From Acidimicrobiales bacterium (GTDB lineage: Bacteria; Actinomycetota; Acidimicrobiia; Acidimicrobiales; RAAP-2): a stretch of DNA of 64,000 bases. The stretch lies in the NCBI GenBank assembly GCA_036268485.1, contig DATAUC010000062.1, forward strand, positions 31,763-95,762, written 5' to 3'. Positions within the stretch are counted from its first letter, which is position 1. The number at the start of each line of letters is the position of its first letter. The notes below the pieces were generated by a model, which saw nothing but the letters and a program-made list of their open reading frames with translations, made no database searches and was not told the origin of the DNA. Position numbers and translations under genes: made by a program. Positions 1-64,000 of this stretch are shown here, one piece after another.

Positions 1-186
1 GGTCACTTTGAAGCCGTGGCCATGCATCACGCTCAAGAACGAGCCGAGGAAGAAAAGCTCCAGCGGCTTGCGGTTGGATTTCAGGCCGCGAGGATTGCGG
101 CGCATTCCGTCCTCGAGGATGCCCATCATGTTGGATTTGGCCATGATGTGTTGGACCATCTCGACGTCGCTTCGTGGGATGCTCAT
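1..186 (-). CDS. hypothetical protein, N-terminal part only (gene runs off the left edge)
   Basis: My reverse-strand translation from the ATG at 186-184 gives MSIPRSDVEMVQHIMAKSNMMGILEDGMRRNPRGLKSNRKPLELFFLGSFLSVMHGHGFKVT... The start overlaps the TGA of the upstream gene (ATGA at 183-186). It is not in the ORF track because it is open-ended. Confidence 0.4.
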   Translation of the reverse strand, partial: MSIPRSDVEMVQHIMAKSNMMGILEDGMRRNPRGLKSNRKPLELFFLGSFLSVMHGHGFKVT

Positions 187-1172
187 TGTCCGCCTCCCCG
201 CAAGATGTGCAGCGGCAACGTCGTCTCGGGGAGCTGGCTGATCAGCTCGCACAGGGTGCGCGCCGACTGGAGCCCCGCGGCCTGCAAAATGACATTGAGC
301 GGCACGCGTTGCAAGAGCAGCCACGTGAGCCAAGTCGAGCGCAGCCGGGACACCTCTATGTGGGGGACGTCGCCGAAGATTTCGGCCCGCTCGACGATGG
401 CGGCGCAGATGTTGTGAGCACTGCCCTCTGATCCGGCGAGCAGTTCGTTGGGCTTGCGGTTCGCAACGGCCATCCGGACGATGGCTTCGTAGTCCCGGCG
501 CACCATGACCGAGCGGGCCCGCTTGCCGGGCACATCGACCCGAATGCCATCTTGGCCGAGGTCGAAGACGTGATGGGGCCGGAGGAGCTTGATCTCGGTT
601 GAGTCCAGCCCGGCGCCGCCGGAGAACCCGACGATTACGCACATGTTGCGTCGGGGCACCGGTCGCCGTTGGTGCAGCGCGGTTCTCTTGATGGCAGTCT
701 CCTCTTTACGCGAGTAGCCAGGCTTGGCTACTTGGTGTCCCAATGGGATGACGCCCGCCGGCGCACCGCTGGGATTGACGGCCTTGGCCAAGGAGCGCAG
801 CCGGCTGCGCAGGTCGTTGCGGCTGCGCAGTTCATAATCGGCCATGCCGCGGGCGTAGTAGTCATCGATGGCGCCGAAGTCCAGCGCGTCGATCACTTGG
901 AGCGAGAGCCCCTGTTCGGAACGAAAGGCGAGATAGCGGGCCAGCTCATGACAACGCTTGCGAATGCTCTCATCCCCCATGCCGCACCGCTCCAAGATGT
1001 GGCGGTGCACCGGTGCCACGGCGGCCCAGGTCTCCTCTGAGAGGGAGGTGGGTCGGTAGCGGTCGAGGATCTCCTTGGCTTTAGTGGAGAGGACCGGGAC
1101 CTGAGTCGCGCGGGCAACTGCTTGAGCCGTTGCCCGCTGTACCGCTGCTCGTGATGGTCGTTTCTTGGTCAT
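183..1172 (-). CDS. tyrosine-recombinase-like protein with degenerate catalytic positions (hypothetical)
   Basis: This lies in ORF 183..1247. The likely start is the ATG at 1172 (MTKKRPS), preceded by AAGGAAA. The C-terminal half resembles the integrase catalytic-domain layout: GAGLDSTEIKLL, VPGKRARSVMV, VSRLRSTWLTWLL and ILQAAGLQSARTL. The first Arg, the His and the terminal Tyr positions appear substituted. Confidence 0.45.
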   Translation of the reverse strand: MTKKRPSRAAVQRATAQAVARATQVPVLSTKAKEILDRYRPTSLSEETWAAVAPVHRHILERCGMGDESIRKRCHELARYLAFRSEQGLSLQVIDALDFGAIDDYYARGMADYELRSRNDLRSRLRSLAKAVNPSGAPAGVIPLGHQVAKPGYSRKEETAIKRTALHQRRPVPRRNMCVIVGFSGGAGLDSTEIKLLRPHHVFDLGQDGIRVDVPGKRARSVMVRRDYEAIVRMAVANRKPNELLAGSEGSAHNICAAIVERAEIFGDVPHIEVSRLRSTWLTWLLLQRVPLNVILQAAGLQSARTLCELISQLPETTLPLHILRGGGQ

Positions 1173-1243
1173 TCGGTTTTCCTTGGTCTGGCCCGCTCTT
1201 CGCCGGCCGCATCGAACCGTGCCGGGGCGGCCGGTCGGCGCAG

Positions 1244-2113
1244 TCACCCCGTTACAGGCCCTCGCTGCAACACAAGCGCCGGCTCAGGGAGCACGCCTTC
1301 AAGATGGCGGGTGGCGGCATCGACCACGGCGTAGCCCAGGCCAAAGGTTCGGATCACCAGCGCGGCAGGTAGGTCGAGCCTCAGGGCAGGGACGGCAAAG
1401 GTGAGCCGAAGGCGCGGCGCCGTGAGGGACTCTCCGTGGGCGGCGAACCCGGCCCGGGCCGCGGTCCAAGCGGCCTTGTCGAGCACGTGGCCGCAGAGGG
1501 AATCCGAAACTGCCGGCCTCTGAGGCAGTCGAGGGCGGGTTGATCCATCGGCCATCATCAGGACGATCTCGCCGTCGATCTTCTCCAAGTGCGCTCCAGC
1601 TGACATCGGCGGGATGACGCCAAAGCTGACGCCGGCCACGATCGCCGCCGCGGCGGGAGTGCCGTCCAACGAGGCCACGGCCGCCCCCACCAGGGCTCGC
1701 TGGTAAGGAAGGCCAGCAGTGGGCTTTCGGCCGGTTCCTTTCAGATGAGCGGGCAGCCCGTTGCGGGCCCGCAGGACGCAGTTGATCCAGCGCAGGTAGT
1801 GATTCTTGGTGCCGTCGTTGGCGGCCCGGTCGATGTTGCGGGACCAGTGGGCCACGTTCTTCTCACAGAGGTGGTCGTCAAGCGTGCCATCGAGGTGTTC
1901 CATGTCCTTGGCGAACAGGCAGGTGGCGAAGAGGATCTTCTGGGCTTCTTTGGCCGTGGCGGGACCTACACCCAGGGTCAGCTCACGTACCCGGGGGAGC
2001 AGGGCTTCATTCTGGTCATTCGTTAGGGCCGAACACCGATACGCCGCCACAAAGGTGTGTACGGCTGGCGGAATGTGAACAACTGGGGGTTGAGGTGGGG
2101 TGTGCATCCCCAC
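1244..2113 (-). CDS. hypothetical protein, paralogue-like of the downstream recombinase-like gene
   Basis: The ORF encodes 289 aa. It shares an RLR-x-T motif (TAPRLRLTFAVPAL) and a LVIRTFGLGYAVVD tail analogous to the neighbouring gene, and is on the same strand. Confidence 0.4.
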   Translation of the reverse strand: MGMHTPPQPPVVHIPPAVHTFVAAYRCSALTNDQNEALLPRVRELTLGVGPATAKEAQKILFATCLFAKDMEHLDGTLDDHLCEKNVAHWSRNIDRAANDGTKNHYLRWINCVLRARNGLPAHLKGTGRKPTAGLPYQRALVGAAVASLDGTPAAAAIVAGVSFGVIPPMSAGAHLEKIDGEIVLMMADGSTRPRLPQRPAVSDSLCGHVLDKAAWTAARAGFAAHGESLTAPRLRLTFAVPALRLDLPAALVIRTFGLGYAVVDAATRHLEGVLPEPALVLQRGPVTG

Positions 2114-2238
2114 ATAGTCCGAAGCAGCCGGTCATGCGCAAATGGGTCCCTCCACGGGGCGGGGCCAACCACCGCGGCGGCCCGATTGTGAGCACCAAGT
2201 GCCACTTCTCACCAGTTCGGAGCGCGGCGGATCCGTAA

Positions 2239-2682
2239 ATGGAGAGGTATTTACTCAAGAACCTTGGGCCAGGCGCCGCCGCGCAGACGGTAGGCAGGGT
2301 CGACGAGATCGCCGACCTTGCAACGAAAGGAGAAGGAATGGCTATCGCGCCAGACCTCATGACGCACCCACGAGACGCAGAAGGTGTGCGCTCTCGCATA
2401 GGGCTCTCTCGGGCCCTGACCAAATTGGGCATGTTGATCCGCCAATACGCCATGGTCATGGGCGCAGAAGATGTCGGCCCAAGAGACGCCCACCGTGCCC
2501 TCAAGGCCGTCTGGAATGCCGCCCTTGAGGCTGAATCGTGGATGGGTCGTCTACCCCGCGAAGGTGATGCAGCAGGCACCGCAGTCCTGGTCCAGGCGGG
2601 CGAACTGGCCATCGAGCTCATGTGGCTCTTGGTCGGCGTGCTCGATGCCGCTGGCGGCCCCGACGGGGCACTGGCCGCCTAA
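2239..2682 (+). CDS. hypothetical protein
   Basis: The ORF encodes 147 aa. An alternative start is the ATG at 2338, preceded by AGGAG at 2328-2332 with 5-nt spacing. The overlapping antisense ORF 2016..2621 is S/R/P-rich and looks non-coding. Confidence 0.45.
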   Translation: MERYLLKNLGPGAAAQTVGRVDEIADLATKGEGMAIAPDLMTHPRDAEGVRSRIGLSRALTKLGMLIRQYAMVMGAEDVGPRDAHRALKAVWNAALEAESWMGRLPREGDAAGTAVLVQAGELAIELMWLLVGVLDAAGGPDGALAA

Positions 2683-2689
2683 CCCCCAC

Positions 2690-2723
2690 CCGATGCGCCA
2701 CCCAGATGAGGGTGGCGCATCGG
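2690..2723. terminator. bidirectional stem-loop between convergent genes
   Basis: A perfect 14-bp inverted repeat, ccgatgcgccaccc (2690-2703) and gggtggcgcatcgg (2710-2723), with a 6-nt loop. It sits between the stop at 2682 (+) and the stop at 2759 (-). Confidence 0.6.
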
Positions 2724-2758
2724 TCGTTGAACGGGTGAGCGCTGCCCGGTGTGAACCT

Positions 2759-4246
2759 CTAGGCAGCTTGGCGACTCAAGTTGCGCAATGCGCCCTGGGC
2801 TTGCTCGAGGCACAGTGTGAGCGTGGCGTGGAGCGATTCGAGTCCGGTCACCACCTTGCTGGCGCCGGTGCGCACGCTCATGGCGGTTTTCATCAGCTCT
2901 TGCATCACCAGGAGGGACCGCTTGGCCTCGGCCAGCTTGGTGTCGACCGCCCCGAGGTCGCCTGTCCGGCCATCGGTCAGCTGGCGCTGGGCCTGGACCG
3001 AGAGGAGTAGGAGGGCGCTTCGGAACAGGGCTGGTTCATCCGAGGCCGGGTCATAGGCCATGACGATCCGATTAGGCGCCAGGACGGCCAGCATCTCACC
3101 ACCAGGCACCAGGTCGCGCCGCGCCACCACGCCCAATGAGGCCTGGGCCTGGCGGTTGCGCTCGGCCTGGTCCAGGTAGTCGGCCCAGTTGCGCGCCCCG
3201 CCGGTGGTGCACTCGATGACCACCCGGGCGCAGCGGTCGCCGGGCTCGGCCAGTGAGACCTCGAAGATCCCGTCACCTTTCTTGGAACCTTTGAGTGCGC
3301 CAACCGAGTTGGCGGTGGCGGTGTAGCTGGCACCCATTCCCGCCGCCACGACCTCGGCCGCGGCGCCGATCGCCGCTTCGAAGGGCAGGCCCTTGCCGGG
3401 GGAGTGGGCCTCGATGACGGCGACCGCCGCGGCCGTCTGGGCCGCCCCGATGGTGGTGCCGACCATCTCTTGAACGCGCTCGAGACGTCCGGCGATCTCG
3501 TTGTGCGAGATGCGCTGCTGCTCGAAGAGGCGGCGCTCGAGGGCCCGAAGCGGGCTGGCCTCATTGGAGACGTCCAACGTCTTGGCGACCTCGCTGAGCG
3601 TCGTGGTCAGGGTGCTCTGCCAAGCCATCTGAGCATCGGCCATGGCTTTGGACACGATGCCCTTGATTGATTCGATGACGGGCGCCCTCTCGCCTCCGAG
3701 CAAGCGCTCGAGCTCGCGTTCGACCGCCTCTACGCCACCCTTGACCGATCGTGCCATCTCGACGCTGACCGTCTTGCTGGCGCTGTCGATGATCTTGCCG
3801 GTCTCTTCAGTGGCTGCTTTCGTTGCGGCGACCGTCAGCTCGACTGTGGCGGACGCGGCACGTTGGGCATCGGTGATCATGGCCTGGCCGGCCGTCTCTG
3901 CCCTCTCAGCCAACTGTGCCACCGTCCCTGAGAGTGCGGTGACGCTGCTCGAATCGGCCGTGGACGCCAGTACCCGGGCCCCGACGGCAACCGCAGTCCT
4001 GACGAAAGGCGCGAGATCCGCGGAGGCAGTGACTTCGGGCCCGGCCAGTTCCCCTCGGCGCCCGCTTGTCCACCGAGAGGCCTCGAGGGCGACCTCTGAG
4101 TCCTCGATGAGCAGTTCCTCGATCCAGAGACCCTTCTCCTCGAGGAGGCGAGCGCCTCTCCGGTGACTGGATCCAGGTTGCGGAGCCGACCTGCGTGGTT
4201 CCCTTGCCTGAGAGCCCATTTCGCTGCCTCGTTCGGCCTGTCCCAT
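2759..4246 (-). CDS. coiled-coil protein with a globular C-terminal domain (hypothetical)
   Basis: This lies in ORF 2759..4498. The plausible starts are ATG 4246 (AGGAGG upstream) or ATG 4219. The long A/E/T/V-rich helical region is followed by KKGDGIFEVSLAEPGDRCARVVIECTTGGARNWADYLDQAERNRQ, which is loosely reminiscent of a restriction-endonuclease-like core. Confidence 0.5.
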   Translation of the reverse strand: MGQAERGSEMGSQAREPRRSAPQPGSSHRRGARLLEEKGLWIEELLIEDSEVALEASRWTSGRRGELAGPEVTASADLAPFVRTAVAVGARVLASTADSSSVTALSGTVAQLAERAETAGQAMITDAQRAASATVELTVAATKAATEETGKIIDSASKTVSVEMARSVKGGVEAVERELERLLGGERAPVIESIKGIVSKAMADAQMAWQSTLTTTLSEVAKTLDVSNEASPLRALERRLFEQQRISHNEIAGRLERVQEMVGTTIGAAQTAAAVAVIEAHSPGKGLPFEAAIGAAAEVVAAGMGASYTATANSVGALKGSKKGDGIFEVSLAEPGDRCARVVIECTTGGARNWADYLDQAERNRQAQASLGVVARRDLVPGGEMLAVLAPNRIVMAYDPASDEPALFRSALLLLSVQAQRQLTDGRTGDLGAVDTKLAEAKRSLLVMQELMKTAMSVRTGASKVVTGLESLHATLTLCLEQAQGALRNLSRQAA

Positions 4247-4448
4247 TGTGCACCTACCTCCTGCCCCAATCGGGGCGTTGTGGACGCTGCGAAGGCGAAA
4301 GTGGTGCTCCCTTCCATCCCGGCACTCCCTTTGAAACAGGTCACAATGATCGTGGCTGCATTGGCCTGGCAGCACCCTCAACCAGCTGCGGGGCAGCAGC
4401 CTGTGTCGGGGCGACTGCGCCCAGGTTGATACCGCAAACCATTGGATC

Positions 4449-5072
4449 ATGCACATACCAGTTCCACCACCATTGACCAACCCGCTTCTTGGGACCAACC
4501 TGCTGCCTTTTGGCGGCGAGGCCTATCTCGTGCCGCAGTTCCTGACCCCCCATGAGGCCGATCGCACCCTGGGGCAACTGCTCGTCGAGCTGCCATGGGA
4601 GCAGAAGCACGTGAAGCTGTACGGCAAGGTGCACCCGGTGCCTCGTCTTACCGCTTGGAGTGGCGACGTGGCGTACAAATACTCGGGCGTCATTCATGAG
4701 CCCGCACCGTGGTCACCAACGCTCGAAGCCGTCCGAGAGCGCGTGAGCCATGTCGTCCCGCGGCCAAATGGCGTGTTGGGCAATCTCTACCGCGGCGGTG
4801 TGGACACGGTCGGCTATCACGCCGACAACGAGAAGGTGTTCGGCCCGTACCCGATCATCGCGTCGGTCAGCCTCGGGGCGGAACGCCGCTTCACCTTGCA
4901 GCTCAACGACAACCACAGCGACAAGGTTGAGATGGTGCTGCCACACGGCAGCCTCTTGGTCATGGCCGGCGAGACCCAGACGAGGTGGAAGCACACCGTG
5001 CCGCCCGCTCGAAAGTCAGAGGGACACGTTGGTACCCGGGTGAACCTGACATTCCGGAAGCTGGTTGACTGA
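4449..5072 (+). CDS. alkB: AlkB-family Fe(II)/2-oxoglutarate-dependent dioxygenase (nucleic-acid demethylase)
   Basis: Motifs seen: HADNE (HxD), WKHTV (distal His) and RVNLTFR (RxNxTxR). The length is 207 aa. Confidence 0.85.
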   Translation: MHIPVPPPLTNPLLGTNLLPFGGEAYLVPQFLTPHEADRTLGQLLVELPWEQKHVKLYGKVHPVPRLTAWSGDVAYKYSGVIHEPAPWSPTLEAVRERVSHVVPRPNGVLGNLYRGGVDTVGYHADNEKVFGPYPIIASVSLGAERRFTLQLNDNHSDKVEMVLPHGSLLVMAGETQTRWKHTVPPARKSEGHVGTRVNLTFRKLVD

Positions 5073-5098
5073 AGGCGACGGGAGGCAGTGCAGGTGGG

Positions 5099-5791
5099 TT
5101 AGGCGATCATCTCCATCCTCAGACCGCGGCCATCGAGGTCTCCCCCGAGTTGGCGGTGAGTGCGGGTCGCCCAGCGCCGCGCGCTCCAGGCGGCCACGAA
5201 TGCATCGAGCACATCGTCTGGCTGAGTGCCCGGGAACCGCTGGCCGGCGTAATGGTCAACGTCATCGAACACGGTCCGCAGCGCGGCGAGTCGCTCGGCT
5301 CGACCGTTGGGCCTCCTCTTGTGATGGCTCATGGGCCTTCCGACCAAGATGGTGAAGCTCACTTCTGGGTGCACTTCGACGAAGGATTGCTGACGCTCGG
5401 GTGTGAGGAGCTGGTCTACCTCCCTGATCTTGGGGAGGATGGCGAAGGCCTGCTTCGAGATTGCCTTGCCTGAAATCGACCGGGACTTCTCACAGGCCAC
5501 TTCGTAGGATTGGGCGTCGAGCACGCCACGGACGGGTGCTGGGAACACCGAGCTTCTGCGGTCTCCGATCAGCTTTCGAGCTTCGAAGTCACAAGGCCGA
5601 GAATCGGTGGGCGAGAGGCCAATGGGAATGTCGATGGCGGCGGCTGAGAGTCGGCCGGAGTCGAGATCGGCGATCAAGGGCGCCAGGTCCGTGAGTACCG
5701 TCACTTCGGACGTGCCGTTGCCGTCGGCCGGCGTCGTCACCAAAACCCAACCAACACGACACCCGTCGAGACTACCCACCAACTTCGTCAT
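5099..5791 (-). CDS. DUF429 domain protein
   Basis: This lies in ORF 5099..5881, with the start taken at MTKLVGSLDGCRVGWVLV (ATG 5791, AAGGA upstream). It has the typical DUF429 N-terminus (GxDGCxxGW), IDIPIGL, and a C-terminal DDVLDAFVAAWSA motif. It starts 10 nt downstream of the NTase stop. Confidence 0.7.
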   Translation of the reverse strand: MTKLVGSLDGCRVGWVLVTTPADGNGTSEVTVLTDLAPLIADLDSGRLSAAAIDIPIGLSPTDSRPCDFEARKLIGDRRSSVFPAPVRGVLDAQSYEVACEKSRSISGKAISKQAFAILPKIREVDQLLTPERQQSFVEVHPEVSFTILVGRPMSHHKRRPNGRAERLAALRTVFDDVDHYAGQRFPGTQPDDVLDAFVAAWSARRWATRTHRQLGGDLDGRGLRMEMIA

Positions 5792-5801
5792 CAGGAGTCC
5801 T

Positions 5802-6668
5802 TTATCGAGCGGGGAACTGCCCTCCGAAGAGCAGGTTGAGGTAACTAAAGGCTTCGGCGGGCTTGTCGGCCCGGTACGCATCGAGTGCCTTCCGGGCCCT
5901 AGTTGCGGCGGTGTTCACCTTGGACAAAGCATCCTCAGCCTTGGCCGTTGTTGAGCAGGCGTAGAAGCGAGTAGTGACACCCTTGGGATCATTCATTGGA
6001 CCGAGACTGATCTTGGCAAGGTGCTCGAACAAGAAGCAGACGTCACAGACGGGAACAAACGACTTATCTCCAGAGAGGTATTGGGCGGCACGCATTTCGA
6101 GGTAGAAAGACGACATCGGCACGTTGTTGTAGTACTTCCACGCCTTGGCGAGGCGAGCGAGCTTCTTGGCCCCACCGGCGATGGCCGCTTCTTTGTTGAC
6201 GTCGTTGACGTAGGAAAGGTGCTCAAGCGGTGCTGATTCCATCCACTCGACTCCACCTACGCCTGGGATGTCGTACAGGGCAGGATCTTTGTCGTTCTTC
6301 CGGTAGCCCGGGATGACCTCCCAGGTTTCCGCGCCAGCGCTGAATTCCACGACCACCGCCGGTCGGCTGATCCGCACCGTGGTGTGCGGGAAACTCTTCG
6401 AGAGCGCCCCTTTTACGCGATCGAGTGCGGTGCCAGAGGTACCCGGCTTGTCCTTGAGGCTGACCAACAAATCGACGTCGCAATGACCCCGCACACCAGT
6501 GCCATGGCTGAAGGACCCCGCCTCCCTAAAGAGCTGAACGTCCAACGCATTCCGCAACGAAGTCTCGACACTTGATCGGTGAGAGGCCGCTGCGCTTCTC
6601 TGCGTCTCGAGGGGGACGAGTCGCGTGAGAAAGGTGTCGAACCCTTGGGCCACGGTAAGTGCCATCAC
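5802..6668 (-). CDS. SMODS/CD-NTase-like nucleotidyltransferase
   Basis: It carries a pol-beta NTase signature, GSFSHGTGVRGHCDVDLLV (GS...GT...DxD), a later acidic strand TWEVIPGY, and a KLARLAKAWKYYN helix. The start (GTG 6668 or ATG 6665) overlaps the stop of the upstream 2TM gene. Confidence 0.65.
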   Translation of the reverse strand: MMALTVAQGFDTFLTRLVPLETQRSAAASHRSSVETSLRNALDVQLFREAGSFSHGTGVRGHCDVDLLVSLKDKPGTSGTALDRVKGALSKSFPHTTVRISRPAVVVEFSAGAETWEVIPGYRKNDKDPALYDIPGVGGVEWMESAPLEHLSYVNDVNKEAAIAGGAKKLARLAKAWKYYNNVPMSSFYLEMRAAQYLSGDKSFVPVCDVCFLFEHLAKISLGPMNDPKGVTTRFYACSTTAKAEDALSKVNTAATRARKALDAYRADKPAEAFSYLNLLFGGQFPAR

Positions 6669-7051
6669 TGCTCCTTTGGTTCGTCCACTGCGTACGACTG
6701 TCCGCCGCTGTCGATGTTCGCCTGAGCTCGCCTGCGCGACCGTCGATTGGGAGGCTCTGCCGTCTTGTTCTGCTCATCGCGCCGCGAAGTGAGTTCCGCC
6801 AACATCTGGCGGGCATCATCCAGAGGCATGTACGGAAGATCAATCTCGCGTGCTTGGCGGGCCGCGGTCTGTATCTCGAGGTACGCATTGGCAGCGGACG
6901 ATGCCTGGTTCATGTGGTGAGAGGCGTTGATCGTGGTGAGGACAGCTCCGAATCCAGCTGCCGCAATGGCGAGTATGCCGGCGGTGATGCGCCCGGCTGT
7001 AGCTGCCAGCGCCGTGGCGCCGGATGCCGCGGCCAGGAGGCTGGCGGGCAA
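6665..7051 (-). CDS. SLATT-like two-transmembrane-helix protein (putative membrane effector)
   Basis: Two hydrophobic helices, PASLLAAASGATALAA and ITAGILAIAAAGFGAVLTTI, are followed by a charged tail (EPPNRRSRRRAQ). The track start is a TTG. The frame stays open upstream to the stop at 7184-7186 and encodes ...QWRGINLLLG, so the true start is uncertain (a CTG at 7060 is possible). Confidence 0.55.
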   Translation of the reverse strand: MPASLLAAASGATALAATAGRITAGILAIAAAGFGAVLTTINASHHMNQASSAANAYLEIQTAARQAREIDLPYMPLDDARQMLAELTSRRDEQNKTAEPPNRRSRRRAQANIDSGGQSYAVDEPKEQ

Positions 7052-7373
7052 CCCGAGCAGGAGATTGATCCCTCGCCACTGTTTCGTCTGCTCGAACTGT
7101 GCCTGAGAACTGTAGGTGGCGCTTTCCTCTACTCGCTGAAGTCGGCCTCTATGGCCGATCGTCTCTCTGCGTCCTCTGGTCCCTCAGCCATCACAAAGAC
7201 AGGCTAAGGGAGGGTTGTGACAACCCGAGGTGCACTTCACTCTCAAGGTCCGAAAGCTCCTTGTCTTGGATAGCCACTCCATTGTTAAGTCCATTTCTCC
7301 TGGTCAGCTGGCCAAAGCTTAGCTGTGTACGAGGACAGTCTCAAGTTCGGTTAGGGGATGTTGACGAAAAGTA

Positions 7374-7401
7374 TTGACAATCACACGTACACATCTATAC
7401 T
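7374..7401 (+). promoter_or_regulatory. sigma-70-like promoter, probably giving a leaderless transcript of the NYN/RM operon
   Basis: TTGACA (7374-7379), a 16-nt spacer, then TATACT (7396-7401). The ATG of the first gene at 7409 lies 7 nt after the -10 element, and no SD sequence is visible. The local region is AT-rich. Confidence 0.5.
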
Positions 7402-7408
7402 GGTCAAC

Positions 7409-7900
7409 ATGCGATCACACAAGCAGGAGAGCGGGCCCCGGCACTTGGTCCTCATCGACATCGAAAACATGGCCGGGACGCCCAGTCCAACGGCTCTGGA
7501 CGTGGATCAGGTGAAGGCTGCGCTTCGGACGGCCATCCCAGACCTAGAACAGGCACAGTGCGTCGTGGCTTGTAGTCATCGGGCGGCTGCCGTCGTCTCG
7601 TTCGGGTTCCCCGCGGCGCTGCGACGCTGGCGATCTGGGATCGATGGTGCGGACCGGGCCCTTATGGGCGAACTCAGTGACCTCCGCGTGATGAAGCGGT
7701 TCGGCAAAGTGACAATCTGCTCTGGCGACGGGATTTTCACCGAGAGCATTGCTGCAATCGCAGAACTTGGAGTCGAAACAACCGTGGTATCGCTTCAGGG
7801 TCATCTCTCAAAGCGCTTGAAGTGCGCGGCCCGCAGCGTTGTTTTGGTCGCACTCGGCGATACGCCGCCGCCCGTCAGCGCACTCAAGGGGGCCGCATGA
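7409..7900 (+). CDS. NYN/LabA-like (PIN-like) domain protein, putative RNase
   Basis: Motifs seen: LVLIDIENM, DGADRAL, ICSGDGIF, LGVETTVVS and a SKRL...VVLV tail, matching the NYN domain layout. The stop overlaps the next ATG (ATGA at 7897-7900). Confidence 0.65.
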   Translation: MRSHKQESGPRHLVLIDIENMAGTPSPTALDVDQVKAALRTAIPDLEQAQCVVACSHRAAAVVSFGFPAALRRWRSGIDGADRALMGELSDLRVMKRFGKVTICSGDGIFTESIAAIAELGVETTVVSLQGHLSKRLKCAARSVVLVALGDTPPPVSALKGAA

Positions 7901-9411
7901 GCGACAAAGCGAATGTTCAACTGGTTTCAATGGCGGACATCGCCCGCATGGCTGGACAGTCCCGGGCAACTGTGGGGAACTGGAAGGCTCGTGAGGACGA
8001 CTTCCCTGAAGAGCACAGCAGGGGCAAGAGAGGTCCGCTCTACGATCGTGAGCTCATCGCCCGGTGGTTGGCGGCAAAAGGTCGCATCACGGCGACTGCA
8101 CCAATTGGATCTCAGTTGTTCGGGCAAGTCGACGAGGAGTTCGCTCGCGGGTTCGACCCAGACGTCGTCTTGGAACTGTGGTTGGTTGTGTTGGCCTTGC
8201 GTTGCCTACTTCCCGAAGCCTCTTGGTCTCGTATCGCCGGCGCCGAGCCGGCGATGCTTGAAGATCAAGTTCGATCGGCCGCCCATCAATGGCTCGGAGA
8301 TGCAGCCGACCTTTTGCCCCGAGTGGCTCTGCCGGTGGCGGGGCTTGAAGGTGTTGTGAGGGGTGTGTCCGCACTCGATCAGGGCGGAATCTTGGATACC
8401 GCGGATTTTGTACTCGACAGACTGCTCCAGGGACATGGCCACATGGGGCACGGAAAGTTCTCCACCCCAAGGAGCCTTCGCTCTCTGATGACGGAACTTT
8501 GTGGCCCTGGTGCGTCATTCTACGACCCGGCAGCCGGGGCTGGCCGGTTACTGATCGAAGTGGCTGAGGCGAGCAATACTTTTCTGCCCCCAGCTCTTTT
8601 CGGTCAGGAGCCGAACGTCCACATCAGGAGCATTTGCGAGTTGAACCTGAAGATTCATGGACTTGAAGCGACGATCAAGTTGGACAACGTCCTGTTTTAT
8701 GACCTCTTCCCGGATGCCCAGTTCGACCGAGTCGTATGCGATCCACCATGGGGTCAACGGCTTCCCGAGACCAGCGCACTTGTCGACGATCCACGCTGGA
8801 TCTGGGGTGAGCCCACGGGCGATGCAAGCACGGCGTGGATTCAGCACTGCCTGTACCACTTAGGGCCGGAAGGTAAGGCTGTCATTGCCCTGCCGCCGAA
8901 GATTCTCTTTGAGAAGGGTCGGACGGCCCGAACGCTCCAAGGCATCATCAAGGCGGGACTTCTCGAGGCCGTGGTCAGCCTTCCACCCGGATTACTCCCA
9001 GGCGCCTCTATCGGGTGCGCTGTGCTGGTGTTCGCGAAGGGCCGGCCCACGGTGGACGGGAAGCCATCTCCTGCGTTGATGATCAACATCGACGATGCCC
9101 AGTTGGAGGGAGTCGGTAGGGAGAGGTCGCTCGCGCCCGGCCTTATCGCCTCGATCGGTGAAATTTATCGTAACTGGACTTCCGGCACGTCTCCCAACTC
9201 AGAGATTGCTTCGACAGCCCAGTACGATGATCTTGCTGAGAATGCCTTTGACCTGAGTCCTCGACGCTACGTGGTGCCAAGCACCGTCCTTGTTGACACG
9301 ACGGCGCTCCTTCACCAGCAACAGGAACTGATCCGGCGACTCGGCGACTCGCTGGACACATGCAAGAAGACTGATGCCCAACTGATCCGCCTGTTGCAGG
9401 AGCAGTCGTGA
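7897..9411 (+). CDS. N6-adenine DNA methyltransferase (HsdM-like, gamma class) with an N-terminal excisionase/MerR-type HTH
   Basis: The N-terminus VSMADIARMAGQSRATVGNWKAREDDFP looks like an HTH. Motif I is FYDPAAGAGRLL and motif IV is VCDPPWGQ. The likely start is MSDKANV at 7897. Confidence 0.8.
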   Translation: MSDKANVQLVSMADIARMAGQSRATVGNWKAREDDFPEEHSRGKRGPLYDRELIARWLAAKGRITATAPIGSQLFGQVDEEFARGFDPDVVLELWLVVLALRCLLPEASWSRIAGAEPAMLEDQVRSAAHQWLGDAADLLPRVALPVAGLEGVVRGVSALDQGGILDTADFVLDRLLQGHGHMGHGKFSTPRSLRSLMTELCGPGASFYDPAAGAGRLLIEVAEASNTFLPPALFGQEPNVHIRSICELNLKIHGLEATIKLDNVLFYDLFPDAQFDRVVCDPPWGQRLPETSALVDDPRWIWGEPTGDASTAWIQHCLYHLGPEGKAVIALPPKILFEKGRTARTLQGIIKAGLLEAVVSLPPGLLPGASIGCAVLVFAKGRPTVDGKPSPALMINIDDAQLEGVGRERSLAPGLIASIGEIYRNWTSGTSPNSEIASTAQYDDLAENAFDLSPRRYVVPSTVLVDTTALLHQQQELIRRLGDSLDTCKKTDAQLIRLLQEQS

Positions 9412-10109
9412 TGTCGGCCTCGCAGAAGAAGCTCGGAGCCATCGAAGGCGTGGAACTAGTGCGAGGCATGCCTACTACCCGCACAGCGAAGACTGGAGAC
9501 GTTCCCGTCCTCTCGGTCGCGGCCCTGCGCAACGGAGATGCTCCAAGGAGGTTTGTGGGGCGCGCTGAGATGATTACGGTGGGCGCGGCACTGGTCAATG
9601 ACGTGCTGCTCGCCGTAGAAGGTGGAACGGTTGGCGAGTGCTTCGTTGTTCACGAAGATCTCGCCGAGTTCGTTCCTTCACAGCAGGCGGCCACTCTTCG
9701 AGTGCTGTCAACTGAGGAAGTCGAGCCATGGTACCTAGGCGCCTGGCTGAGCTCCGCAGAGGGTCAACAAAGACTTGGTGTGATCGCGCGAGGATCAACC
9801 ATCCAGCGCATCGCATTTGGTGATCTCGAAGGCCTCGATGTCCGCATACCGCAGCTCACCGAGCAGCGACGCATAGGCGGACGATACCGGGCATTTAACG
9901 AATCGATACGGGCGCATCGAGCTGTTGCAGCTGAGTTGGAAGAACTGCAGAGGGTCGAGTTCGCACTGGCATTCTCCGGTGAAGAGATGCAGCAGGAAAG
10001 TGGACCAACGCTGAATCAAGCGGCGCTTAGGCGATTGAAGGCAAGAGCCACTTCGTTCTCTGATGAAAGACTTCCTGATGGGCCACCCAAAGAAGAGGGG
10101 AAACGATGA
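9408..10109 (+). CDS. half-size type I specificity subunit (single target recognition domain)
   Basis: At 233 aa it has one TRD plus the conserved helix region (STIQRIAFGDLEGLDVRIPQLTEQRRIG...ELEELQR). There are 4-nt overlaps at both ends. Confidence 0.7.
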   Translation: MMSASQKKLGAIEGVELVRGMPTTRTAKTGDVPVLSVAALRNGDAPRRFVGRAEMITVGAALVNDVLLAVEGGTVGECFVVHEDLAEFVPSQQAATLRVLSTEEVEPWYLGAWLSSAEGQQRLGVIARGSTIQRIAFGDLEGLDVRIPQLTEQRRIGGRYRAFNESIRAHRAVAAELEELQRVEFALAFSGEEMQQESGPTLNQAALRRLKARATSFSDERLPDGPPKEEGKR

Positions 10110-12052
10110 ATAGCCATTCCGAGAAGGTCGCCTTTATATGGTCGGTCAAAGAAGTCCTCCGAGACCACTACAAGAGGCACCAGTACGGGGAAGTGATCTT
10201 GCCCTTCTGCGTCCTGCGGCGACTCGACTGCGTGCTTGAACCCACCAAGGAGGATGTACTGGTGAAGGCCTCAAGTATCTCAGGAGAACTCGACTCTCAT
10301 GCCGATCTGCTGGCTCATACTGCCAAGCAGCCCTTCTACAACACCTCGAAGTTCAGTTTCGCCAACTTGTTGGGCGACCAGCACAACATCACGGCAAACG
10401 TGCACGACTTCATCAACGGTTTCTCGCCTAACACACGCGACGCTCTGGAGAAATTCGGTCTACCTCGCCACGTCGACAAGATGGGCGAGGCTGGGATCCT
10501 CTACATGGTGGTCCAGCGCTTTGCTGCCATCGACCTGCACCCCGAGGTCGTCTCCAACCTCGACATGGGCTACATCTACGAGGATCTTGTTCGAGTCACA
10601 GCCGATCTCTCCAATGAGGAGGCAGGGGAGCACTTCACACCCCGAGAGGTCATTCAACTGATGGTGAACATCTTGTTCTCCGACGAGGACAAGCTGCTAA
10701 CCCAGGGCAAGATCGCTACCGTCTACGACCCCGCCTGCGGGACCGGGGGCATGCTGTCGGTGGCCGAAGAGCACCTGCGAGAAATCAATCCGTCGGCCAA
10801 GCTCCACCTATTCGGACAGGAGATCCAGCCTGAGTCCTACGCCGTGTGTCGTTCCGACATGCTGCTCAAGGGACAGGACGCGTCCCGCATTGAGTTCGGT
10901 GATTCATTCACCCAGGACGAATTCGCCGGCGAGCGGTTTGACTACATGTTGGCCAACCCGCCGTTCGGCAAGGACTGGAAGACTATCGAAAAGGACCTCA
11001 AGCGCGAGCATTCGCAGCTCGGTATGTCAGGACGCTTCGGCGCAGGTCTGCCGTCCACCTCGGATGGCCAGATCCTCTTTCTTCAGCAGATGATTTCGAA
11101 GATGCGACCTATCGAGGACGGGGGCAGTCGCATCGGGGTCGTCTTCAACGGCTCGCCACTATTCTCCGGCGACGCCGGCTCCGGCATGAGCGAGATTCGA
11201 CGCTGGATCATCGAGAACGACATGCTCGAGGCGATCATTGGTTTGCCCGATCAGCTCTTCTACAACACCGGCATCTACAGCTACGTCTGGGTGGTTACCA
11301 ACCGCAAGCGTCCGGAGCGTCGAGGCCACGTGCAGTTGATCGACGCCCGCGAACTCTGCGCCAAAATGCGCAAGAGCCTAGGCAACAAGCGCAACGAGCT
11401 TCTGCCAGCGCATATCACTGAGATCGTAAGGCTGTACGAGGGCTGCATCGATGGCGAGAGTTCAAGGGTGCTGCCCAATGAAGCCTTCGGCTACCGCAAG
11501 GTGGTCGTGGAACGCCCGCTCCGTGTTCGCTACGACGTCTCCGAGGCGACTGTTGCCGCGGTCGCTGAGTTAAAGCCGGTCCAGGCACTCGATGAATCAG
11601 AGGCAGTCACGTTGGCAGACGGCCTGCAGTCCCTCGCTGGCAACTCTTACGCAACATTGAGTGAGTTGGAGCTGGCTCTGAAGCCGCTGTTTGCCAAACT
11701 GGCCAAGGCGTCGGCTCCACTTCGAAAGGCTGTCCTGTCTGAGTGCATGACACGAGATCCGGAGGCGGATCCACTACTGACGGTGAAGGGCGCGTTCGTG
11801 CCCGATCCGGACCTACGGGATGCCGAGAGTGTGCCACTAGGGGAGGACGTCAGCGAGTTCATTGCCCGTGAAGTGACGCCCTTTGCTCCGGACGCTTGGG
11901 TGGATGAGAGCAAGACCAAGCTCGGGTACGAGTTCCCTTTCACCCGACATTTCTATGCGTACGTGCCGCCTCGACCACTAGACGAAATCGATGCGGACAT
12001 CAAAGCAAGTCAGCAAAGGATCTTACGGTTGCTCGCCGAGGTGGCTGAGTGA
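10106..12052 (+). CDS. hsdM: type I restriction-modification methyltransferase subunit M
   Basis: It has an HsdM N-terminal region. Motif I is VYDPACGTGGMLS and motif IV is NPPFGKDWK. The length is 648 aa. Confidence 0.9.
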   Translation: MNSHSEKVAFIWSVKEVLRDHYKRHQYGEVILPFCVLRRLDCVLEPTKEDVLVKASSISGELDSHADLLAHTAKQPFYNTSKFSFANLLGDQHNITANVHDFINGFSPNTRDALEKFGLPRHVDKMGEAGILYMVVQRFAAIDLHPEVVSNLDMGYIYEDLVRVTADLSNEEAGEHFTPREVIQLMVNILFSDEDKLLTQGKIATVYDPACGTGGMLSVAEEHLREINPSAKLHLFGQEIQPESYAVCRSDMLLKGQDASRIEFGDSFTQDEFAGERFDYMLANPPFGKDWKTIEKDLKREHSQLGMSGRFGAGLPSTSDGQILFLQQMISKMRPIEDGGSRIGVVFNGSPLFSGDAGSGMSEIRRWIIENDMLEAIIGLPDQLFYNTGIYSYVWVVTNRKRPERRGHVQLIDARELCAKMRKSLGNKRNELLPAHITEIVRLYEGCIDGESSRVLPNEAFGYRKVVVERPLRVRYDVSEATVAAVAELKPVQALDESEAVTLADGLQSLAGNSYATLSELELALKPLFAKLAKASAPLRKAVLSECMTRDPEADPLLTVKGAFVPDPDLRDAESVPLGEDVSEFIAREVTPFAPDAWVDESKTKLGYEFPFTRHFYAYVPPRPLDEIDADIKASQQRILRLLAEVAE

Positions 12053-13323
12053 ATACCTCGGGCTTGGCGCATCAAGCTGCACCGGCGCAAGCGGCAATGC
12101 TGAGCATCCCAAGAGGATGGCGGACCTATCGACTCAAGCACGTTGCGAAGCTGAATCGCGAGGTGTTGCCGGAGATGACTGATCCAGACAGCACCTTTCG
12201 CTACATCGACATTGGGTCAGTCGACAGCTTGGGACGGATCTCGGATGTCGAAGAACTGACCTTCGGGGAGGCACCAAGCCGAGCTCGACGAGTTGTTCAT
12301 CGAGGAGATCTCATCGTGTCCACCGTCCGCACCTACCTCCGAGCCATTGCACAACTAGAGGACTTGGATGGTGCAGTAGTCGCCTCGACGGGATTTGCCA
12401 CGGTGACGGCTGGAGCTCTTGTAGAACAGCGGTTCCTCTATTGGTGGTTGCGGAGTACGCCATTCGTCGAAGAGGTCGTTGCCCGCTCAACGGGGGTCAG
12501 CTACCCCGCCGTCAACGCGTCCGACATTGGCGACATCGTCGTGCCCGTTCCTCCAATGGATGAGCAACGTCGGATCTCCAAGTACCTGGATTCAGCCACT
12601 GCGCGAATCGATGAACTTCTGGCGGAGCAGGACCAACAGATAGTTCTGCTTGAAGAGAGGTTGCTCGCAGAACGTCGAGCTCTACTTCTGGGTCCCGAGG
12701 GTTTGGGGTTCCCGGGGTGGGACTATGGACGACTCAAGCGGTTCATCTCGATTGCTCGGGGTCGATTCACTCATCGTCCTCGAAATGACCCTGCCCTATA
12801 TGACGGACCGTATCCATTCATACAGACGGGAGACATCGTTTCAGCTGTGAATGGAGAGATCATCACTTGGTCGCAGTCGCTCAATGAAATCGGCCTTGCT
12901 GCCAGTCGTTTAGCTAAGAAGGGCACCTTGGTAATGGCCATCGCCGCGAACATCGGAGACATCGCACGGCTGGGCTTTGATGCTTGCTTTCCCGACAGCA
13001 TCGTTGCGCTATCGGGCTCCGCTGCCGTGACGGACGACTACGTCCTTCAGCTCGTCCGTGCGATCCGCACCGAACTTATCGGAGGTGCCACCTTGAACAC
13101 TCAATTGAACACCAATGTCGATCGGATCGGGGACATCCAAGTTCCCATTCCTCCCATCTTGGAGCAGAAACGCTTGGTCGAGGTGCTAGATCAATCTGCG
13201 CGAGACGTACAGGAACTCAAACTCGAGAACAACCAGCAGAACTCACTTCTGCGCGAGCACCGACAGGCTCTCATCACCGCAGGTGTCACTGGTGGCCTTG
13301 AGGCGTTACGGGAGGTGGCGTGA
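12049..13323 (+). CDS. hsdS: type I restriction-modification specificity subunit S (two TRDs)
   Basis: At 424 aa it has two TRD-plus-conserved-helix units (PPMDEQRRISKYLD... and PPILEQKRLVEVLD...). Confidence 0.85.
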   Translation: MNTSGLAHQAAPAQAAMLSIPRGWRTYRLKHVAKLNREVLPEMTDPDSTFRYIDIGSVDSLGRISDVEELTFGEAPSRARRVVHRGDLIVSTVRTYLRAIAQLEDLDGAVVASTGFATVTAGALVEQRFLYWWLRSTPFVEEVVARSTGVSYPAVNASDIGDIVVPVPPMDEQRRISKYLDSATARIDELLAEQDQQIVLLEERLLAERRALLLGPEGLGFPGWDYGRLKRFISIARGRFTHRPRNDPALYDGPYPFIQTGDIVSAVNGEIITWSQSLNEIGLAASRLAKKGTLVMAIAANIGDIARLGFDACFPDSIVALSGSAAVTDDYVLQLVRAIRTELIGGATLNTQLNTNVDRIGDIQVPIPPILEQKRLVEVLDQSARDVQELKLENNQQNSLLREHRQALITAGVTGGLEALREVA

Positions 13324-16300
13324 TGCCATCGCATGTGACGGAGCACCAGTTCGAGTCAGACATCGTCGAATCGCTCACAACGAGCGGTGGGTACTCGTTG
13401 GGCGCGGACTCCCACTTCGACAAGAAGTCTGGTGTGGATACAGCTGAACTCTTCGCATTCCTCGGAAACACCCAGGGTGAGAAGTGGAACTCATTCGTCG
13501 ACACCCGCTACGGCGGAGACGCTGGCAAGGCGCAGGAGAAGTTCTTGTCCCGTCTTGTCGCTGAGCTCGACCAGCACGGGACAATCGACGTTTTGCGAAC
13601 CGGCATCAAGGACCAGGGCGTGAACTTCGCCTTGGTGTACTTCAAGCCAGCATCGGGCATGAACGCGACGCTCGCCGAACTCTACGCGAAGAACCGACTT
13701 ACCGTCACCCGGCAACTCCATTACTCCCTGGCCAATGCCAATTCGCTCGATCTCGCCCTGTTCGTGAACGGGATACCAGTCGCGACTGCGGAGCTGAAGA
13801 GCACATTCAACGGGCAGACCGTGGACCATGCCATCGAGCAGTACGAGAGCGATCGCGACCCTAAGGAGTTGCTTCTTGGCCGGCGCGCGCTCGTCCATTT
13901 CGCCGTCGATCCCCACCTCGCCTACATGACGACGAAGCTGGCATACAAGGCAACGGAATTCCTACCCTTCAACCTCGGTAGCAACCCCGGCCAGATGTCC
14001 TGTGGCGAGGGCAACCCACCCAATCCCAAGGGGTATTCCACGTCCTACCTATGGGAGCGGGTCTGGTCCTACGATGCCTGGCTCGACATCTTGGGACGCT
14101 TCGTCGAGTCCTTTCAGGACGGCAAGGGCAAGCCCCGCCGGGTGGTCTTCCCGCGGTTCCACCAGTGGGACGCCGTCACCAAGCTGGCTGCGGATGCGCT
14201 GGCCAATGGCCCTGGGAACTCCTACTTGATCCAACATTCTGCGGGGTCGGGCAAGTCCAACTCCATCGGATGGTTGGCACACCGGCTCTCACTGCTCCAC
14301 GACTCGGCTGACCACAAGGTGTTCAACAAGGTGATCGTCGTCACCGATCGCCGGGTCCTCGACGAGCAGCTCCGGGCCACGGTGAGGCAGTTCGAGGACG
14401 TGAAGGGCACGATGGTTTCGGTGGAGGGCAAGAGCGGCTCGAAGTCGTCCGAGTTAGCCGATGCCCTCACCGGCATGGCCCAGATCATCACAGTGACACT
14501 CGAAACATTTCCCTATGTGATCACCAAGATCGCGGAGGCCGAGCTCGCCAAGTTCACCTATGCGGTCATCGTGGACGAGGCGCACTCGTCGCAGACCGGG
14601 GATGCGGCGAACGCGCTGAAGCAGGCCCTCGGCGCCGGCGGCGGAGGCGGATCAGAGGGTGAGGGCGAAGGCGAAGGGGAGATGGACGCTGAGGCGGCGC
14701 TCGCGGCCATTGTGGCCGCACGCGGACGCCAGCCGAACCTGAGCTTCTTCGCCTTTACCGCAACGCCCAAGGCTCGCACGGTCGAGCTCTTTGGAGTCCC
14801 CAACGCGGAGGGCATCAAGATCCCCTTCCACCTCTACACGATGCGTCAAGCCATCGAAGAGAAGTTCATCCGCGACGTCCTGGAGAACTACGCCACCTAC
14901 GACACCTACTTCAAGCTTGCCGCAACCTCAGAGCAAGCGGCCCATGAGGAGGTGGACGTCCGCAAGGCCGCTTCGGCCATCCGGCGCTATGTGGCGAGGA
15001 ACCCCGCGCTCATCAAGCAAAAGGCGGCGATCATCGTCGAACACTTTCGCGAGCACACGGCGAAGGAGATCGGCGGGCGAGCCAAGGCCATGGTGGTCAC
15101 CGACTCGCGTCCCGCCGCGGTCAAGTACAAAGCGGCCATTGACGCTCACATTGCTGAAAACCACATCACAGATGTGAAGGCGTTAGTGGCGTTCTCGGGC
15201 ACGGTCAACGACGATGTTATGGGAGAAGTCACCGAGAGCTCGCTCAACGGTTTCGCCGAATCACAGACGGCGGCCCGCTTCAAGGGTACGGATCCTTTCA
15301 AGCCGGGGGACTACCAGATCCTCATCGTGGCCGAGAAATTCCAGACGGGCTTCGACGAGCCGTACCTGCACACCATGTTCGTCGACAAGCCGCTGAAGGG
15401 TCTCAACGCGGTACAGACTCTGTCGCGCCTCAACCGCATCGCACCGGGGAAGACCTCTACATTCGTGCTCGATTTTCGCAATAAAGCCGAAGACATCCAG
15501 TCGGCGTTCCAGCGCTACTACGAGGCCGTCATCGCGGAGTCCACTAACCCGAACGTCCTCTACGACCTCCAGGGTCGCATGATGGGTGTTGGCATTCTCG
15601 ACGTGGCCGAGATCAATGCTGCGAGCGACGCCTTCTTTGGCATCGACCCATCGAAGCGGAGCTTGAAAGCCCTCTACGCAAATGTCGACCCGGCCGTGGA
15701 CCGCTTCAAGGACCTCGATGACGATGACCAGGCGGAGTTTCGGGACGCTTCTGACCGATTCATCCGGGCTTACTCGTTCCTGTCGCAGGTCATGCCGTGG
15801 ACCGACCCCGAGCTCGAGCGGCTCTATGTCTACGCCAAGGCCCTCGCCGCATGCCTGCCGGCGCAATTGTCCGGAGGGCTGGACCTCGGTACTGACGTGG
15901 TTCTGACACACCTCCGGTTGGTCGATCGGGGCGCCGAGGAGGTCGACCTTCAGCCGGGCGAGGTCAGTCCGGAGAAGCCGTTCCCTGGCGAGGGCCACGC
16001 GGGCGGTCCCGGCGATCCCCTCCTCGACAACCTGAGCACAGTCATCGAGCAGATCAACGAGATCTTCGGTGCCGACCTCGACGAGCGGGACCGCCTTGAG
16101 GTCGAGAAGATCAAGATGACTCTCCTAGACCGTCAGGATCTCAAGACCTATGCGACGGCCAACAGCGAGGAGAACTACGCCCTCGAGTTCGGCCCTGTAT
16201 TCAGGGGTGCGGTCCTGGACCAAGAGGAGCACAACCGGCGCCTCTACGAGCTGCTGCAATCCAAGCCCGATTTGGCAGCCATGGTCGAGAAGCAGCTGAT

Positions 16301-16352
16301 GCGCGAGACCTACAACCAGCTACGGGCGGATCCGCCGGCCAATACGCCATGA
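13320..16352 (+). CDS. hsdR: type I restriction endonuclease subunit R
   Basis: SF2 helicase motifs are present: HSAGSGKSNS (I), VDEAHSSQTG (II, DEAH), FTATPK (III) and QTLSRLNR (VI). The length is 1010 aa. Confidence 0.9.
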   Translation: MMPSHVTEHQFESDIVESLTTSGGYSLGADSHFDKKSGVDTAELFAFLGNTQGEKWNSFVDTRYGGDAGKAQEKFLSRLVAELDQHGTIDVLRTGIKDQGVNFALVYFKPASGMNATLAELYAKNRLTVTRQLHYSLANANSLDLALFVNGIPVATAELKSTFNGQTVDHAIEQYESDRDPKELLLGRRALVHFAVDPHLAYMTTKLAYKATEFLPFNLGSNPGQMSCGEGNPPNPKGYSTSYLWERVWSYDAWLDILGRFVESFQDGKGKPRRVVFPRFHQWDAVTKLAADALANGPGNSYLIQHSAGSGKSNSIGWLAHRLSLLHDSADHKVFNKVIVVTDRRVLDEQLRATVRQFEDVKGTMVSVEGKSGSKSSELADALTGMAQIITVTLETFPYVITKIAEAELAKFTYAVIVDEAHSSQTGDAANALKQALGAGGGGGSEGEGEGEGEMDAEAALAAIVAARGRQPNLSFFAFTATPKARTVELFGVPNAEGIKIPFHLYTMRQAIEEKFIRDVLENYATYDTYFKLAATSEQAAHEEVDVRKAASAIRRYVARNPALIKQKAAIIVEHFREHTAKEIGGRAKAMVVTDSRPAAVKYKAAIDAHIAENHITDVKALVAFSGTVNDDVMGEVTESSLNGFAESQTAARFKGTDPFKPGDYQILIVAEKFQTGFDEPYLHTMFVDKPLKGLNAVQTLSRLNRIAPGKTSTFVLDFRNKAEDIQSAFQRYYEAVIAESTNPNVLYDLQGRMMGVGILDVAEINAASDAFFGIDPSKRSLKALYANVDPAVDRFKDLDDDDQAEFRDASDRFIRAYSFLSQVMPWTDPELERLYVYAKALAACLPAQLSGGLDLGTDVVLTHLRLVDRGAEEVDLQPGEVSPEKPFPGEGHAGGPGDPLLDNLSTVIEQINEIFGADLDERDRLEVEKIKMTLLDRQDLKTYATANSEENYALEFGPVFRGAVLDQEEHNRRLYELLQSKPDLAAMVEKQLMRETYNQLRADPPANTP

Positions 16353-17911
16353 GGTGGCGGTCAGCTCAGTCCGATCTTGAGCCCAAGACCACCATCTACG
16401 AACACATCATCGCGCACTTGCCCCCGGCTGGACCCGGCCTCACCGAGGGAGGTGACACGCTGCCCGACACCCAGCCGAAGAGCGACGAGCTGGCATGGAT
16501 CAGCGGTGGTCTCGACGGAGCGTTCGGGTTCCATGCCGGACCAGCGGCTGGTGATGAGCAGCTCGTGCTCGATGTGTTCGGGCTGCTGGCCAAGGCGACC
16601 CGACCAGGAGCGAAGGCCACTGACGTTGGCCGCCTGTACGAGAAGGTCCGGACATCTGAAGTACTGGCGTCGTTGGACGCAGTGCTGCGAATGGTGCGAT
16701 CGAACGGGTTGCCAGCGGCAGGTCTCCGACACGTTGGTGTTCGGCTTGCCAAGGAGGGTCGACACCGAGAGCCGGTGAAGTTCGGCATGGCGCTCCTGGG
16801 TCTCTTGAAGGGGGACCCCGAACGGGACCTGTTGCTGATGCTCGGACGTCACGAGGAGTTCACCCTGTTTGCGGTGGTGGCCATCAAGAACTCTGACCCT
16901 GATTCGGAGCCTTTCTTGCTGAAGCTGGCAAAGAGCGTCGAAGGGTGGGGCAGGATCCAGTGCGTCCGGCGGTTGAGCGACGCCGAGCGCTCCGACACGA
17001 AGGACTGGATTCTGAGGGAGGGGTTTCGAAACGGCGTCATGAACGAGTACCTCGCCTTCATCGCAGCGACGACGGGGGGCCTGGTCACTGCTTTGGGAGG
17101 TCCCGGGGGCGATCCGATCCTCCTCGATGCCGCCTGCGACATCATCTCGGCCCTCATCGCCGGCGGCCCAGCCGAGGACATCGATGACTATGAGCAGGCA
17201 CCCGAGGCGATCCGCCTCTTGGTCAGCCGGCTCAACGGTGAAGCTGTGTCCCTCCACAATTTCCTCGCGGTGGACGACATCGAACGGTTTTTGGCCGACG
17301 ACGAGGGATGGGACGGTCGGCTGGAAAAGGGCTGGACGGCAGACTTGCGGCAAGAGCTGATCGACCGCACGCGTGCCATCAAGTCCTGGGAGAGCTGGAG
17401 GGCTCTCGCCGTAGAGGGCCTGGCCTCGGAGGACCGCTACGGCTACTACGTGGCCGACCGAGTTGCCAGGTCCCTGGGGGTCGACACCTTTGAGAACCGG
17501 TGGCAGCGACTGCAGGCTGATCCGCTCAGAGAGAGTTGGCAGTGGGTGTTCGAGCTCTGCGACGAGCGCCGAATCGATGAGGTCATCGCACTGGCAGAGA
17601 TCGCCCTGCCTCTGGAGAAAATTGCCAGCGGGCCGGCTGAATCCTTGGGTATCGGGCCGGAGTGGGGACCCCACCGGGCACTCGATTCCGTCCTCCAGGG
17701 CCTAAGGCGATTCCCGGGCCGAGGGTGGAAACTTGTCGAGACCGGTCTGCGAAGCCCGGTGGTGAGAAACCGGAACATGGCCATCAGAACGCTCTCGGCA
17801 TGGGGACCCGGATCGTTCTCGCCCGAGATGCGTGCCGCCGTGACCGCTGCGGCCGAGATCGAACCTCGAGACGACGTACGGGGTCGGCTGGAGGATCTAT
17901 GCAATTCCTGA
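16349..17911 (+). CDS. hypothetical all-alpha protein with HEAT-like repeats, translationally coupled to hsdR
   Basis: The ATG at 16349 overlaps the hsdR TGA (ATGA). The 520-aa product has HEAT-like segments (WGRIQCVRRLSD and SPVVRNRNMAIRTLSAWG). The antisense ORF 16361..17674 is judged a shadow ORF. Confidence 0.55.
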   Translation: MRWRSAQSDLEPKTTIYEHIIAHLPPAGPGLTEGGDTLPDTQPKSDELAWISGGLDGAFGFHAGPAAGDEQLVLDVFGLLAKATRPGAKATDVGRLYEKVRTSEVLASLDAVLRMVRSNGLPAAGLRHVGVRLAKEGRHREPVKFGMALLGLLKGDPERDLLLMLGRHEEFTLFAVVAIKNSDPDSEPFLLKLAKSVEGWGRIQCVRRLSDAERSDTKDWILREGFRNGVMNEYLAFIAATTGGLVTALGGPGGDPILLDAACDIISALIAGGPAEDIDDYEQAPEAIRLLVSRLNGEAVSLHNFLAVDDIERFLADDEGWDGRLEKGWTADLRQELIDRTRAIKSWESWRALAVEGLASEDRYGYYVADRVARSLGVDTFENRWQRLQADPLRESWQWVFELCDERRIDEVIALAEIALPLEKIASGPAESLGIGPEWGPHRALDSVLQGLRRFPGRGWKLVETGLRSPVVRNRNMAIRTLSAWGPGSFSPEMRAAVTAAAEIEPRDDVRGRLEDLCNS

Positions 17912-17959
17912 GCTCTGACGGACGGTGAGTCCCATGGAGCACAGGCGAGCGACGCGCAA

Positions 17960-17983
17960 CCGCCGGCCCCTCAGGGCCGGCGG
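17960..17983 (+). terminator. stem-loop downstream of the RM operon
   Basis: A perfect 10-bp stem, ccgccggccc and gggccggcgg, with a ctca loop. It lies 49 nt after the stop at 17911. There is no U-tract, so its function is uncertain. Confidence 0.4.
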
Positions 17984-18089
17984 TCACAATCCCTGGGGTG
18001 ACGGGCGAGAAACTTCCTCGCTCGCCACCTCCAACAAGGGGCTCGCTTTTTTACACAGTTTCGGGTGTTTTTTTACGAACACCCCCTCT

Positions 18090-18434
18090 TGGAGGTGGCG
18101 GGGTTCGAACCCGCGTCCTTCAGAGCTTCAATAGGCCTTCTCCGAGCGCAGCCAGCAAAAGATTGTCGGGGGCGGCATCACTGCTGGCGGTTGAGCCGCC
18201 CCGTATTCAACTGAATGTCCCTAGTGGTTAGTTGACGTCACTGCTAGGTAAGCCCTACTGAATGGCGCCCACGTTCCGATCCATAGGGCTGAGACCGGGT
18301 GAACGTCGCTACTTAAGCAGCGAGTGCGAGCTGAGGCTCGGCATTTATTTTTGGTTCCGGCTCTTTAACGTGGTTCCGGAGACCACGGCTCGCTTCTCCT
18401 ATATCAACGACCGAAGTCGAATCCAATCACCCCC
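18090..18434 (-). ncRNA. ssrA: tmRNA (transfer-messenger RNA)
   Basis: The reverse strand begins GGGGGTGATTGGATTCGAC and ends GGACGCGGGTTCGAACCCCGCCACCTCCA. The acceptor stem has a G3:U70 pair. An internal tag ORF GCC GAG CCT CAG CTC GCA CTC GCT GCT TAA (18342-18313) gives AEPQLALAA. It lies directly downstream of smpB. Confidence 0.9.
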
Positions 18435-18516
18435 ATGTAGTGGGCACATCTCCACCGGCCACTTTGACCAGGGCCCCAGTCTACGCCCGGCTCAGCGAGC
18501 CTGGCACGTGAGCGAC

Positions 18517-19041
18517 CTACGCCCCACTCCACTGGTTGACTTCCTTCTGGGCCCGGGCCGCTTCCCGCTCGGCGTCCCGGGTCTGGAGCAGATTCCGTTT
18601 GTCATAGAGGTGGCGTCCCTTGGCCAGGGCGATCTCCACCTTGGCCCGACCGTCCTTGAAGTAGAGCTTCACCGGAATGAGGGTCAGTGACTGCTGTTGG
18701 GTTTTGCCCTGCAACTCGTCGATCTGCTTGCGATGCAGCAGGAGCTTGCGCTTGCGGTCGGGTTCGTGGGCCCCGAAGCTGGTGGCGTACTGCCAGGGCG
18801 GTATGTGCATCTGGAAGAGCCACATCTCGCCGCCGTCGACCCGGGCGTAGGCCTCGGTCAGCTGGGCTTTTCCCTCACGGAGCGACTTGACCTCGGAGCC
18901 TTGCAGCACAATGCCGGCTTCCAGCGTCTCAATGAACTCGTACTCCCGGCGGGCGCGTCGATTGGTGGCGACCGTGCGGTCGCTCCCTTGCGCTTCGCGG
19001 GCAGCTTCCCGCTTGGCGATCTGCTTCTTCGCCCTGGCCAT
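18517..19041 (-). CDS. smpB: SsrA-binding protein SmpB
   Basis: This lies in ORF 18517..19314, with the start at MARAKKQ (ATG 19041). It matches SmpB in length (174 aa) and sequence style (RREYEFIETLEAGIVLQGSEVKSLR...LLLHRKQI). Confidence 0.9.
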   Translation of the reverse strand: MARAKKQIAKREAAREAQGSDRTVATNRRARREYEFIETLEAGIVLQGSEVKSLREGKAQLTEAYARVDGGEMWLFQMHIPPWQYATSFGAHEPDRKRKLLLHRKQIDELQGKTQQQSLTLIPVKLYFKDGRAKVEIALAKGRHLYDKRNLLQTRDAEREAARAQKEVNQWSGA

Positions 19042-19065
19042 AGGGGTCGAGGGTACCCTGACACC

Positions 19066-19476
19066 GTGCTCCGCCTGACCAACGCCATGTACATGGAGAT
19101 GATCGGGCACTGCCTGACCGGTCTGCCCGACGAGGCCTGCGGCCTGCTCGTGGGCACCTACGGGGGCGACGAGGCCACCCACCTCTTTCCCACGGCCAAC
19201 GCCGCCGCCTCGGCCATGGTCTACGAGATCGACCCCAAGGTGATGCTGACGATTGATCGGGAGGCCCAGAAGCTGGGGGCCGACATCATGGGCGTCTTCC
19301 ACTCGCACACCCATACCGATGCCTACCCCTCCCCTACCGACGTGGCCCAGGCCCTAGATCCCGGCTGGCACTACGTCCTGGTGTCCCTCCGGGACACCCA
19401 CCCGGTGGTGCGCAGCTATCGCATCGTCGACGGCGCCATCACCGAGGAGCCGGTCGACGTGCCCGGGCTGGACTGA
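19066..19476 (+). CDS. mec: JAMM/MPN+ metalloprotease (Mec-type, CysO-processing)
   Basis: It has EACGLLVG and HSHTHTDAYPSPTD (the JAMM motif HxHx7Sx2D). The start is GTG 19066 or ATG 19087. The gene sits upstream of cysO-cysM, as in M. tuberculosis. Confidence 0.8.
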   Translation: MLRLTNAMYMEMIGHCLTGLPDEACGLLVGTYGGDEATHLFPTANAAASAMVYEIDPKVMLTIDREAQKLGADIMGVFHSHTHTDAYPSPTDVAQALDPGWHYVLVSLRDTHPVVRSYRIVDGAITEEPVDVPGLD

Positions 19477-19593
19477 GTGCGGGTGGGGGAGTGCCAGCGC
19501 TCCCGTTAGAATCTGACCAGATCAGTCAACAATCGTCCTGACCTGCCCCCATGGCCCATGGCGGGCCTTGACATCACCCCATGAGGAGGCCCT

Positions 19594-19869
19594 GTGGCCG
19601 TCGAAGTTCGTATCCCAACAGTGCTCCGCACCCACACTGGCGGGGCCGCGGTTGTGACCGTGGACGGGGCCACCATCGGCGACGTGCTGGGCAAGCTCGT
19701 GGCTGAGTACCCCGGGATCTCCGGTCAGGTAGTGCAAGAGGACGGTTCCCTGCACAAGTTCGTCAACATCTACGTGAACGACGACGACGTGCGCTACCTC
19801 GATGGCGTGAACACCCCCGTACCTGACGGCGCCGAGGTCTCCATCCTCCCCGCCGTCGCCGGGGGCTGA
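19594..19869 (+). CDS. cysO: MoaD/ThiS-family sulfur carrier protein CysO
   Basis: The 91-aa product ends in AVAGG. The GTG start is preceded by GAGGAGG. It lies between mec and cysM. Confidence 0.85.
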   Translation: MAVEVRIPTVLRTHTGGAAVVTVDGATIGDVLGKLVAEYPGISGQVVQEDGSLHKFVNIYVNDDDVRYLDGVNTPVPDGAEVSILPAVAGG

Positions 19870-19879
19870 GCCGCCGCCC

Positions 19880-20848
19880 ATGTCGATGTATCCCTCCGTG
19901 CTCGCGCTCATCGGCAACACGCCGCTGGTCGACATCTCCAGCCTGAGCCCCAATCCGGCGGCCCGCATCTGCATCAAGCTCGAGGGTCAGAATCCAGGTG
20001 GTTCTGTCAAGGACCGAGTCGCCCTCTCCCTCATCGAACAGGCGGAGCACGACGGCATCCTGGTCCCCGGCAAACCCGACCAGATCCTTATGGAGCCCTC
20101 CTCGGGCAACACGGGCATCGGGTTGGCCCTGGTCTGCAAGGTCAAGGGGTACCACCTCAAGGTGGTCATGCCGACCAATGTCTCCATCGAGCGGCGTCAA
20201 CTCCTCGAGTTGTGGGGGGCCGAGATCATCGAGTCACCGGGCTCCGAGGCCTCCAACGGCGCGGTGCGCATGGCCCAGAAGCTGGCGGCGGACAATCCCG
20301 AGTGGGTCTTCTTGTACCAGTACGGCAACCCAGCCAACCCGAAGGCCCACTACGAGGGCACCGGCCCTGAGATCCTGCGCGACTGCCCCGAGGTGACCCA
20401 TTTCGTGGCCGGCCTGGGCACCTCGGGCACCCTGCTTGGCGTCGGTCGCTACCTGCGCGACCAGCTGGGGGAGAAGGTGCAGATCTGGGCTGTCGAACCA
20501 CCGTCGGGCGAGACGGTCGACGGGCTGCGCAACCTCGATGACGGCTACATCCCACCCATCTTCGAGGAACTCGGCGGCGCCGAACTGCTGGACCGCAAAA
20601 CCGTGGTGCGGCCCCGCGAGTCCATCGAGTGGACGCGGCGGCTGACCGACGTCGGAATCTTCGCCGGCATCTCGACCGGAGCGGCCGTGGCGGGGGCGAT
20701 CAAGTGCGCCGCCTCGCTGCCCCCCGGGGTGGAGGCCTCCATCGTGGTGGTCTCAGCCGACGGTGGCTGGAAGTACCTCTCGACCGGGGCCTGGACCGAT
20801 GACCTGGACGAGGTCACCGAGCGGGCCAAGTCGATCATCTACTTCTAG
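19880..20848 (+). CDS. cysM: PLP-dependent cysteine synthase (CysM-type)
   Basis: It has the NPGGSVKDR PLP-lysine motif and is 322 aa long. It sits in the conserved mec-cysO-cysM context. Confidence 0.85.
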   Translation: MSMYPSVLALIGNTPLVDISSLSPNPAARICIKLEGQNPGGSVKDRVALSLIEQAEHDGILVPGKPDQILMEPSSGNTGIGLALVCKVKGYHLKVVMPTNVSIERRQLLELWGAEIIESPGSEASNGAVRMAQKLAADNPEWVFLYQYGNPANPKAHYEGTGPEILRDCPEVTHFVAGLGTSGTLLGVGRYLRDQLGEKVQIWAVEPPSGETVDGLRNLDDGYIPPIFEELGGAELLDRKTVVRPRESIEWTRRLTDVGIFAGISTGAAVAGAIKCAASLPPGVEASIVVVSADGGWKYLSTGAWTDDLDEVTERAKSIIYF

Positions 20849-20860
20849 ACCCGACTCTCC

Positions 20861-21304
20861 CTAGCCCGGGCTTCCGTCGCTGGCTGACGACGGGCCGCCG
20901 ATGCGCTCGGCGATCCATTGGCTCAGGCCCACGATCAGATCTTCGGTGAGGGGGGAGGCAGCCACCTCAAGCAGCCGAGTTGCCGTGAGATGCCCGTCCT
21001 CGTCGCCGGCCGGTGGTGACCAGCGGAAGCCGTTGCGGGCGCAGAACTCAATGGTGGCGATGAGGGCGACCTGGGCGTTGCCGTCCTTCAGCGGATGGTT
21101 CTTGATCAGGTGGGTGCACAGCACCGCTGCCTTGGTGGCGAACTCGGGGTAGAAGTCAGACCCGGCGAAGCGGGCCCGTGGAGCATGGAGCGCCGAATCG
21201 GCCAGGTTGAGGCTGGCGTCTTGCGCCACCTTCTTGGCCGGCGTCTGGAGCACGGCCTCGGTGATCAGGAGGAAGTCGGCCAACTCGAGATAGTCGACGC
21301 TCAT
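20861..21304 (-). CDS. doc: Fic/Doc-family toxin with a variant core motif
   Basis: The product is 147 aa. The core HPLKDGNAQVA resembles the Doc motif HxFxDGNKR but lacks the K/R pair. Confidence 0.6.
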   Translation of the reverse strand: MSVDYLELADFLLITEAVLQTPAKKVAQDASLNLADSALHAPRARFAGSDFYPEFATKAAVLCTHLIKNHPLKDGNAQVALIATIEFCARNGFRWSPPAGDEDGHLTATRLLEVAASPLTEDLIVGLSQWIAERIGGPSSASDGSPG

Positions 21305-21462
21305 GCGCCCAATCGCTCCAGCGCCTGGTGGTTCTGCTGAATGGCATCGCGCAAGCGCAGGAAGAATTCCTGATCGGCCCGGCGTCGCAGGACTTGGGAG
21401 TTGAGTGTGGGCTGCTGTGGTGTTCCGGACGGGCGGGGCCGGTCTTCTGCGCGCTCGCTCAC
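21301..21462 (-). CDS. putative antitoxin (53 aa), not in the ORF track
   Basis: My translation from GTG 21462 gives VSERAEDRPRPSGTPQQPTLNSQVLRRRADQEFFLRLRDAIQQNHQALERLGA. Its TGA overlaps the doc ATG (ATGA at 21301-21304). Confidence 0.5.
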   Translation of the reverse strand: MSERAEDRPRPSGTPQQPTLNSQVLRRRADQEFFLRLRDAIQQNHQALERLGA

Positions 21463-21471
21463 CCTCTGATT

Positions 21472-22284
21472 TTAGAAGCCAGCATCAGGGGAACGGGTCG
21501 TCGCCTCTCTGGGCCGCCAGATGTCACCTTCGAGCAGCATGATCGGATCGGTGCTCTGGATGAGTTCGGGCCATTGGGTATCAGCCTGGGCCATGACGAG
21601 GGCCGAAATGGCCGCATCGAAGGCGTCTTCAGAGCGCTCCATCGTTCCTCTTTCGGGGAGTTCGGCCCATGCCGACCGCTCCAGGTAGCGGGCACGATCG
21701 ACCTGGTTCTTCTTGTGCACCGGCCCGGTCATCAGTCGCGGATAGATCTCCACCACGGTCCAGCGGGAGGGTGGATCAAAGGGCCAGATGCTGAACCCGG
21801 CCGCCCGCAGTTGGCGCAGGAAGGGCATCCCCCGTATTGATCCGGTCCCCACGGCGCCGGCGCCGCCGATCTGGAACACGCTCTTGGGCCCGATGCCGCC
21901 GATGGCGGCGTTGCGCTCGGCTAGCCGGAAGTGCTCGGGCAGGTCAGGGCGTCCGATACCAGGGCGCCCCCAATATGGCCATGGGCACTCGGCCAGCCAG
22001 TGCTCTCCGGATTCAGCGACGCATGACCACAGATCGCCGACGGTGTCGTGGCCCTGGTGGCGCAGGAACCAGGCCGGATATGAGAAGGCGAAGTCGAGGC
22101 CGACCACAAGGCCCTCGGGGCATCTGGTGGGGAGCTGGCAGACCAGGTCAATGACATCACTGCGGCTTCGGCCATTTCGTAGCTCAGCGAGCTGGTCCGG
22201 ACGGTTCGGCCGCACGTGGGCCAACCAGATCCGCTCGGCCGCCCCGACCCGGGCGCCGGACCAGTCGATGGCGACGATGTCCAT
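21472..22284 (-). CDS. DUF429 domain protein (second copy, divergent subfamily)
   Basis: This lies in ORF 21472..22383, with the start at MDIVAIDWSGA (ATG 22284). Features include GLDFAFSYP and a C-terminal EDAFDAAISALVMA. Confidence 0.6.
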   Translation of the reverse strand: MDIVAIDWSGARVGAAERIWLAHVRPNRPDQLAELRNGRSRSDVIDLVCQLPTRCPEGLVVGLDFAFSYPAWFLRHQGHDTVGDLWSCVAESGEHWLAECPWPYWGRPGIGRPDLPEHFRLAERNAAIGGIGPKSVFQIGGAGAVGTGSIRGMPFLRQLRAAGFSIWPFDPPSRWTVVEIYPRLMTGPVHKKNQVDRARYLERSAWAELPERGTMERSEDAFDAAISALVMAQADTQWPELIQSTDPIMLLEGDIWRPREATTRSPDAGF

Positions 22285-22294
22285 GGGGGGAGGG

Positions 22295-22834
22295 TCAGCC
22301 TCCGGCCAGTGCGCAGAGCTTGGTGACCGTGTTCCAGTTGCGGGTCGTGCTGATGACATCCAACCGACGCTCAATGAGGGCACCGGACAATTTCGAGCCG
22401 GCGTAGCCGTCGGGCGTGTGGACGTAGACCTCCTGGCCGATGACCACGAGTTCGTCGCGGCCGCTGGCCGGCGGGCTGAAATCAGCCAACCGTTTAGCCG
22501 TCGGTGTGCTGGCCAAAAACGTCACGTGGTGGCGGCCGGGGTCGGCGCCCTGCTCCGGGAAGGGGCTGGTGGCCACCACCTCTGTCAGCTCCGGCACGGT
22601 GCGCAGCAACACGGCCGGAGAGGCGCCGAAGTCGGTCGCCAACCGGCCCTCGATGGCCTCAATGAGCTTGGCCTTGCTTTTTGACGGCGACTCGAAGAGG
22701 ACGTTGCCGGTCTGAATGTAGGTCGACACGTTGGTGTAGCCCAGGCCGAAAAAGGATTGCTTGAGGTCGGCCATGGCCAGGCGCCCGTGGCCGGCGACGT
22801 TGACACTGCGTAGCAGGGCGACGTACGCCGTCAT
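22295..22834 (-). CDS. DUF1697 domain protein
   Basis: The N-terminus MTAYVALLRSVNVAGHGRLAMADLK is typical of DUF1697, and the C-terminus has STTRNWNTV. The length is 179 aa. Confidence 0.65.
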   Translation of the reverse strand: MTAYVALLRSVNVAGHGRLAMADLKQSFFGLGYTNVSTYIQTGNVLFESPSKSKAKLIEAIEGRLATDFGASPAVLLRTVPELTEVVATSPFPEQGADPGRHHVTFLASTPTAKRLADFSPPASGRDELVVIGQEVYVHTPDGYAGSKLSGALIERRLDVISTTRNWNTVTKLCALAGG

Positions 22835-22857
22835 GTCCGTGTGCTCATGACGTCAGG

Positions 22858-23985
22858 CTAGGGGTTGACGCCCGACCGGTTAGGAGTCCGACTCAGCGAG
22901 AACCGGCGCAGATCGAAGGACGGATCCACGCTGGTGGCCAGATCGGCCAGGAGCTCGCCCAGGAGGGGTCCGAACTTGAAGCCATGCCCGCTGGTTCCGC
23001 TGCCCACCACCAGGCGCCCCCGCCGGTCGAGGAGAAAATCGCCATCCCAGGTGGCGTCGTAGTGGCAGCGCTCGGTGGCCACGGGCTCGGGTCCGCACGT
23101 GGGGAGCAGCCGCTCGGCGGCGCGCCGAAGCTGAGCCAGTAGATCGGGGTCGTCGTTGGCCGGATCGAAGGGGTCGGCCATGACGGGTCCCGAGGTGTGG
23201 TGCGAAAGCTTGACCAGCGCCTGCCCTATGACGGGAAGGCCGTAGACCATGTCATTGCCCCACTCGATGAACGGCGGAACGGCGAGCTCGGCCGAGGGCG
23301 ACTGCAGATAGACCACTTGCTGGAGGGAGGGGAGTGCGGCAGCCGGAGTCCGCGCACCACCCAGGAGAGCAGTGGTGGCTGGTCCGGCGCACACGATGAC
23401 GGCGTCCGCTCGCAGCCGGGTACGGTCGCCGCAGGTGATGGTCACGCCGTCCTCGTCCTCGTCGACACCCTGGACCGGACATCCTTCCCGGACCTCGAAT
23501 GACCCGGTCCGCTGCAGCGCCTGCAGGCAGCGGTCGGCCACCAGCACGCCGGACGATGCCTCGAAGAGCGACGGCCCCTCGACACTCAGGTCGGGAAAGC
23601 GCTCACGCGTCTCTTGGGCGGAGAGATGTTCGATGGGCACGCCGCTCTGGCCCAGGGAGCCGGCCAGCTCATTCAGATGCTGGCCGAAGTTCAGCTGGCC
23701 CGTCTGGTGCAGCAGCGTGGTACCAGCCTCGGCCTCAAGCGCTCGCCACAGCACACCGGCTGCCCGGGCCATGCGCACGTAGAGGGGATCGGTGTAGCTG
23801 AGCCGGAAGATCCGGGCCCGCCCCTTTGACCCGGAGTGGTCGTGGCCGACGGAGTGCGCCTCGAGCACCACCACCTCGTGTCCCCGTCGGGACAGCGCCC
23901 AGGCTGTGCTGAGACCGAGCAGGCCGCCACCGACGACGACGAATTGATGCCGTTGCGGAGCAACGGCCATTCTCCCGGTGGGCAC
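22858..23985 (-). CDS. FAD-dependent oxidoreductase (DAO family, sarcosine/N-methyltryptophan oxidase-like)
   Basis: The N-terminal dinucleotide fold is FVVVGGGLLGLSTAWALSRRGHEVVVLE. The length is 375 aa. Confidence 0.7.
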   Translation of the reverse strand: MPTGRMAVAPQRHQFVVVGGGLLGLSTAWALSRRGHEVVVLEAHSVGHDHSGSKGRARIFRLSYTDPLYVRMARAAGVLWRALEAEAGTTLLHQTGQLNFGQHLNELAGSLGQSGVPIEHLSAQETRERFPDLSVEGPSLFEASSGVLVADRCLQALQRTGSFEVREGCPVQGVDEDEDGVTITCGDRTRLRADAVIVCAGPATTALLGGARTPAAALPSLQQVVYLQSPSAELAVPPFIEWGNDMVYGLPVIGQALVKLSHHTSGPVMADPFDPANDDPDLLAQLRRAAERLLPTCGPEPVATERCHYDATWDGDFLLDRRGRLVVGSGTSGHGFKFGPLLGELLADLATSVDPSFDLRRFSLSRTPNRSGVNP

Positions 23986-24050
23986 AAGGCGATCCTAGGG
24001 ATGCCGTCGCCTCACGAGGGGTGCGTAGGGCAGGGATACGCTCCCCCTGA

Positions 24051-26000
24051 GTGATGAGCAGGCCGAAGCACGGGACCAGGATCAATTGGCGTCACCGTGC
24101 TTCGGTGGTCACTCAATTGGTGGCGCAGCACGCGCTGTGGATTCTCCTCTTCTCCCTGCCGGCCGTCCTGCTCTGGTGGCACGTCTGGACGGGGCACCCG
24201 TCCTCCACGTTGACGTGCGCCTGCGGCGATCCGGCCCAGGAGGTCTGGTTCATGGCCTGGCCCGCCTGGGCCATCACGCATTTCCACAGCATCTTCTTCT
24301 CGGGTGCGGTCAATGTGCCCTTCGGTGCCAACCTGCTCTCCAACACGTCCGGCCCACTGGTGGGCGTCGTGCTGGCCCCGGTCACATGGCTGTGGGGACC
24401 CGTGGTATCGACCAATGTGGCGCTGACCCTGGCCCCCGGGCTGAGTGCCTGGGGTTGTTGGCTGGCCATCCGCCGCTACGTGCACTGGCGGCCCGGCGCG
24501 GTGCCGGCCGCCATGATCTACGGCTACTCGGCGGCCATGTCGGAGAACCTCATCTTCGGGCATGTCTCGGTCTCGGTCTTGCTCCTGCCGCCGCTGATCT
24601 TCGCCTCCCTGTACGAGACCCTCGTCCGGCAGGAGAAGGACCCGATCCGTAACGGCATCGTCCTGGCTCTTTTGGTGATCACGCAATTCCTGATTTCGCC
24701 CGAGATCCTCGTCATGGTCATGCTGTTCTCGGCCATCGGCGTGCTGGCGGCCATCGCCGTCGGCTGGCGCCAGGTCCCCAGTCATCTCGAACGCGCCATC
24801 CCGGCCCTGGCTATCGGGGTCGGCGTCTCGCTCGTCGCGTTGGCCTATCCGGCGTACCTGGGGTTGGCCGGTCCCGAGTCGGTGTCGGGCGTGCTCTTCG
24901 CCATCGCGCCCATCTCGGGGGTGTTCATCTCGGGCTACCTGTCGCCCGGGCACTACGGCGCCTTCGCCGCGCCGTATCTCCGTTTCGGGGGTTACTTCGG
25001 GCGCACCGGTCCAACGTCCAACTACATCGGTTGGGGGTTGGCCGCCACCACGGTGGGCTCGCTCTACGTCGCCCGTCGCCGCCCCATCGTGTGGCTCCTG
25101 GCGTTGTTGGGAGTGGCGGTGTCCGTGCTCGCACTGGGCTCGTTGCTTCTGGGCGGGACCTTCGTCATTTCGCATGTCTGGCTGCCCTGGCGGGCGCTGT
25201 CCAAGGTGCCGGTGCTGGAGGAGATCCTGCCCGACCAATTCGCGCCGCTGATCACGCTCTTCCTGGCCTTCATTTTCGCTCTCGGCCTCGATGTCGCCTA
25301 CGGCCGTCTCCAGCTCGTCAAGCGATTGCGGGCCCACGAGACCAGGGCCCTGGCCGCCGTGGGCACGGTGGTGCTGGGGGCGCTGGCCCTGGTGCCGGTG
25401 TTCGTGACCTTCGACATGCCCTATACGGTGCACCCGACGAGGGTGCCCGTGTACATGCGCACCGTGGCACCGACGCTGCCGGCCAACTCGGTGCTGTTGA
25501 CGGTGCCCTACGCGGTGTCCGGCTCGACACCGGCCATGTTGTGGCAGGCGGTGGACGGGCTGCACTTCCGCCTGGCCGGCGGCGCGCTCAAGACGCCCAA
25601 CGCCAAGGGCGGACCGGTGGGCCAAGGCACGCCGGGCTCGGCTCGCCGCATCCTCACCGACCTGTCCGTGCTGGGTAACAAGGAACCATTGGGCACGGCC
25701 ACCGAGTACGCCACCGTAAGACGGGCATTGCGCACCTGGCAGGTTAACAAGGTGGTCATCGACGGCTTGAGCCGCGACCCGCTCTACGCCTCCGGATTCC
25801 TGACGGCCGCCATCGGCACGGCGCCGCACTTCGTCCACTACGCCTGGGTCTGGACGATCCCGCCCGGTGGGCCGCGCGCCCCGGCCATCACCAACAAGTC
25901 GCTCTACCTGTGCCGGCTGGCATCGGACAAGCCGGCCGAGAAGCACCACCGGCTCTCGATGGCCAAGTGCGTGACCGAAATCACCCATGGCCCGCTCTAG
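24051..26000 (+). CDS. large polytopic membrane protein (possibly a GT-C-like glycosyltransferase)
   Basis: The 649-aa product has many hydrophobic helices in the first 420 aa or so, followed by a soluble C-terminal region. The full-length antisense ORF 24012..25988 is R/G/H/D-rich and was rejected. Confidence 0.55.
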   Translation: MMSRPKHGTRINWRHRASVVTQLVAQHALWILLFSLPAVLLWWHVWTGHPSSTLTCACGDPAQEVWFMAWPAWAITHFHSIFFSGAVNVPFGANLLSNTSGPLVGVVLAPVTWLWGPVVSTNVALTLAPGLSAWGCWLAIRRYVHWRPGAVPAAMIYGYSAAMSENLIFGHVSVSVLLLPPLIFASLYETLVRQEKDPIRNGIVLALLVITQFLISPEILVMVMLFSAIGVLAAIAVGWRQVPSHLERAIPALAIGVGVSLVALAYPAYLGLAGPESVSGVLFAIAPISGVFISGYLSPGHYGAFAAPYLRFGGYFGRTGPTSNYIGWGLAATTVGSLYVARRRPIVWLLALLGVAVSVLALGSLLLGGTFVISHVWLPWRALSKVPVLEEILPDQFAPLITLFLAFIFALGLDVAYGRLQLVKRLRAHETRALAAVGTVVLGALALVPVFVTFDMPYTVHPTRVPVYMRTVAPTLPANSVLLTVPYAVSGSTPAMLWQAVDGLHFRLAGGALKTPNAKGGPVGQGTPGSARRILTDLSVLGNKEPLGTATEYATVRRALRTWQVNKVVIDGLSRDPLYASGFLTAAIGTAPHFVHYAWVWTIPPGGPRAPAITNKSLYLCRLASDKPAEKHHRLSMAKCVTEITHGPL

Positions 26001-26023
26001 GCCCGCCTGCCTAAGGTGGAGTC

Positions 26024-26458
26024 GTGCAACCGATCCTCCACCTTTCTATCCCGGTCAATGACCTGAACGAGGCCCGGCACTTCTACGTCGAGGCGCTGGG
26101 CTGCGAGGCGGCCCGGGCCCGGCCGGGGTACCAGGACGTGTGGTTCTACGGCATGCAGATCACGCTCCAAGATCGGCCGGACCAGACCTCTCCGCTTTCC
26201 GAAGGGGGCGTCCGCCACTTCGGCGTCACCCTCGGCCGGGACGAGTTCGATGCGGTAGTGGCTCGCCTGGGCCAGGCCGACGTGCAATGGGTTATCCCGG
26301 TGTCCACCGATGACGAAGGTCTGCCCACGGAGCAGACCAAGACCAAGATCGTCGACCCCAGCGGCAACGTCATTGAGCTCAAGAGCTATGCCGACGTCGT
26401 GGCCGCCCTGGAGATGTCGGAACACTCGTACCCCGGGGCGATGGCGCACGGGAACTGA
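26024..26458 (+). CDS. VOC (glyoxalase/bleomycin-resistance/dioxygenase) family protein
   Basis: The N-terminus ILHLSIPVNDLNEARHFYVEALG and the later IVDPSGNVIELK are typical VOC beta-alpha-beta modules. Confidence 0.65.
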   Translation: MQPILHLSIPVNDLNEARHFYVEALGCEAARARPGYQDVWFYGMQITLQDRPDQTSPLSEGGVRHFGVTLGRDEFDAVVARLGQADVQWVIPVSTDDEGLPTEQTKTKIVDPSGNVIELKSYADVVAALEMSEHSYPGAMAHGN

Positions 26459-26462
26459 AGAC

Positions 26463-27209
26463 GTGGAACGCACCCTGACCGTGTTGGGGTGCGACGGCAG
26501 CTGGCCCGGACCGGGCGGCGCCGCCAGCGGGTATCTCGTTCAGGCGGCCGGCAGCGCGCTCCTGCTCGATGCCGGCCCCGGCACCTTCGCCAACTTGCAG
26601 CGCTGGATCGATCCGGGCCTCCTCACCGCCGTGGTGCTGACCCACGAGCACCCCGACCATTGGACCGATCTGGAGTCGCTGGCGGTATGGGCCGGTTACG
26701 GGCCGGGCCAAGCGACCTTTCGCCACGCTGGCAGCACACCGCTGCCCGTCTACGCACCGCCCGGTCTGCGGGAGTGCTCGCACTTCGCCACGGCCGGTTG
26801 GCTGGCGTGGCACGAGTTGGCGCCGTCCATGGTGCTGGCGCTGGGGTCGCTGGTGGTGCGCATGGTGGCCACCGATCACGGGGTGCCGACACTGGCCGTC
26901 CACCTGGCCCATGAAGGGGCTTCGTTGGCCTACTCGGCCGATTCGGGGCCCGATTGGTCGGTCGAGGAGCTGGGTCGCGACATCGGGACCTTCCTCTGCG
27001 AGGCCACCTACCTCCAGGAGGCGGAAGGCACGCTCCGCCACCTGAGCGGACGCCAAGCGGGGGCCATGGCCCGGGCGGCCGGCGTGGGGCGCCTCATCCT
27101 GACGCACCGGTGGCCTACGGTGTCGGCCGACGACGTGCGTCGTGAAGCTGAGCTGGCCTTCGGCCGGCCGGTGGAGCAAGCCACCGTGGACGCCGTCTTT
27201 ACCTGGTAG
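26463..27209 (+). CDS. MBL-fold metallo-hydrolase (Rv1339-like position upstream of rph)
   Basis: It has the THEHPDHW motif. The GTG start at 26463 ([16 protein letters not shown]) lies within ORF 26310..27209. Confidence 0.75.
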
Positions 27210-27241
27210 TCGAGACCGTCGCTGGCGACGAGAGGAGTGCA

Positions 27242-28009
27242 ATGGCAGAGGACAATGGAGTGAGGGACGCCCGTACGGCCCGCAGTGATGGCCGAGCCGT
27301 CGACGAGCTGCGCCCGGTCAGTTTCGTGCGGGACTACACCGTGATGGCGCCCGGCTCGGTGCTGGTGTCGTTCGGCCAGACCAAGGTGCTGTGCACGGCG
27401 TCGGTCGAAGACCGGGTCCCGCCGTGGATGCGGGGCAGCGGCAAGGGATGGGTCACCGCCGAGTACTCCATGCTGCCGGGTTCGACGCCCGAGCGAGCCT
27501 CCCGAGAAGCGGCCAAGGGCAAGCAGTCGGGGCGGACCCAGGAGATACAGCGCCTCATCGCCCGCTCGCTGCGCGCCGTCTGCGACCTGGTGGTGCTGGG
27601 TGAGGTGCAGGTCACGGTGGACTGCGACGTCCTGCAGGCCGACGGCGGTACCCGCACGGCGTCCATCTGCGGTGCCTATGTGGCGCTGCACGACGCCTTC
27701 AGCCGGTTGCAGCAGAAGGGCATCCTGAGCCAGAACCCGCTCACTGATTCGGTGGCGGCCATCTCGGTCGGCATTATCGACGGCGTGCCCATGCTGGACC
27801 TGCCCTACGTGGAGGACTCACGGGCCGAGGTCGACATGAACGTCGTCATGACCGGAGCCGGTCGCTTTGTCGAAGTGCAGGGAACGGCCGAAGGCATGGC
27901 GTTCAGCCGCGGTGAACTCGACAGCCTGCTGGGCTTGGCCGAGCACGGTATCAAGGACCTGTCTGCCCTGCAGCAGTCGGTACTGGCGGAAACGCCCCCG
28001 GCCCGGTGA
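27242..28009 (+). CDS. rph: ribonuclease PH
   Basis: Motifs seen: [30 protein letters not shown] and [14 protein letters not shown]. Confidence 0.9.
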
Positions 28010-28623
28010 GCCCGGCGGCCCCCCTTCGCCTGGTGATGGCCTCGGCCAATCCGGACAAGGCGGCCGAGATCGCCGCCGTGCTGACCCAGGCGCTCGACGT
28101 CGAACTGGTGGCGCGGCCGGCCGGGGTGCCCGATGTGATGGAGGACGGGGAGACCCTGCTCGACAACGCCCGCCTCAAGGCGGTGGCCCTGGTGGCCGCC
28201 ACCGGATTGGCCGCGGTGGCGGACGACACCGGTCTGGAAGTTGACGCGCTCGACGGTGCGCCCGGCGTGTACTCGGCCCGCTATGCCGGAGAGGACGTGA
28301 CCTACGCCGACAATGTGGCCAAGCTGTTGCGCGAGTTGGCGGCCCGGCCCGACGGCGGCGGGCATCGGAGCGCCCGCTTTCGTACCGTGGCGCTGGTCGC
28401 CTTTCCCGATGGCACGGAGTGCTGGACCGAGGGCGTGGTCGAAGGGGTGATCGCGTCTGGCGAGCAGGGCAGCGCCGGGTTCGGCTACGACCCTGTCTTC
28501 ATCCCCACCGAGGCCGGCGGCCGCTCCTTCGCCGAGATGACGGCGGCCGAGAAGAACGCCATCTCGCACCGGGGTCGGGCCTTTCGGGCCTTGGCCGAGG
28601 CACTGGGTCAGCGCGCCGGCTGA
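28006..28623 (+). CDS. rdgB: non-canonical purine NTP pyrophosphatase (RdgB/HAM1)
   Basis: Motifs seen: [30 protein letters not shown] and [11 protein letters not shown]. There is a 4-nt overlap with rph. Confidence 0.9.
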
Positions 28624-28634
28624 TGCTTCGGCCG

Positions 28635-29450
28635 CTACGGCCGGCGCAAGAGTTTCAGCGCGGTGTCCCCCATGAAGGCATCTTGCGCCGCCGGCGACAA
28701 CGGGAGATCCCGGGCTGCCGTCGTGGCCCGCTCCATGGGCAGGAAGGGATGGTCCGAGGCGTAGAGCACGCGACCGATGCCGCGCTTGGAGTCCATGAAG
28801 GCCACCAGGGCCGGGTCCATGTACTTGGCCAGGTAGGCCGAGTTGGACAGGTAGAGATCGGGCCACTTGAGCATGTACTGCATGAGGAGGGTCTCGTAGG
28901 GGTGGCCCATGTGGGCCCCGATGACGGTGAGGCCCTTGAAGTCGATGAGCACGTCTTCGAGGAGCTCGGGATGCTGGCAGGCCGACCGCACGCGGGGTCC
29001 GGGGATACCCACGTTGATGGAGACGGGCAGGCCCAGCTCGGCGCACGTGGCGTAGATCGGGTAATAGAGCTTGTCGTTGAGCGGGTACTGCTGGACGAGC
29101 GGCGTGACCCGGACCAGGGCTACCGCCGGGTGTTGGGCCAGGGTGCGCAGCCGGGTGCTCTGGGGCACGGGCCGATCGGCCCTGTCCGCTACCAGGGCCA
29201 CGCAGAGTCGATCGCTGAACGGAGCGAGGTCGTCCAGCAGTGTTTCGGTCTCGGGGGACGAGATGCCGGCTGCGACGACTCCGAGATCGACGTCACACGT
29301 ATCCATGGTGGCCACGAGCTTGGACAGGGTGGAGGCAGCGGACAGATCGCCGCCGAGGAATTCGGGGATGCCCTCGTTGCCGGCCTGACCGAGGAAGGCG
29401 GCGGCGGCCGAACCGGTGAGCGCATTGACCCACAGGTCCACAACGGTCAT
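28635..29450 (-). CDS. amidohydrolase-2 family protein
   Basis: The 271-aa product has HMGHPY and a YASDHPF tail, typical of the ACMSD-like amidohydrolase fold. Confidence 0.6.
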   Translation of the reverse strand: MTVVDLWVNALTGSAAAAFLGQAGNEGIPEFLGGDLSAASTLSKLVATMDTCDVDLGVVAAGISSPETETLLDDLAPFSDRLCVALVADRADRPVPQSTRLRTLAQHPAVALVRVTPLVQQYPLNDKLYYPIYATCAELGLPVSINVGIPGPRVRSACQHPELLEDVLIDFKGLTVIGAHMGHPYETLLMQYMLKWPDLYLSNSAYLAKYMDPALVAFMDSKRGIGRVLYASDHPFLPMERATTAARDLPLSPAAQDAFMGDTALKLLRRP

Positions 29451-29944
29451 GCCGGCGGCTTCGACTTGGCCCGGGCCGCCCGCAGGGCCCGCACGCCCTT
29501 GGTGAGCGAGTCCTTGATGAGTTGATCGTTGTCCTTCGAGATGAAGGCGTGGACCCGCTTCTCGAAGAGCACCCGCATGATGGGATTGAAGGCGTGGTAG
29601 GTCTCGGAGAAGTGCACCCGGGTATGGCCGTTGCCCAGGTCCTCCAGGCGGGTGCGGCCTTCAGCCTCGGACCACAGCGGGCGGCCGATGGCGTTGTACT
29701 TCCAGGATTCCTTCGGGGTGACTTCGGTCAGCCACTCCCATGACTGCCCCTTGCCCCCCGAGAGGAGGTAGCGCGGCACCCGGAAGGTGCAGTGGCGGAC
29801 CAGTCCCTCTCCGCTGGCATCACCGGGATGGAGGATCTCAATGGTGACGTCGCCCGATTGCGAGCGGGGCGCCCGGAACCAGAAGAGCTTCCAGAGCTCA
29901 TCGGGCGTCGCCTCAATATCTACGAAGTAGTGATGCGATTGCAC
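29447..29944 (-). CDS. SRPBCC (START/Bet v1-like) family protein
   Basis: The length is 165 aa. The N-terminus has a DELWKLFW-type motif, and there is a 4-nt overlap with the downstream gene. Confidence 0.5.
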   Translation of the reverse strand: MQSHHYFVDIEATPDELWKLFWFRAPRSQSGDVTIEILHPGDASGEGLVRHCTFRVPRYLLSGGKGQSWEWLTEVTPKESWKYNAIGRPLWSEAEGRTRLEDLGNGHTRVHFSETYHAFNPIMRVLFEKRVHAFISKDNDQLIKDSLTKGVRALRAARAKSKPPA

Positions 29945-30089
29945 GCGTGCACCATATCCCTGGACCTGACTGGCGTGTCAGGTTTGGCCACGTTGATTCA
30001 CTGGCACTTCTCAGGAAGGTCTATGGCCTTTTCCGCCTCAGGACGTCTGGCGATGTGTCGGCGAATGGCTGGGCCCTAGGGTCGGGGCT

Positions 30090-31274
30090 GTGAAGGTGGC
30101 CTACGTCGTGCCGCGCTACGGCGCGGCCATCCGGGGTGGGGCGGAGACCGGGGCCCGGATGTTCGCCGAGCACCTGGTGGCCGATCGGGGCTACGAGGTC
30201 GACGTGCTCACCAGCTGCGCCGTGGACGCCCTGACCTGGCGGGATGAGCTGGTACCCGGGACAACCGTCGAGCAGGGAGTCCGGGTCCACCGGATTGCCT
30301 CTGAGGACGGGCGGGGCGAGGGGTTCCATCCACTGTCGGGCCGCCTGCTGGCCGATCCCGAGCAGGCCAGTGTGGAGGACATGGAGCTCTGGGTCGACCT
30401 GCAAGGCCCGAAATCGCCCGCCCTGCTCGATGCGGTGGTGGCCAGCGACGCCGATGTGGTGGCCTTCTATCCGTACCTGTACTACCCGACCGTCCGCGGC
30501 CTCCCGCTGGTACGGGATCGGGCCATCATGCATCCGGCGGCCCATGAGGAGCCGGTGCTGCACCTGGGCCTCTTCGATGCCCTGTTCGATCAGTGCCGCG
30601 GCTTCGTGTTCCAGACCCGCAGTGAGCGCCGGCTGGTGACGGATCGATTCTCGGTGGCCACCACGCCCCAGGTGTTGGTGGGGTTGGGCGTGGAGGAACT
30701 CGAAGGCTCGGCCGAGTCGGCCCGGTCCACCTTCGGCCTGGGTGATGCGCCCTACCTCCTGTGTATCGGCCGGGTAGACGACAAGAAGGGGACCGGCATC
30801 CTCTGGCGCTACTTCCGTTCGTACAAGGCGCGCTATCCCGGTGATCTCACCCTGGTGCTGGTGGGCCAGGTGGTCGACCCGCCCGATCCGTCGCCCGACG
30901 TCGTGGTGACGGGGATGATCAGCGACGAGGACAAGTGGGGACTGCTCCGGGGAGCCCGGACGCTGGTCTCGCCCTCACCCGTCGAGGCTTTTTCGATCAC
31001 GGTGATCGAGGGTATGACCGCCGGCGCACCGGTCATCGTCAATGCGGTATGCGGCGCCACCCGCGAACACTGCGAGCAATCAGGAGCCGGGCTCTGGTTC
31101 GAGGGATACGCCGAGTTCGAAGCGGTCCTGCTGCGTATGACCAGCGACGACACCCTGCATGCCGCCATGCGGGAGAACGGCTTCCGCTATGTCGAGGCCA
31201 ATTACCGGTGGCCCGTCATCCTTGACCGCTATTGCCATTTCTTGGAGGAGCGGGCCGGCGTACCTAGGGCGTAA
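30090..31274 (+). CDS. GT4-family glycosyltransferase
   Basis: The N-terminus is MKVAYVVPRYGAAIRGGAETGAR and the C-terminal half has EAFSITVIEGMTAGAPVIV (the E-x7-E region). Confidence 0.75.
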   Translation: MKVAYVVPRYGAAIRGGAETGARMFAEHLVADRGYEVDVLTSCAVDALTWRDELVPGTTVEQGVRVHRIASEDGRGEGFHPLSGRLLADPEQASVEDMELWVDLQGPKSPALLDAVVASDADVVAFYPYLYYPTVRGLPLVRDRAIMHPAAHEEPVLHLGLFDALFDQCRGFVFQTRSERRLVTDRFSVATTPQVLVGLGVEELEGSAESARSTFGLGDAPYLLCIGRVDDKKGTGILWRYFRSYKARYPGDLTLVLVGQVVDPPDPSPDVVVTGMISDEDKWGLLRGARTLVSPSPVEAFSITVIEGMTAGAPVIVNAVCGATREHCEQSGAGLWFEGYAEFEAVLLRMTSDDTLHAAMRENGFRYVEANYRWPVILDRYCHFLEERAGVPRA

Positions 31275-31866
31275 ATGGATTGCCGTACCGATTGAGATGG
31301 GCCCGCTCCGAAAGGGGGTGACGTCGAGGCGGGCCGAGGGGCTTGACCAGATGGCCGAGCGGGATGACCGCCACGGGCACGACCTCGGAGGGGAGGCCCA
31401 GTGCCTGGGTCAGCGCATCGCCGCCCAGCACGGGCAACGTGGTGAGGGTCGAACCCAAGCCCAGGGCGTGAGCGGCCAGGAGGAGGTTCTGGACGGCCGG
31501 GAAGATGGAGGCGTCCATGGCCTTGGCGAAGGTCAGGCGGATGTCACCGCAGACGACGATGAGCACCGGCGCCGCCGCCACGCCGCCCATGGCGCCCTGG
31601 TCCACGTCGGCCAGGAAGGCGGGGGAGAGGCGGTCCGCCTCCAACGCCTTGGCGCCGCCTTCCCAAATGCGAGCGGTCAGCGCCCCGATCGTCGCCCTAA
31701 TCGACTGGTCCCGGACCACCACGAACACAAAGGGTTGGCTGTTCTCCGCACTGGGTGCGTGGGTGGCGGCAGTGAGGATGCGGGCCACGTCCTCATCGCT
31801 GACCTCTTCGGTGGTGAACGACCGGGCCGCCCGCTGGGTCAGGACGACATCAAAGAAGTCAGGCAC
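31264..31866 (-). CDS. nitroreductase family protein
   Basis: It contains FFDVVLTQRAARSFTTEEVSDEDVARILTAATHAPSAENSQPF. The GTG start at 31866 lies within ORF 31264..31992. Confidence 0.7.
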   Translation of the reverse strand: MPDFFDVVLTQRAARSFTTEEVSDEDVARILTAATHAPSAENSQPFVFVVVRDQSIRATIGALTARIWEGGAKALEADRLSPAFLADVDQGAMGGVAAAPVLIVVCGDIRLTFAKAMDASIFPAVQNLLLAAHALGLGSTLTTLPVLGGDALTQALGLPSEVVPVAVIPLGHLVKPLGPPRRHPLSERAHLNRYGNPFTP

Positions 31867-31997
31867 GACGGAGGATCGTACCGAGATTTGGATTGGGCTG
31901 GCGGTTGACGAGCCGCTACCTTTGGCGCTGCACCGGCGACGGGCCGGTGACCGCCATGGATTGTGGATCAGTAGTACGGCGGCGGGGGACAAGGAGG

Positions 31998-32522
31998 ATG
32001 ACGGTGGCCGACGGCGCCGAATCGCAAGCAGACGTTCTCAAGGGGATCATCGGGCAGCCGACCGGCAAGGCCAAGGTCGTCATCGAGCGGGGACCGGTGC
32101 AGCATTTTGCCGACGCCTTGCTCAGCACCAGCCCGATCTACCACGACCCCGGAGCCGCCAAGGCGGCCGGGTTCGATGCCATCCCGGCACCCCCGACCTA
32201 CTCCTTTGCCTTTGAGTTCGCGGGCAAGTTCACCGAGATGCAGCCGGCCGATGCCCCCAAGGGCAACCCGTTGATGACGGCCATGGGTCCGCTCATCGCC
32301 GGCGGTGGTCTCATCCTTCACGGGGAGCAGGAGTTCATCTACCACCGTCCCGTGCTGGTGGGCGATGTCCTGGTCAGCGAAGGCAAGATCACGGACGCCT
32401 ATCAGAAGGAGTCCAAGGGCAAGACGATGACCTTCGTGGTCAGCGAGACGAACTGGTCCGACGAGAAGACCGGTGACCCGGTGGTCACGGCGCGATTCAA
32501 CCTGATCCATCGCTCCGCCTAG
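31998..32522 (+). CDS. MaoC/FAS1-like dehydratase N-terminal-type subunit (HadA-like)
   Basis: The ATG at 31998 is preceded by AAGGAGG. The sequence includes GPVQHFADALLSTSPIYHD... and has a hot-dog fold style. It is followed by a MaoC partner gene. Confidence 0.65.
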   Translation: MTVADGAESQADVLKGIIGQPTGKAKVVIERGPVQHFADALLSTSPIYHDPGAAKAAGFDAIPAPPTYSFAFEFAGKFTEMQPADAPKGNPLMTAMGPLIAGGGLILHGEQEFIYHRPVLVGDVLVSEGKITDAYQKESKGKTMTFVVSETNWSDEKTGDPVVTARFNLIHRSA

Positions 32523-32609
32523 CCATCCGGCCACGCCGTTTTTCTTGACACAGCACTCCGCAGCTGACCATGCTGCGGCCGACGAGACTTCAAACTGGGG
32601 GTCGACACA

Positions 32610-33032
32610 ATGGGTGAGAAGAAGCTGAATTTCGATGCGGTGGCGGTGGGCGATGAGGCTCCTGTCATCACGCACAAGCTGGGTCGGACCGACCTGGTCA
32701 AGTACGCCGGGGCTTCCGGCGACTTCAATCCGATGCACCACGATGAGGTGGCGGCCAAGGCGGCCGGCCAGCCCAGCGTGTTCGGGCACGGCATGTTCTC
32801 CATGGGGCTGTTGGGCACGGCGCTGACGGACTACGTCGGTGTCGGGAACCTGACCCGCTACCAGGTGCGCTTCGCCCGCCAGACGTGGCCCGACGAGGTG
32901 CTCTCCTCCAAGATCGTGGTCAGCGCCAAGCGCGAGGAGGACGGCAAGAAACTCATCGACCTCACCATCACGCTGTCCAATGGCGACGGGGAGGACAAGC
33001 TGGTGGGTGAGGCCACGGCCGTCCTGCCGTAG
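32610..33032 (+). CDS. MaoC-like (R)-specific hydratase/dehydratase (HadB-like)
   Basis: It has the YAGASGDFNPMHHDEVAAKAAG catalytic motif (D-x4-H). The length is 140 aa. Confidence 0.75.
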   Translation: MGEKKLNFDAVAVGDEAPVITHKLGRTDLVKYAGASGDFNPMHHDEVAAKAAGQPSVFGHGMFSMGLLGTALTDYVGVGNLTRYQVRFARQTWPDEVLSSKIVVSAKREEDGKKLIDLTITLSNGDGEDKLVGEATAVLP

Positions 33033-33081
33033 CCACCCGCTGGGCGCAACGACGCGTCGAGCAGCGCCATAAGGTAGCCCC

Positions 33082-33528
33082 ATGTCAATCTCCGGAGACT
33101 ACGAGCCCAGTCCCTCCGATTGGGTACGCAACCAGGTTGAAGAGTACGAAGCGTCGGGAGGTCAGCGGGCCAACACCTTGTTGGACACCGGCCTGCCCAT
33201 CGTCGTCGTCACCACCGTGGGGAACAAGACGGGCAAGGTGCGCAAGACCCCGCTGATGCGGGTCGAGCACGACGGCGACTACGCCCTGGTGGCCAGCAAG
33301 GGGGGTGCTCCCGAACACCCGGTCTGGTACTACAACCTGGTGGCCCACCCTGATGAGGTGGTCATTCAGGATGGGTCGGAGCCCCACGACTATGCCGTGC
33401 GTCCGGTCACCGGAGACGAGAAGGCGACCTGGTGGGAGCGCGCCGTGGCGGCCTATCCGCCCTATGCCGAGTACCAAGCAGCCACCGATCGGGAGATCCC
33501 GGTCTTTGTGGCCAGCCGCAAGAGCTAG
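33082..33528 (+). CDS. deazaflavin (F420)-dependent nitroreductase family protein (Ddn-like)
   Basis: Motifs seen: [31 protein letters not shown] and [16 protein letters not shown]. Confidence 0.75.
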
Positions 33529-33538
33529 GCCACCACTT

Positions 33539-34312
33539 CTAGGCCAGGGTCGAGCGCCAGCAGCGGCAGCGCATCGGCACGTCGACCGAGGCGTTGCCGG
33601 TGAACTGCGGAAGGCGGTCGAGGGCGTCGGCCAACCCGGCCCGATGCTGATGCCACGTGTCCTCGTCCATGGTGATGAAGGCGCTGTAGGTGCCGATCAA
33701 GCCGATGAAATCGTCCTTGGTCATCGGCCTGGTCCAGTGGAGGACCGTCGTTTGGGGCTCGGTGAAGGTTCCGTCGCCTGGCAGGTTGACGACGTGGCGT
33801 TCGCTCCGGTGTTCGACCAGGTCGCGTTGGGCCTCGGTGGTGGGCGTTGTCCCGCCCGCCCACAATGTGCGCATCCAGTCCACCGTGCGGTCGGGACCGC
33901 TCCACAGCAGGGCCAACGTGCCTCCCGGCCGCAGCACCCGCGCCACCTCGGGGAAGGCCCGCTCCTCATCGACCCAGTGCCAGGCCGAGGCGGCAATGAC
34001 GGTGTCGTAGGCATGGTCATCGGCTGGGATCTGCTCGGCCACGCCGGACACCACCTCGGCGCCGGTGGCTGCCGCTTCGAGCACGGTGCGCATGCGGTCG
34101 TCGGGCTCGACCGCCCGCACCCGGGAGAACCGACGGGTCAGCAGTCCGGTCAGAGCACCCGTGCCGGCTCCGAGCTCGAGCACGTCGTTGACGCCCGAAG
34201 GCAGGAGCCATTCGATGGCGGCATCCGGGGGTGGTGGCCGGAAGCGGGCGTAGTGCTCGGCCACCGAGCCGAAGGAGTGTCGCCGCCGTGCTGTCTCCTC
34301 GTCCTGGTGCAT
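33539..34312 (-). CDS. class I SAM-dependent methyltransferase
   Basis: Motif I is VLELGAGTGALTGLL, and there is an RVLRPGGTLALLW post-I region. Confidence 0.75.
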   Translation of the reverse strand: MHQDEETARRRHSFGSVAEHYARFRPPPPDAAIEWLLPSGVNDVLELGAGTGALTGLLTRRFSRVRAVEPDDRMRTVLEAAATGAEVVSGVAEQIPADDHAYDTVIAASAWHWVDEERAFPEVARVLRPGGTLALLWSGPDRTVDWMRTLWAGGTTPTTEAQRDLVEHRSERHVVNLPGDGTFTEPQTTVLHWTRPMTKDDFIGLIGTYSAFITMDEDTWHQHRAGLADALDRLPQFTGNASVDVPMRCRCWRSTLA

Positions 34313-34316
34313 GCGG

Positions 34317-34778
34317 TCAGGTCGCCCGGGGCGCGTAGTCGAAGGTGGCGAAGGGCCAGGCGCTGCGGAGCCACTCGGTCACCGTGAGGTAGAGCGGCGT
34401 ATCGAGCTCCGGCCGGGTGGCCCGCACCCAGGAGCGGACGTCGGCGTCGATGTCATCTTTGGGGGACGGGTAGATGTACACGCAGCCGACGACCTCGCCG
34501 CCGGGATCGGCCTGCACCGAATAGGTGAAGCCGCGGCGGGCCTCGAAGTCCTCCACGTGGCCCCGGAGATCCTCGAGGTTCCGTTCCAGAGTCATCGGAT
34601 CGTCCGGCCACGGGTGCCCTTCGAAGCCGGCGGTGGCGTGGATGTGGTCGACGCTCGAACTCCAAGCGTCCAGGTCGCCCTCGTTGTGTTCGAGCAGGAG
34701 TTGGGTCAGGAGGAAGCCGTCACCCGTGGGTGGGGCCGGTGCTTCGAAGTCGGGGCGGACAAAACCGGATTCGCTCAT
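34317..34778 (-). CDS. hypothetical protein (possibly a GNAT-like acetyltransferase)
   Basis: The product is 153 aa. Its resemblance to actinobacterial proteins usually annotated as N-acetyltransferase (EHNEGDLDAWSSSVDHIHATAGF...) is from memory only. Confidence 0.35.
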   Translation of the reverse strand: MSESGFVRPDFEAPAPPTGDGFLLTQLLLEHNEGDLDAWSSSVDHIHATAGFEGHPWPDDPMTLERNLEDLRGHVEDFEARRGFTYSVQADPGGEVVGCVYIYPSPKDDIDADVRSWVRATRPELDTPLYLTVTEWLRSAWPFATFDYAPRAT

Positions 34779-34794
34779 GTCCCATTGTGGAGGA

Positions 34795-36009
34795 TTACGG
34801 GCGGTCGAAGCGAAGCGGCAGCTGAGCCGGTCCCCAAATGCCGAAGGTGGCCGGTTTCCAGGTCACCTCGCCCTGGCGGGAAAGCCCGGGCATGCGTTGG
34901 GCCAACAGCGGGAGCGCCTCTTGGAGCTCGGCCCGGGCCAGCGCGGCGCCCATACAGAAGTGGATGCCCGAGCCGAACGTCATCTGCGCCGGTCCCCGCT
35001 CCTTGGTGATGTCGAAGGTGTCGGGCTCGTCCCAGACCGCGGGGTCGCGGTTCGCCCCGGCCAACGACGTCGTCACGATGGAGCCCTGGGGGAAGAGCAC
35101 GTCGCGGTAGAGCACGTCCTCGGAGGCGAAGCGGGCGGTGGCCCGCACCGCACCGAGGAAGCGCATGGATTCCTCGACCGCCCGGGGGGCCAGTTCCGGT
35201 CGCTCGGCCAACAGGGACCATTGGTCGGGATGGTCGGCAAAGAGCGCCAGGCTGCACGCCAACTGGTTGCGGGTGGTGTCGGTGCCGGCCATCAGCACCG
35301 CCTCGGCCAGCATGGCCATCTCCTCGGTGGAGAGGCGGTCACCCTCTTCCTCGATGGCGATCAGGTCGCTCAGCAGGTCGTCACGCGGGTCGATTCGCCG
35401 CTCGGTGATCATGGCGCTGACGTAGGCCGTGAGTTCGGCGGCCGCCCGCTCAATGAACGGAAGATCTTCGATCAGGTTCCCGTTGAAAATGCGGAAGATA
35501 TCGGTGGCCCAGGCGGAGAACAGTTGCCAGTCTGCTGGTGGTGCACCCAGGAGCTCACAGATGATGGGGATGGGGTAGGGCTCGCACACGTCGGCCACGA
35601 ATTCGCACGAACCCTCGTCGGCTACCCGATCGATCAGCTCCCCCACCACCCGGCGCATGGTCGGCCGCAGTCGGTTGGCCGAGCCCGGCGTGAAGGCAGG
35701 CGCCACCAGGCGGCGTAGGCGGGCGTGGCCGTCGCCCTCCATCGAGAGGATGGATTGGCGGCGCACCGGAGCGTCCGTCGTGTCGGGCAGCCCGTTCATG
35801 CGAGGCAGGATGGACAGCGCCGAATGGAAGCGCTTGTCGCGCAGGACAGCCGTCACGTCCTCGATCCCCATCACGCAGTAGCCCATGTCCGTGCGGGCCA
35901 GCCAGTGGTGCGCCCGAGCGTCGTTGATAGCGCTGAGCGCATCGAGGCGGTCCAGGCCGAGCGTGTTGAGATACGGCAGCTCCAGCTCGCTCACCAACTG
36001 TGCGGTCAC
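34795..36009 (-). CDS. cytochrome P450
   Basis: The heme loop is FGSGIHFCMGAALAR, the I-helix is AGTDTT, and there is an EESMR (ExxR) motif. Confidence 0.9.
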   Translation of the reverse strand: MTAQLVSELELPYLNTLGLDRLDALSAINDARAHHWLARTDMGYCVMGIEDVTAVLRDKRFHSALSILPRMNGLPDTTDAPVRRQSILSMEGDGHARLRRLVAPAFTPGSANRLRPTMRRVVGELIDRVADEGSCEFVADVCEPYPIPIICELLGAPPADWQLFSAWATDIFRIFNGNLIEDLPFIERAAAELTAYVSAMITERRIDPRDDLLSDLIAIEEEGDRLSTEEMAMLAEAVLMAGTDTTRNQLACSLALFADHPDQWSLLAERPELAPRAVEESMRFLGAVRATARFASEDVLYRDVLFPQGSIVTTSLAGANRDPAVWDEPDTFDITKERGPAQMTFGSGIHFCMGAALARAELQEALPLLAQRMPGLSRQGEVTWKPATFGIWGPAQLPLRFDRP

Positions 36010-36037
36010 GGTTCCCCCATCCTCCCCGACGCTGCGG

Positions 36038-36862
36038 TTACTTGGTGATGCTTTTCAGGGCCGGGTGTTGCTTGGCCAGGATGGGCAGGATCCACGACTT
36101 GGGAATGAGATGTCCGAAGGCGGCACCGACCCGGTTGGCCGAACCCGGAATCACGACCGGCTTGCCGGCGGCCAATGCCTCGACGGCGGACTTGGCCACC
36201 TGGGCCGCCGGCACCCACATGAACTTCGGCAGCGAGTCGCTGGCTTCCTCGTCGGAAAGGCCCGACGCTTCGGCGAAGCCGGTCTCGACCGGACCGGGGC
36301 ACAGCGTGGTGACGGTGACACCGGTGCCCTTGAGCTCAGTGCCCAGCGCCCGACCGTAGGACAACACGAACGACTTGGAGGCGCCGTATACCGCCTGCCC
36401 GGGCAGCGGCTGAAAGGCCGCTGTTGACGCCGTGTTCAAGATGGCACCGCGGTGCCGGGTCACCATGCCGGCCACGAAGATCGTGCACAGATCGACAACG
36501 GCTTCGACGTTGGTGCGCACCATGTCGAGTTCGGCGTCCCGCTGCGCCAGATGCACGGGGCCCATGGTGGTGAAGCCGGCGTTGTTGACGAGAATGTCAA
36601 CGGTCAAGCCGCGTTCGGCAATCGCCTCGGGCAGGGCACGGCGCGAGTCGGCATCGGTGAGGTCGGCGGCCATCACTTCGGCCCGGATGTTGTACGTGGT
36701 CGAGAGTTCATCGGCCAGCTTCTTGAGCAACTCTTCGCGACGCGCCACCAGCGTCACCCCGAAGCCGCGCTTCGCCAACTCGCGGGCAATGTCGGAGCCG
36801 ATGCCCGAGGACGATCCGGTGACGAGCGCGGTGGTGTTCTCTTTGGGGGAGGGGAGTGCCAT
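36038..36862 (-). CDS. SDR-family oxidoreductase
   Basis: It has ALVTGSSSGIGSDIAREL (TGxxxGxG) and YGASK (YxxxK). The start ATG at 36862 lies within ORF 36038..36922. Confidence 0.8.
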   Translation of the reverse strand: MALPSPKENTTALVTGSSSGIGSDIARELAKRGFGVTLVARREELLKKLADELSTTYNIRAEVMAADLTDADSRRALPEAIAERGLTVDILVNNAGFTTMGPVHLAQRDAELDMVRTNVEAVVDLCTIFVAGMVTRHRGAILNTASTAAFQPLPGQAVYGASKSFVLSYGRALGTELKGTGVTVTTLCPGPVETGFAEASGLSDEEASDSLPKFMWVPAAQVAKSAVEALAAGKPVVIPGSANRVGAAFGHLIPKSWILPILAKQHPALKSITK

Positions 36863-37367
36863 GCGAAGACTGTAGAGGGAGGCCTCAAGAGTGGGCGAAG
36901 TCGAAAGCGGCCGGCGTGTCACGTTGGCGAGCGGTCAGATGAAGATTGTGTGTCGCGCGACCCTCTGACCTGGCCCTTTGTGAAAGGCCAGTTCGGACGG
37001 GGTTCACAAGGCGACCGATGGGGCAGATACTGGACTCAGTGCGGTCACGGAAGTGAAGCCGTGACCTTGAGTGGAAAGGAGCTGCCGATGACGTCGACAC
37101 GCTCGACCGAGGAGGGCGATCCGCCCGATTGAACGCCGATCACCGACTGAGTTCGGTGTTCGTACAGATCAGTGCCCAGAGGATCGAAGTCCGGCGTACG
37201 TATGTGGTCGCATTTGCGCCGGTGTGTGTGACGGCCTGCCTCCATGGTGGCCCCCGCACCGCGACGCCGCAGGCTCGATGCGAGTGCACTGATGTCGTGA
37301 ATACATTGCGAGTGAAGGGTCGACCGGAAGGTCGGCCCTTCTCGCGTGAACGTGGAAGTGTTGAGGC

Positions 37368-37985
37368 GTGATACGGCTCGCCATGTTTCCGCTCTCAACC
37401 GTTCTCTACCCGCACGCGCAGATCCCGCTCCACATCTTCGAGCCGCGGTACCGGGCCATGGTGGAGGAGTGTCTGGCCGGCGACGCCCGCTTCGGCGTCG
37501 TCCTGATTGCCCGGGGTTCAGAGGTGGGTGGCGGCGATCAACGGATGATGGTCGGCACGCGGGCCGTGATCACCAAAGCGGCTTCGCTGCCCGACGGCCG
37601 TTGGGTGTTGGTGGCCCAAGGCGATGCGCGCATCCGGGTCACCGAGTGGCTGCCCGATGATCCCTACCCGGTGGCCCATATTGAGGAGTGGGCGCCCGAG
37701 GTGGAGGCGGTAGAGGCTGCACTGGTGGCGCAGGCCCTCCACTGTGTCCGCCGTACCCGGGGCTTGCTGGCCGAGCATGGGTCAGCCGCCGCCCTCTCGG
37801 CCGACGTGGTGTTCTCCGAGGATTGCGATGTGGCCTCGTGGCAACTCTGCGGCGAGATGCCACTGTCCATGATGGACGCCCAGGGTCTGCTGAGTGCCGC
37901 GGGAACGCGTCAGCGCTTGGAACTCCTGATTGAGTTCACCGAAGCGATCGAGGACGACCTGCGGCGGCTCATGGCCGCCGATTGA
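37368..37985 (+). CDS. LON N-terminal substrate-binding domain protein
   Basis: The N-terminus is LAMFPLSTVLYPHAQIPLHIFEPRYRAMV. The length is 205 aa. Confidence 0.7.
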   Translation: MIRLAMFPLSTVLYPHAQIPLHIFEPRYRAMVEECLAGDARFGVVLIARGSEVGGGDQRMMVGTRAVITKAASLPDGRWVLVAQGDARIRVTEWLPDDPYPVAHIEEWAPEVEAVEAALVAQALHCVRRTRGLLAEHGSAAALSADVVFSEDCDVASWQLCGEMPLSMMDAQGLLSAAGTRQRLELLIEFTEAIEDDLRRLMAAD

Positions 37986-37991
37986 TGGTCC

Positions 37992-38891
37992 TCAGGCCGT
38001 GAGGCCGGGGAGGACCGCACTGAGGAAACGATCCGGTGCCTCGACCATCGGGTAGTGACCCACGTTGTCCAGTCGTACGGCGGTGGCGTCGGGGCGGGCG
38101 GCCACCAGCGTGTCCACCATGGAGGGGATGGCGATGGGATCGTCGAGGCCCCAGACGATGTGCAGCGGTGAAGGGTCGCTCTCGATGGCGCCGGTGAAGC
38201 GACGCTCATTGGCTCGCCGCTCCTCGATGTAGCGAATGAGTCGGGGCAGGACGAGATGGCCGTCGTTGCGCACGATCTGCTCCACCGTGGCGGTGAGCGG
38301 ATTCTCGGGCGAGCCGTCTGCCGGGAACACAGTGGCCGGGCTGAACGTCTCACGCAACGATCGCGTCAGCCCTTCCGCATTGATTGGGAGGTCGGCTGAT
38401 GCCTTCTCGTCGGGCAGGCTCAGCAGGAGCAGCTGCCCGTTGGTCAGTTGGGCCTGATCGATGTAGATGCTGCCGTTGGTGACGACCCGTCGGGTGACCT
38501 CGACCGGCCACGCCCCCTCCTGGCGCCGGGCCAAAAGCTCGCCCCCGACCGTGTCGCCCATATCGTGAGTGAGCAGCGCCAGACGGGTGAGCCCGAGTTC
38601 GGCCACGAAGGCCATGGCGATGTCGGCCTGCAGAGCCATGGTGTAGCTGATGTCCGGTTTGGCCGAGAGCCCGTAGCCCAGACCGTCGAGCAGAACGATG
38701 CGCCGGCCGGCCCGCAAACCGTCCAGGACGGCGGCGTAGTCGATGGACGAGGTGGGGAAGCCGTGCAGGATGAGCAGCGGCTCGTGTTGCTCGGGTCCCA
38801 CCGAGGGCGCATCGATGGTGAAGACCCGGTGGCCGCACAGATCCCGGTAGGTGCCGCTGGCTTCCCACTCCGTGGTGGTCACGCTGGTCAT
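37992..38891 (-). CDS. alpha/beta hydrolase (epoxide hydrolase/dehalogenase-like, Asp nucleophile)
   Basis: Motifs seen: LILHGFPTSS, LLTHDMGD at the nucleophile elbow, and GHYPMVEAP. Confidence 0.7.
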   Translation of the reverse strand: MTSVTTTEWEASGTYRDLCGHRVFTIDAPSVGPEQHEPLLILHGFPTSSIDYAAVLDGLRAGRRIVLLDGLGYGLSAKPDISYTMALQADIAMAFVAELGLTRLALLTHDMGDTVGGELLARRQEGAWPVEVTRRVVTNGSIYIDQAQLTNGQLLLLSLPDEKASADLPINAEGLTRSLRETFSPATVFPADGSPENPLTATVEQIVRNDGHLVLPRLIRYIEERRANERRFTGAIESDPSPLHIVWGLDDPIAIPSMVDTLVAARPDATAVRLDNVGHYPMVEAPDRFLSAVLPGLTA

Positions 38892-39835
38892 GTGCCGGCC
38901 AACTTAGCGACCAGGGGCCCCAGTGTCTCCCAGGCGTCCGATTCGATCGACCAGTAGGAGATGCCGTACTCGGCCCGTCGCCATTCCAGCTCCTCGGCCA
39001 TCTCGGCCAGCGTGCCCATCAGGACCACCGGGATGTGGAGGGCATCGTCAACGCTGATGTTGAAGTGGGGAGCCATGGCCTCGGCCATGGCGGGGGCGTC
39101 GTCGGTGATCATCACGAAGCCGATCAAGGCGTTCAACTCCAGATCGTCGAAGCGTGAACCGGCGGCCTCTTTGACCCAGGCCACCTTTTCACGGGTCCGC
39201 TCCGGTGTGGCGTTCGGTGCCGTCTCGGGGCCTCCCGTCCCCTCCCGCAGGTTCACGTTGATGCTGACGATGTCCGCATGCTGGGCCGCAAAAGAGAGCA
39301 CCCGCTTGCCGCCGCCACCGATGATGAGGGGCGGACCGGGCTGCTGCACGGGGCGGGGCCGGAGGGTGTGCTCGTGCACCTGGTAGTACGTGCCGTCGAA
39401 GCTGAACGGGCCGTCGGTGCGCAGCAGTCCCTGCATGACCTGCACTGCTTCCTCGAAACGCTCGACCCGGACCTTCGGCGTGTCGTAGATGAGGCCGGCT
39501 TCCTCGTAGTCGGTCTTCATCCAGCCGGCGCCGAGACTGAGTTCGAACCGGCCATCGCTCAAGAGGTCGAGCGTGGCCGCTTCCTTGGCCAGTACGAAGG
39601 GATGCCGGTAGTCGTTGCCGAAGACCAGAGAGCCCAGCCGCAACGTGCTGGTGGCCGCGGCCACGGCGGCCAGGGCCGGTACCGGCGCCAATTGGTCACC
39701 GAAGTGATCGGGCATGAGAAGCGAGGAGTAGCCCAGGTCTTCGGCGCGCCGTGCTTGGTCGGCCCATGACTGTGCCGTGCCTTCGGGGCTCTTGCTGAGT
39801 TGCGCGGCGAAGCGGAACCTGCGGTCGTGTGCCAT
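38888..39835 (-). CDS. LLM-class (luciferase-like) F420-dependent oxidoreductase
   Basis: It contains FRFAAQLS...DLGYSSLLMPDHF...ELSLGAGW. The length is 315 aa. Confidence 0.7.
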   Translation of the reverse strand: MAHDRRFRFAAQLSKSPEGTAQSWADQARRAEDLGYSSLLMPDHFGDQLAPVPALAAVAAATSTLRLGSLVFGNDYRHPFVLAKEAATLDLLSDGRFELSLGAGWMKTDYEEAGLIYDTPKVRVERFEEAVQVMQGLLRTDGPFSFDGTYYQVHEHTLRPRPVQQPGPPLIIGGGGKRVLSFAAQHADIVSINVNLREGTGGPETAPNATPERTREKVAWVKEAAGSRFDDLELNALIGFVMITDDAPAMAEAMAPHFNISVDDALHIPVVLMGTLAEMAEELEWRRAEYGISYWSIESDAWETLGPLVAKLAGT

Positions 39836-39870
39836 CGCCCTATCGTGCCCCAGCCGGGCGGTGTTGTCGA

Positions 39871-40032
39871 TCAGTCGCAGCAGGAGTCACGCCATCCGCA
39901 TGAACGGCAGCGGAAATGGGCGTGCTCGGGGAACAGCTGACCAGCGCAGTGCGGGCATTCGGCAAAGGTACCCAGGGGCGAACGCTCGCACGTCGTGGTG
40001 TCCTCGGTGGTGGTGACGCCGTGTTCGGGCAT
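39871..40032 (-). CDS. small Cys-rich zinc-ribbon-like protein (53 aa), not in the ORF track
   Basis: My translation gives MPEHGVTTTEDTTTCERSPLGTFAECPHCAGQLFPEHAHFRCRSCGWRDSCCD. It has CPHC and CRSC pairs and fills a 245-nt gap between genes. Confidence 0.35.
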   Translation of the reverse strand: MPEHGVTTTEDTTTCERSPLGTFAECPHCAGQLFPEHAHFRCRSCGWRDSCCD

Positions 40033-40080
40033 CGGGTGAACCTAGCCCGACCGGAGGCCGGATTCGCGAATGCCGGGGCG

Positions 40081-40989
40081 TTAGAAGAAGCTGAACTTCG
40101 GCACGCCCGAGTCGATTCCCTTGAAGAGGTCGCCCTTGGCGGCGATGAGCTCTTCGGGCGTCCAGGCCGAGTCACGGGTGACCTGGCCGACCGGCTGGAA
40201 CGCGCTCATGGCGTAGATGTTGCCGCCGAAGACCACGAAGATCTGGCCGTTGATGTCGGCCGACTCGGGGGCGGCCAGGAACGTCACCAGGTTGGCGATG
40301 TTCTTGGGGTCCCAGGCATCGAAGCCACCGTCGTCGTCCTTCTTGGCCATCTCGCCGAAGAGGTTCTCGGTCATGCGGGTACGGGCGCGGGGGGCGATGG
40401 CATTCGAGGTGACGCCGTAGCGGCCGAGCTCACGGGCCAGGATCCAGGTCAGGGCGGCGATGCCGGCCTTGGCGGCGCCGTAGTTGGCCTGGCCGGCGTT
40501 GCCGTAGAGGCCCGCTTCCGATGACGTGTTGATGATGCGGCCGGTGACGTCTTCGCCTGACTTGGCCTTGTTGCGCCAGTACACGGCGGCGAAGTGGGTG
40601 GGGGCGAAGTGGCCCTTGAGGTGGACGCGGATGACGTCGTCCCAGTCGGACTCATCCATGTTGAAGGACATCTTGTCGCGCAGGATGCCGGCGTTGTTGA
40701 CCAGGATGTCGAGCCCACCAAAGGTATCGACGGCCTGGTCGACCACGTTCTTGCCGCCGTCCCACGAGCTGATGTCATCGCCATTGACGGCGGCCTCGCC
40801 GCCGTTGGCCTTAATGGCGTCCACCGTGTCCTGGGCCGGGTGCTCGCCGGCCGCCGTGTCGGTCAGGGGACCGGCGTAGTCGTTGACGATGACCTTGGCG
40901 CCCTCACCGGCCAGCGAGAGTGCTTCCTCGCGGCCGATGCCCCGGCCCGCTCCGGTGACGATGGCAACCTTGCCGTCGAGCAGTCCCAT
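40081..40989 (-). CDS. SDR-family oxidoreductase
   Basis: It has VAIVTGAGRGIGRE (TGxxxGxG) and YGAAK (YxxxK). The length is 302 aa. Confidence 0.8.
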   Translation of the reverse strand: MGLLDGKVAIVTGAGRGIGREEALSLAGEGAKVIVNDYAGPLTDTAAGEHPAQDTVDAIKANGGEAAVNGDDISSWDGGKNVVDQAVDTFGGLDILVNNAGILRDKMSFNMDESDWDDVIRVHLKGHFAPTHFAAVYWRNKAKSGEDVTGRIINTSSEAGLYGNAGQANYGAAKAGIAALTWILARELGRYGVTSNAIAPRARTRMTENLFGEMAKKDDDGGFDAWDPKNIANLVTFLAAPESADINGQIFVVFGGNIYAMSAFQPVGQVTRDSAWTPEELIAAKGDLFKGIDSGVPKFSFF

Positions 40990-41101
40990 TGGTTTCCTCC
41001 CTTATGAACGTGTCGCGGCCGAAAGGCGGCGAAGCCGGCGCGGCGAACCCGTCGCGCGGCGCGTGCAGCATGGCCGAAAGGGCGGCCCCGGGGCAAAACC
41101 G

Positions 41102-42124
41102 TCAGAGGCCAAACCGCTCGATGGCCGACGTGGTGGCTTCACCGATGCAGGCGATGGTGTCGTTCCGGGCCCGGGCGGCCCCGAAACGATCGATCAGGCT
41201 CACGATCTCCATCCCGGGCGGTGGCTGGCGCAGGAGGTGGTCGTCGGCCCCACCGACCAGGCAGAGCACCGGGCAACGGCCTCCGACCATGTCCAGCAGG
41301 GCGCCGGGCACCTTGCCGTCGAAGGAAGGCGGATCCAAGTGGCCCTCGCCGGTGACGACCAGGTCGGCCCGGGTCACCTGTGTCTCCAGACCGTTGAGCT
41401 CGGCCACCAGCCCGAAGCCGGGGACGATGCGGGCGCCCAGCACGGTGAGCCCGCCGGCCAGGCCGCCGCCGGCGCCCGCCCCGGCCACGCCGTGGACGGT
41501 GACGCCGAAGACCCGCTGGTAGTGGTCGGCCAGGTCCCGCAGGCGGGTTGAGAGCTTGTGCACCTGGGCCGGCGTGGCCCCCTTCTGCGGCCCGAAGACG
41601 CGGGCGGCCTCGGCGAATTGGGTGGTGACGTCGCAGGCCACCACCAGTTCGATGTCGGCCCAGGTCTCGGCTGCGCCGGCGACGGACAGGGCACCCCAGC
41701 CTCCATCGGTGGTGGCTGAACCGCCGCAGCCGATGACGATCCGTTGGGCGCCAGCCTCCCGGGCTGCCAGCAACAGCTGACCCACGCCGACGGTGTTGGC
41801 CCGGAGGGGATCGTCGTCGGCCGGGTGGGGGAGGAGCGCCCGGCCGGCCGCCGTCGCCATCTCGATGACGGCGGTCTGGGGCTGGTCCGCGGTGGCGGAC
41901 AGCAGGCGCCACCGGGCCTCCACCGGCGCACCCAGTGGACCGGACACAGCGGTCGATCGATCTTCGCCGGCCACCACATCGAGCAGGCCTTCGCCGCCGT
42001 CGGACATGGGGATGGCGGTGCCGGACCATCCGAGTCGCCCTGCTGCCTGCACCATGGCCGCTGCCGCTTCGTGCGCCGAGGCGGTGCCGCGGAACTTGTC
42101 GGGCGCCGCGACCAGGTGGGGCAT
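41102..42124 (-). CDS. glxK: glycerate kinase
   Basis: Motifs seen: APDKFRGTASA, IPMSDGGEGLLD, GCGGSATTDGG, FGPQKGA and VTGEGHLD. The start ATG at 42124 lies within ORF 41102..42448. Confidence 0.8.
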   Translation of the reverse strand: MPHLVAAPDKFRGTASAHEAAAAMVQAAGRLGWSGTAIPMSDGGEGLLDVVAGEDRSTAVSGPLGAPVEARWRLLSATADQPQTAVIEMATAAGRALLPHPADDDPLRANTVGVGQLLLAAREAGAQRIVIGCGGSATTDGGWGALSVAGAAETWADIELVVACDVTTQFAEAARVFGPQKGATPAQVHKLSTRLRDLADHYQRVFGVTVHGVAGAGAGGGLAGGLTVLGARIVPGFGLVAELNGLETQVTRADLVVTGEGHLDPPSFDGKVPGALLDMVGGRCPVLCLVGGADDHLLRQPPPGMEIVSLIDRFGAARARNDTIACIGEATTSAIERFGL

Positions 42125-42166
42125 GGAGGTCGAAGCTACCGCTTCGCTCCAAGTACCTTCTTGCCC

Positions 42167-43102
42167 ATGGCAACGGTGAAGGGCGCATGGCGCCGCCTGC
42201 GGCGCGCCCCGATCATCGCCCCCGGCGGCCGAGGCTGGCGCGGCCTCTCCGGCATGCCGGCTCAGCAGGTGCTCGATGTCGTCTACGAACTCATCCTCGG
42301 CCGCGAGCCCGACGCCGCCGGCACCAGCAGCTACCTGGACGGCCTGCAGAGCGGTGCCCTCACGCCCCACGCCCTGGCCCAATCCACGGTGGCCTCGGGC
42401 GAGTGGTGGTCGGCCACCCCGTTTCCCTGGCTCTCCACCTCGCTGCACCTGAGTCGCATGATGTTCATCCGCACGCTGCCGGCCGGTCGGCGCATTCTCG
42501 ACCTGGGGGGCACCTCATTGGGCAACGCAGCCGGCGCGCTGGTGCTCATGGGATACCCGTACGAGTTCGACGACCTGGTGGTCATCGACCTGCCTTCGGA
42601 GGAGCGCAACGAGCTCTACCAGGAGGACTCGGCCAACCAGGTGAGCCAGCAGAAGCTCGGTCCGGTGCGGTACCGCTACCACTCCATGGCCGATCTGTCG
42701 GACTACGAGGACAACTCGGTGGATCTGGTCTACAGCGGCCAGAGCATTGAGCACGTCCCCCTCGACGTGGCCGACACCGTCCTGGCCGAGGTGCGCCGGG
42801 TCCTCAAGCCGGGCGGCTACCTGGGGCTCGACACACCCAATGCCCGGGTGACCCGATTGCAGCAGGACGAGTTCATCGATCCCGACCATGAGCACGAGTA
42901 CACCGATGCCGAGCTGCGGGCCAAGCTGGAGGCAGCTGGTTTCGAGATCACCGACGCCAAGGGGCTGAACTACGCCGGACCGAGCCTGGCGGCCGGCCGT
43001 TTCGATACCGAGGCCGTGGCCACGGCCCGCGGCCTCTTCAACGAGATAGAGGACTGCTATCTCCTGGCCTACATCTGCCGGGTGCCGCCTTCAGCGACCT
43101 AG
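42167..43102 (+). CDS. class I SAM-dependent methyltransferase with an N-terminal DUF4214-like segment
   Basis: The ATG is at 42167 (MATVKG). VYELILGREPDAAGTSSYLDGLQSGAL is DUF4214-like, and ILDLGG...LKPGGYLGLDTPN is the MTase fold. Confidence 0.65.
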   Translation: MATVKGAWRRLRRAPIIAPGGRGWRGLSGMPAQQVLDVVYELILGREPDAAGTSSYLDGLQSGALTPHALAQSTVASGEWWSATPFPWLSTSLHLSRMMFIRTLPAGRRILDLGGTSLGNAAGALVLMGYPYEFDDLVVIDLPSEERNELYQEDSANQVSQQKLGPVRYRYHSMADLSDYEDNSVDLVYSGQSIEHVPLDVADTVLAEVRRVLKPGGYLGLDTPNARVTRLQQDEFIDPDHEHEYTDAELRAKLEAAGFEITDAKGLNYAGPSLAAGRFDTEAVATARGLFNEIEDCYLLAYICRVPPSAT

Positions 43103-43137
43103 GGGCGAAGTATTCCCCCAGGTCAGAAGGAACTCCA

Positions 43138-43223
43138 TGGTGCGGGCGAGAGGACTCGAACCTCCACCCCCAGTGGGGACCGGGACCTAAACCCGGCGCG
43201 TCTGCCAATTCCGCCACACCCGC
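43138..43223 (-). tRNA. tRNA-Leu (anticodon TAG), CCA encoded
   Basis: The reverse strand reads GCGGGTGTGGCGGAATTGGCAGACGCGCCGGGTTTAGGTCCCGGTCCCCACTGGGGGTGGAGGTTCGAGTCCTCTCGCCCGCACCA. It has a 7-bp acceptor stem, the anticodon loop TTTAGGT, a long variable arm and a GGTTCGAGTCC T-loop. Confidence 0.9.
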
Positions 43224-43303
43224 AACGGGCCCGCAGTGCGGGTGCTGAGCCAGTGTACGGCCAAGCGCCCGCGTGTGCCTGACCTGGCAAGTAGCCTCGT
43301 GCC

Positions 43304-43915
43304 ATGCAACCAGTATCTGATCTCGCCCCAATTGTGGCTGCCAGCGGGGGTATTGAGCCCATTTCCGACATCAGCCAGCGCCTGCTCAAGGAGCGCATCG
43401 TCTTCATCGGCAGCGCCATCGATCAGGTGACAGCCAACCTCGTCTGTGCCCAGCTCATCCTGCTGGAGGCCGACGATCCCGACAAGGACATCTCGCTGTA
43501 CATCAACTCGCCCGGCGGGTCGGTCACCGACGGTCTGGCCATTTACGACACGATGCAATTCGTCCGCCCCGACGTGTCGACCATCTGCGTCGGCCTGGCC
43601 GCCAGCATGGGCCAGTTCCTGCTGTGCGCCGGTGCTCCGGGCAAGCGGTTCGCCCTGCCACACTCGCGCATCCTGATGCACCAGCCTTCGGGCGGCATGC
43701 AAGGGCAGGCCTCGGACATCGCCATTCAGGCCGAGCAGATCATGTATCTGAAGAAGATGATGGCCGAGCGGATCGCCTTCCACACCGGCCAACCGCTGGA
43801 GCGCATTGAGACCGACTCCGACCGCGACCGCTGGTTCACGGCGGACGAAGCCCGCGACTACGGCTTTATCGACCAGGTCATTGACCGCTCGGTGGCCGCG
43901 GCAGGGAGCGTCTAA
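43304..43915 (+). CDS. clpP: ATP-dependent Clp protease proteolytic subunit
   Basis: Motifs seen: [26 protein letters not shown] (Ser), HSRILMHQP (His) and DSDRDRWF (Asp). Confidence 0.9.
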
Positions 43916-43917
43916 GC

Positions 43918-44961
43918 GTGGCATTGGACGTCCCGTCCCCTGCGTCGGGCGCCTCACCCCCTGAAGACGGCGGCGTGCACGAAGGGTACGGGCTAGCCCG
44001 TCCGGTCGGCGACGCCTCGCCGATGGCCGAGCGGGCCGCCGAGTTGAACGACCGCGAGGTGCGCGAGCACAAGGTCACCCGCGTGGTCTCGCCGACCATC
44101 AACGTCCGCCAGCGCCTGCGCGAGATCTGGCTGTCGCGCGAGCTGCTGGTGTACCTGGTGCGCACCGAGATAAAGGTGAAGTACAAGAACTCGGTGCTCG
44201 GCCTGGTGTGGTCGATGATCGCGCCGGCCATGACGCTGGCTATCTACTTCATCGTCTTCCAGTACATCTCGAAGAACGGGATCCCGCACTTCGTGATCTT
44301 CCTGTTCTCTGGATTGCTGATCTGGAACCTCTTCCAGGTGGGTGTGCAGACAGCCACCGGCGTGGTGGTCAACAACGCCGGGATCGTCAAGAAGGTGTCG
44401 TTCCCGCGCGAGATCCTGGCCCTGGCCTCCATCGGTTCGGCCGGCGTGTTCTTCTTCTTCCAGTCGATCGTCATGTTGATCTTCCTGGTGGTGTTCCATT
44501 CGGCCCCGGCCTGGAACTACCTCCCCCTGCTGCCCCTGGCTCTGCTGGCGGCCGTGGTATTGGCCTCGGGGCTGGCCGTCCTGCTCTCGGCCGTCAACGT
44601 GTATCTGCGCGATACCCAGCACCTCATTGAGGTTGTGCTCACCGCCTGGTTCTGGGCCTGTCCGATCGTCTACTCGTTCCAGAACCAGCTGGCCCTGAAA
44701 TTAAGGGGGCACGGGCTCACGGTGCTGTACTTCTTGAATCCTCTGACCCCACTCGTCCTGAGTTTCCAGAGGGTCCTGTACGCGCATGTGACGGTCACGT
44801 CAACGGTGCCGCACCAGGGGACGATCCATGTCCTGACCTCACACGGCCTCGGTTGGTATGCCGCTCTGGACACGGGTGTCCTGGCCGCCGGCGTCGTCCT
44901 CTTCCTCTTCGCCCTCGTCGTCTTCGGCCGGCTCGAGGGGAACTTCGCCGAGGAGCTCTAG
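43918..44961 (+). CDS. wzm: ABC-2 type polysaccharide export permease (Wzm/TagG-like)
   Basis: It contains RELLVYLVRTEIKVKYKNSVLGLVW and six hydrophobic helices. The GTG start at 43918 comes 2 nt after the clpP stop. An alternative start is the ATG at 44023. Confidence 0.8.
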   Translation: MALDVPSPASGASPPEDGGVHEGYGLARPVGDASPMAERAAELNDREVREHKVTRVVSPTINVRQRLREIWLSRELLVYLVRTEIKVKYKNSVLGLVWSMIAPAMTLAIYFIVFQYISKNGIPHFVIFLFSGLLIWNLFQVGVQTATGVVVNNAGIVKKVSFPREILALASIGSAGVFFFFQSIVMLIFLVVFHSAPAWNYLPLLPLALLAAVVLASGLAVLLSAVNVYLRDTQHLIEVVLTAWFWACPIVYSFQNQLALKLRGHGLTVLYFLNPLTPLVLSFQRVLYAHVTVTSTVPHQGTIHVLTSHGLGWYAALDTGVLAAGVVLFLFALVVFGRLEGNFAEEL

Positions 44962-44963
44962 CG

Positions 44964-46250
44964 GTGAGTGAATTCGCGGTCGACGTCAAGGACGTGTCCA
45001 AGCGTTTCCGCTTGTCACACGGCAAGTACAACTCGCTCAAGGAGCGTCTCATCCACGCCGGCCGCGGCCCGTCGGAGGACTTCTGGGCGCTCAACAACGT
45101 CTCGGTCCAGGTGCGCGAGGGCGAGACGGTCGGCATTCTGGGTCGCAACGGCTCGGGCAAGTCCACCCTGCTCAAGTGCATCTGCGGCGTCCTCCAACCG
45201 ACATCGGGCGAAATCGTCGTGCGGGGCAAGCTGGCCGGACTGCTGGAACTGGGCGCCGGCTTTCAGCAGGACCTGACCGGCCGGGAGAACATCTATCTGA
45301 ACGGGTCCATGTTGGGCATGTCCAAGAAGGACGTGGACAAGGTGTTCGACGCCATCGTCGACTTCTCCGAGCTGGAGGAGTTCATCGACGGCCCGGTCAA
45401 GTTCTATTCATCGGGCATGTACGTGCGCCTTGGTTTTGCCGTGGCTGTCAACGTCGACCCCGACATCCTGGTCATTGACGAGGTGCTGGCCGTGGGCGAC
45501 GAGCGCTTCCAGCGCAAGTGCATCGACCGGGTGAAGCTGTTCCAGCAGCAGGGACGCACCATCCTCCTGGTCACCCACTCGCCGGACCAGGTGCGGGCCA
45601 TCTGCGACCGGGCCGTGGTGCTGAGCCACGGCGACAAGGTGGGCGAGGGGCCGCCGGGCCAAGCCGTTCGCTTGTTCCGCGAGGGCCTGCTCGAGGAGGG
45701 CGGCACGCTGATCGTCCCCGAGGACAATGCCGAGCCCCGCTCGTCGCCCATTGCGGTCGACATCCCCGACGTCGATCACCCGGTCCGGATCACCTATGCC
45801 GCGCACTCCTTCACGGGATCCGAGGAGCGGCCCTACATGACGACCGGCGACAATCTGACCATCGGTATCGGCTACCACGCCTCCATCGCCACCGACGATG
45901 TCGTGTTCTCCATTGAGCTGCGCGACTCGGACGACAACGCTTTCATGCGCACCGACACCGACATCATGGGCCAGCACTTCGACCTGCCGGTCGGCCCGGG
46001 CCTGGTGAATTTCCTCATCAACGACGTCCCCATGCTGGACGGGTCCTTCACCTATTCCATCGGCGTGCTGAGCCGGGGCGGCGTGCTCTACGACTGGCGC
46101 GAGCCGGCCGGTACCTTCGAGGTCATGAATCCGGGTCGTTCGACCGGGTTCATCAAGCTGGACGTCTCAGCCTGGCTTCTGCCGCCCGAGCCCGATTCGA
46201 TCGCCAAGATGGCCCCCGAAGAGCTCGTCAACCTGCGGCCCCCGGCCTAA
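44964..46250 (+). CDS. wzt: polysaccharide ABC transporter ATP-binding protein with a C-terminal Wzt-type domain
   Basis: The GTG start is at 44964. It has Walker A (GRNGSGKST), the signature YSSGM, and Walker B (ILVIDE). About 170 extra C-terminal residues are beta-rich (FSIELRDSDDNAF...FEVMNPG). Confidence 0.8.
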   Translation: MSEFAVDVKDVSKRFRLSHGKYNSLKERLIHAGRGPSEDFWALNNVSVQVREGETVGILGRNGSGKSTLLKCICGVLQPTSGEIVVRGKLAGLLELGAGFQQDLTGRENIYLNGSMLGMSKKDVDKVFDAIVDFSELEEFIDGPVKFYSSGMYVRLGFAVAVNVDPDILVIDEVLAVGDERFQRKCIDRVKLFQQQGRTILLVTHSPDQVRAICDRAVVLSHGDKVGEGPPGQAVRLFREGLLEEGGTLIVPEDNAEPRSSPIAVDIPDVDHPVRITYAAHSFTGSEERPYMTTGDNLTIGIGYHASIATDDVVFSIELRDSDDNAFMRTDTDIMGQHFDLPVGPGLVNFLINDVPMLDGSFTYSIGVLSRGGVLYDWREPAGTFEVMNPGRSTGFIKLDVSAWLLPPEPDSIAKMAPEELVNLRPPA

Positions 46251-46254
46251 CCAC

Positions 46255-47265
46255 ATGGCCGACGTGGAGACCACCGCGGTGCCGGACCCCCAGGCCTACC
46301 TGGCTCAGGTCATGGCCGAGATTGAAGAGGACGTACGGGTTCGCCGGGCGTCGGGCGATCTCCCGCCCAAACTCGAGCGCGAACTGGATGAGCTGTTCCT
46401 GGCCCACTCGCCCGTGGCCGGCCGGGGTGGCGATCTCACCGAAGCGCTGCGCATGGTCGACGCCGCCACCTTTGTCGATCCGGTGGTGCCGGTCGGCTCC
46501 AACCGGGCGGCCGGCGCGGTCGTCAAGAAGGGCATGCGCTCGCTGCTGCTCTGGTACATCGGATGGATCACGCACCAGGTCAGCCAATTCGCCTCCGCCG
46601 TCAGCCGGACACTGCACATTGTGGAAGGTCGGCTCAAGGAACTCGAACGCAAGGTCGAGGTGCAACGGGTCCCCAACGCCGGCGTGGTGGAGTTCGCCGC
46701 GTTGACCGGGCCCGAGGCCTGGTGGGTGCAGCCGGTAGTGGCCGCGGTGGCCGGCGTGCCCGGCCGCATCGTGCACTCGGCCTGCGGCGACGGCTGGCTG
46801 GTGCAGCGCATAGCGGCGGCGGGCGGTGACGCCTATGGCGTCGATCCCCGGCCGTCCCTGATTGAGCGGGGCATTCTGGGCAGCACCGACCTGCGCGGCG
46901 AAGACCTGGCCGATCACCTGCGGGCCGTGGCCCCGGCCGGCCTGGGCGCCATCGTGCTCACCGGAGTGGTCGACGGCATGGGCAGTGGCGAACGCGAGCA
47001 GTTGCTCCATCTGGTGGCCACCACGTTGGCGCCCGGCGGCCTGCTCGTGGTCCATTCGGTCAGCCCCGCTCGGTGGACGGCGCCGGACGCACCCTTCGAG
47101 GCCGATCTGGCGCCCGGCCATCCGCTGCGGGCCCAGACCTGGCAGCACCTGCTGGAGGGTCGCGGCTACGGCGTCACGCTGGCCGAGGGTCCCGACGGCG
47201 GCGACTACGTGGTGACGGCCGTGCGTGCCACCGTGCCCCCTCTCGAACCGACCTCGACCCGGTGA
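46255..47265 (+). CDS. coiled-coil protein with a class I methyltransferase-like C-terminal domain
   Basis: It contains EGRLKELERKVE, then IVHSACGDGWLVQRI...GGLLVVHSV. It is a paralogue of 49612..50574. Confidence 0.55.
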   Translation: MADVETTAVPDPQAYLAQVMAEIEEDVRVRRASGDLPPKLERELDELFLAHSPVAGRGGDLTEALRMVDAATFVDPVVPVGSNRAAGAVVKKGMRSLLLWYIGWITHQVSQFASAVSRTLHIVEGRLKELERKVEVQRVPNAGVVEFAALTGPEAWWVQPVVAAVAGVPGRIVHSACGDGWLVQRIAAAGGDAYGVDPRPSLIERGILGSTDLRGEDLADHLRAVAPAGLGAIVLTGVVDGMGSGEREQLLHLVATTLAPGGLLVVHSVSPARWTAPDAPFEADLAPGHPLRAQTWQHLLEGRGYGVTLAEGPDGGDYVVTAVRATVPPLEPTSTR

Positions 47266-48380
47266 GTCCCACCGCCGGACCGCAGGGTCCGCCGGTGGCC
47301 GTCCATCAGTTCGTCCCCACCTTGAACCCGCGGGATGCCACCGGTTCCCACACCCTCATGCTGCGGGACATCCTGCGGGCAGCCGGATGGCGCTCGGAGA
47401 TCTTCGCCGAGGCCATTCACGATGACCTGGCGGACCAGGCCTTCAAGCACTGGATGTACCCGGATCACGCGGCCGCCGGGGACGTGGCCATTTACCAGTT
47501 CTCCACCTCCTCGGCGGTGGCCGGCTATCTGGCCGAACGCGAGGTGCCCCTCATCGTGAACTTCCACAATTTCACCGGTCCGAACTTCTTTGCCGGGTGG
47601 GAACCGCGTACCGAGCAGCGAGCCGCGTTGGCCGCGGCCGAGCTGGCGTTGCTGGCCCCTCGAGCCGAGTTGGGCATTGCCGACAGCGAGTACAACGCGC
47701 GCGATCTCCGCCGGGCCGGCTGCCGCCGCACGACGGTGATCCCGGTCCTGGCTGACTACGGCCGGTTGCGGACTGCACCCGATCCCCGGGTGGCCGCCGC
47801 CCTGGCGGCCGACAAGGCACGGGGCGGGATCGACCTACTCTTCGTTGGCCGGGTGGTGCCCTCCAAGGCGCAGCACGAACTGGTCGAGGCGTTGTGGGCC
47901 ATCCGGCGGCTCTACGACCCGGCGGCCCGGCTGCACATCGTCGGCGGCACGTCGAGCTTCGAGTACGTCAAGGCGTTGCGCAGCTTCATTGCCGACCTCG
48001 ACCTGACCGGGGCCGTGCGCCTCACGGGCGAGGTGTCCGACGCCGCCTTGGCCGCCTACTTCGACGGGGCCGACACCTACCTGTCGCTCTCGGCCCATGA
48101 AGGCTTCGGCGTCCCTTTGGCCGAAGCCATGGCGGCCGGGGTCCCGGTGGTGGCTCGTCAGGCCGGCGCCGTGGCCGCCACGGTGGGTTCGGCGGCCCTG
48201 CTGCTCAGCGGGGACGACCCGTCCTATGTGGCCGCCGCGGTGGATCGGGTCTGTCGCGACGCCACGCTGCGCCAGTATCTCGTGGCCGCCGGTCGGCAGC
48301 GGGCGGCCGAACTCTCGGGTGATGCCGTGGCGCGCTCAATGGTGGAGGCGGTGGCTTCGGTGGCCGGGGAGCCCCGATGA
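47262..48380 (+). CDS. GT4-family glycosyltransferase (HQFVP subfamily)
   Basis: The GTG start at 47262 overlaps the upstream TGA. It has VAVHQFVPTLNPRDATGSHT at the N-terminus and SAHEGFGVPLAEAMAAGVPVV. Confidence 0.75.
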   Translation: MSPTAGPQGPPVAVHQFVPTLNPRDATGSHTLMLRDILRAAGWRSEIFAEAIHDDLADQAFKHWMYPDHAAAGDVAIYQFSTSSAVAGYLAEREVPLIVNFHNFTGPNFFAGWEPRTEQRAALAAAELALLAPRAELGIADSEYNARDLRRAGCRRTTVIPVLADYGRLRTAPDPRVAAALAADKARGGIDLLFVGRVVPSKAQHELVEALWAIRRLYDPAARLHIVGGTSSFEYVKALRSFIADLDLTGAVRLTGEVSDAALAAYFDGADTYLSLSAHEGFGVPLAEAMAAGVPVVARQAGAVAATVGSAALLLSGDDPSYVAAAVDRVCRDATLRQYLVAAGRQRAAELSGDAVARSMVEAVASVAGEPR

Positions 48381-49576
48381 AGGTCGCCTTCGTGACGCCG
48401 CGTTACGGGCCTCAGGTCATGGGGGGCGCCGAAACGGCGGCCCGCCAGCTGGCCGAGCACCTGGTGGCCGACACCGACTGGGAGGCGGAGGCCTATTCGA
48501 CCTGTGCCCTCGACCCGCACACCTGGGCCGACGAGCTGGAGCCCGGGGGCTCGGAGATCAACGGCGTGCCGGTGCACCGCTTTGCCTCCGCCCACGGCCG
48601 CCTGCCCGATTTCTACGGGCTCGACGGCCGGGTCCGCCTGGCTCCGCAACTGGCTACCCGGGACGAAGGCCGGCGCTGGGTTGACTACAACGGACCCGTG
48701 TCGCCCGACCTCATAGAGGCGGTGGTGGCCTCCGACGCCGACGTCATCGCCTTCTATCCCTACCTGTACCACCCGACGGTGGCGGCGATCGGGCGGGTGC
48801 GGGTGCCCGCCGTGCTGCACCCGGCCGCCCACGATGAGCCCTGCCTGTACCTGCCGGTGTTCCGGGGGACCTTCGGCGACGCCGACGCCTTCTGCTTCCA
48901 CACGGCGGCCGAGCGCGAGTTGGTGGAGCGCACCTACCCGGTGGCCGAGAAGCCACAGATGGTGCTGGGTCTGGGCGTCGGCCAGTCGGCCGGAGCCGGC
49001 CGACGGGGTGCCGACGTCTTGGGTCTGGGCGATCGTCCCTACATCGTCAGCGTGGGTCGGGTCGACGAGCACAAGGGTTCGAAGATGCTGGCCGAGTTCT
49101 TCGCCGCCTACAAGGAGCGGCACCCCGGGCCCTTGGCTATGGCCCTGGTGGGTCCGGTCTCGGTGCAGCTCGATCCGCACCCCGACATTGTGGTGACCGG
49201 CATTGTCGACGAGGCCGACAAGTGGGACATCGTGCGCGACGCCCTGGTCGCCGTGTCGCCTTCGGCTCTGGAGTCGTTCTCACTGGTCGTGCTGGAGGCC
49301 TGGGTCGATGAGGTGCCGGTGGTGGTCAACGGCACCTGTGGCCCCACCCGCGAGCATTGCGAGCGTTCGGGAGGCGGAGTGTGGTTCACGTCGTACCCCG
49401 AGTTTGAGGCTGCCATCATCCGGCTCGTCGGCGACCCCGACCTGCGGGCCACGCTCGGCCGCAACGGCCGGGCCTACGTGGACCGCTTCTACCAGTGGCC
49501 CGTCCTGATCCATCGCTACGTCGATTTCTTGGAGACCGTGGTGGCCCGGGGCCGCGGCACGCCGGGCCTTCTCTGA
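48377..49576 (+). CDS. GT4-family glycosyltransferase
   Basis: The N-terminus MKVAFVTPRYGPQVMGGAETAAR is a paralogue of the one at 30090..31274. It also has ESFSLVVLEAWVDEVPVVV. Confidence 0.75.
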   Translation: MKVAFVTPRYGPQVMGGAETAARQLAEHLVADTDWEAEAYSTCALDPHTWADELEPGGSEINGVPVHRFASAHGRLPDFYGLDGRVRLAPQLATRDEGRRWVDYNGPVSPDLIEAVVASDADVIAFYPYLYHPTVAAIGRVRVPAVLHPAAHDEPCLYLPVFRGTFGDADAFCFHTAAERELVERTYPVAEKPQMVLGLGVGQSAGAGRRGADVLGLGDRPYIVSVGRVDEHKGSKMLAEFFAAYKERHPGPLAMALVGPVSVQLDPHPDIVVTGIVDEADKWDIVRDALVAVSPSALESFSLVVLEAWVDEVPVVVNGTCGPTREHCERSGGGVWFTSYPEFEAAIIRLVGDPDLRATLGRNGRAYVDRFYQWPVLIHRYVDFLETVVARGRGTPGLL

Positions 49577-49611
49577 TCCCTGGGGTGCCGCAGGCCCGAC
49601 CAGTAGCATCG

Positions 49612-50574
49612 ATGGGCGTGTCGGACGATCACCCCAGCGCGGACGAGCTCAGCGCGGGACAGGCCGCCGCCGCCGATGCACTGGCGGACGCCTTCGACCG
49701 CCTGGCGCCGCAGGGGAGCGATCCGTGGAATTTTCTGGCCGCCTTCACCCACCTGGGCAACCGCTTCGGGCCCTATCAGCCGGGCGGGCCGGGATCCTCT
49801 GATCTCCTCATCCCGGGCGAAGCCACGGCGACCGGCGGCTCCCGGTTGCGGCGGATCCGCCAACGGATCGACGGTTCGGGCTCCGGCGCGGACGAGACCA
49901 ACGAGTTCGACCAAGCCATGGCCCATGTGGTCGAAGCCTTCCGCTTTCTCTCGGCCCGGGTACGGACCCTGGAGGAGCGATTGGCCCGTCAGGACGCCCC
50001 GCTCCACGGCCCGGCCTGGCTGATCCCGGCCCAAGAGCTCGGCGACTGGGTGTCATCGGTGGCCGGACATGTCCTGGCCACCACACCGGGAGGAGAGATC
50101 TGGCACGCCGACTGCGGCGAAGGTGCGCTGCTGGGTGCGTTCGAAGAGGGTGGCGTGATGGCACGCGGGAACGAGCCCCGGGGAGCGGTGGCCCTACGCG
50201 CGCTGGAGGAGGGCCGCCACGTTGTCATGGCCGAGGCCATTGAGGCCCTCTCCGCTCGCCCGGCGGCGTCACTGGGCGGCCTGGTGCTCAGCGGCGTGGT
50301 GGACCGCCTGCCCCTGCATGGGCTGATCAATCTGCTCGGACAGGCGCGACGGACATTGGCACTGGGGGCGCCCCTGGTCGTGTTGGCCACCGACCCCGAC
50401 TCCGCCAGCCACCAACCCAGCACCGTCGCCCGTGAGCTTTTGCAGCCGCATTCCCTGCACGAAGCGACCTGGGAGGTGCTGCTGGACCGGGCCGGCTTTG
50501 TCGCCGTGGCCCCCCTGCTCGGTCCGCACGACGAGCACTCGCGCTTCGCCGTGGTGGCATCGACACCTACGTGA
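49612..50574 (+). CDS. coiled-coil protein with a class I methyltransferase-like C-terminal domain (paralogue)
   Basis: The ATG at 49612 lies within ORF 49495..50574. It contains RVRTLEERLARQ, then IWHADCGEGALLGAF...GAPLVVLATD. Confidence 0.5.
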   Translation: MGVSDDHPSADELSAGQAAAADALADAFDRLAPQGSDPWNFLAAFTHLGNRFGPYQPGGPGSSDLLIPGEATATGGSRLRRIRQRIDGSGSGADETNEFDQAMAHVVEAFRFLSARVRTLEERLARQDAPLHGPAWLIPAQELGDWVSSVAGHVLATTPGGEIWHADCGEGALLGAFEEGGVMARGNEPRGAVALRALEEGRHVVMAEAIEALSARPAASLGGLVLSGVVDRLPLHGLINLLGQARRTLALGAPLVVLATDPDSASHQPSTVARELLQPHSLHEATWEVLLDRAGFVAVAPLLGPHDEHSRFAVVASTPT

Positions 50575-51644
50575 GCGGCATCCATCATTTCGTCCCCGTC
50601 GTACACCGCGGTGACGCCGTGGGCCGTCACACCTTGCGGCTGCGCGATGCGGCCCGGGCCCGGGGATTCAGCTCGAGCATTTACGTGGACACCATGGAGC
50701 CCGATACCGCCGATGAGACGCTCCCGGTCGCCGACTATGTGACTCAGGCGCAACGGGGCGACGTGCTGGTCTACCAATTCGCCACCGCCTCCTACATGGC
50801 GCCGTGGTTGGCGGCGCGCCCCGAGACCCTCGTCGTCAACTACCACAACATCACTCCGCCGTCCTTGTGGGCGGCCTGGGACAACCACGTAGCTCTGGGT
50901 CAGGTGCGGGCACAGCGCGAGCTGACCCTGCTCGTCCCGCGGGCGTCGTTGGCCCTTGCCGACTCGGTCTACAACCAGGGACATCTAGATGAGGCCGGCT
51001 TCGTCCGCACCGACGTGGTGCCGCCTTCGGCCGCCCTCGATCCGGCGCTCATCGGCGCCGACCGAGATGCCTCTGGCCGCGCTCCCCTCGATGGGGCCCG
51101 CTGGCTGAGTGTGGGGCGGGTGGCGCCCAACAAGGCCATTGAGGACACCATCGCGGCCCTCATGGTCACCCGGGCCCACCATGACCCGGAGGCCACCTTG
51201 TTGGTGGTGGGCAAGCCGGCTGCCGCTTCGTATGACGCCGCCCTGCACCGCTACGTGGCCGATCTCGGACTGAGCGACGCCGTCACCTTCGCTGGCCATG
51301 CCAGCGATGCCACGGTGGCGGCCGCCTATGCCGCGGCCGACGTGCTGGTGGTGACCTCGGAGCATGAAGGCTTCTGTGTGCCGGTCACCGAAGCCATGGC
51401 CATTGGCTTGCCGGTCGTCGCCTTCGCCCAGGGTGCCTTGCCCGAAGTACTTGGCAATGCCGGCGTCATGGTCGACTCCAAGGATCCCTACGTGCTGGCC
51501 TCGACAGTGGCTGCGCTCCTGGCCGACGGGCCCAAGCGCGAGCGTCTGGCCCAGGCCGGCCGGGACAGACTCAGTGCACTGGGACTGGCCCAGGCCGCCG
51601 ATCGGTTCATCGAGCTGGTGCAGACCGTCATGGTGCCCTCATGA
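50571..51644 (+). CDS. GT4-family glycosyltransferase (HQFVP subfamily)
   Basis: It has MSGIHHFVPVVHRGDAVGRHT and SEHEGFCVPVTEAMAIGLPVV. There are 4-nt overlaps at both ends. Confidence 0.75.
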   Translation: MSGIHHFVPVVHRGDAVGRHTLRLRDAARARGFSSSIYVDTMEPDTADETLPVADYVTQAQRGDVLVYQFATASYMAPWLAARPETLVVNYHNITPPSLWAAWDNHVALGQVRAQRELTLLVPRASLALADSVYNQGHLDEAGFVRTDVVPPSAALDPALIGADRDASGRAPLDGARWLSVGRVAPNKAIEDTIAALMVTRAHHDPEATLLVVGKPAAASYDAALHRYVADLGLSDAVTFAGHASDATVAAAYAAADVLVVTSEHEGFCVPVTEAMAIGLPVVAFAQGALPEVLGNAGVMVDSKDPYVLASTVAALLADGPKRERLAQAGRDRLSALGLAQAADRFIELVQTVMVPS

Positions 51645-52699
51645 GCGGGGTGCACCAGTTCGTGCCCATGTTGCACCGGGGCGATGCCGTCGGCCAGCAC
51701 ACGCGTCGGGTGCGCGATCTGCTGGTGGGGCGTGGCATCGAATCCCGAATATACGTAGAGTTGATCGATCCCGACACGGCGGACGAGTCGGTGCCGGCCT
51801 CGACCTATGCGCTCCAGAGCGACCCGGGCGATGTCCTGCTCTACCAGCTGGCCACGGCATCGGATCTGGCGCCCTGGTTGGCGGCACGGCCCGAGACGCT
51901 CGTGGTGAATTACCACAACATCACCCCGCCCGAACTCTTCGCGGCGTGGGACAACGCGCTGGCCCGGCATCAGGTGCGGGCTCGGGCCGAGCTGTCGATG
52001 CTGGCCTCCCGCACCCGTTTGGCCGTGGCCGTGTCGGGCTACAACGAGGCCGAGCTGACGACCGCGGGTTACCGACAGACGGCTGTCGTGCCACCGGCGG
52101 CGCTGGTGGCGGAGGGTGGAGGCGTCAATGTCCGACTCTCTGATCGGAGCGAGGCCGGGCAGCGCTGGCTCAGCGTGGGGCGGATGGCCCCTAACAAGGC
52201 CCTGCACGATGCCTTGCGGGCTCTGCTCATCACCCGAGCCCATGTCGATCCCGACGCCACTCTGGAAATCGTGGGCCAGTCCGTGGTGCCCAGTTACACC
52301 GACGCGTTGCACCGGTTCGTGTGGGAAACCGGGCTGGGCGACGCGGTGACGTTCCGCGGCCATGTCAGCGACGCCGAGCTGGCCGACGCGTTCCGCCGGT
52401 CGGACGTGCTCGTAGTGACGTCGGCCCATGAAGGGTTCGGGGTGCCGGTCATCGAGGCCATGACGGCCGGCCTGCCGGTGGTGGCCAACCGCAGCGGTGC
52501 GTTGCCCGAAGTGGTGGGCGAGGGAGGGGTAGTGGTCGACACCACGAATCCGTGGGTTGTGGCCGAAACGATTGCCGCCGTGCTGAGCGACCCCGGCCGT
52601 CACGACGTTCTGGTGGCGGCCGGGCGGGTGCGCGCCCAGGTGCTCGACCTGCTGGGAGCGGGCGACCGTCTGGTCGACCTGGTCTGCGCGCTCCGTTAG
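51641..52699 (+). CDS. GT4-family glycosyltransferase (HQFVP subfamily)
   Basis: It has MSGVHQFVPMLHRGDAVGQHT and SAHEGFGVPVIEAMTAGLPVV. Confidence 0.75.
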   Translation: MSGVHQFVPMLHRGDAVGQHTRRVRDLLVGRGIESRIYVELIDPDTADESVPASTYALQSDPGDVLLYQLATASDLAPWLAARPETLVVNYHNITPPELFAAWDNALARHQVRARAELSMLASRTRLAVAVSGYNEAELTTAGYRQTAVVPPAALVAEGGGVNVRLSDRSEAGQRWLSVGRMAPNKALHDALRALLITRAHVDPDATLEIVGQSVVPSYTDALHRFVWETGLGDAVTFRGHVSDAELADAFRRSDVLVVTSAHEGFGVPVIEAMTAGLPVVANRSGALPEVVGEGGVVVDTTNPWVVAETIAAVLSDPGRHDVLVAAGRVRAQVLDLLGAGDRLVDLVCALR

Positions 52700-52713
52700 A
52701 GCGAACGTTCAGA

Positions 52714-53283
52714 TCAGGTGGTGACCTTGAGCAGGTCGATCACGAAGACCAGCGTGTCATTGGCGGAAATGCCGGCTCCGGGTGAGTTGGCGCCGTAGCC
52801 CAGGTTGGGTGGGATGATCAGCTCGCGCCGTCCGCCAACCTGCATGCCGACCACGCCGGCATCCCAGCCGGGGATGACCTGACCGGCGCCGAGGGTGAAG
52901 GAGAAGGGCTGGCTGGTCCACGACGACTGGATGACCTGACCCGAGGAGTAGGTGGCCAGGACGTACTGGACGGTGACGTTGTCGCCCGACTTGGCGGTGG
53001 CGCCGTTGCCGGGGATGAGGTCAGCGCTCTCGAGCTTGGTCGGGGGAGCACCGGAGGGGACGACCACGGTGGGTGCGGTGCCCGAGGTGCCGGGTTGGGA
53101 TCGATCGTTCGCTGGAATAGACGCCAGTGTAGGGGAGCCTCCGCTGCCGGTGGCCGGAGCCGCCGTGGTGGACGTGGTTGCCGTGCTGGCCGCCGGGGTG
53201 GCATTGCCACAGGCGGTCAAGGCCAACGCGGCAACGGGGAATATCACCAGGGGCAGGAGTCGGGAGTGGCGTCGGATGTTCAC
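52714..53283 (-). CDS. FKBP-type peptidyl-prolyl isomerase lipoprotein
   Basis: The GTG start at 53283 overlaps the upstream TGA. The signal peptide has the lipobox LALTAC. The FKBP core is GDNVTVQY...GQVIPGWD...GMQVGGRRELIIPPNLGYG. Confidence 0.8.
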   Translation of the reverse strand: MNIRRHSRLLPLVIFPVAALALTACGNATPAASTATTSTTAAPATGSGGSPTLASIPANDRSQPGTSGTAPTVVVPSGAPPTKLESADLIPGNGATAKSGDNVTVQYVLATYSSGQVIQSSWTSQPFSFTLGAGQVIPGWDAGVVGMQVGGRRELIIPPNLGYGANSPGAGISANDTLVFVIDLLKVTT

Positions 53284-54365
53284 GAGGACCTTTCGATGGC
53301 GTGTTGGATGAGAGAGACGAAGCGTTGCTGCGAGTCGGGCAGGTTGAACTCTTCGGCTCGGGCCCGGCCGGCGGCCGAAAGATGGTCGCGCAGTGCGCCG
53401 TCGTTGAGCACGCGGGCCACGGCCGCCGCAAAATGAACCGGCTCCTTGTCGTCCAGGACGAGGCCGGCACCGGCCACCGTTTCGGGTACCGCCGTGACGC
53501 CGTAGGCGACGATGGGTGTGCCGTGGCCCATGGCTTCGGCCAGCGGCACGCAGAAGCCTTCGTGGTCCGAGGCGCACACGAAGACGTCGGCGGACTGGAA
53601 ATAGGCCTCCAGCTCGGCGCCGCTGATGGAGCCGGGGAAGAAGACGGCATCGTCCAGCCCGACATCGTGAATGAAGGCGCGCAGCGCCGGCTCGTAGGTT
53701 TCGCCCAGGGGCGATCCCACCAGATGCAGACGGGCCGCCGGATCGTAGACAGTGCGCAGGACCGACAGCATCTTGACCAGGTCGTGCGGCGCCTTGTGCG
53801 GCGAGATCTTCCCGACGAAGAGAAGGTCGGCCCCACCGCGCCCCTTGCGCTCGGCCATGCGGGCCAGCAGGGCGGGATCGGGCGCGTCGCTCTTGCGGTG
53901 CATATCGATGAGCAGGGGCACCACCGCGGTGTCGACATAGCCCAGGGCTCGTAGTTCGGACTCGTTGAAAGCGGAGTCGGCCACGGCGAAGCGACTCTGC
54001 TGGGCCAGTCGGCCAAGCTGGGTGCGGCCGAGCGCCACCTCGTAGCCCACGTTGGGTTCCCAGTCGCGCAATAGGGAGGCCGGGGTGATGTTGTGGTAGT
54101 TGACCAACTTCGGTTCATCCCGTGCCGCAAAGAGGTCGTAGACCGGGCTGCCGATGGAGGACTGGTAGAGGAGCCAGCGGTCGCCGCGACCGCCTCGTCC
54201 CAGCTCGGTGACGGGTCGGCCCTCGTGTTCGACATCGGGCGTGAAGCTCCCGTAGTAGATGTCCGAATCGACGCCGGCGGCGCGCAACCCGTCGCGCAGA
54301 TTGATGGTGTGCACCCCGATGGCGTCGCGGCTGGCCAACGAAGGGATGACCTGGTCGACGCGCAC
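53280..54365 (-). CDS. GT4-family glycosyltransferase (HQFVP subfamily)
   Basis: The likely GTG start at 54365 (VRVDQVIPSLASRDAIGVHT) aligns with the paralogue N-termini. The alternative ATG at 54455 would overlap the divergent gene. It also has SDHEGFCVPLAEAMGHGTPIV. Confidence 0.7.
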   Translation of the reverse strand: MRVDQVIPSLASRDAIGVHTINLRDGLRAAGVDSDIYYGSFTPDVEHEGRPVTELGRGGRGDRWLLYQSSIGSPVYDLFAARDEPKLVNYHNITPASLLRDWEPNVGYEVALGRTQLGRLAQQSRFAVADSAFNESELRALGYVDTAVVPLLIDMHRKSDAPDPALLARMAERKGRGGADLLFVGKISPHKAPHDLVKMLSVLRTVYDPAARLHLVGSPLGETYEPALRAFIHDVGLDDAVFFPGSISGAELEAYFQSADVFVCASDHEGFCVPLAEAMGHGTPIVAYGVTAVPETVAGAGLVLDDKEPVHFAAAVARVLNDGALRDHLSAAGRARAEEFNLPDSQQRFVSLIQHAIERSS

Positions 54366-54447
54366 GGGCGTGCAGTGTACCGGCGCCCCGTTGCTACCCC
54401 GATTCCCTGGTGGATGCACCAATTCTTCCGGGCCCGCCCGGTAGGGT

Positions 54448-57081
54448 TTGCCCATCGTGATGGCTCTTTCCGGACCGGCGCGTCCCCGAAGTTGGATCCG
54501 TCGCCGCCGGCGGCTGGTCTTGGCGGCCACCTTGGCCGCCACGGTGGCGGTGGCCGTACCACTCGTGCTGAGCACCCCCTCGGGCCCGGTGTCTGCGTAT
54601 CCGACATCAACCGTGGTGCTCAGTGGCCATGGATTCGGCCACGGCATCGGCATGGGCCAGTACGGATCGCTCGGGTACGCCATCGGGGCCGACCAGGGGC
54701 TCGGGCCGTTCGCCTACCAACTGATCGTGGCCCACTACTACGGCGGCACCTCGTTGCAGACGCTGGGCACGGCGCCGGCGCCGGCATCGCTGCACAACGG
54801 GAACGTCCTGGTGGCCATCACCGAGAACAACGGGGACGACCTCATCGCCACGGCCGCCGCCGGTGACGTCGCCGTGCCGGGGGGCACGACGGCCGTCGCC
54901 GTGCTGTTCCACATGACCAGCCCCGGCGTCTACACGGTCTCGACCAGTGGCGGGTGTGCCGGCCAGGGCGGGTGGCAGCAGGTTGCCACCGGCGTGGCCA
55001 ACCCGACCACAGCGGCGCAGAACGGCGGTCCGGTCGAGTTGTGTCAATCCGGCGCCAGCATTGAGATGCACGGCGCGCTCACCGCGGTGACGACCACGGC
55101 GGGGGCCGCCCGCACCGTCAACACATTGCCCTTGGAGCAATACGTCGCCGATGTGGCACCAGCCGAATCCCCTTCGAGCTGGGCCGCCCTTGGCGGGGCG
55201 GGACCCCAGGGCCAGGACTGGGGTTTCCAGCAGAGCGAAGCACAGACGGTGGCCGCCCGTTCCTATGTGGAGGCCAGCCCCTTGGGCTTCGGCGGCTACG
55301 CCGACACGTGTGACCAGACGTGCCAGTCGTATCCGGGCATGAAGTTCGAGACAGCCACCTCGGTGCTGGCCGCGCAGGACACGGCGGGCCAGGTCATGGT
55401 GGTCAACGGCACCTCCACTGTGGCCACCACCGAGTACTCCTCCTCGTCCGGTGGCTACTCCGCCGGCGCCCAGTTCCCGGCCGTGGTCGACCTCGGTGAC
55501 GGCGTGTGCATCAGCGCCTCTGTGTGCAATCCGAACCACAACTGGACGGCGACCATCACGGTGGCCGCCATTGATGCCGCCTATCCCTCCATCGGCACCC
55601 TGAGCTCCTTCGCGGTCACGTCGCGCGACGGCAACGGCGACTTCGGCGGCCGGGTCAACCAGTTGACGCTGACCGGCACCAGCGGATCGGTGTCGATGAC
55701 GGGCAACGCCTTCGCCGCCGCCTTCAACCTCAAGTCGAACTGGTTCTCGCTGGGCAATCAGCCGAGCGGCGGCGTCGGCGGCTACTACCTCGATGCCAGC
55801 GACGGCAGCGTCTTCAGTTTCGGCAACGCCGTCAATGACGGCAGCATGGCCGGCACGCCGCTCAACAAGCCGGTGGTCGGCATGGCCACCACCAGCGACT
55901 CGCAGGGCTATTGGCTGGTGGCCACCGACGGTGGCATCTTCAGCTTCGGCGACGCCCACTTCTACGGCAGCACGGGGAACATCAACCTCAACAAGCCGAT
56001 CGTCGGCATGGCCACCACGCCCGACGGCCTGGGCTACTGGATGGTGGCGTCGGACGGCGGCATCTTCAGCTTCGGCGATGCCAAGTTCTTCGGCAGCACG
56101 GGGAGTCTGAAGCTCAACAAGCCGATCGTCGGCATGGTGCCGACCCATGACGGGCAGGGCTACTGGCTGGTCGCCTCCGACGGCGGCATCTTCAACTATG
56201 GCGATGCCAGCTACTTCGGCTCCACCGGGGCGATGAAGCTCAACCAGCCCATCGTGGGCATGGCCGTCACGCCGACCGGTCTCGGTTACTGGCTGGTTGC
56301 CTCCGACGGTGGCATCTTCAGCTACGGCGACGCCAAGTTCTTCGGCTCGACCGGTGGGATGAAACTCAACCTCCCGATCGTGGGCATGGCGGTGACGCCG
56401 ACCGGCCTCGGCTACTGGCTTGTCGCCTCCGACGGCGGCATCTTCAGCTACGGCGACGCCAAGTTCTTCGGCTCCACCGGGGCGATGAAGCTGAACCAGC
56501 CCATCGTGGGGATGGCAGCCGAGCCTGACGGGTCCGGCTACTGGCTGGTGGCCTCCGACGGCGGCATCTTCAGCTACGGCGACTCGCCCTTCTACGGATC
56601 GACCGGGGCGATGAAGCTGAACAAGCCGATCGTGGGTATGGCCTCGAGCGCCGACGGGAACGGGTACTGGCTGGTCGCCTCCGATGGTGGCATCTTCAAC
56701 TACGGCGACGCCCACTTCTTCGGATCGACCGGAGCCATGACCTTGAACCAGCCCATCGTCGGGATGGCGGCCCATCCCGGCATTCCGCCTACGACGATCT
56801 TGACCATGTCATCGATCCAGCCAACCACCATCCCGGCGGACGGGACCACCCAGGTCGGTATCAGCGTGGCGGGCGCTCCCGTCGGGGACATCATCCACGT
56901 CACCGGTTTGGGATCACCGTCGGCGGCCTGCGGGACTCTGAGTCCCGCCACCGAGACAGTGGGATCCGGCATGGTCCCATTCTTCCACTACACCGCCTCG
57001 ATGACCCCGGGAACCTGCACGGTGACCGCCACCGAGTCCCTGCAGGGGCAAAGTGCACAGCTGGTGATCACCCAGCAGTAA
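54448..57081 (+). CDS. secreted SpoIID/LytB-domain protein with eight 42-aa repeats and a C-terminal Ig-like domain
   Basis: It begins with an R-rich signal or anchor sequence (the start may be the ATG at 54460). SpoIID signatures are [15 protein letters not shown] and [10 protein letters not shown]. Eight repeats follow with the consensus [36 protein letters not shown]. The tail [17 protein letters not shown]...TCTVTATE is Big-like. Confidence 0.8.
   Translation: [877 protein letters not shown]
55780..56787 (+). repeat. eight tandem 126-bp coding repeats
   Basis: The period of 126 nt (42 aa) is visible at the DNA level. For example, 56275-56400 and 56401-56526 are nearly identical. All repeats are in frame inside the CDS 54448..57081. 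Confidence 0.85.
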
Positions 57082-57215
57082 CGCCGAGGTAGGACCGGCG
57101 CGGGTCCGCATCGGATGGGGGCCGGAGTCGGGAGCGATGGGATGGCGCCCGGGTGCCGTCAATGGAAGCAGGAGATTAAGCTGAAGACCCGACGGATCCC
57201 ACCTGGAGGTGTCCT

Positions 57216-58229
57216 ATGCCGGCCGTGACCGTTGACAATCTGGCCACCCTTCCCCACGTCGCCGATCCCGATGAGGCCACCACCGCCGAGCGCCCGGTGG
57301 CCTCGGTGACCACCGCGCCGACCGGCCTGGAGGGGGAGGGGTTCCCGGTCCGGCGGGCGTTCGCCGGCATGAGCCTCGCCGATCTCGACCCGTTCGTGCA
57401 CATGGATCAGATGGGGGAGGTCGACTACGCCCCGGGAGAGCCGAAGGGCACCCCCTGGCACCCGCACCGGGGGTTCGAGACGGTGACCTACATGATCGAC
57501 GGAACCTTCGCCCACCAGGATTCCCACGGCGGCGGTGGCCTCATCTCCAACGGTGACACCCAGTGGATGACCGCCGGCGGCGGGATCCTCCACATCGAGA
57601 CGCCCCCCGAGGAGCTGGTGGTCTCCGGGGGTCTGTTCCACGGCATCCAGCTCTGGGTCAACCTGCCGGCCAAGGACAAGATGATCCCGCCCGCCTACCA
57701 GGGCCTCGAAGCCGGCGATGTGACGCTGCTGTCCTCCACCGACGGGGGCGCCCTGGTCCGGGTGATCGCCGGCCAGGTCGGTGACCAGGCCGGTCCCGGC
57801 TCGACCCACACCCCGATGGCGCTGATGCACGCCACCCTGGCCGCCGGCGCCCAGTTGCGCCTCCCCTGGAATCCCAGCTTCAACGCCCTGGTCTATGTCC
57901 TGGCCGGATCGGGAAGGGTGGGATCCGAGGGTCGGCCCATCCAGGTCGGTCAACTGGCTGCCTTCGGTCCCGGTGACTGGATCAGTGTCCGGGCCGACGA
58001 TGACGGGGATTCGCGCCACGCCCAGCTCGACATCCTGGTGCTCGGGGGCCAGCCGATCGGCGAGCCGGTCGAGCACTACGGCCCGTTCGTGATGAACACC
58101 CGGGCCGAGATCCAACAGGCCATGGACGACTTCCAGGCCGGTCGGCTCGGCACCATCCCGGAAGGCGCATTGATGCCTCATGTGCCCGACCCGGATCCGG
58201 TGCGGGCCGACGACCACACCGGGATCTGA
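57216..58229 (+). CDS. pirin family protein
   Basis: It has WHPHRGFETVTYMIDG and a bicupin layout. The length is 337 aa. Confidence 0.85.
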   Translation: MPAVTVDNLATLPHVADPDEATTAERPVASVTTAPTGLEGEGFPVRRAFAGMSLADLDPFVHMDQMGEVDYAPGEPKGTPWHPHRGFETVTYMIDGTFAHQDSHGGGGLISNGDTQWMTAGGGILHIETPPEELVVSGGLFHGIQLWVNLPAKDKMIPPAYQGLEAGDVTLLSSTDGGALVRVIAGQVGDQAGPGSTHTPMALMHATLAAGAQLRLPWNPSFNALVYVLAGSGRVGSEGRPIQVGQLAAFGPGDWISVRADDDGDSRHAQLDILVLGGQPIGEPVEHYGPFVMNTRAEIQQAMDDFQAGRLGTIPEGALMPHVPDPDPVRADDHTGI

Positions 58230-58270
58230 GGCGGCAGGAGCGATCCCGGCGCGGTCGACGCCGACCTCCG

Positions 58271-59779
58271 CTACACCGGGGCGGGCTCCAGCCCGGGGAC
58301 CGGGCTCGACTCCGGATCGGCTTCGCCAGCCGCGGCAGCCGCAGCCCGGACCTCGGCGGCGGTGGCCATCGGGGACAAGGCGATGAGCAACGCGCCGACC
58401 AGGGCGACGGCCGACCCGACTCTGAAGGCCAGCACCGTCCCCTGGGTATAGGCGCCGGCGGCGGCCGCCCCGTGGGCGATCGACGCGGTGGCGTGCCGGA
58501 GGGCGAGGGTGGCCAGCACCGCCAGCCCCACCGCCCCGCCCACCTGCTGGGAGGTGGACTGAATGCCGGCCGCCAGGCTGGCATCCTGTCCGGACACGTC
58601 GTGCATGGAGGCATTCCCGAAGGCGGCAAAGCTGAGCCCCGAACCGAACGCCATCACCACCAGCGCCGGCAGCGTCTGGCTGACATAGGAGCCGTGGACG
58701 CTGATCCTCGACAGTAGGAGGACGCCGGCCGCCACGAACAACGACCCGGCGAACAGCAGTGGCTTCAATCCGACCCGGGTGATCAGCGCACTGGAGACGG
58801 CGATCCCCAAGCCGATGACCACACCGAAGGGCAGGTAGGCCAGGCCCGTCACGATGGTCGAGTAGTGCTCCACCTGCTGCAGGTACAGGGTCAGCAGATA
58901 GAAGACGGTGAAGAAGACGCTGGCGAAGAACAGGTTGGCCACATTGGCGCTCACCCTTGTCCGGTTGGCCAGGAAGCCGTGGGGGACCAGGGGATCGGAG
59001 GCGGACCGCTCCCGGGCCACGAAGGCGGCCAGCGCCACGGCGCCGAGTCCCAGCGAGGCGACCACCTGGTTGGAGCCCCACGGGTGGTTGCCGGCGGCGA
59101 TGAACCCGTAGACGATGCCGACCAGTCCGGCGGTGCCGAGGATGGCTCCGGCGAAGTCGGGTCGGGCGCGGTTGGTGTTGACCACCCGATCGGCCCGGCT
59201 CTCCGAAACCAGGCGGAGGGTGACCACCGCCGCGAAGATGCCGATGGGAATGTTGACGAAGAAGATCCAACGCCACGAGGCCACGCTGATCAACAGGCCG
59301 GAGATCACCGGGCCGAGGGTCCCGCCCAACCCGGCCACCCCACCGAAGATGCCGATGGCCTTGGCCCGCTCCTTCGGCTCGGTGAACAGCAGGGCCACCA
59401 GCCCGAACGCCGCCGGCGCGGCGATGGCCTCGCCCATGCCCTGGACGAACCGGCTGGCCACCAGCATCGCCGGGTTGATCGCCGCTCCGCTGGCCGCCGA
59501 CGCCAGCGCGAAGAGGAGCACGCCACCGATGAACATCCGCCGCCTTCCGAGCAGATCGCCGAGGCGACCGCCGAGTAGCAGCAGCCCGCCGGCGGTGAGG
59601 ACATAGCCGTCGACCACCCAGGCCAACCCGGCCCGGGTGAAGTGGAGGTCGGTCTGGATGTGGGGGAGGGCCACATTGACCACCGTGATGTCGAGCACCA
59701 GCATGAACTGCACCAGGGCGATGACGCCGAGGGCCTTCCAGCGGCGGGAGTCCAGAGTCTGCGCGGGGTTGTTGGTCAT
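58271..59779 (-). CDS. MFS transporter, DHA2 (14-TMS drug:H+ antiporter) type
   Basis: The 502-aa product has about 14 hydrophobic segments. It has LGGRLGDLLGRRRMF (MFS motif A) and the N-terminus WKALGVIALVQFMLVLDITVVNVALP. Confidence 0.8.
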   Translation of the reverse strand: MTNNPAQTLDSRRWKALGVIALVQFMLVLDITVVNVALPHIQTDLHFTRAGLAWVVDGYVLTAGGLLLLGGRLGDLLGRRRMFIGGVLLFALASAASGAAINPAMLVASRFVQGMGEAIAAPAAFGLVALLFTEPKERAKAIGIFGGVAGLGGTLGPVISGLLISVASWRWIFFVNIPIGIFAAVVTLRLVSESRADRVVNTNRARPDFAGAILGTAGLVGIVYGFIAAGNHPWGSNQVVASLGLGAVALAAFVARERSASDPLVPHGFLANRTRVSANVANLFFASVFFTVFYLLTLYLQQVEHYSTIVTGLAYLPFGVVIGLGIAVSSALITRVGLKPLLFAGSLFVAAGVLLLSRISVHGSYVSQTLPALVVMAFGSGLSFAAFGNASMHDVSGQDASLAAGIQSTSQQVGGAVGLAVLATLALRHATASIAHGAAAAGAYTQGTVLAFRVGSAVALVGALLIALSPMATAAEVRAAAAAAGEADPESSPVPGLEPAPV

Positions 59780-59794
59780 GGGATCAACCTAAAT

Positions 59795-59825
59795 CACTAT
59801 CAGGACAGATTCTGTCCTGATAGTG
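59795..59825. promoter_or_regulatory. perfect palindromic operator candidate in the MFS / WYL-regulator divergent intergenic region
   Basis: The arms cactatcaggaca (59795-59807) and tgtcctgatagtg (59813-59825) are 13 bp each, with a 5-bp spacer. It lies 15 nt from the MFS start and 7 nt from the regulator start. Confidence 0.6.
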
Positions 59826-59832
59826 GAAGAAT

Positions 59833-60801
59833 GTGGAGATTGTGGGAGACGCCCCGGGACGCATGCTCGAACTGCTCGGCCTCCTCCAAGGCCGCCCCTC
59901 GTGGTCGGGGTTCGACCTGGCCGCCCGGCTGGAGGTGACCGAACGGACCATCCGCCGGGACGTGGACCGGCTACGGGTGCTGGGCTTCCCGGTCGAAGCG
60001 GCCCCCGGCCGCTTTGGCGGCTACCGCTTGGGCAGGGGGGCCAGTGTCCCTCCCCTGATGCTCAACGACGACGAGACGGTGGCGGTGGCTATCGGCCTGC
60101 GCTTCGCGGTGGACGGGACGATCGACGGTATCGAGGAGTCGGCGGTGTCCGCCCTGTCCAAACTGGACCAACTCCTGCCCGTGCACCTGGCCCGGCGGAT
60201 CCGGGCCGTTCACGACAACACCGCGTCGATGACCCGGGACGGGAGAAATGAGCGGATTGCCGCCTCCCATCTCATCCTCCTGGCTGGTGCTTGTGCCGGC
60301 CTGGAGCGGGTGCGCTTTGACTACATCGACAAAGGCGGTCGCCCGTCGCGCCGGCTGGTCGAGCCGCTCCGGGTGGTACGGGTGGGGGCGCGCTGGTATC
60401 TGGCTGCCCACGACATCGACCGATCCGACTGGCGGACCTTCCGCCTCGACCGGATCAAGTCCCCGGAGAACGTCGGTACCCGCTTCGAGCGGGTGGATCC
60501 GCCCGACCCGGTCACGCTGATCAGCGAAGGCCTGGCGTCGATGCCCTATCCATTCGTCGCCCAGATCCTGCTACCGGTCTCCTTCGACGAGGCGGCCAGG
60601 ATGATCCCCCGGACGGTCGCCATGCTCGAGAGCCAGGAGGGAGGGACCGTGGTCGAGCTCGGATCGTCCTCCCTGGAGCGGATGGTCGGCTACCTGGCCG
60701 GACTTCGGCCCCCGTGCCAGGTCCTGGACCCGCCCGAGCTGCGCCGTGCCCTCGCCGAACACGCTCGCCAGGTCACCGCTGCCAACACCAGCAGCCCATA
60801 G
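59833..60801 (+). CDS. YafY-family transcriptional regulator (HTH plus WYL domain)
   Basis: The HTH is RMLELLGLLQGRPSWSGFDLAARLEVTERTIRRDVDRL. The WYL region is VRVGARWYLAAHD. The start is GTG 59833, or alternatively GTG 59842 or ATG 59863. Confidence 0.8.
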   Translation: MEIVGDAPGRMLELLGLLQGRPSWSGFDLAARLEVTERTIRRDVDRLRVLGFPVEAAPGRFGGYRLGRGASVPPLMLNDDETVAVAIGLRFAVDGTIDGIEESAVSALSKLDQLLPVHLARRIRAVHDNTASMTRDGRNERIAASHLILLAGACAGLERVRFDYIDKGGRPSRRLVEPLRVVRVGARWYLAAHDIDRSDWRTFRLDRIKSPENVGTRFERVDPPDPVTLISEGLASMPYPFVAQILLPVSFDEAARMIPRTVAMLESQEGGTVVELGSSSLERMVGYLAGLRPPCQVLDPPELRRALAEHARQVTAANTSSP

Positions 60802-60945
60802 CCCCGGCGGCCAGCATCTTCTGACCTGTCCGGAGGACCGAGGGCGGCTGCGGTTTGACCAATGGTCAGCGTCGGACTTGAAAGGGTAGGGACACTTAAG
60901 CTTGTCGGATGACGTTGGCGCACCTCGCCGAGGCCGAGAGCAATC

Positions 60946-61209
60946 ATGAGCTACACCCCTGCTGAAGTCTCTGCGGCGACGGCCGCCATGGATGAGTTCA
61001 GAGCCGGCGACGTGGGCGAGGTCGGGGCGGTGCTCGTGGTCGTGGGCTTGAGTTCCGAGAGAACCGTCAAGGAATCGCGGATCCGTGACGACATGATTCG
61101 AATTGCCCACCGCGCCGGCGCCTCGATCCGCCAGCTCGCCGAAGTATCAGGCCTGGGTCGCAAAACCGTGACCGCCATCGTGTCGACTGATCCGCATCGG
61201 CCGGAGTGA
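60946..61209 (+). CDS. small hypothetical protein with a C-terminal HTH-like segment
   Basis: The product is 87 aa. The segment ASIRQLAEVSGLGRKTVTAIV resembles a resolvase/sigma-type HTH. Confidence 0.4.
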   Translation: MSYTPAEVSAATAAMDEFRAGDVGEVGAVLVVVGLSSERTVKESRIRDDMIRIAHRAGASIRQLAEVSGLGRKTVTAIVSTDPHRPE

Positions 61210-61294
61210 TCGCTTCCGCCGGTTCACGGTAGCGCTTGACCGATCGCGGTGAGGGAACGACGCTGCGTAGGGGAAGCCAGGATGGGAGGCCTCT

Positions 61295-61735
61295 ATGGGG
61301 ACGGAAGTTTCGGGATTCAGTCAAATCAATTTGATCGTCCGGGACATGGACAAGGCGCTCGCCTTCTACCGCCGGCTCGGACTCACCATCGATGCCGAAC
61401 CGGGGTCCGAACACGTCGGGGTGACCTTCCCCAACGGCATGTCGATCGACCTCGACTCGGTCGGGTTCGTGCCGATGTGGGACTCCGCCTGGAAGGGAGC
61501 CACCGGCGGCAGCACGGTCCTCGGCTTCTCCGTTCTATCCCGGGAGGCCGTCGACGACCTCTACGCCACGCTGACCCGGGATGGGTACGTCGGTCGCCAA
61601 CAGCCCTATGACTCATTCTTTGGCGCCCGCTACGCCATGGTGGAGGACCCCGACGGCAACCCGGTCGGGCTGATGAGCCCGCGGGATCTCGAGCGCAACA
61701 CCTGGCCCCCGTCGCCGCCGCCATCCGGCCCGTAA
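61295..61735 (+). CDS. VOC (glyoxalase) family protein
   Basis: It contains FSQINLIVRDMDKALAFYRRLGL and YAMVEDPDGNPVGLM. Confidence 0.7.
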   Translation: MGTEVSGFSQINLIVRDMDKALAFYRRLGLTIDAEPGSEHVGVTFPNGMSIDLDSVGFVPMWDSAWKGATGGSTVLGFSVLSREAVDDLYATLTRDGYVGRQQPYDSFFGARYAMVEDPDGNPVGLMSPRDLERNTWPPSPPPSGP

Positions 61736-61848
61736 CCGGCCAACGGCAAGCCTCGACAATGCAGCCTGCGGGGGTAGCATCTCGACACGGGCTGGAGGAA
61801 CAGTCCCAAGCCGCTTTCGACTCGCCTTCTTCGGGGAAGGGGGACGCC

Positions 61849-64000
61849 GTGCCTCGTCTCACCCAGCGCATCCGTCGATCGCTCTCGCCCCTGGCCGCAT
61901 CGATCTTGGGAGTGAGCGCCGTAGCCGTGGCCCTGGTCGCCACCTCCGTCCCGGCCGCGGCCATCCTTTTCACCCCCTGTGGCGTCCCTACCGGGACCAA
62001 TCCCTACACGGTGACCTGTCCGGTGGGGACCGCCGACAGCTGGGTGGTCCCGTCCGGGGTCTCCTCGGCCACCTTCACTGTTTTCGGCGCCGAGGGCGGC
62101 CTGGGGGGCACCCTGCCTCCGGGGGTCGCCGCCGGAAATGGTGGGGAGTTGAACGCCACTCTTTCGGTCGCCACCGGTCAGACCTACGCCATCGCGGTGG
62201 GTGCGTCCGGGGGAAACGGGGTCTTTCACCTTCCCTTTGGCGATGGCGGGGCAGGCGGGGCTCCCGGTGGCGCGCCTGGTTCCGGTGGCGGTTTCTCGGG
62301 TGGTGGGGGCGGCGGAGCATCGACGGTGGCGCTTTCGACGGCTGCCGCCGACAGCTGGCTGTTGGTGGCCGGCGGGGGCGGGGGGGCCGGATCCGACATT
62401 GCTCCAAGTGGCACCGGCGGATCCGGCGGGGGAACGAACGGGGGCAACGGCGGGGCGGGCGCGGCGGGTGGTACCCAAAACTCGGGTTCGGGTAGCGGCT
62501 CGCAGCTCGACGGAAATTCTGGTAGCGGGAACGGATCCGCCGGCGGGGGCGGCGGCTACTGGGGCGGAGCCGGGGACCCCACCCCGCCCCACGGATCCGC
62601 TGGCGCCGGCGGGGGATCGGGCTTCATCGACCCCAGCGCCCTGTCCGGCGGTTTCTTGAAGCCCACCAATGCCGGAGCCGGCTCGGTCACCATCACCTAC
62701 ACGGTCGTCTCGACCCCCTGTAGCGCCCCGACCGGCACCAACCCCTTTACCGTCACCTGTCCGGTGGGGACACTGGATACCTGGGTGGTGCCGGCCGATG
62801 TCGCCTCGGCCACCTTCACGGTCTTCGGTGCCGCCGGGGGCGCCGGATTTCCAACGGGAGGCATCGCCGGAAACGGTGGGGAGCTGAGCGCCGGTCTCCG
62901 AGTGAGCCCGGGGGACACCTATGACATCGCCGTCGGTGCAACCGGAGGAAACGGGATCTTCGGTGCCGGCGGCGGGGGTGGGCTTCCCGGCGGTGCTCCG
63001 GGTACCGGCCCCCTTTTGATCGGCGGTGGGGGCGGTGGGGGCGGCGGGGTATCGACGGTGGCGCTTTCGACGGCTCCCGCCGACAGCTGGCTGCTGGTGG
63101 CCGGCGGCGGTGGCGGGGCCGGAGCTTCGTCGCCAAACGCCAACGGCGGAAATGGAGGCGGGACCAGCGGAGCGAACGGCGGCGCCGGGGCGCCCGGCGG
63201 CACGCAAACGGCAGGATCGGGCAGCGGGACCCAACTCCTTGGAGGTTCGGGATCTCCTATTGGCGTTGACGGGGGCGGGGGCGGGGGCTACTGGGGCGGG
63301 GCCGGGGACACGGCTAACAACGCCGCCGGCGCCGGCGGGGGCTCGGGCTTCGTCACCCCCAGCGCCCTGTCCGGCGAATTCCTGGTCCCGACCAACCCCG
63401 GAGTTGGGGCGGTCACCATTACCTACTCGCCTGTCCCCACCGTCACCAGCATCAGCCCGACCGCCGGGCCGCTCGGAGGTGGGAACACCGTGACCATCAG
63501 CGGCACCAACCTCGGACCCGCCACCTCGGTCCTGTTCGGGGCTACCCCCGCCACCGGGGTGACCTGTAGCGCCACCAGCTGCACCGTCACTGCCCCGGCC
63601 GGGGCGGCCGGCACCGTGGACGTCACCGTCACCACCCCGGGCGGCACCTCGGCCACCAGCCCCACCGACCAGTACACCTACACCCCGGCACCGACGGTGA
63701 CCGGGGTCAGCCCGGTCGGGGACGTCTCGACCGGGGGCGCGGCGGTGACCATCACCGGCACCAACCTCGGACCCACCACATCGGTCCAGTTCGGGACCAC
63801 GGTGGTGACCGGTCCCATGTGTAACGCCACCCAGTGCGAGGTGATCGACCCGGCCGGGGTCCCCGGCACGGTGGTGGACATCACTGTCACCACCCCGGGC
63901 GGGACGTCGGCGACCAACCCGGCCGACCAGTTCACCTACACCGGCGGGGCCGCGGCACCGTCGGTGGGCGGGATCCGCCCCAACTCGGGACCGACCACCG
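61849..64000 (+). CDS. secreted protein with two tandem glycine-rich modules followed by IPT/TIG repeats (3' end beyond the window)
   Basis: My translation starts at GTG 61849, with GGGGAAGGGGGA upstream. The frame is open to the window end, so it is absent from the ORF track. The signal peptide is VPRLTQRIRRSLSPLAASILGVSAVAVALVATSVPAAA. Module 1 (about 61969-62708) and module 2 (about 62709-63430) both read CPVGT..WVVP..V.SATFTVFGA.GG...GNGGEL......G.TY.I.VGA.GGNG...GGGGGG.STVALST...DSWLLVAGGGGGAG...GGGGGYWGGAGD...GAGGGSGF. At least two IPT/TIG units follow (SISPTAGPLGGGNTVTISGTNLG...). Confidence 0.75.
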   Translation, partial: MPRLTQRIRRSLSPLAASILGVSAVAVALVATSVPAAAILFTPCGVPTGTNPYTVTCPVGTADSWVVPSGVSSATFTVFGAEGGLGGTLPPGVAAGNGGELNATLSVATGQTYAIAVGASGGNGVFHLPFGDGGAGGAPGGAPGSGGGFSGGGGGGASTVALSTAAADSWLLVAGGGGGAGSDIAPSGTGGSGGGTNGGNGGAGAAGGTQNSGSGSGSQLDGNSGSGNGSAGGGGGYWGGAGDPTPPHGSAGAGGGSGFIDPSALSGGFLKPTNAGAGSVTITYTVVSTPCSAPTGTNPFTVTCPVGTLDTWVVPADVASATFTVFGAAGGAGFPTGGIAGNGGELSAGLRVSPGDTYDIAVGATGGNGIFGAGGGGGLPGGAPGTGPLLIGGGGGGGGGVSTVALSTAPADSWLLVAGGGGGAGASSPNANGGNGGGTSGANGGAGAPGGTQTAGSGSGTQLLGGSGSPIGVDGGGGGGYWGGAGDTANNAAGAGGGSGFVTPSALSGEFLVPTNPGVGAVTITYSPVPTVTSISPTAGPLGGGNTVTISGTNLGPATSVLFGATPATGVTCSATSCTVTAPAGAAGTVDVTVTTPGGTSATSPTDQYTYTPAPTVTGVSPVGDVSTGGAAVTITGTNLGPTTSVQFGTTVVTGPMCNATQCEVIDPAGVPGTVVDITVTTPGGTSATNPADQFTYTGGAAAPSVGGIRPNSGPTT

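Follow-up and report, generated by a model that had tools for sequence, protein, structure and literature searches.

The 64,000-nt stretch of Acidimicrobiales DNA analysed here (the window) very probably carries, on its minus strand, a two-gene type I CBASS belonging to a family widespread in Actinomycetota, with a frameshifted effector gene and, behind it, a DUF429 gene that is a chance neighbour and not a component of the system. Most likely, this copy of the CBASS is inactive or crippled. Three tightly packed ORFs make up the locus (6665-7051, 5802-6668 and 5099-5791 or 5099-5881), and the near absence of spacing on which the original prediction of a three-gene operon drew is borne out by their coordinates and junctions. 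At the first junction, the TGA of the 2TM effector gene (6667-6665) overlaps both possible starts of the nucleotidyltransferase gene, an ATG at 6665-6663 and a GTG at 6668-6666, as had been described. At the second, the nucleotidyltransferase TAA (5804-5802) is separated by the expected 10 nt (AGGACTCCTG) from the DUF429 ATG at 5791, and an AAGGA spans the stop codon ahead of this ATG. Scans of positions 4900-7500 for promoters, terminators and repeats returned nothing above chance.

The middle gene (5802..6665, minus strand) is intact; its product has 287 aa if translation starts at the ATG (6665) and 288 aa if it starts at the GTG (6668). Its earlier assignment as an SMODS/CD-NTase enzyme is upheld by a match to the PADLOC Cyclase model PDLC00776 (E=7.6e-111, model positions 1-286 of 287) and by a match to Pfam SMODS (53.4 bits, cutoff 26.5, E=4.7e-14), which is the sole significant Pfam match, and a profile search of the PDB retrieved CD-NTases exclusively (6p82, 6p8u, 6p8j, 6p80 and 9sa4). 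All 25 of the PADLOC matches listed, the best 25 of 29, are to CBASS cyclase models. Both sequence motifs that had been pointed out, GSFSHGTGVRGHCDVDLLV and TWEVIPG, are seen in the translation. The cyclase contains a GS...DVD motif whose residues G51, S52, D64 and D66 are invariant in alignment A2 and aligned with the DID of 6p82, and it keeps all 68 invariant columns of that alignment. The correspondence with 6p82, 6p8u, 6p8j and 6p80 runs from end to end (profile positions 2-287, chain residues 3-300; E=1.1e-14) and brings the G-S and D-x-D motifs into register, but the similarity is distant. These four clade C/D structures are presumably those of P. aeruginosa CdnD and E. coli MS115-1 CdnC. 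The CdnD and CdnC enzymes belong to type III CBASS, which has HORMA/TRIP13 regulators and a NucC effector, whereas none of these type III genes is present at this locus.

The gene upstream of the cyclase (main body 6665..7183, minus strand; 172 open codons and a TGA stop) had been described as encoding a SLATT-like 2TM protein, and the family searches agree. Its longest canonical ORF matches the PADLOC Effector 2TM model PDLC00710 (E=3.3e-51), over model positions 48-174 of 176 only, and the frame read from 7135 matches the NCBIfam model SLATT_4 (NF033632) over positions 5-153 of 154 with 91.2 bits (cutoff 55). When the reading frame is restored, the protein comprises 175 aa, compared with 174-180 aa in typical homologues. 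The membrane segments anticipated for this protein are apparent in the restored sequence as two hydrophobic stretches at about residues 43-65 and 69-91, with Kyte-Doolittle values in 19-residue windows of 1.3-1.9 over residues 41-66 and 58-92. In the AF2 model (pLDDT 67), the protein is a hairpin made up of helices only, with a short loop between helices 2-44 and 50-102.

Two shortfalls in these searches could be cited in favour of a different reading, in which the nucleotidyltransferase is of the MNT/KNTase/AbiEii or antibiotic type and the small gene encodes a generic membrane protein: the NCBIfam CBASS cyclase models, CBASS_cyclase_b and one other, score 86 and 47 bits, both below the equivalog cutoff of 200, and the Pfam SLATT models, including SLATT_fungal (17-19 bits, cutoff 26.5), are sub-threshold for the small protein. 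Such nucleotidyltransferase families had been named beforehand as the matches that would count against a CBASS, yet the best matches in PADLOC, Pfam and the PDB are all to CD-NTase/SMODS proteins, and SLATT_4 exceeds its cutoff. This alternative is effectively refuted.

The two genes have the arrangement expected of a minimal type I CBASS, as the pairing of SMODS with SLATT had suggested, with PADLOC models matched for both the cyclase and the 2TM effector. The effector gene lies directly adjacent to the cyclase gene, its stop overlapping the cyclase start, and neither Cap2/Cap3, HORMA/TRIP13 nor QueC/TGT/OGG is encoded among the neighbours (DUF429, AlkB-like, NYN and type I RM). In a survey of about 90 loci containing relatives of the cyclase (38-79% identity), among them the loci with the nearest known relatives of the cyclase and of the 2TM gene, a homologous 2TM gene resides directly upstream of the cyclase, abutting or overlapping it, in about 45 of the 80 genome loci. 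The same arrangement occurs in L001, L004, L005, L006 and L171-L176, among which L172-L176 hold the closest 2TM relatives; in L003, an S_4TM gene is found upstream of the cyclase instead. The conserved unit is thus a 2TM gene followed by a cyclase gene, with overlapping stop and start, and the family is already modelled in PADLOC.

Pairs of SLATT and CD-NTase genes have been described as type I CBASS, lactococcal plasmids being one example (PMC11381338). The locus in the window is like other SLATT/2TM systems of this type in gene content and order, with the effector first and its stop overlapping the cyclase start, as well as in its PADLOC and SLATT_4 matches and its location in a defence island. 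It differs in that the effector is frameshifted and in that DUF429 abuts the 3′ end, an arrangement present in no other member examined. The two-gene logic of a CD-NTase and a membrane effector is also shared with type I CBASS containing Cap14 (a Saf-2TM plus SAVED chloride channel), which establishes nucleotide-gated channels as one form that CBASS transmembrane effectors can take (PMC10402079), but the effector here is about 175 aa, has no SAVED domain and is a member of another family (SLATT_4).

The original prediction, which had the small gene reaching 7186, missed a frameshift in this effector gene; positions 7186-7184 form an in-frame TGA, and the main frame contains no ATG, GTG or TTG from 7183 down to a TTG at 7051. 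The N-terminus, MAEGPEDAERRSAIEADFSE, is encoded in a different frame (7129..7191, minus strand), beginning with an ATG at 7191 and closed after 20 codons by a premature TAG at 7131-7129, and it aligns with the N-termini of intact homologues, such as MATDSPEDAERRQAIERELMRLEESA in P0243. This configuration implies a 1-nt deletion at about 7133-7135, after codon 20. Because codons 1-20 lie in the other frame and no canonical start precedes 7051, a full-length effector cannot be started canonically. The 128-aa ORF opened by the TTG at 7051 (6665-7051), the longest to have a canonical start, is devoid of the invariant N-terminal helix, and the intact effector ORF required of a functional type I CBASS is absent. 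Barring a sequencing error at the deletion, the CBASS copy is thus probably disabled. Programmed -1 frameshifting of the SLATT gene was rejected, as the overlap of the two frames (7183-7129) lacks a slippery heptamer. Translation of the SLATT frame from a non-canonical codon (ATC at 7159, CTG near 7060) is an unsupported possibility.

An assembly or sequencing artefact, behind which the type I CBASS would be intact and active and DUF429 still a bystander, is an unlikely explanation that nevertheless carries some weight. Of the 55 columns in which 24 homologues are invariant, all are retained by the SLATT frame once the single indel is set aside, and the frame shares 86% identity with its closest intact homologue, so the frameshift may be very recent or a sequencing error, and the restored length of 175 aa is typical of the family. 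Against this explanation, the deletion-bearing sequence is the same in a second, separately made assembly (L008; JGI versus Logan), although the two possibly derive from the same reads and their agreement argues against an assembler artefact only. In addition, there is no homopolymer at the deletion site (CAGCGAG). Four other family members (L014, L016, L054 and L172) likewise have a split 2TM or cyclase gene, so that decay of this toxic system appears to be recurrent, which fits the cost of abortive-infection toxins.

Downstream of the cyclase, the third gene (5099..5791, minus strand) encodes a 230-aa protein with a strong match to Pfam DUF429 (PF04250; E=4.3e-50, 170.8 bits, cutoff 23). This is the only Pfam domain in the protein (residues 9-210), and no recognisable nucleotide-sensor domain such as SAVED is found there. 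The RNase H-like fold suggested earlier is consistent with the AF2 model (pLDDT 95.7), for which a Foldseek search of the PDB places RuvC first (4ep4; E=4e-3, TM 0.41/0.53), followed by Ydc2 and YqgF, so that a RuvC/RNase H-like nuclease is predicted. The acidic residues D9, D54, E139, D193 and D196, which are invariant among relatives, are kept in the window protein. A sequence search of the PDB with the DUF429 profile gave no match, and PADLOC gave no significant one (best E=0.035). The lack of an assigned function for DUF429, as stated earlier, holds only in part: the DUF429 domain of M. smegmatis MSMEG_5849 has been reported to have RNase HII activity (PMC4429107). By its Pfam and structural matches, the window protein belongs to the DUF429/PF04250 family, which falls in clade D (RuvC-like) of the RNase H-like superfamily and includes the MSMEG_5849 domain. 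It is single-domain with conserved acidic residues, and has no RelA/SpoT or Nudix fusion. Its relatives are stand-alone genes in a conserved chromosomal context, the gene being described as unlikely to be mobile (PMC3985635), whereas the window copy is positioned in an island directly behind a CBASS cyclase.

The proposal that DUF429 is a third CBASS component is contradicted by gene neighbourhoods from both directions. DUF429 is absent within 5 kb on either side of the cyclase in all 80 genome loci, and likewise near the cyclase relatives in L001, L003-L006, the P0015 contig and L171-L176. Conversely, among 82 loci with DUF429 relatives (80 metagenome loci plus L009 and L010; 40-72% identity), neither a cyclase nor a 2TM gene is found at any of the 80 metagenome loci or in L009 or L010, by a search whose cyclase HMM is centred on this clade, so that very distant CD-NTases near DUF429 genes may escape detection. 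The pairing therefore occurs in 0 of about 90 cyclase loci and 0 of 82 DUF429 loci, and there is no conserved co-occurrence of DUF429 with SMODS/SLATT pairs. The original prediction had called for such a survey and had itself stated that non-conserved adjacency would mark DUF429 as a chance neighbour. No DUF429 relatives were found in viral contigs.

On large Acidimicrobiales contigs, the closest DUF429 relatives (L009, 69% identity; L010, 66%) occupy a conserved metabolic context, in which the gene is monocistronic and flanked by an Oxidored_FMN gene and an adh_short gene, the two contigs being syntenic with each other. Their DUF429 proteins are 65% identical, so that neither is nearer to the other than to the window copy. 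The window copy resides outside this Oxidored_FMN/adh_short context. A tblastn search with the AlkB-like, NYN and three other flank proteins gave no matches in L009-L170, and thus no flank synteny with the DUF429 loci. Clustering of the ORFs beside DUF429 recovered only a downstream adh_short gene (13 loci) and an upstream gene of thiolase/acyl-CoA type, against a background of high-GC shadow ORFs.

The surroundings of the locus are those of a lower-GC island, as had been noted, with GC of 0.59-0.63 at the locus compared with 0.66 over the whole window and 0.67-0.70 beyond 20 kb; the GC3 of "core" ORFs is unreliable, because shadow frames may account for several of the listed long ORFs. Type I RM genes adjoin the locus on the plus strand, where a divergent NYN-domain gene (E=4.8e-6) precedes Pfam-assigned HsdM, HsdS, HsdM, HsdS and HsdR (together 7358..16352). 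On the other side, an AlkB-like 2OG-Fe(II) oxygenase gene (4449..5072, plus strand; Pfam 2OG-FeII_Oxy_2, E=3.3e-34) is convergent with DUF429. A tmRNA gene (18089..18434, minus strand; ARAGORN, and Rfam RF00023 at 138 bits) and smpB (18517-19314; SmpB Pfam E=1.3e-56) likely mark the edge of the island. An att-type repeat of the tmRNA 3′ end was sought in the window and in L007, and none was found.

With 10 nt of spacing and a ribosome-binding site, DUF429 is almost certainly co-transcribed with the cyclase here, probably by read-through from the CBASS promoter, because there is no room for a terminator after the cyclase. This arrangement, the position inside a defence island and a seemingly competent catalyst (acidic residues conserved, RuvC-like model of high confidence) might be taken to mean that DUF429 was co-opted, in this lineage alone, as a functional third component, which could act as a second nuclease effector replacing the broken SLATT protein, as a signal-degrading enzyme or as a nucleic-acid sensor. 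We regard such recruitment as very improbable, given the failure of the pairing to recur in either survey, the lack of a significant PADLOC match or a recognisable sensor domain, and a sequence with no peculiarity relative to its stand-alone orthologues. A more elaborate version holds that the SLATT protein was lost by frameshift and the intact cyclase then coupled to the DUF429 nuclease in a one-off, newly evolving architecture; the chance of this is very slight, but if true, it would bring an RNase H-fold effector or signal-processing enzyme into CBASS. A local functional link between DUF429 and the cyclase may lie beyond the reach of comparative data alone.

The preferred reading, a two-gene CBASS with an unrelated neighbour, can be cast as a mechanism by analogy with the families concerned. 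Translational coupling would join production of the SLATT-type 2TM effector to that of the CD-NTase cyclase. Upon phage infection, the cyclase would make a cyclic oligonucleotide, the helical, cytoplasmic portion of the SLATT protein would sense this signal, and the SLATT protein would then compromise the membrane and abort the infection. DUF429, for its part, would be a stand-alone RuvC/RNase H-like nuclease gene of the kind normally seen in the Acidimicrobiales lineage. A rearrangement of the island or an insertion probably brought it to within 10 nt of the cyclase, and it may be either a resident gene or cargo of the island.

The locus thus adds one more, probably decayed, SLATT-type type I CBASS to a group already captured by defence-finder profiles, and DUF429 is removed as a candidate CBASS accessory. 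It also illustrates that, within defence islands, close packing by itself says little about whether genes are functionally linked. Effectors of the SLATT_4 family, common in Actinomycetota and without a significant Pfam SLATT match, are a reasonable target for mechanistic work.

Three minus-strand ORFs occupy 5099-7191, packed as the original prediction described: the ORF map and sequence contain the overlap junction and the 10-nt gap, the quoted motifs recur in the translated ORFs, and the observation is largely correct. The cyclase ORF (5802-6665/6668) runs from an ATG at 6665-6663 to a TAA at 5804-5802, and its start codon overlaps by one base the TGA (6667-6665) that ends the small upstream ORF. 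The DUF429 gene begins with an ATG at 5791, ten nucleotides past the cyclase stop (spacer AGGACTCCTG, with AAGGA across the stop). The window is contained in a 100-kb JGI metagenome contig assigned to an Acidimicrobiales MAG. In the JGI annotation, the cyclase (window 5802-6668; 9325-9990 on the source contig, L007) is a 221-aa protein (P0004) with an internal start and no Pfam hit recorded, and this short call thus conceals the CBASS; the Logan call reaches the full length of 287 aa and includes SMODS.

The cyclase matches Pfam SMODS above the gathering score (E=4.7e-14) and the PADLOC CBASS Cyclase model PDLC00776 over positions 1-286 of 287 (E=7.6e-111); among the PADLOC matches listed (25 of 29), all are CBASS cyclase models. 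A profile of 24 homologues retrieved only CD-NTases from the PDB (6p82, 6p8u, 6p8j, 9sa4, 6p80, 7x4a), with the DVD of the window's cyclase aligned to DID, and the NCBIfam equivalogs CBASS_cyclase_a and _b match beneath their strict cutoffs. The predicted SMODS/CD-NTase assignment is thereby borne out, and the PADLOC, SMODS and PDB matches rule out an MNT/KNTase-type enzyme.

The small protein is SLATT-like, as proposed, scoring 91 bits against NCBIfam SLATT_4 (cutoff 55) and E=3.3e-51 against the PADLOC CBASS "Effector 2TM" model PDLC00710, with only sub-threshold hits to Pfam SLATT models; together with the cyclase match, this upholds the CBASS call. Hydropathy gives two adjacent hydrophobic segments, in agreement with the two helices predicted, and the AF2 model, of modest confidence (pLDDT 67), has two cytoplasmic helices after a long helical hairpin.

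The original prediction missed a frameshift in this effector gene. The PADLOC 2TM alignment begins only at model position 48. Traced upstream, the frame stays open as far as 7183, up to a TGA at 7186-7184, and the TTG at 7051 is its first ATG, GTG or TTG codon. Intact 2TM homologues are 174-180 aa long, and in ~40 of the 44 extracted from related loci a start codon precedes HMM positions 3-16. Their N-terminal pattern, ...PEDAERRQAIE.EL.RLEESA.YS..., is matched across two frames, the first part by MAEGPEDAERRSAIEADFSE, read from an ATG at 7191 and followed by a stop, and the second by RVEESATYSSQAQFEQTKQWR... in the main frame (6665-7183); therefore, one base is missing at ~7133-7135, and the ancestral reading would have been ...ADF-S/R-R-VEES.... 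Translation from the TTG at 7051 would give 128 aa and leave out the segment bearing the invariant S, Q, Q, F, E, K, W, R and N. The deletion is either recent or, less likely, an error, since indel aside the frame keeps every invariant residue. The sequence is the same in the JGI assembly and an independent Logan assembly (L008, possibly from the same reads), its context is not homopolymeric, and no slippery site for programmed frameshifting was seen at the lesion. The 2TM or cyclase gene is also split into two ORFs at four other loci (L014 4472-4982, L016 4725-5861, L054 4965-5869 and L172 1885-2707), which suggests either recurrent decay of a toxic system or assembly errors.

The tight packing had suggested that DUF429 is an unexplained third CBASS component, or a chance neighbour if its adjacency proved unconserved. 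In gene tables for six loci of cyclase homologues (67-79% identity), the upstream gene encodes a 2TM or 4TM protein, and DUF429 is absent downstream. A wider survey, in which each GTDB species was represented by one genome, added 80 loci with cyclase identities of 38-69%, among them loci from Actinomycetota, Patescibacteria, Chloroflexota and Poribacteria; all their six-frame ORFs were searched with our own HMMs for the cyclase, 2TM protein and DUF429. A homologous 2TM gene lies directly upstream of the cyclase in ~45 of these, a conserved two-gene unit, and DUF429 occurs within 5 kb on either side in none. Nor does it occur at the loci of the nearest 2TM relatives (L172-L176; 87% and 83% identity) or at L171, the one locus from a viral contig. 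Conversely, neither a cyclase nor a 2TM gene is present at any of 80 metagenome loci with DUF429 relatives of 40-72% identity. On large contigs, the nearest of these relatives (P0124, 69%; P0126, 66%) are monocistronic, with their own upstream intergenic regions of ~85-120 nt, and lie syntenically between Oxidored_FMN and adh_short genes; they share 65% identity, so the window's DUF429 does not stand out within that lineage. No DUF429 relatives were found in viral contigs, and the protein has no significant PADLOC match. These results agree with a published comment that DUF429 keeps its gene context among related taxa and is unlikely to be a mobile gene (PMC3985635). By the criterion set in the original prediction, DUF429 is a chance neighbour, and the claim of an unexplained third component lacks support. 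The Lentzea californiensis homologue of the cyclase (67% identity; L003 2997-3896) is paired with S_4TM (SMODS-associating 4TM) rather than SLATT, so effectors have been swapped within the clade. At twelve related loci (L034, L038, L039, L042, L043, L045, L053, L056, L072, L079, L084, L085), two divergent CD-NTase paralogues stand in tandem in place of SLATT, the second ~1-2 kb upstream of the matched cyclase.

The DUF429 protein matches Pfam PF04250 (E=4.3e-50) and retains conserved acidic residues. Its confident AF2 model (pLDDT 95.7) best matches RuvC, Ydc2 and YqgF in the PDB, with weak E-values (4e-3 and upward), in agreement with placement in RuvC-like clade D of the RNase H-like superfamily (PMC3985635). 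The description of DUF429 as having no assigned function is slightly out of date: in M. smegmatis, the DUF429 domain of MSMEG_5849 has been credited with RNase HII activity (PMC4429107; see also PMC3153485). The window's gene is probably transcribed by read-through, its product probably acting independently as a predicted nucleic-acid nuclease. Two matches of 72% identity (L134 5001-5327, L135 1699-2025) span residues 122-230 only and may be truncated or frameshifted.

The predicted lower-GC island beside restriction-modification genes is evident in the GC profile (~0.59-0.64 over 1 to ~18 kb, vs 0.67-0.70 beyond) and the HsdM/HsdS/HsdR neighbours. The same stretch contains an NYN gene, two HsdM/HsdS pairs, one HsdR, several genes without a family match and, just beyond the window, an Mrr-like (Mrr_cat) nuclease (L007 19476-20306). 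At the edge of the stretch lie a minus-strand tmRNA gene (18089-18434; tag peptide AEPQLALAA) and smpB (18517-19314, minus strand). A tmRNA gene is a classic island integration site, and the arrangement points to a genomic island associated with tmRNA; a search of the window and L007 for an att repeat found none, and other DUF429 genes have none of the window's flanking genes nearby. The type I restriction-modification layout (7358-16352, plus strand) is unusual: the NYN gene overlaps the first HsdM, after which come HsdS, the other HsdM/HsdS pair and the single HsdR, whose stop is overlapped by 4 nt by a 520-aa gene (16349-17911) lacking any Pfam match. Four further genes without Pfam matches (373, 289, 354 and 619 aa), between an AlkB-like gene and Mrr_cat (window 183-3880, minus strand; L007 15606-17465), may be island or mobile-element genes.

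From what is known of CBASS, infection would activate the cyclase to make a cyclic oligonucleotide, which the cytoplasmic helices of the SLATT protein would sense; the 2TM hairpin might then oligomerise and breach or depolarise the membrane, much as Cap14 works as a nucleotide-gated channel (PMC10402079), with abortive infection as the outcome. In the window's copy, a full-length effector is probably not produced, and therefore the system is likely inert. The locus is a new, probably decayed member of a known CBASS type.

Follow-up and report, generated by a model that had tools for sequence, protein, structure and literature searches.

A conserved NYN, HTH-methylase and half-size specificity subunit cassette heads a type I restriction-modification operon in an Acidimicrobiales bacterium

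Background

[quoted passage not shown] A locus in the 64 kb window analysed here (the whole stretch of DNA, to which all positions refer) bears on both. It holds the genes of a type I system (g4-g6), preceded by genes for an NYN protein (g1), a second methylase-like protein (g2, hereafter M') and a half-size specificity subunit (g3, hereafter S'), and followed by a gene for a helical protein (g7). What do a second M/S pair and a nuclease-like gene do in an operon that has one HsdR? An earlier note, made from the sequence, offered three readings: two specificities sharing one motor nuclease, an RM system with a built-in back-up effector, or a new multi-component defence system made of type I parts. 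We find that the locus is a composite operon of three layers, namely the cassette g1-g3, the type I set g4-g6 and the passenger g7, and discuss below what the cassette may do.

Results and discussion

Organization of the operon

The earlier note described seven plus-strand ORFs between 7409 and 17911, joined at all six internal junctions by 4-nt start/stop overlaps, and these ORFs and overlaps are all present (Table 1). An ATG begins 3 nt after position 9408, and likewise after 13320. The arrangement is consistent with the proposed single co-transcribed, translationally coupled unit. The GC profile places the operon in a low-GC region with ssrA marking its right-hand boundary. Between g7 and ssrA the sequence is strongly structured: a GC-rich hairpin spans roughly 17959-17984, and a stem with a U6 run after it lies some 40 nt before the ssrA 3' end. 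The region probably holds the terminators of both the operon and the convergent ssrA.

Table 1. Features of the operon and its right-hand flank
Feature	Position	Strand	Description
Operon promoter	7374..7401	+	TTGACA (7374-7379), 16-nt spacer, TATACT (7396-7401)
12-mer operator GTGTACGTGTGA	7381..7392	-	in the -35/-10 spacer; plus-strand reading TCACACGTACAC
g1	7409..7900	+	163-aa stand-alone NYN/LabA-like (PIN-like) protein, first in the cassette
g2 (M')	7897..9411	+	504 aa; N-terminal HTH (marginal matches), helical linker, HsdM-type N6-methylase domain
g3 (S')	9408..10109	+	233 aa; one target recognition domain (TRD), one helical region
g4	10106..12052	+	HsdM, 648 aa; HsdM_N plus N6_Mtase; motif IV NPPF
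g5	12049..13323	+	canonical HsdS, 424 aa; two TRDs (two Methylase_S stretches)
g6	13320..16352	+	HsdR, 1010 aa; HSDR_N nuclease domain, SF2 motor, T1R_D3
g7	16349..17911	+	520-aa all-alpha HEAT/ARM-like solenoid; 4-nt overlap with hsdR
ATGA junctions	7897, 10106, 16349	+	4-nt overlap
GTGA junctions	9408, 12049, 13320	+	4-nt overlap
Structured intergenic region	17912..18088		MFE -90.2 kcal/mol, z = -7.3
ssrA (tmRNA gene)	18089..18434	-	right boundary of the low-GC operon region

The type I set and the passenger gene

By domain content g4-g6 are a complete canonical type I set, as had been proposed. The g4 protein matches PF12161 (HsdM_N; E = 1.1e-20) and PF02384 (N6_Mtase; E = 3.8e-57), matches the PADLOC MTase_I model PDLC03029 over its full length with 873 bits, and has an intact motif IV (NPPF). 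The SF2 motor of g6 (SWI2_SNF2/ResIII match) carries the GSGKS and DEAH motifs, and the protein scores 187 bits against TIGR00348, under the subfamily cut-off of 284. Together, g4-g6 would encode a standard type I enzyme, an M2S methylase with an HsdR motor-nuclease, whose bipartite recognition site is presumably set by the two TRDs of g5.

The description of g7 as HEAT-like draws on an AlphaFold model, an all-alpha solenoid (pLDDT 90.6), whose HEAT/ARM matches are generic; the domain search returned no family match. Its inclusion in a seven-gene system finds no support. The g7 family is widespread and solitary: in 80 genomic loci its relatives have no g1-g6 homologue inside a distance of 10 kb, the called genes on three metagenomic contigs with g7 relatives show no RM domains, and g7 is missing from all 80 loci anchored on g2. 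As its relatives thus show no link to RM genes in these 80 genomic loci and 3 metagenomic contigs, g7 is a local, locus-specific passenger outside the conserved system.

A conserved cassette joined to diverse type I systems

The suspicion that g1-g3 are a real, non-standard addition to the type I set is borne out by their recurrence as a conserved cassette, which has apparently not been described before. The two halves of the operon do not occur only independently of each other: in 22 of the 28 informative loci the cassette lies directly upstream of type I genes on the same strand, four actinobacterial plasmids (from Mycolicibacterium alvei, Dietzia kunjamensis, Corynebacterium glutamicum and Gordonia) being among the linked cases, and in six loci it has no type I genes nearby. 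The genes keep the order NYN-M'-S', the 12 NYN/M' junctions that were inspected all either overlap or have at most 3 nt between the genes, and many of the linkages to type I genes have overlapping stop and start codons. Wherever the two are linked (22/22), the cassette stands at the 5' end of the type I genes and is co-directional with them. The partner systems represent at least three HsdR families and two gene orders (M-S-R or R-M-S), with HsdR C-termini that are EcoEI_R_C, T1RH-like_C or neither. At the locus designated L179, HsdM is 85% identical to g4 while the cassette proteins are merely 44-53% identical to those studied here; the modules have therefore recombined. Judged from these sequence comparisons, the cassette is a conserved accessory unit that unrelated type I systems have acquired repeatedly.

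The settings of the cassette include plasmids, the vicinity of Tn7-like genes and recombinases and, here, a low-GC region adjacent to ssrA. Such surroundings would suit a toxin-antitoxin-like stabilizer of mobile elements, made of NYN and M'S' and uncoupled from restriction, and the six loci in which the cassette occurs alone agree with this, as does the record of PIN-like toxins inside type I operons (PMC5499597). Nevertheless, we regard mere hitch-hiking as improbable, as 22 of 28 linkages with the same orientation and position, across type I families and despite module recombination, are far more specific than co-residence in an island, and as the PIN/RM arrangements of that study are, according to its authors, not conserved, whereas the cassette is.

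The NYN protein

The product of g1 matches the Pfam NYN family (PF01936) with 27.9 bits, above the gathering score of 24.2, and is a putative RNase effector. Its homologues (n = 266) are nearly all of 146-202 aa, with one of 230, and keep the motifs DxEN, GADLAL and CSGDGIF. NYN nucleases, as described by Anantharaman and Aravind in 2006, reportedly carry four conserved catalytic Asp residues. The g1 family conserves those of DxEN and GADLAL and the first one of the SGD motif, while the second Asp of the canonical SGDsDF is replaced throughout by Ile, Ala or Trp-Ile; one short of the four canonical acidic residues, the family may not be a nuclease. The single-sequence structure model of g1 is of low confidence (pLDDT 43). 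Automatic gene callers place the start of g1 at the ATG at 7358. We prefer the start at 7409 because it is backed by the alignment of homologues and because the promoter would otherwise fall inside the longer ORF. Elsewhere the NYN clade of g1 (58-61% identity) is paired with an ADP-ribosylglycohydrolase/DSPc (phosphatase) protein in defence-island contexts, a pairing described here for the first time.

The HTH-methylase and the half-size specificity subunit

The methylase domain of g2 is clear (N6_Mtase, E = 2.4e-46), with PacII M and EcoR124 M as the best PDB sequence matches; the domain search found no HsdM_N in it, and its identity to g4 is about 26% over the catalytic domain only. The N-terminal HTH claimed earlier stands at a marginal level, the matches to MerR_1, HTH_17, AlpA and HTH_38 falling below their cut-offs; Terminase_5 scores 20.9 bits against a cut-off of 20.3, and some homologues are labelled 'AlpA' by JGI. 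Both motif I (DPAAGAG) and motif IV (DPPW) are intact in g2, which, keeping DPPW, may also methylate. In most of its relatives the catalytic D/N of motif IV is gone, the motif reading V/I/A-PPW, DLPM, APLW, IPQW, TPPW or EPPF in the majority of cassette M' proteins; the canonical forms DPPW, NPPF and NPPW are kept in g2 and a minority of close relatives, and the motif I glycines (GxG) and the GQE motif in nearly all cassette M' proteins. This decay of motif IV is a new feature, described first here. Fused M'-S' versions of the g2/g3 family also exist.

In g3 the domain search found one Methylase_S domain. The S' TRD (aa 20-150) is 42-56% identical across 22 loci and 26-29% identical in four related loci (L108-L111), and is better conserved than the helical region (32-45%). 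S' is conserved at least as much as M' (42-52% versus 33-44%), whereas among the canonical subunits the conservation of HsdS (28-35%) falls far short of that of HsdM (45-50%). A cassette specificity subunit with a conserved rather than variable recognition domain is likewise new, and it fits a fixed regulatory DNA target equally well as a decoy.

These observations bear directly on the reading of two specificities with one motor nuclease, in which M'2S'2 and M2S would both dock on the same HsdR and two motifs would be methylated and restricted. The intact motifs I and IV of g2 and the translational coupling of all genes in one operon agree with it, and half-size S subunits can give functional symmetric specificities (M.AhdI and the truncated HsdS of EcoDXXI and EcoR124I). 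As a general reading, however, it finds no support, for M' lacks the HsdM_N domain and its clade occurs alongside HsdR proteins from unrelated C-terminal families, in both gene orders, or with no HsdR at all. Moreover, any M' without the catalytic D/N, as most are, would by recruiting HsdR make the host restrict its own unmethylated sites, and the S' TRD does not show the diversification typical of restriction specificities. We consider such a hybrid very improbable; the cassette probably regulates or guards the type I system instead of adding a second restriction specificity.

A promoter with a conserved operator

The promoter that had been noted at 7374-7401 is sigma-70-like, matching at 11 of 12 positions. 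It was the sole plus-strand match of a motif scan within 6500-19000, in a scan that by itself is not above chance (2 found versus 2.4 expected), and about 20 other loci keep its -35/-10/ATG geometry ahead of their g1 homologue. The ATG of g1 lies 7 nt past the -10 box, which makes a leaderless transcript probable. The promoter spacer contains the only exact copy of the 12-mer GTGTACGTGTGA in the whole window. With two or fewer mismatches allowed, there are 32 copies in 2.5 kb of NYN-upstream DNA versus 6 in 223 kb elsewhere, an enrichment of about 476-fold at fixed positions -50 and -30, and L179 likewise has a single inverted copy in its promoter spacer. In L098, L091 and the plasmid forms the recognition helix of the HTH differs and the upstream repeats differ too, and the 12-mer was not found at NYN genes whose partner is a non-HTH protein. 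The g2 HTH presumably binds this 12-mer, and a probably leaderless promoter carrying a conserved 12-mer operator is a further feature of the cassette described first here.

The strictly upstream position of the cassette suggests that transcription control may be its main role, perhaps even its sole one. An HTH-M'·S' autoregulator would then set type I transcription, M' acting, in loci such as this, also as an orphan-like methylase of a fixed site, and NYN would process or destabilize the polycistronic mRNA, with no part in sensing or abortive infection. This would account for the co-directional upstream placement in all 22 linked loci, for the conserved promoter and operator and for the conserved S' TRD, which agrees with a fixed DNA site; RptR offers a precedent for type I islands headed by a repressor, and type II methylases of the SsoII and EcoRII types are known to autoregulate through an N-terminal HTH. 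Yet a pseudo-methylase body of roughly 430 aa, an S' and an NYN protein, all under purifying selection, are needless for a simple repressor. Furthermore, cassettes occur without type I genes too, and the pairing of the NYN clade with a non-DNA-binding ADP-ribosylglycohydrolase/DSPc partner, without the operator, points to a logic of effector plus sensor. On balance we think it unlikely that the cassette is a controller and nothing else, although, were it so, it would be a new kind of type I RM regulator.

A tentative model

Our preferred explanation, which we put forward tentatively and at somewhat less than even confidence, is that an autoregulated sensor or guard cassette with an NYN back-up heads a standard type I operon; by analogy, its features would fit a module like Ronin or PrrC. 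Of the three readings offered earlier, that of an RM system with a built-in back-up effector comes closest, with the amendment that M' and S' belong to the back-up or regulatory cassette and not to the restriction enzyme. The cassette supplies the operon's probably leaderless promoter with its 12-mer operator, and binding of this operator by the g2 HTH would repress the operon and thereby set how much type I enzyme is made. Together with the half-size S', M' would probably assemble into an M'2S'2 particle of the AhdI kind, whose DNA-binding specificity is single, fixed and does not diversify. Because M' in most relatives lacks the catalytic motif IV residue, the conserved job of this particle is likely binding or sensing and not methylation. 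The particle may also keep the nuclease-like g1 protein inactive; phage counter-defence that disables type I complexes, candidate triggers being DNA-mimic anti-restriction proteins or SAM depletion, would release NYN as a toxic effector and so provide an abortive back-up, in analogy to RonA with its HsdMS decoy in Ronin and to PrrC in EcoprrI. Several points tell against this model: the NYN protein may not be a nuclease, the conserved TRD and the strictly upstream position suit a regulator too, six loci have the cassette with no type I genes nearby, and the g2/g3 pair at this locus, with its canonical motif IV, may simply be an active second methylase.

A bolder form of this proposal is possible but rather doubtful, viz., that the cassette represents a new guard module, widespread among the type I systems of Actinomycetota and further soil bacteria, in which a self-repressing decoy M'2S'2 senses anti-restriction (DNA mimics or SAM depletion) and unleashes an NYN RNase to cause abortive infection, the NYN protein being able to serve different decoy sensors, among them the ADP-ribosylglycohydrolase/phosphatase partner. 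The architecture is also present on plasmids of culturable hosts, namely C. glutamicum p48A, Dietzia pDK2035-69 and M. alvei pJCM12272.

Comparison with known systems

Matches to MADS, the methylation-associated defence system, are weak and sub-threshold (mad1, mad2 and mad5 at 14-103 bits with PADLOC; NCBIfam MADS2 and MADS5 at 32-57 bits versus cut-offs of 400-720), and the locus has no match to mad3, mad4 or mad6-8, of which MAD6, MAD7 and MAD8 are mandatory in the model of the authors of MADS. Type I systems of the M1M2S kind (m6A/m4C; PacII) have two highly similar, closely paralogous methylases, with NPPF and NPPY, that share one two-TRD S (PMC5100572, PMC9613975). They resemble our locus in having two methylase genes and one HsdR, and g2 finds its best PDB sequence match in PacII M, but g2 and g4 share only about 26% identity over the catalytic domain, motif IV of g2 is DPPW and each methylase has a separate S.

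M.AhdI is an M2S2 methyltransferase whose half-size S confers a functional symmetric specificity (PMC2878638), and the M'/S' pair is similar in combining an HsdM-type subunit with a one-TRD half-size S, a likeness at the level of the genes. The fused M'-S' relatives likewise recall the fused M-S 'type I-like' methylases (PADLOC MTase_I model PDLC03037). AhdI differs in having a type II endonuclease, a C protein and an active methylase, whereas the cassette often lacks catalysis and is always led by the NYN gene; no genes for a type II endonuclease or C protein were found within 5000-19000. At the head of type I RM islands, the small stand-alone repressor RptR binds TAGCTA direct repeats, and a type I RM island of EPEC with RptR embeds the toxin module DarTG2 (PMC12255303). 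Our locus is comparable in its likely DNA-binding protein at the operon head, whose presumed site also lies in the operon promoter, in the genetic association with type I systems and in its embedded putative toxin gene; it differs in that the HTH is fused to a methylase-like protein and in the operator, here GTGTACGTGTGA.

In EcoprrI the gene for PrrC, a large anticodon nuclease of ABC-ATPase-like type, sits between hsdS and hsdR of a type IC operon, and the functional enzyme itself masks the protein. Under our model the parallel is an RNase-type effector in a type I operon, held latent through M/S complexes and serving as back-up when restriction is blocked. The locus is not a PrrC system, as g5 and g6 overlap by 4 nt with no gene between them and g1 has an NYN domain; the nuclease-like protein has a dedicated M'/S' pair and is encoded at the 5' end of the operon.

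The Ronin system of E. coli ECOR55 pairs the toxin RonA with an HsdS/HsdM decoy that lacks HsdR. Linked to RM or BREX systems, it dispenses with methylase activity, the cell death set off by Ocr, ArdA and Aop1 being independent of methylase catalysis (Silas et al., bioRxiv 10.1101/2023.04.06.535777). In architecture, both have a small effector gene tightly linked to an M/S pair without its own HsdR and usually adjoin a complete system (RM or BREX there, type I here), and the dispensable catalysis of Ronin has its counterpart in the decayed motif IV of most M' proteins. RonA, however, is a 61-aa protein with a predicted transmembrane helix while g1 is a 163-aa soluble NYN/PIN-like protein, M' has an N-terminal HTH and no HsdM_N, S' is half-size with a conserved TRD, and the cassette, with its conserved operator, stands first in the type I operon. 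If the cassette is indeed a guard or decoy, the principle of Ronin and PrrC would reach a new effector class and Gram-positive, high-GC lineages.

Organization of the operon and its genomic surroundings

Translation of the window recovers seven ORFs on the forward strand (g1-g7), joined by six 4-nt overlaps exactly as the earlier note had given them, along with its near-consensus promoter, a TTGACA-16-TATACT site that matches the consensus at 11 of 12 positions. The ATG of g1 lies 7 nt past the -10 box and is not preceded by a Shine-Dalgarno sequence, so the operon mRNA is probably leaderless. Automatic callers place the start of g1 further upstream, giving a longer ORF that would include the promoter; alignments of g1 homologues start only around residues 1-10 of the 163-aa protein.

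Domain matches agree with g1 being an NYN protein (PF01936, above the gathering cut-off) and g3 (S') a specificity subunit with one target recognition domain (TRD), and bear out the complete type I set claimed for g4 (HsdM, a full-length match to the REBASE-derived PADLOC type I model, with NPPF), g5 (a two-TRD HsdS) and g6 (HsdR, with GSGKS and DEAH); this type I part is ordinary. For g2 (M'), the HsdM-type N6_Mtase domain was recovered, without HsdM_N and with the motifs DPAAGAG and DPPW, but the HTH of about 60 aa proposed at its N-terminus, ahead of this domain, gave marginal matches alone (MerR, HTH_17 and AlpA-type).

The operon region has a GC content of 60% versus 66% for the window, and the GC profile reveals a low-GC stretch (58-63% versus 66-70%) that ends at the 3' end of the tmRNA gene (ssrA), 178 nt from the operon end; the DNA between the two is strongly structured (z = -7.3). 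Besides the restriction-modification (RM) operon, the stretch contains a SMODS/SLATT pair, a DUF429 gene, an AlkB-like oxygenase and several family-less ORFs, and looks like an ssrA-adjacent defence island. Position and GC content alone suggest integration at ssrA; a 12-mer search of the window did not find the ssrA 3' end repeated. The SMODS nucleotidyltransferase gene, transcribed divergently from the RM operon, overlaps by 4 nt the gene for a 128-aa protein with a weak SLATT-like two-transmembrane match, and the two are a probable conflict pair. Toward the left of the low-GC stretch lie three ORFs, an overlapping pair (354 and 289 aa) and a third of 579 aa; they match nothing in Pfam or PHROG and could be island-borne genes or recombinases. 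Outside the stretch, a Fic/DOC family protein and a 53-aa ORF just upstream (JGI annotation) probably form a toxin-antitoxin pair. The sequence derives from an Acidimicrobiales MAG, and the identical locus is also present on a 100-kb JGI contig and a Logan contig.

Coordinates of features in the window and in homologous loci (L-numbers)
Sequence	Feature	Coordinates	Strand	Remarks
Window	Two overlapping ORFs	183-2113	-	354 and 289 aa
Window	ORF	2759-4498		579 aa
Window	Low-GC stretch	~4000-19000
Window	SMODS nucleotidyltransferase	5802-6668	-
Window	SLATT-like protein (weak match)	6665-7051	-	128 aa
Window	Probable SMODS/SLATT pair	5802-7051	-
Window	g1 start of automatic callers	7358	+
Window	Promoter-like site	7374-7401
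Window	Operator, exact inverted copy	7381-7392
Window	g1 ATG	7409	+
Window	g1-g3 half	7409-10109	+
Window	Type I half with g7	10106-17911	+
Window	g1/g2 junction	7897	+	ATGA
Window	g2/g3 junction	9408	+	GTGA
Window	g3/g4 junction	10106	+	ATGA
Window	g4/g5 junction	12049	+	GTGA
Window	g5/g6 junction	13320	+	GTGA
Window	g6/g7 junction	16349	+	ATGA
Window	tmRNA gene (ssrA)	18089-18434	-
Window	smpB	18517-19314	-
Window	Fic/DOC family protein	20861-21304	-
L126	Type I/IV composite	9902-20771
L163	NYN/M'S'/type I operon	1232-5216		M. alvei pJCM12272
L164	Closest relative of window cassette	6176-10700
L165	NYN + ADP-ribosylglycohydrolase/DSPc pair	10001-11988
L167	NYN + ADP-ribosylglycohydrolase/DSPc pair	10001-12018
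L168	NYN + ADP-ribosylglycohydrolase/DSPc pair	2184-4201

The g1-g3 cassette recurs with type I genes

A metagenome scan anchored on g2 and subsequent tblastn and phmmer searches, seeded from several type I families, revealed that nearly all g2 relatives of at least 33% identity with enough flank have a g1 homologue (45-60% identity) directly upstream and a g3 homologue directly downstream. The NYN, M' and S' genes of this cassette lie on one strand, with stop and start codons overlapping or nearly touching. Type I genes directly follow it in 22 of the 28 distinct loci for which 1 kb or more of downstream sequence is available; thus, the two halves of the operon distinguished earlier do recur jointly. 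Cassettes with type I genes occur in the window, in L083, L085, L088-L092, L094, L098, L103, L104, L107-L111, L178 and L179, and on plasmids of Mycolicibacterium alvei, Gordonia sp., Dietzia kunjamensis and Corynebacterium glutamicum; type I genes are absent from L096/97, L099, L101/102, a JGI contig (P0125), C. comes pCETAM and a Rhodococcus plasmid. The partners in L091 and L178 are ordered M-S-R and have an HsdR with a HindI-like C-terminus, and those in L085 and L098 are ordered R-M-S with an EcoEI_R_C HsdR; the HsdR family of the window has neither C-terminal domain. The HsdM of L179 is 85% identical to g4, versus 47, 44 and 53% for its NYN, M' and S' proteins, which indicates that the cassette and the type I module have recombined and were not co-inherited.

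The plasmid cassettes, and a more distant clade that lacks NYN, have M' and S' fused into one protein of 640-720 aa. In L126, the gene for a fused HTH-M-S protein (662 aa, DPPF) is followed directly by those for HsdM, HsdS, a GmrSD type IV enzyme and HsdR, a type I/IV composite with an NYN-less version of the module at its head. On the P0125 contig (JGI 3300047160), four genes in the same direction (332, 441, 505 and 432 aa) come after the cassette; they are not type I, have no Pfam match and may represent a different partner system. The closest relative of the window cassette, in L164 (NYN 82%, M' 74% identity), appears degraded, with M' cut to 405 aa and the half-size S and HsdM in fragments, reflecting either pseudogenisation or assembly errors. 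The M. alvei pJCM12272 operon is located a few kb from Tn7-like tnsA/tnsB/tnsC, and a Tn7-like transposon may carry it as cargo.

The trailing gene is a passenger

The seven-gene unit of the earlier note does not survive the neighbourhood survey. Proteins of the g7 family (>530 members of about 540 aa, in many phyla) are all annotated as hypothetical, and g7 is family-less in every library searched, with no Pfam, NCBIfam, PADLOC or PHROG match. Sampling one genome per species gave 329 genomic relatives, and among the best 80 of these 329 loci no homologue of g1-g6 was found within 10 kb and no gene family recurred as a neighbour beyond close relatives. In metagenomes, the three closest relatives (49-54% identity) adjoin unrelated genes, and none of the 80 loci anchored on g2 has a g7 homologue nearby. 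Across the loci sampled, a conserved seven-gene system is therefore ruled out, and g7 is a passenger outside any conserved system, though its 4-nt overlap with hsdR suggests co-expression in this locus. As to its description as HEAT-like, the AlphaFold model (pLDDT 90.6) is indeed a confident alpha-solenoid, but Foldseek against the PDB returned generic HEAT/ARM repeats alone, with E > 1e-3 and TM <= 0.37.

Catalytic decay of M' and conservation of the S' recognition domain

Motif IV, (D/N)PP(Y/F/W), whose first residue is needed for amino-methyltransfer, reads VPPW, IPPW, APPW, DLPM, APLW, IPQW, TPPW or EPPF in most of the M' proteins linked to an NYN gene, and DPPW, NPPF or NPPW is retained in g2 of the window and a few close relatives. 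Judging from this loss of the catalytic residue in most relatives, methylation cannot be the conserved function of M'. The glycine-rich motif I and a GQE motif are kept, so SAM binding may be retained. The window g2 may still methylate, and a second m6A motif is possible there even if this is not the conserved function. An RM system without a motor, in which the NYN protein would be the restriction nuclease of M'S', is ruled out for the family because most M' proteins lack the catalytic residue and self-protection by methylation would fail.

The TRD of S' (aa 20-150) is 42-56% identical over 22 loci, above the S' helical region (32-45%) and at least as conserved as M'. In the canonical systems of the cassette loci, HsdS (28-35%) is far less conserved than HsdM (45-50%). 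Since the S' TRD is conserved while the canonical HsdS varies, the cassette stands outside the usual diversification of restriction specificity. These observations disfavour the suggestion that two specificities share one HsdR, which we regard as improbable: a conserved M' without HsdM_N would need to dock onto unrelated HsdR families, the mostly catalytically dead M' proteins would be self-destructive if they recruited HsdR, and the S' recognition domain does not diversify.

A conserved operator upstream of the NYN gene

In the DNA upstream of the NYN genes, copies of GTGTACGTGTGA or of close variants recur at positions -50 and -30 relative to the ATG, flanking or overlapping the -35 box. Allowing at most two mismatches, this 12-mer operator occurs in 32 copies in 2.5 kb of NYN-upstream DNA versus 6 in 223 kb elsewhere, and it is absent upstream of NYN genes with a non-HTH partner. 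Within the promoter of the window (7360-7410), it is present as TCACACGTACAC, a single exact inverted copy in the promoter spacer that has no exact counterpart elsewhere in the 64 kb; the layout in L179 is the same. Where the HTH recognition helix is altered, other repeats occupy the operator positions, and this co-variation, although anecdotal, is suggestive. We infer that the HTH of M' would bind the operator and autoregulate the operon by self-repression, a comparable case being RptR, which heads type I islands (PMC12255303). A purely regulatory or epigenetic cassette is conceivable, though we rate it as rather unlikely.

The NYN protein as a candidate effector

The NYN proteins of the cassette, stand-alone and about 160 aa long, group in one tight clade and keep three of the four canonical acidic positions in the alignment; a sequence search of the PDB with g1 found no match. 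The same clade heads a two-gene pair with a protein of about 500 aa combining ADP-ribosylglycohydrolase and dual-specificity-phosphatase (DSPc) domains, in which the genes overlap and the NYN protein is 58-61% identical to g1. These pairs lie beside an RpiR-like regulator and near SIR2, HEPN and AddAB-like genes in a defence-island-like setting, and may be a separate uncharacterised conflict system.

The cassette fits a module whose conserved activities are to bind DNA or a ligand, to repress itself and to partner a nuclease-like protein. We tentatively favour an autoregulated guard or decoy, in which NYN would be the effector; a toxin-antitoxin-like stabiliser seems to us unlikely. The cassette can be tested in culturable hosts.

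Comparison with known systems

Routine annotation gives the genes of such operons names like "NYN domain-containing protein" or "N-6 DNA methylase", and we found no description in the literature of the cassette, the operator, the motif decay or the systematic type I linkage. Membership of MADS is ruled out, with sub-threshold mad1, mad2 and mad5 matches alone, as is an M1M2S m4C-type system by the sequence features of g2 and g4. Nearest in the literature, besides Ronin and RptR, is a general remark by Matelska et al. (PMC5499597), who mention PIN-like toxins in type I operons and do not report a conserved arrangement. Ronin combines a toxin with an HsdMS decoy whose methylase activity is not needed, and is linked to RM or BREX (bioRxiv 10.1101/2023.04.06.535777). 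The nearest precedents of the cassette are Ronin, PrrC/EcoprrI and the RptR-controlled type I/DarTG2 island.

Follow-up and report, generated by a model that had tools for sequence, protein, structure and literature searches.

A conserved NYN nuclease, HsdM-like and half-HsdS cassette of Actinomycetota mobile elements that usually precedes type I restriction-modification systems

Results

Gene organization of the operon

The genes described here are located in a window of 64,000 nt, which is the whole stretch of DNA that was analysed. Seven genes, all on the forward strand, form one overlapping operon. The first gene (7409-7900) encodes an NYN-domain nuclease of 163 aa, the putative effector, which is identified by its profile, fold and residues. 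It is followed by M1 (7897-9411), a protein of 504 aa composed of a winged HTH (approximately residues 9-60), an HsdM-like helical domain and an N6_Mtase domain, and by S1 (9408-10109), a specificity subunit with one TRD and a helical region, having 233 aa if translation starts at the GTG at 9408, or 232 aa if it starts at the ATG at 9411. An earlier note on this DNA had regarded these three genes as an operon ending at 10109. The NYN-M1-S1 part of that proposal stands, but its end does not, because the operon continues with a complete type I restriction-modification (R-M) system and a seventh gene, each joined to the preceding gene via a 4-nt overlap. These are hsdM (10106-12052; HsdM_N and N6_Mtase domains, NPPF motif), hsdS (12049-13323; full size, two TRDs), hsdR (13320-16352; HSDR_N, SWI2/SNF2 ATPase and T1R_D3-like domains) and a gene encoding a protein of 520 aa (16349-17911), whose start overlaps the hsdR stop codon in an ATGA sequence. 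The 520-aa protein has no family match, and no homologue of it was detected in the other cassettes analysed below; we therefore treat it as a local addition.

Searches with PADLOC and NCBIfam returned only generic matches (MTase_I and Specificity_I), weak MADS matches that were far below the cut-off, and a partial match for the NYN protein. Hence, the NYN-M1-S1 cassette is not a listed system, and its assignment to a named defence system was rejected. A phage origin was also rejected, because no relatives were found among viral contigs and a phage collection. An attachment repeat of an island was sought in the form of a repeated 3' end of ssrA, but none was found in the first 17.9 kb.

The first gene encodes a probable RNase

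The 163-aa protein matches the Pfam NYN family (PF01936) over residues 13-142 with a score of 27.9 bits, which is above the gathering cut-off of 24.2. Its AlphaFold model (pLDDT 86) has a PIN-like alpha/beta fold, and the best PDB matches obtained with Foldseek are the NYN domain of MARF1 (5yaa, 6fdl) and the LabA-like protein 2qip (E of about 1e-5, TM 0.6-0.68). The acidic positions to which the earlier note had drawn attention proved to be conserved: D17, N20, D82 and D107, present in the LIDIEN, DGAD and SGDG motifs, are invariant in 25 NYN homologues, and in an alignment with 2qip the acidic residues coincide with its LVDVQN, D93 and SGDGDF positions. The protein is probably an RNase. The gene was not found in any of 24 genomes of the same genus.

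M1 resembles HsdM but carries a winged HTH, and S1 is a half-size subunit

The stop codon of the NYN gene and the start codon of M1 overlap in an ATGA sequence (7897-7900), as had been proposed. M1 matches N6_Mtase (PF02384) with an E value of 2.4e-46, and scores 63 bits against the equivalog TIGR00497, below its cut-off of 242.75. According to Foldseek, the structures closest to the M1 model are the M subunit of PacII, HsdM structures 3lkd and 3khk, EcoR124I and EcoKI, with about 490 aligned columns, and M1 is thus predicted to adopt the full HsdM-like fold. Its nearest solved structures include HsdM subunits from complexes with bound Ocr or ArdA. No match to HsdM_N (PF12161) is present in M1, and the N-terminus is instead modelled as a winged HTH consisting of a strand, two helices (12-19 and 23-32), a hairpin (41-50) and a third helix (51-60). 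This agrees with profile searches of the N-termini of 22 members of the family, which gave weak but consistent matches to HTH_17 (13 members), MerR_1 (9) and Phage_AlpA (9); the best PDB profile match is the AlpA protein 8c3t (E = 0.0016). The HTH that had been suspected at this position is therefore borne out.

The M1 protein of the window retains both catalytic motifs, I (YDPAAGAG) and IV (DPPW), in intact form, so M1 may also methylate DNA in this genome. At the level of the family, motif IV has the canonical form ((D/N)PP(F/W)) in only 7 of 39 M1 proteins, 25 of which have VPPW, and in 3 of 24 proteins of a second set; the copies encoded by plasmids have EPPF or DPPL. The HsdM proteins encoded downstream have NPPF or NPPY in all 19 cases. 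We infer from these data that methylation is not the conserved function of the M1-S1 family, although non-canonical variants of motif IV might retain some activity.

S1 has one Methylase_S domain (residues 25-178), which makes it half-size and agrees with the single-TRD subunit described before. In some other loci M1 and S1 are fused into one protein. Between nearly identical cassettes, S1 proteins share 80-89% identity, versus values down to 14-29% for the adjacent HsdS proteins; thus, judged by these identities, S1 is conserved and does not diversify like a true, hypervariable HsdS. This bears on the proposal that M1 together with the half-size S subunit recognises a palindromic bipartite site as an M2S2 complex. 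Because motif IV is degenerate in most of the family, and given that S1 is not diversifying, it is improbable that the pair acts as a standard modification enzyme with such a site.

A predicted leaderless promoter with a candidate operator

A sigma-70-type promoter is located on the forward strand upstream of the NYN gene (7374-7401), consisting of TTGACA (7374-7379), a spacer of 16 nt and TATACT (7396-7401), and it agrees with the consensus at 11 of 12 positions. No other site of this kind occurs between 6900 and 7600, where 0.1 would be expected according to shuffled sequences. The ATG at 7409 follows the end of the -10 box at a distance of 7 nt and is not preceded by an SD sequence, and the NYN mRNA is thus predicted to be leaderless. 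The start is deduced from the promoter geometry and from its conservation: the arrangement TTGACN-N16-18-TANNNT-N6/7-start is shared by 37 of the 67 distinct HTH-M1 promoters of related loci, in line with what had been read from this one locus, and is present in none of 7 loci that have an ARH-DSP partner instead (see below).

The promoter spacer contains, on the reverse strand, a candidate operator of 13 nt (7381-7393), TGTGTACGTGTGA, which is an exact match to a motif that is a candidate target for the winged HTH of M1. The motif occurs 62 times in HTH-M1 promoters, distributed over 38 of the 64; it is absent from 22 other promoters, and the remaining locus sequence, approximately 700 kb, contains 3 matches. 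Its copies are located at fixed positions, 20 bp apart, and relatives contain an additional, inverted copy across the start codon. In the window, a possible half-site, ATCACAC (7414-7420, forward strand), can be read from the sequence where relatives have the inverted operator core over the start codon, but we assign it with low confidence. The restriction of the repeated operator to promoters of HTH-M1 loci supports autoregulation by M1, which had been suggested on the basis of the HTH, and makes it plausible that M1 controls its own promoter. No copies of the operator are present in the gaps between S1 and HsdM of related loci, and regulation by M1 of a separate type I promoter was therefore rejected.

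The cassette is a unit that is shuffled among type I systems

About 100 related loci were found on ICEs and plasmids of Actinomycetota. The search for NYN-methyltransferase-S triplets in other genomes that had been recommended was thus successful, and the NYN gene is located upstream of M1 in all five loci that were found by searching with M1. The pairwise identities of NYN, M1 and S1 are strongly correlated (Spearman 0.91), versus correlations of 0.02-0.15 with those of the downstream HsdM and HsdS proteins, which shows that, as far as sequence identities tell, the three genes co-evolve as one unit and are shuffled against unrelated type I families. Within the cassette, every gene junction is an overlap of either 1 or 4 nt. 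Together, NYN, M1 and S1 constitute a three-gene cassette that is conserved among mobile elements of Actinomycetota and is preceded by a predicted leaderless, operator-bearing promoter. A class-level search with M1 among 400 genomes retrieved only the genome of the window itself, which indicates that the family is rare and accessory.

The cassette is usually followed directly by a type I R-M system that is complete and may belong to any family. About 28 of 45 informative loci lead directly into type I systems whose families and gene orders vary, and the same applies to the plasmid cassettes of Gordonia, Dietzia and Mycolicibacterium; roughly one cassette in four lacks an adjoining type I system. 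The neighbourhoods are those of ICEs and defence islands, containing TrwC, integrases, AbiE, DarTG and GmrSD.

In one derived NYN clade, M1-S1 is replaced by ARH-DSP (an ADP-ribosylglycohydrolase and a dual-specificity phosphatase), so that a methylase-like partner is not necessary for NYN. We considered whether this argues against the link between NYN and the methylase-like proteins, but rejected this argument because the tree places these loci in a single derived clade within the HTH-M1 loci.

Discussion

The earlier interpretation of this operon is only partly supported by our analysis, and the role of the cassette has to be reconsidered. We found no description of the NYN-M1-S1 cassette in the searchable literature, and several known systems offer partial parallels. 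Firstly, HTH-fused methyltransferases and C-proteins, such as M.SsoII, M.EcoRII and C.AhdI, autoregulate R-M operons, and M.AhdI is a methylase of the M2S2 type that is built from M and a half-size S subunit. M1 shares with the former the N-terminal HTH on a methylase and operators in its own promoter, and an M2S2 assembly is to be expected for M1 and S1 by analogy with M.AhdI. However, those proteins belong to active type II modification systems with a restriction endonuclease, whereas in the cassette the catalytic motif has mostly been lost and the partner is an NYN protein. Secondly, PrrC is a latent RNase encoded within the type Ic R-M operon EcoprrI; it is thought to be silenced by the methylase/specificity complex and to be released once a phage peptide blocks restriction. 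PrrC differs from the NYN protein in that it has an ABC-ATPase domain and binds the real R-M enzyme; the NYN protein has a methylase-like partner of its own, next to which the real R-M module can be exchanged.

Among published systems, the one that comes closest to the cassette is Ronin of E. coli ECOR55, in which RonA, HsdS and HsdM provide decoy immunity (Silas et al., bioRxiv 10.1101/2023.04.06.535777). In Ronin, the effector gene comes first, the HsdM-HsdS pair has no HsdR, anti-restriction proteins act as the trigger, and the system adjoins other R-M systems; moreover, it functions independently of methylase activity, as the F287G mutant showed experimentally (bioRxiv 10.1101/2023.04.06.535777). 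The cassette likewise begins with a small effector gene followed by a type I M/S pair without its own HsdR, and methylase catalysis may be dispensable in it too, as is indirectly suggested by the fact that most members have naturally lost motif IV. Both have other R-M systems as neighbours, among them type I/IV composites (in L100, one of the cassette loci, GmrSD comes next), and both have an essential or elaborate upstream region. In the cassette, NYN, M1 and S1 are tightly linked and apparently co-evolve independently of the neighbouring HsdR. There are also clear differences: the cassette is found in Actinomycetota and has the order effector-M-S, M1 has an additional winged HTH, S1 is half-size, and the NYN protein, which is soluble and has 163 aa, has no sequence relationship to RonA, a membrane peptide of 61 aa. 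That the Ronin effector is a membrane peptide and not a nuclease counts against a decoy reading of the cassette.

The most likely role of the cassette is that of a fallback suicide alarm directed at restriction-blocking phages, and not that of a second restriction enzyme. In the mechanism that we propose, M1 and S1 would form an M2S2 complex resembling a type I methylase, whose conserved role would not be methylation but to keep the NYN nuclease, probably an RNase, inactive; through its winged HTH the complex would also repress its own promoter. A DNA mimic or another anti-restriction protein of a phage or plasmid that disables type I restriction would also bind the look-alike M1-S1, and the freed NYN protein would then cut cellular and phage RNA, so that the infection is aborted. 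Decoy or guard logic of this type has been demonstrated by experiment for Ronin and for PrrC-EcoprrI. We consider the general idea, a decoy similar to Ronin and PrrC in which a methylase-like sensor holds a latent NYN nuclease, to have a little less than an even chance of being correct. The more specific view that the bait is a catalytically retired type I methylase, made up of a pseudo-methyltransferase that is also a winged-HTH autorepressor and of a frozen specificity subunit, with the NYN RNase as executioner, is put forward tentatively. The decoy reading is supported by the unity of the cassette, its link with type I systems, the loss of motif IV and the non-diversifying S1, as well as by the invariant NYN active site, the HsdM-like fold of M1, the precedent of Ronin and the mobile and defence context.

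Other explanations have to be considered. [quoted passage not shown] 2017, PMC5499597, section 17). Those cases are sporadic, poorly conserved and of the VapC type, and the survey (PMC5499597) does not describe the NYN family of the cassette, its HTH-M1 partner or its conservation. Such operons are nevertheless in agreement with the possibility, which we regard as unlikely, that the cassette is an addiction module similar to toxin-antitoxin systems, in which NYN would be the toxin, HTH-M1 and S1 a large, autorepressing DNA-binding antitoxin, and the ICE or plasmid and its R-M genes would be stabilised without any phage trigger. The translational coupling of a PIN-like nuclease to a DNA-binding partner, the operator array across the promoter and the presence of the cassette on mobile elements and plasmids all fit such a module, but it would leave unexplained why an antitoxin should have the full HsdM-HsdS architecture, and why the cassette is so frequently located directly upstream of unrelated type I families. 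In addition to the cassettes without an adjoining type I system, the ARH-DSP clade, which lacks M1-S1, counts against the decoy reading.

The location of all seven genes behind a single operator-bearing promoter raises the question of whether the cassette is a control module of the type I system: HTH-M1 and S1 would autoregulate the shared promoter and NYN would trim the polycistronic mRNA, so that restriction is delayed or limited in a new host. Some type I loci are known to have a dedicated repressor (RptR), and the operators co-vary with the HTH. That the HTH and operator could make M1-S1 mainly a regulator counts against the decoy reading. However, in many loci S1 and the type I genes are separated by an operator-free gap of 100-350 nt, in a quarter of the cassettes there is no type I system to control, and a regulator would need neither an HsdS-like subunit nor an invariant nuclease site, all of which make this explanation improbable.

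Finally, the canonical motifs I and IV of M1 in the window, the existence of M plus half-S methylases such as M.AhdI and the conserved NYN active site would suit a second true R-M system, the model implied by the earlier note, in which M1-S1 methylates a palindromic bipartite site and a recruited NYN protein cleaves unmethylated invading nucleic acid, but we consider this very unlikely, because the catalytic N/D of motif IV is missing in most family members and S1 does not show the specificity turnover of the adjacent HsdS. To our knowledge, no NYN enzyme acts as a restriction DNase. It should be noted that the M1 protein of the window, having both DPPW and YDPAAGAG, could be a working methylase, which counts against the decoy reading.

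The plasmid-borne cassettes in cultured hosts (Mycolicibacterium alvei, Gordonia, Dietzia and Rhodococcus), together with the large collections of actinophages, make the decoy reading directly testable. Copies are carried by pJCM12272 of M. alvei, pSMJS1.1 of Gordonia and pDK2035-69 of Dietzia. The cassette family also provides a natural series of methylase-like proteins at differing stages of catalytic decay, and the compact, sequence-defined operator and leaderless promoter may be of use in actinobacterial genetics. If the decoy reading is correct, the cassette would be a second, unrelated case of bacterial decoy immunity, with another effector and in another phylum, and decoy immunity, for which E. 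coli has so far supplied the one demonstrated case, would turn out to be a widespread modular strategy of the mobile elements of Actinomycetota. The cassette would then escort whichever type I system comes after it, and restriction systems would commonly carry their own alarm against anti-restriction proteins.

Organization of the operon and its surroundings

The promoter upstream of the NYN gene consists of TTGACA (7374-7379), a spacer of 16 nt and TATACT (7396-7401). It agrees with the consensus at 11 of 12 positions and is the sole site of such quality between 6900 and 7600, where 0.1 would be expected. The ATG of the NYN gene, at 7409, lies 7 nt past the end of the -10 box and is not preceded by an SD sequence. 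Seven genes follow this promoter, with a 4-nt overlap at every junction. They encode the NYN protein (7409-7900, 163 aa), the HTH-fused HsdM-like methyltransferase M1 (7897-9411, 504 aa), the half-size, single-TRD S subunit S1 (9408 or 9411 to 10109, 233 or 232 aa), HsdM (10106-12052, 648 aa), HsdS (12049-13323, 424 aa), HsdR (13320-16352, 1010 aa) and a 520-aa protein without family assignment (16349-17911). The earlier note had described the first three genes, hereafter the cassette, and these and their features are all present in the sequence; the operon does not end at 10109, as the overlapping string runs on through all the genes of a type I R-M system. The start of the 520-aa gene overlaps the hsdR stop (ATGA); its product had no match in Pfam, NCBIfam or PADLOC, and no homologue was found behind HsdR in the other cassettes examined.

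Directly upstream of the NYN promoter, and divergent from it, lies a CBASS pair (5802-7051, minus strand) encoding a CD-NTase/SMODS cyclase (PADLOC, E = 7.6e-111) and a 2TM/SLATT effector (E = 3.3e-51), with a DUF429 gene (5099-5881) behind it. On the other side lies the tmRNA gene ssrA (18090-18434, minus strand), whose 3' end is about 180 nt away from the operon end. Because of this proximity, the accessory block left of ssrA, which comprises the CBASS, AlkB-like and DUF429 genes and the R-M cassette, has the look of an island integrated at ssrA, a classic site for such insertions; a search of 1-17950 turned up no repeat of the ssrA 3' end. A 142-aa ORF overlapping the tmRNA (18262-18690) is probably spurious. 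The genes at 18697-20848, encoding in series a JAB-domain protein, a 91-aa ORF and a PLP-dependent enzyme, resemble the actinobacterial mec-cysO-cysM cysteine pathway and probably mark the core genome right of the island.

The cassette proteins

The NYN protein passes the Pfam gathering score (27.9 bits versus 24.2), and its model (pLDDT 86) is best matched, among solved structures, by the MARF1 NYN domain and by 2qip, a LabA-like protein. The acidic positions to which the earlier note had drawn attention proved to be conserved: D17, N20, D82 and D107 are invariant among 25 homologues and align with their counterparts in 2qip. M1 contains an N6_Mtase domain (E = 2.4e-46), and the solved structures closest to its model (pLDDT 90) are HsdM subunits, among them those of the EcoKI-Ocr and EcoR124I-Ocr/ArdA complexes. 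S1 has one Methylase_S domain.

The proposed HTH on the methyltransferase is borne out by the model, in which residues 1-60 fold into a strand followed by two helices, a beta-hairpin wing and a further helix, and by profile matches across the family. Pfam matches are weak when single sequences are searched; among 22 family members the N-terminus matched HTH_17 in 13, MerR_1 in nine and Phage_AlpA in nine, the top PDB profile match was an AlpA-family regulator (E = 0.0016), and some M1 homologues carry the JGI name AlpA.

Distribution and evolution of the cassette

A large protein collection yielded 266 NYN homologues, and about 100 loci were fetched for comparison; all those with a named source are from Actinomycetota (Acidimicrobiia, Thermoleophilia, Mycobacteriales and others). 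In most loci with sufficient downstream sequence, the NYN gene is followed, with a 1- or 4-nt overlap, by HTH-M1 and then by an S1 of about 200 aa, and a number of loci encode an M1-S1 fusion, a single protein of 650-800 aa. Searching by M1 likewise recovered such triplets elsewhere, with NYN upstream in all five loci. No NYN gene was present in 24 genomes of the same genus, no M1 in 400 genomes of the class, and no cassette relatives were found in phage collections.

A minority of NYN genes are instead partnered by a 500-aa ADP-ribosylglycohydrolase plus dual-specificity phosphatase (ARH-DSP), together with a divergent RpiR gene. In the NYN tree they group as a single, well-supported clade that branches from within the HTH-M1-linked genes, and the partner swap is therefore derived: NYN plus ARH-DSP is an uncharacterised two-gene module, found in ICE or defence contexts, that derives from the methylase-linked clade. 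In loci L002, L004, L005, L007 and L023-L028 the NYN gene is translationally coupled to the 495-500-aa ARH-DSP fusion, and the divergent RpiR protein is HTH_6 plus SIS.

A complete type I system directly follows the cassette in about 28 of 45 informative loci, and about a quarter of cassettes have other genes downstream. The neighbouring systems come from several families and differ in gene order, which is either M-S-R or, where HsdR is of the EcoEI type, R-M-S. Cassettes are surrounded by ICEs, plasmids and defence islands, with TrwC relaxases, integrases, ArdC-N, AbiE, DarTG and GmrSD. Behind the cassette and type I block lie a GmrSD-like type IV enzyme in one locus (L100:18862-20436) and DarT with a Macro-domain protein in another (L108:18016-19506); the cassette is thus part of islands that combine several defence systems.

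Pairwise identities of NYN, M1 and S1 correlate strongly with each other (Spearman 0.91), versus 0.02-0.15 with those of the downstream HsdM and HsdS; NYN-M1-S1 evolves as a single unit, and the type I module behind it is interchangeable. In near-identical cassettes (L056, L057 and L060; L008 and L052), NYN, M1, S1 and HsdM are 80-92% identical, HsdS only 14-29%. S1 thus behaves unlike a real specificity subunit in that it tracks its neighbours, while HsdS turns over its TRDs.

In N6-adenine methylases, motif IV begins with a residue, almost universally N or D, that touches the amino group of the target. The canonical (D/N)PP(W/F) was present in only seven of 39 M1 homologues (VPPW in 25, IPPW in three, and APPW, HPPW, QPPV and DPPL in one each) and in only three of 24 locus-derived M1 sequences; in the plasmid copies the motif reads DPPL or EPPF, and motif I is damaged. 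The downstream HsdM proteins served as a control, and all 19 carry NPPF or NPPY. Given this degeneracy at a position that is normally N or D, selection in this family appears to keep the acidic residues of NYN, not methylation. The M1 of the window keeps DPPW and YDPAAGAG, a minority state, and so may still be active as a methylase.

Promoter and operator

Alignment of the upstream regions of HTH-M1 loci revealed a conserved architecture: TTGAC(A/G/T), 16-18 nt, TAnnnT, 6-7 nt and the start codon. The strict pattern with an in-frame start occurs in 37 of 67 distinct HTH-M1 promoters versus none of seven ARH-DSP loci, which have an SD-like sequence and a leader in place of the leaderless layout; in 38 of 39 matches, 6 or 7 nt separate the -10 box from the start.

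A 13-nt operator motif, TGTGTACGTGTGA, overlies the promoter in HTH-M1 loci. One copy is typically located some 100 nt upstream, and two further copies, 20 bp apart, are placed at the edge of the -35 box and within the spacer; an inverted core spans the start codon. With two mismatches allowed, 38 of 64 HTH-M1 upstream regions contain the motif, in 62 copies altogether, against none of 22 other upstream regions and only three copies in the remaining ~700 kb of locus sequence; no copy was found in S1-HsdM gaps. The window has one exact copy within the promoter spacer (7381-7393, minus strand). Distant subclades with different HTH sequences have different repeats at identical positions. In one of them (L092, L093, L097 and L102), a ATGAGTGAGGTAACTCAT-like inverted repeat replaces TGTGTACGTGTGA upstream of NYN, and the HTH and S1 sequences differ too; operator, HTH and S1 therefore co-vary. 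The specificity of the motif for HTH-M1 upstream regions and its co-variation with the HTH support the autoregulation that the earlier note had suggested. The wing-helix head of M1 is most likely the reader of the operator, and the TRD of S1 could conceivably have a part in it.

Possible role of the cassette

Ronin, a decoy immunity system of E. coli ECOR55, begins with ronA, a small toxin gene, behind which come hsdS and hsdM but no hsdR; the toxin is suppressed by the HsdMS pair, methylase catalysis being dispensable, cell death is set off by Ocr, ArdA and Aop1, all of them anti-restriction proteins, and the locus has links to other systems of the R-M or BREX type (10.1101/2023.04.06.535777). 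The cassette also recalls PrrC with EcoprrI. We rejected its membership of Ronin, because it has no RonA. A survey of PIN-like nucleases reported sporadic operons that combine PIN, HsdM and HsdS and have no restriction enzyme (PMC5499597), and a full-text literature search found no description in which an NYN nuclease accompanies an M/S pair of type I. HEC-09, an NYN candidate that lies within a different defence system, did not protect against any of the phages tested.

The cassette combines a constant NYN nuclease, with its active site intact, and a methylase-like partner that has kept its fold, DNA-binding subunit and frozen specificity and has commonly lost catalysis, and it is placed before any type I system on mobile elements. 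Because this combination matches the logic of Ronin, we rank first, tentatively, a decoy or guard role in abortive infection. A toxin-antitoxin-like addiction module comes second and seems unlikely, and a module for the establishment or control of R-M would be less likely again. That the cassette is a second R-M system in its own right, in which NYN is the nuclease, is improbable. In the decoy or guard reading, contact of NYN with M1 is inferred, as are the trigger and the substrate. The cassette is best filed with decoy or guard systems, as a further variant.
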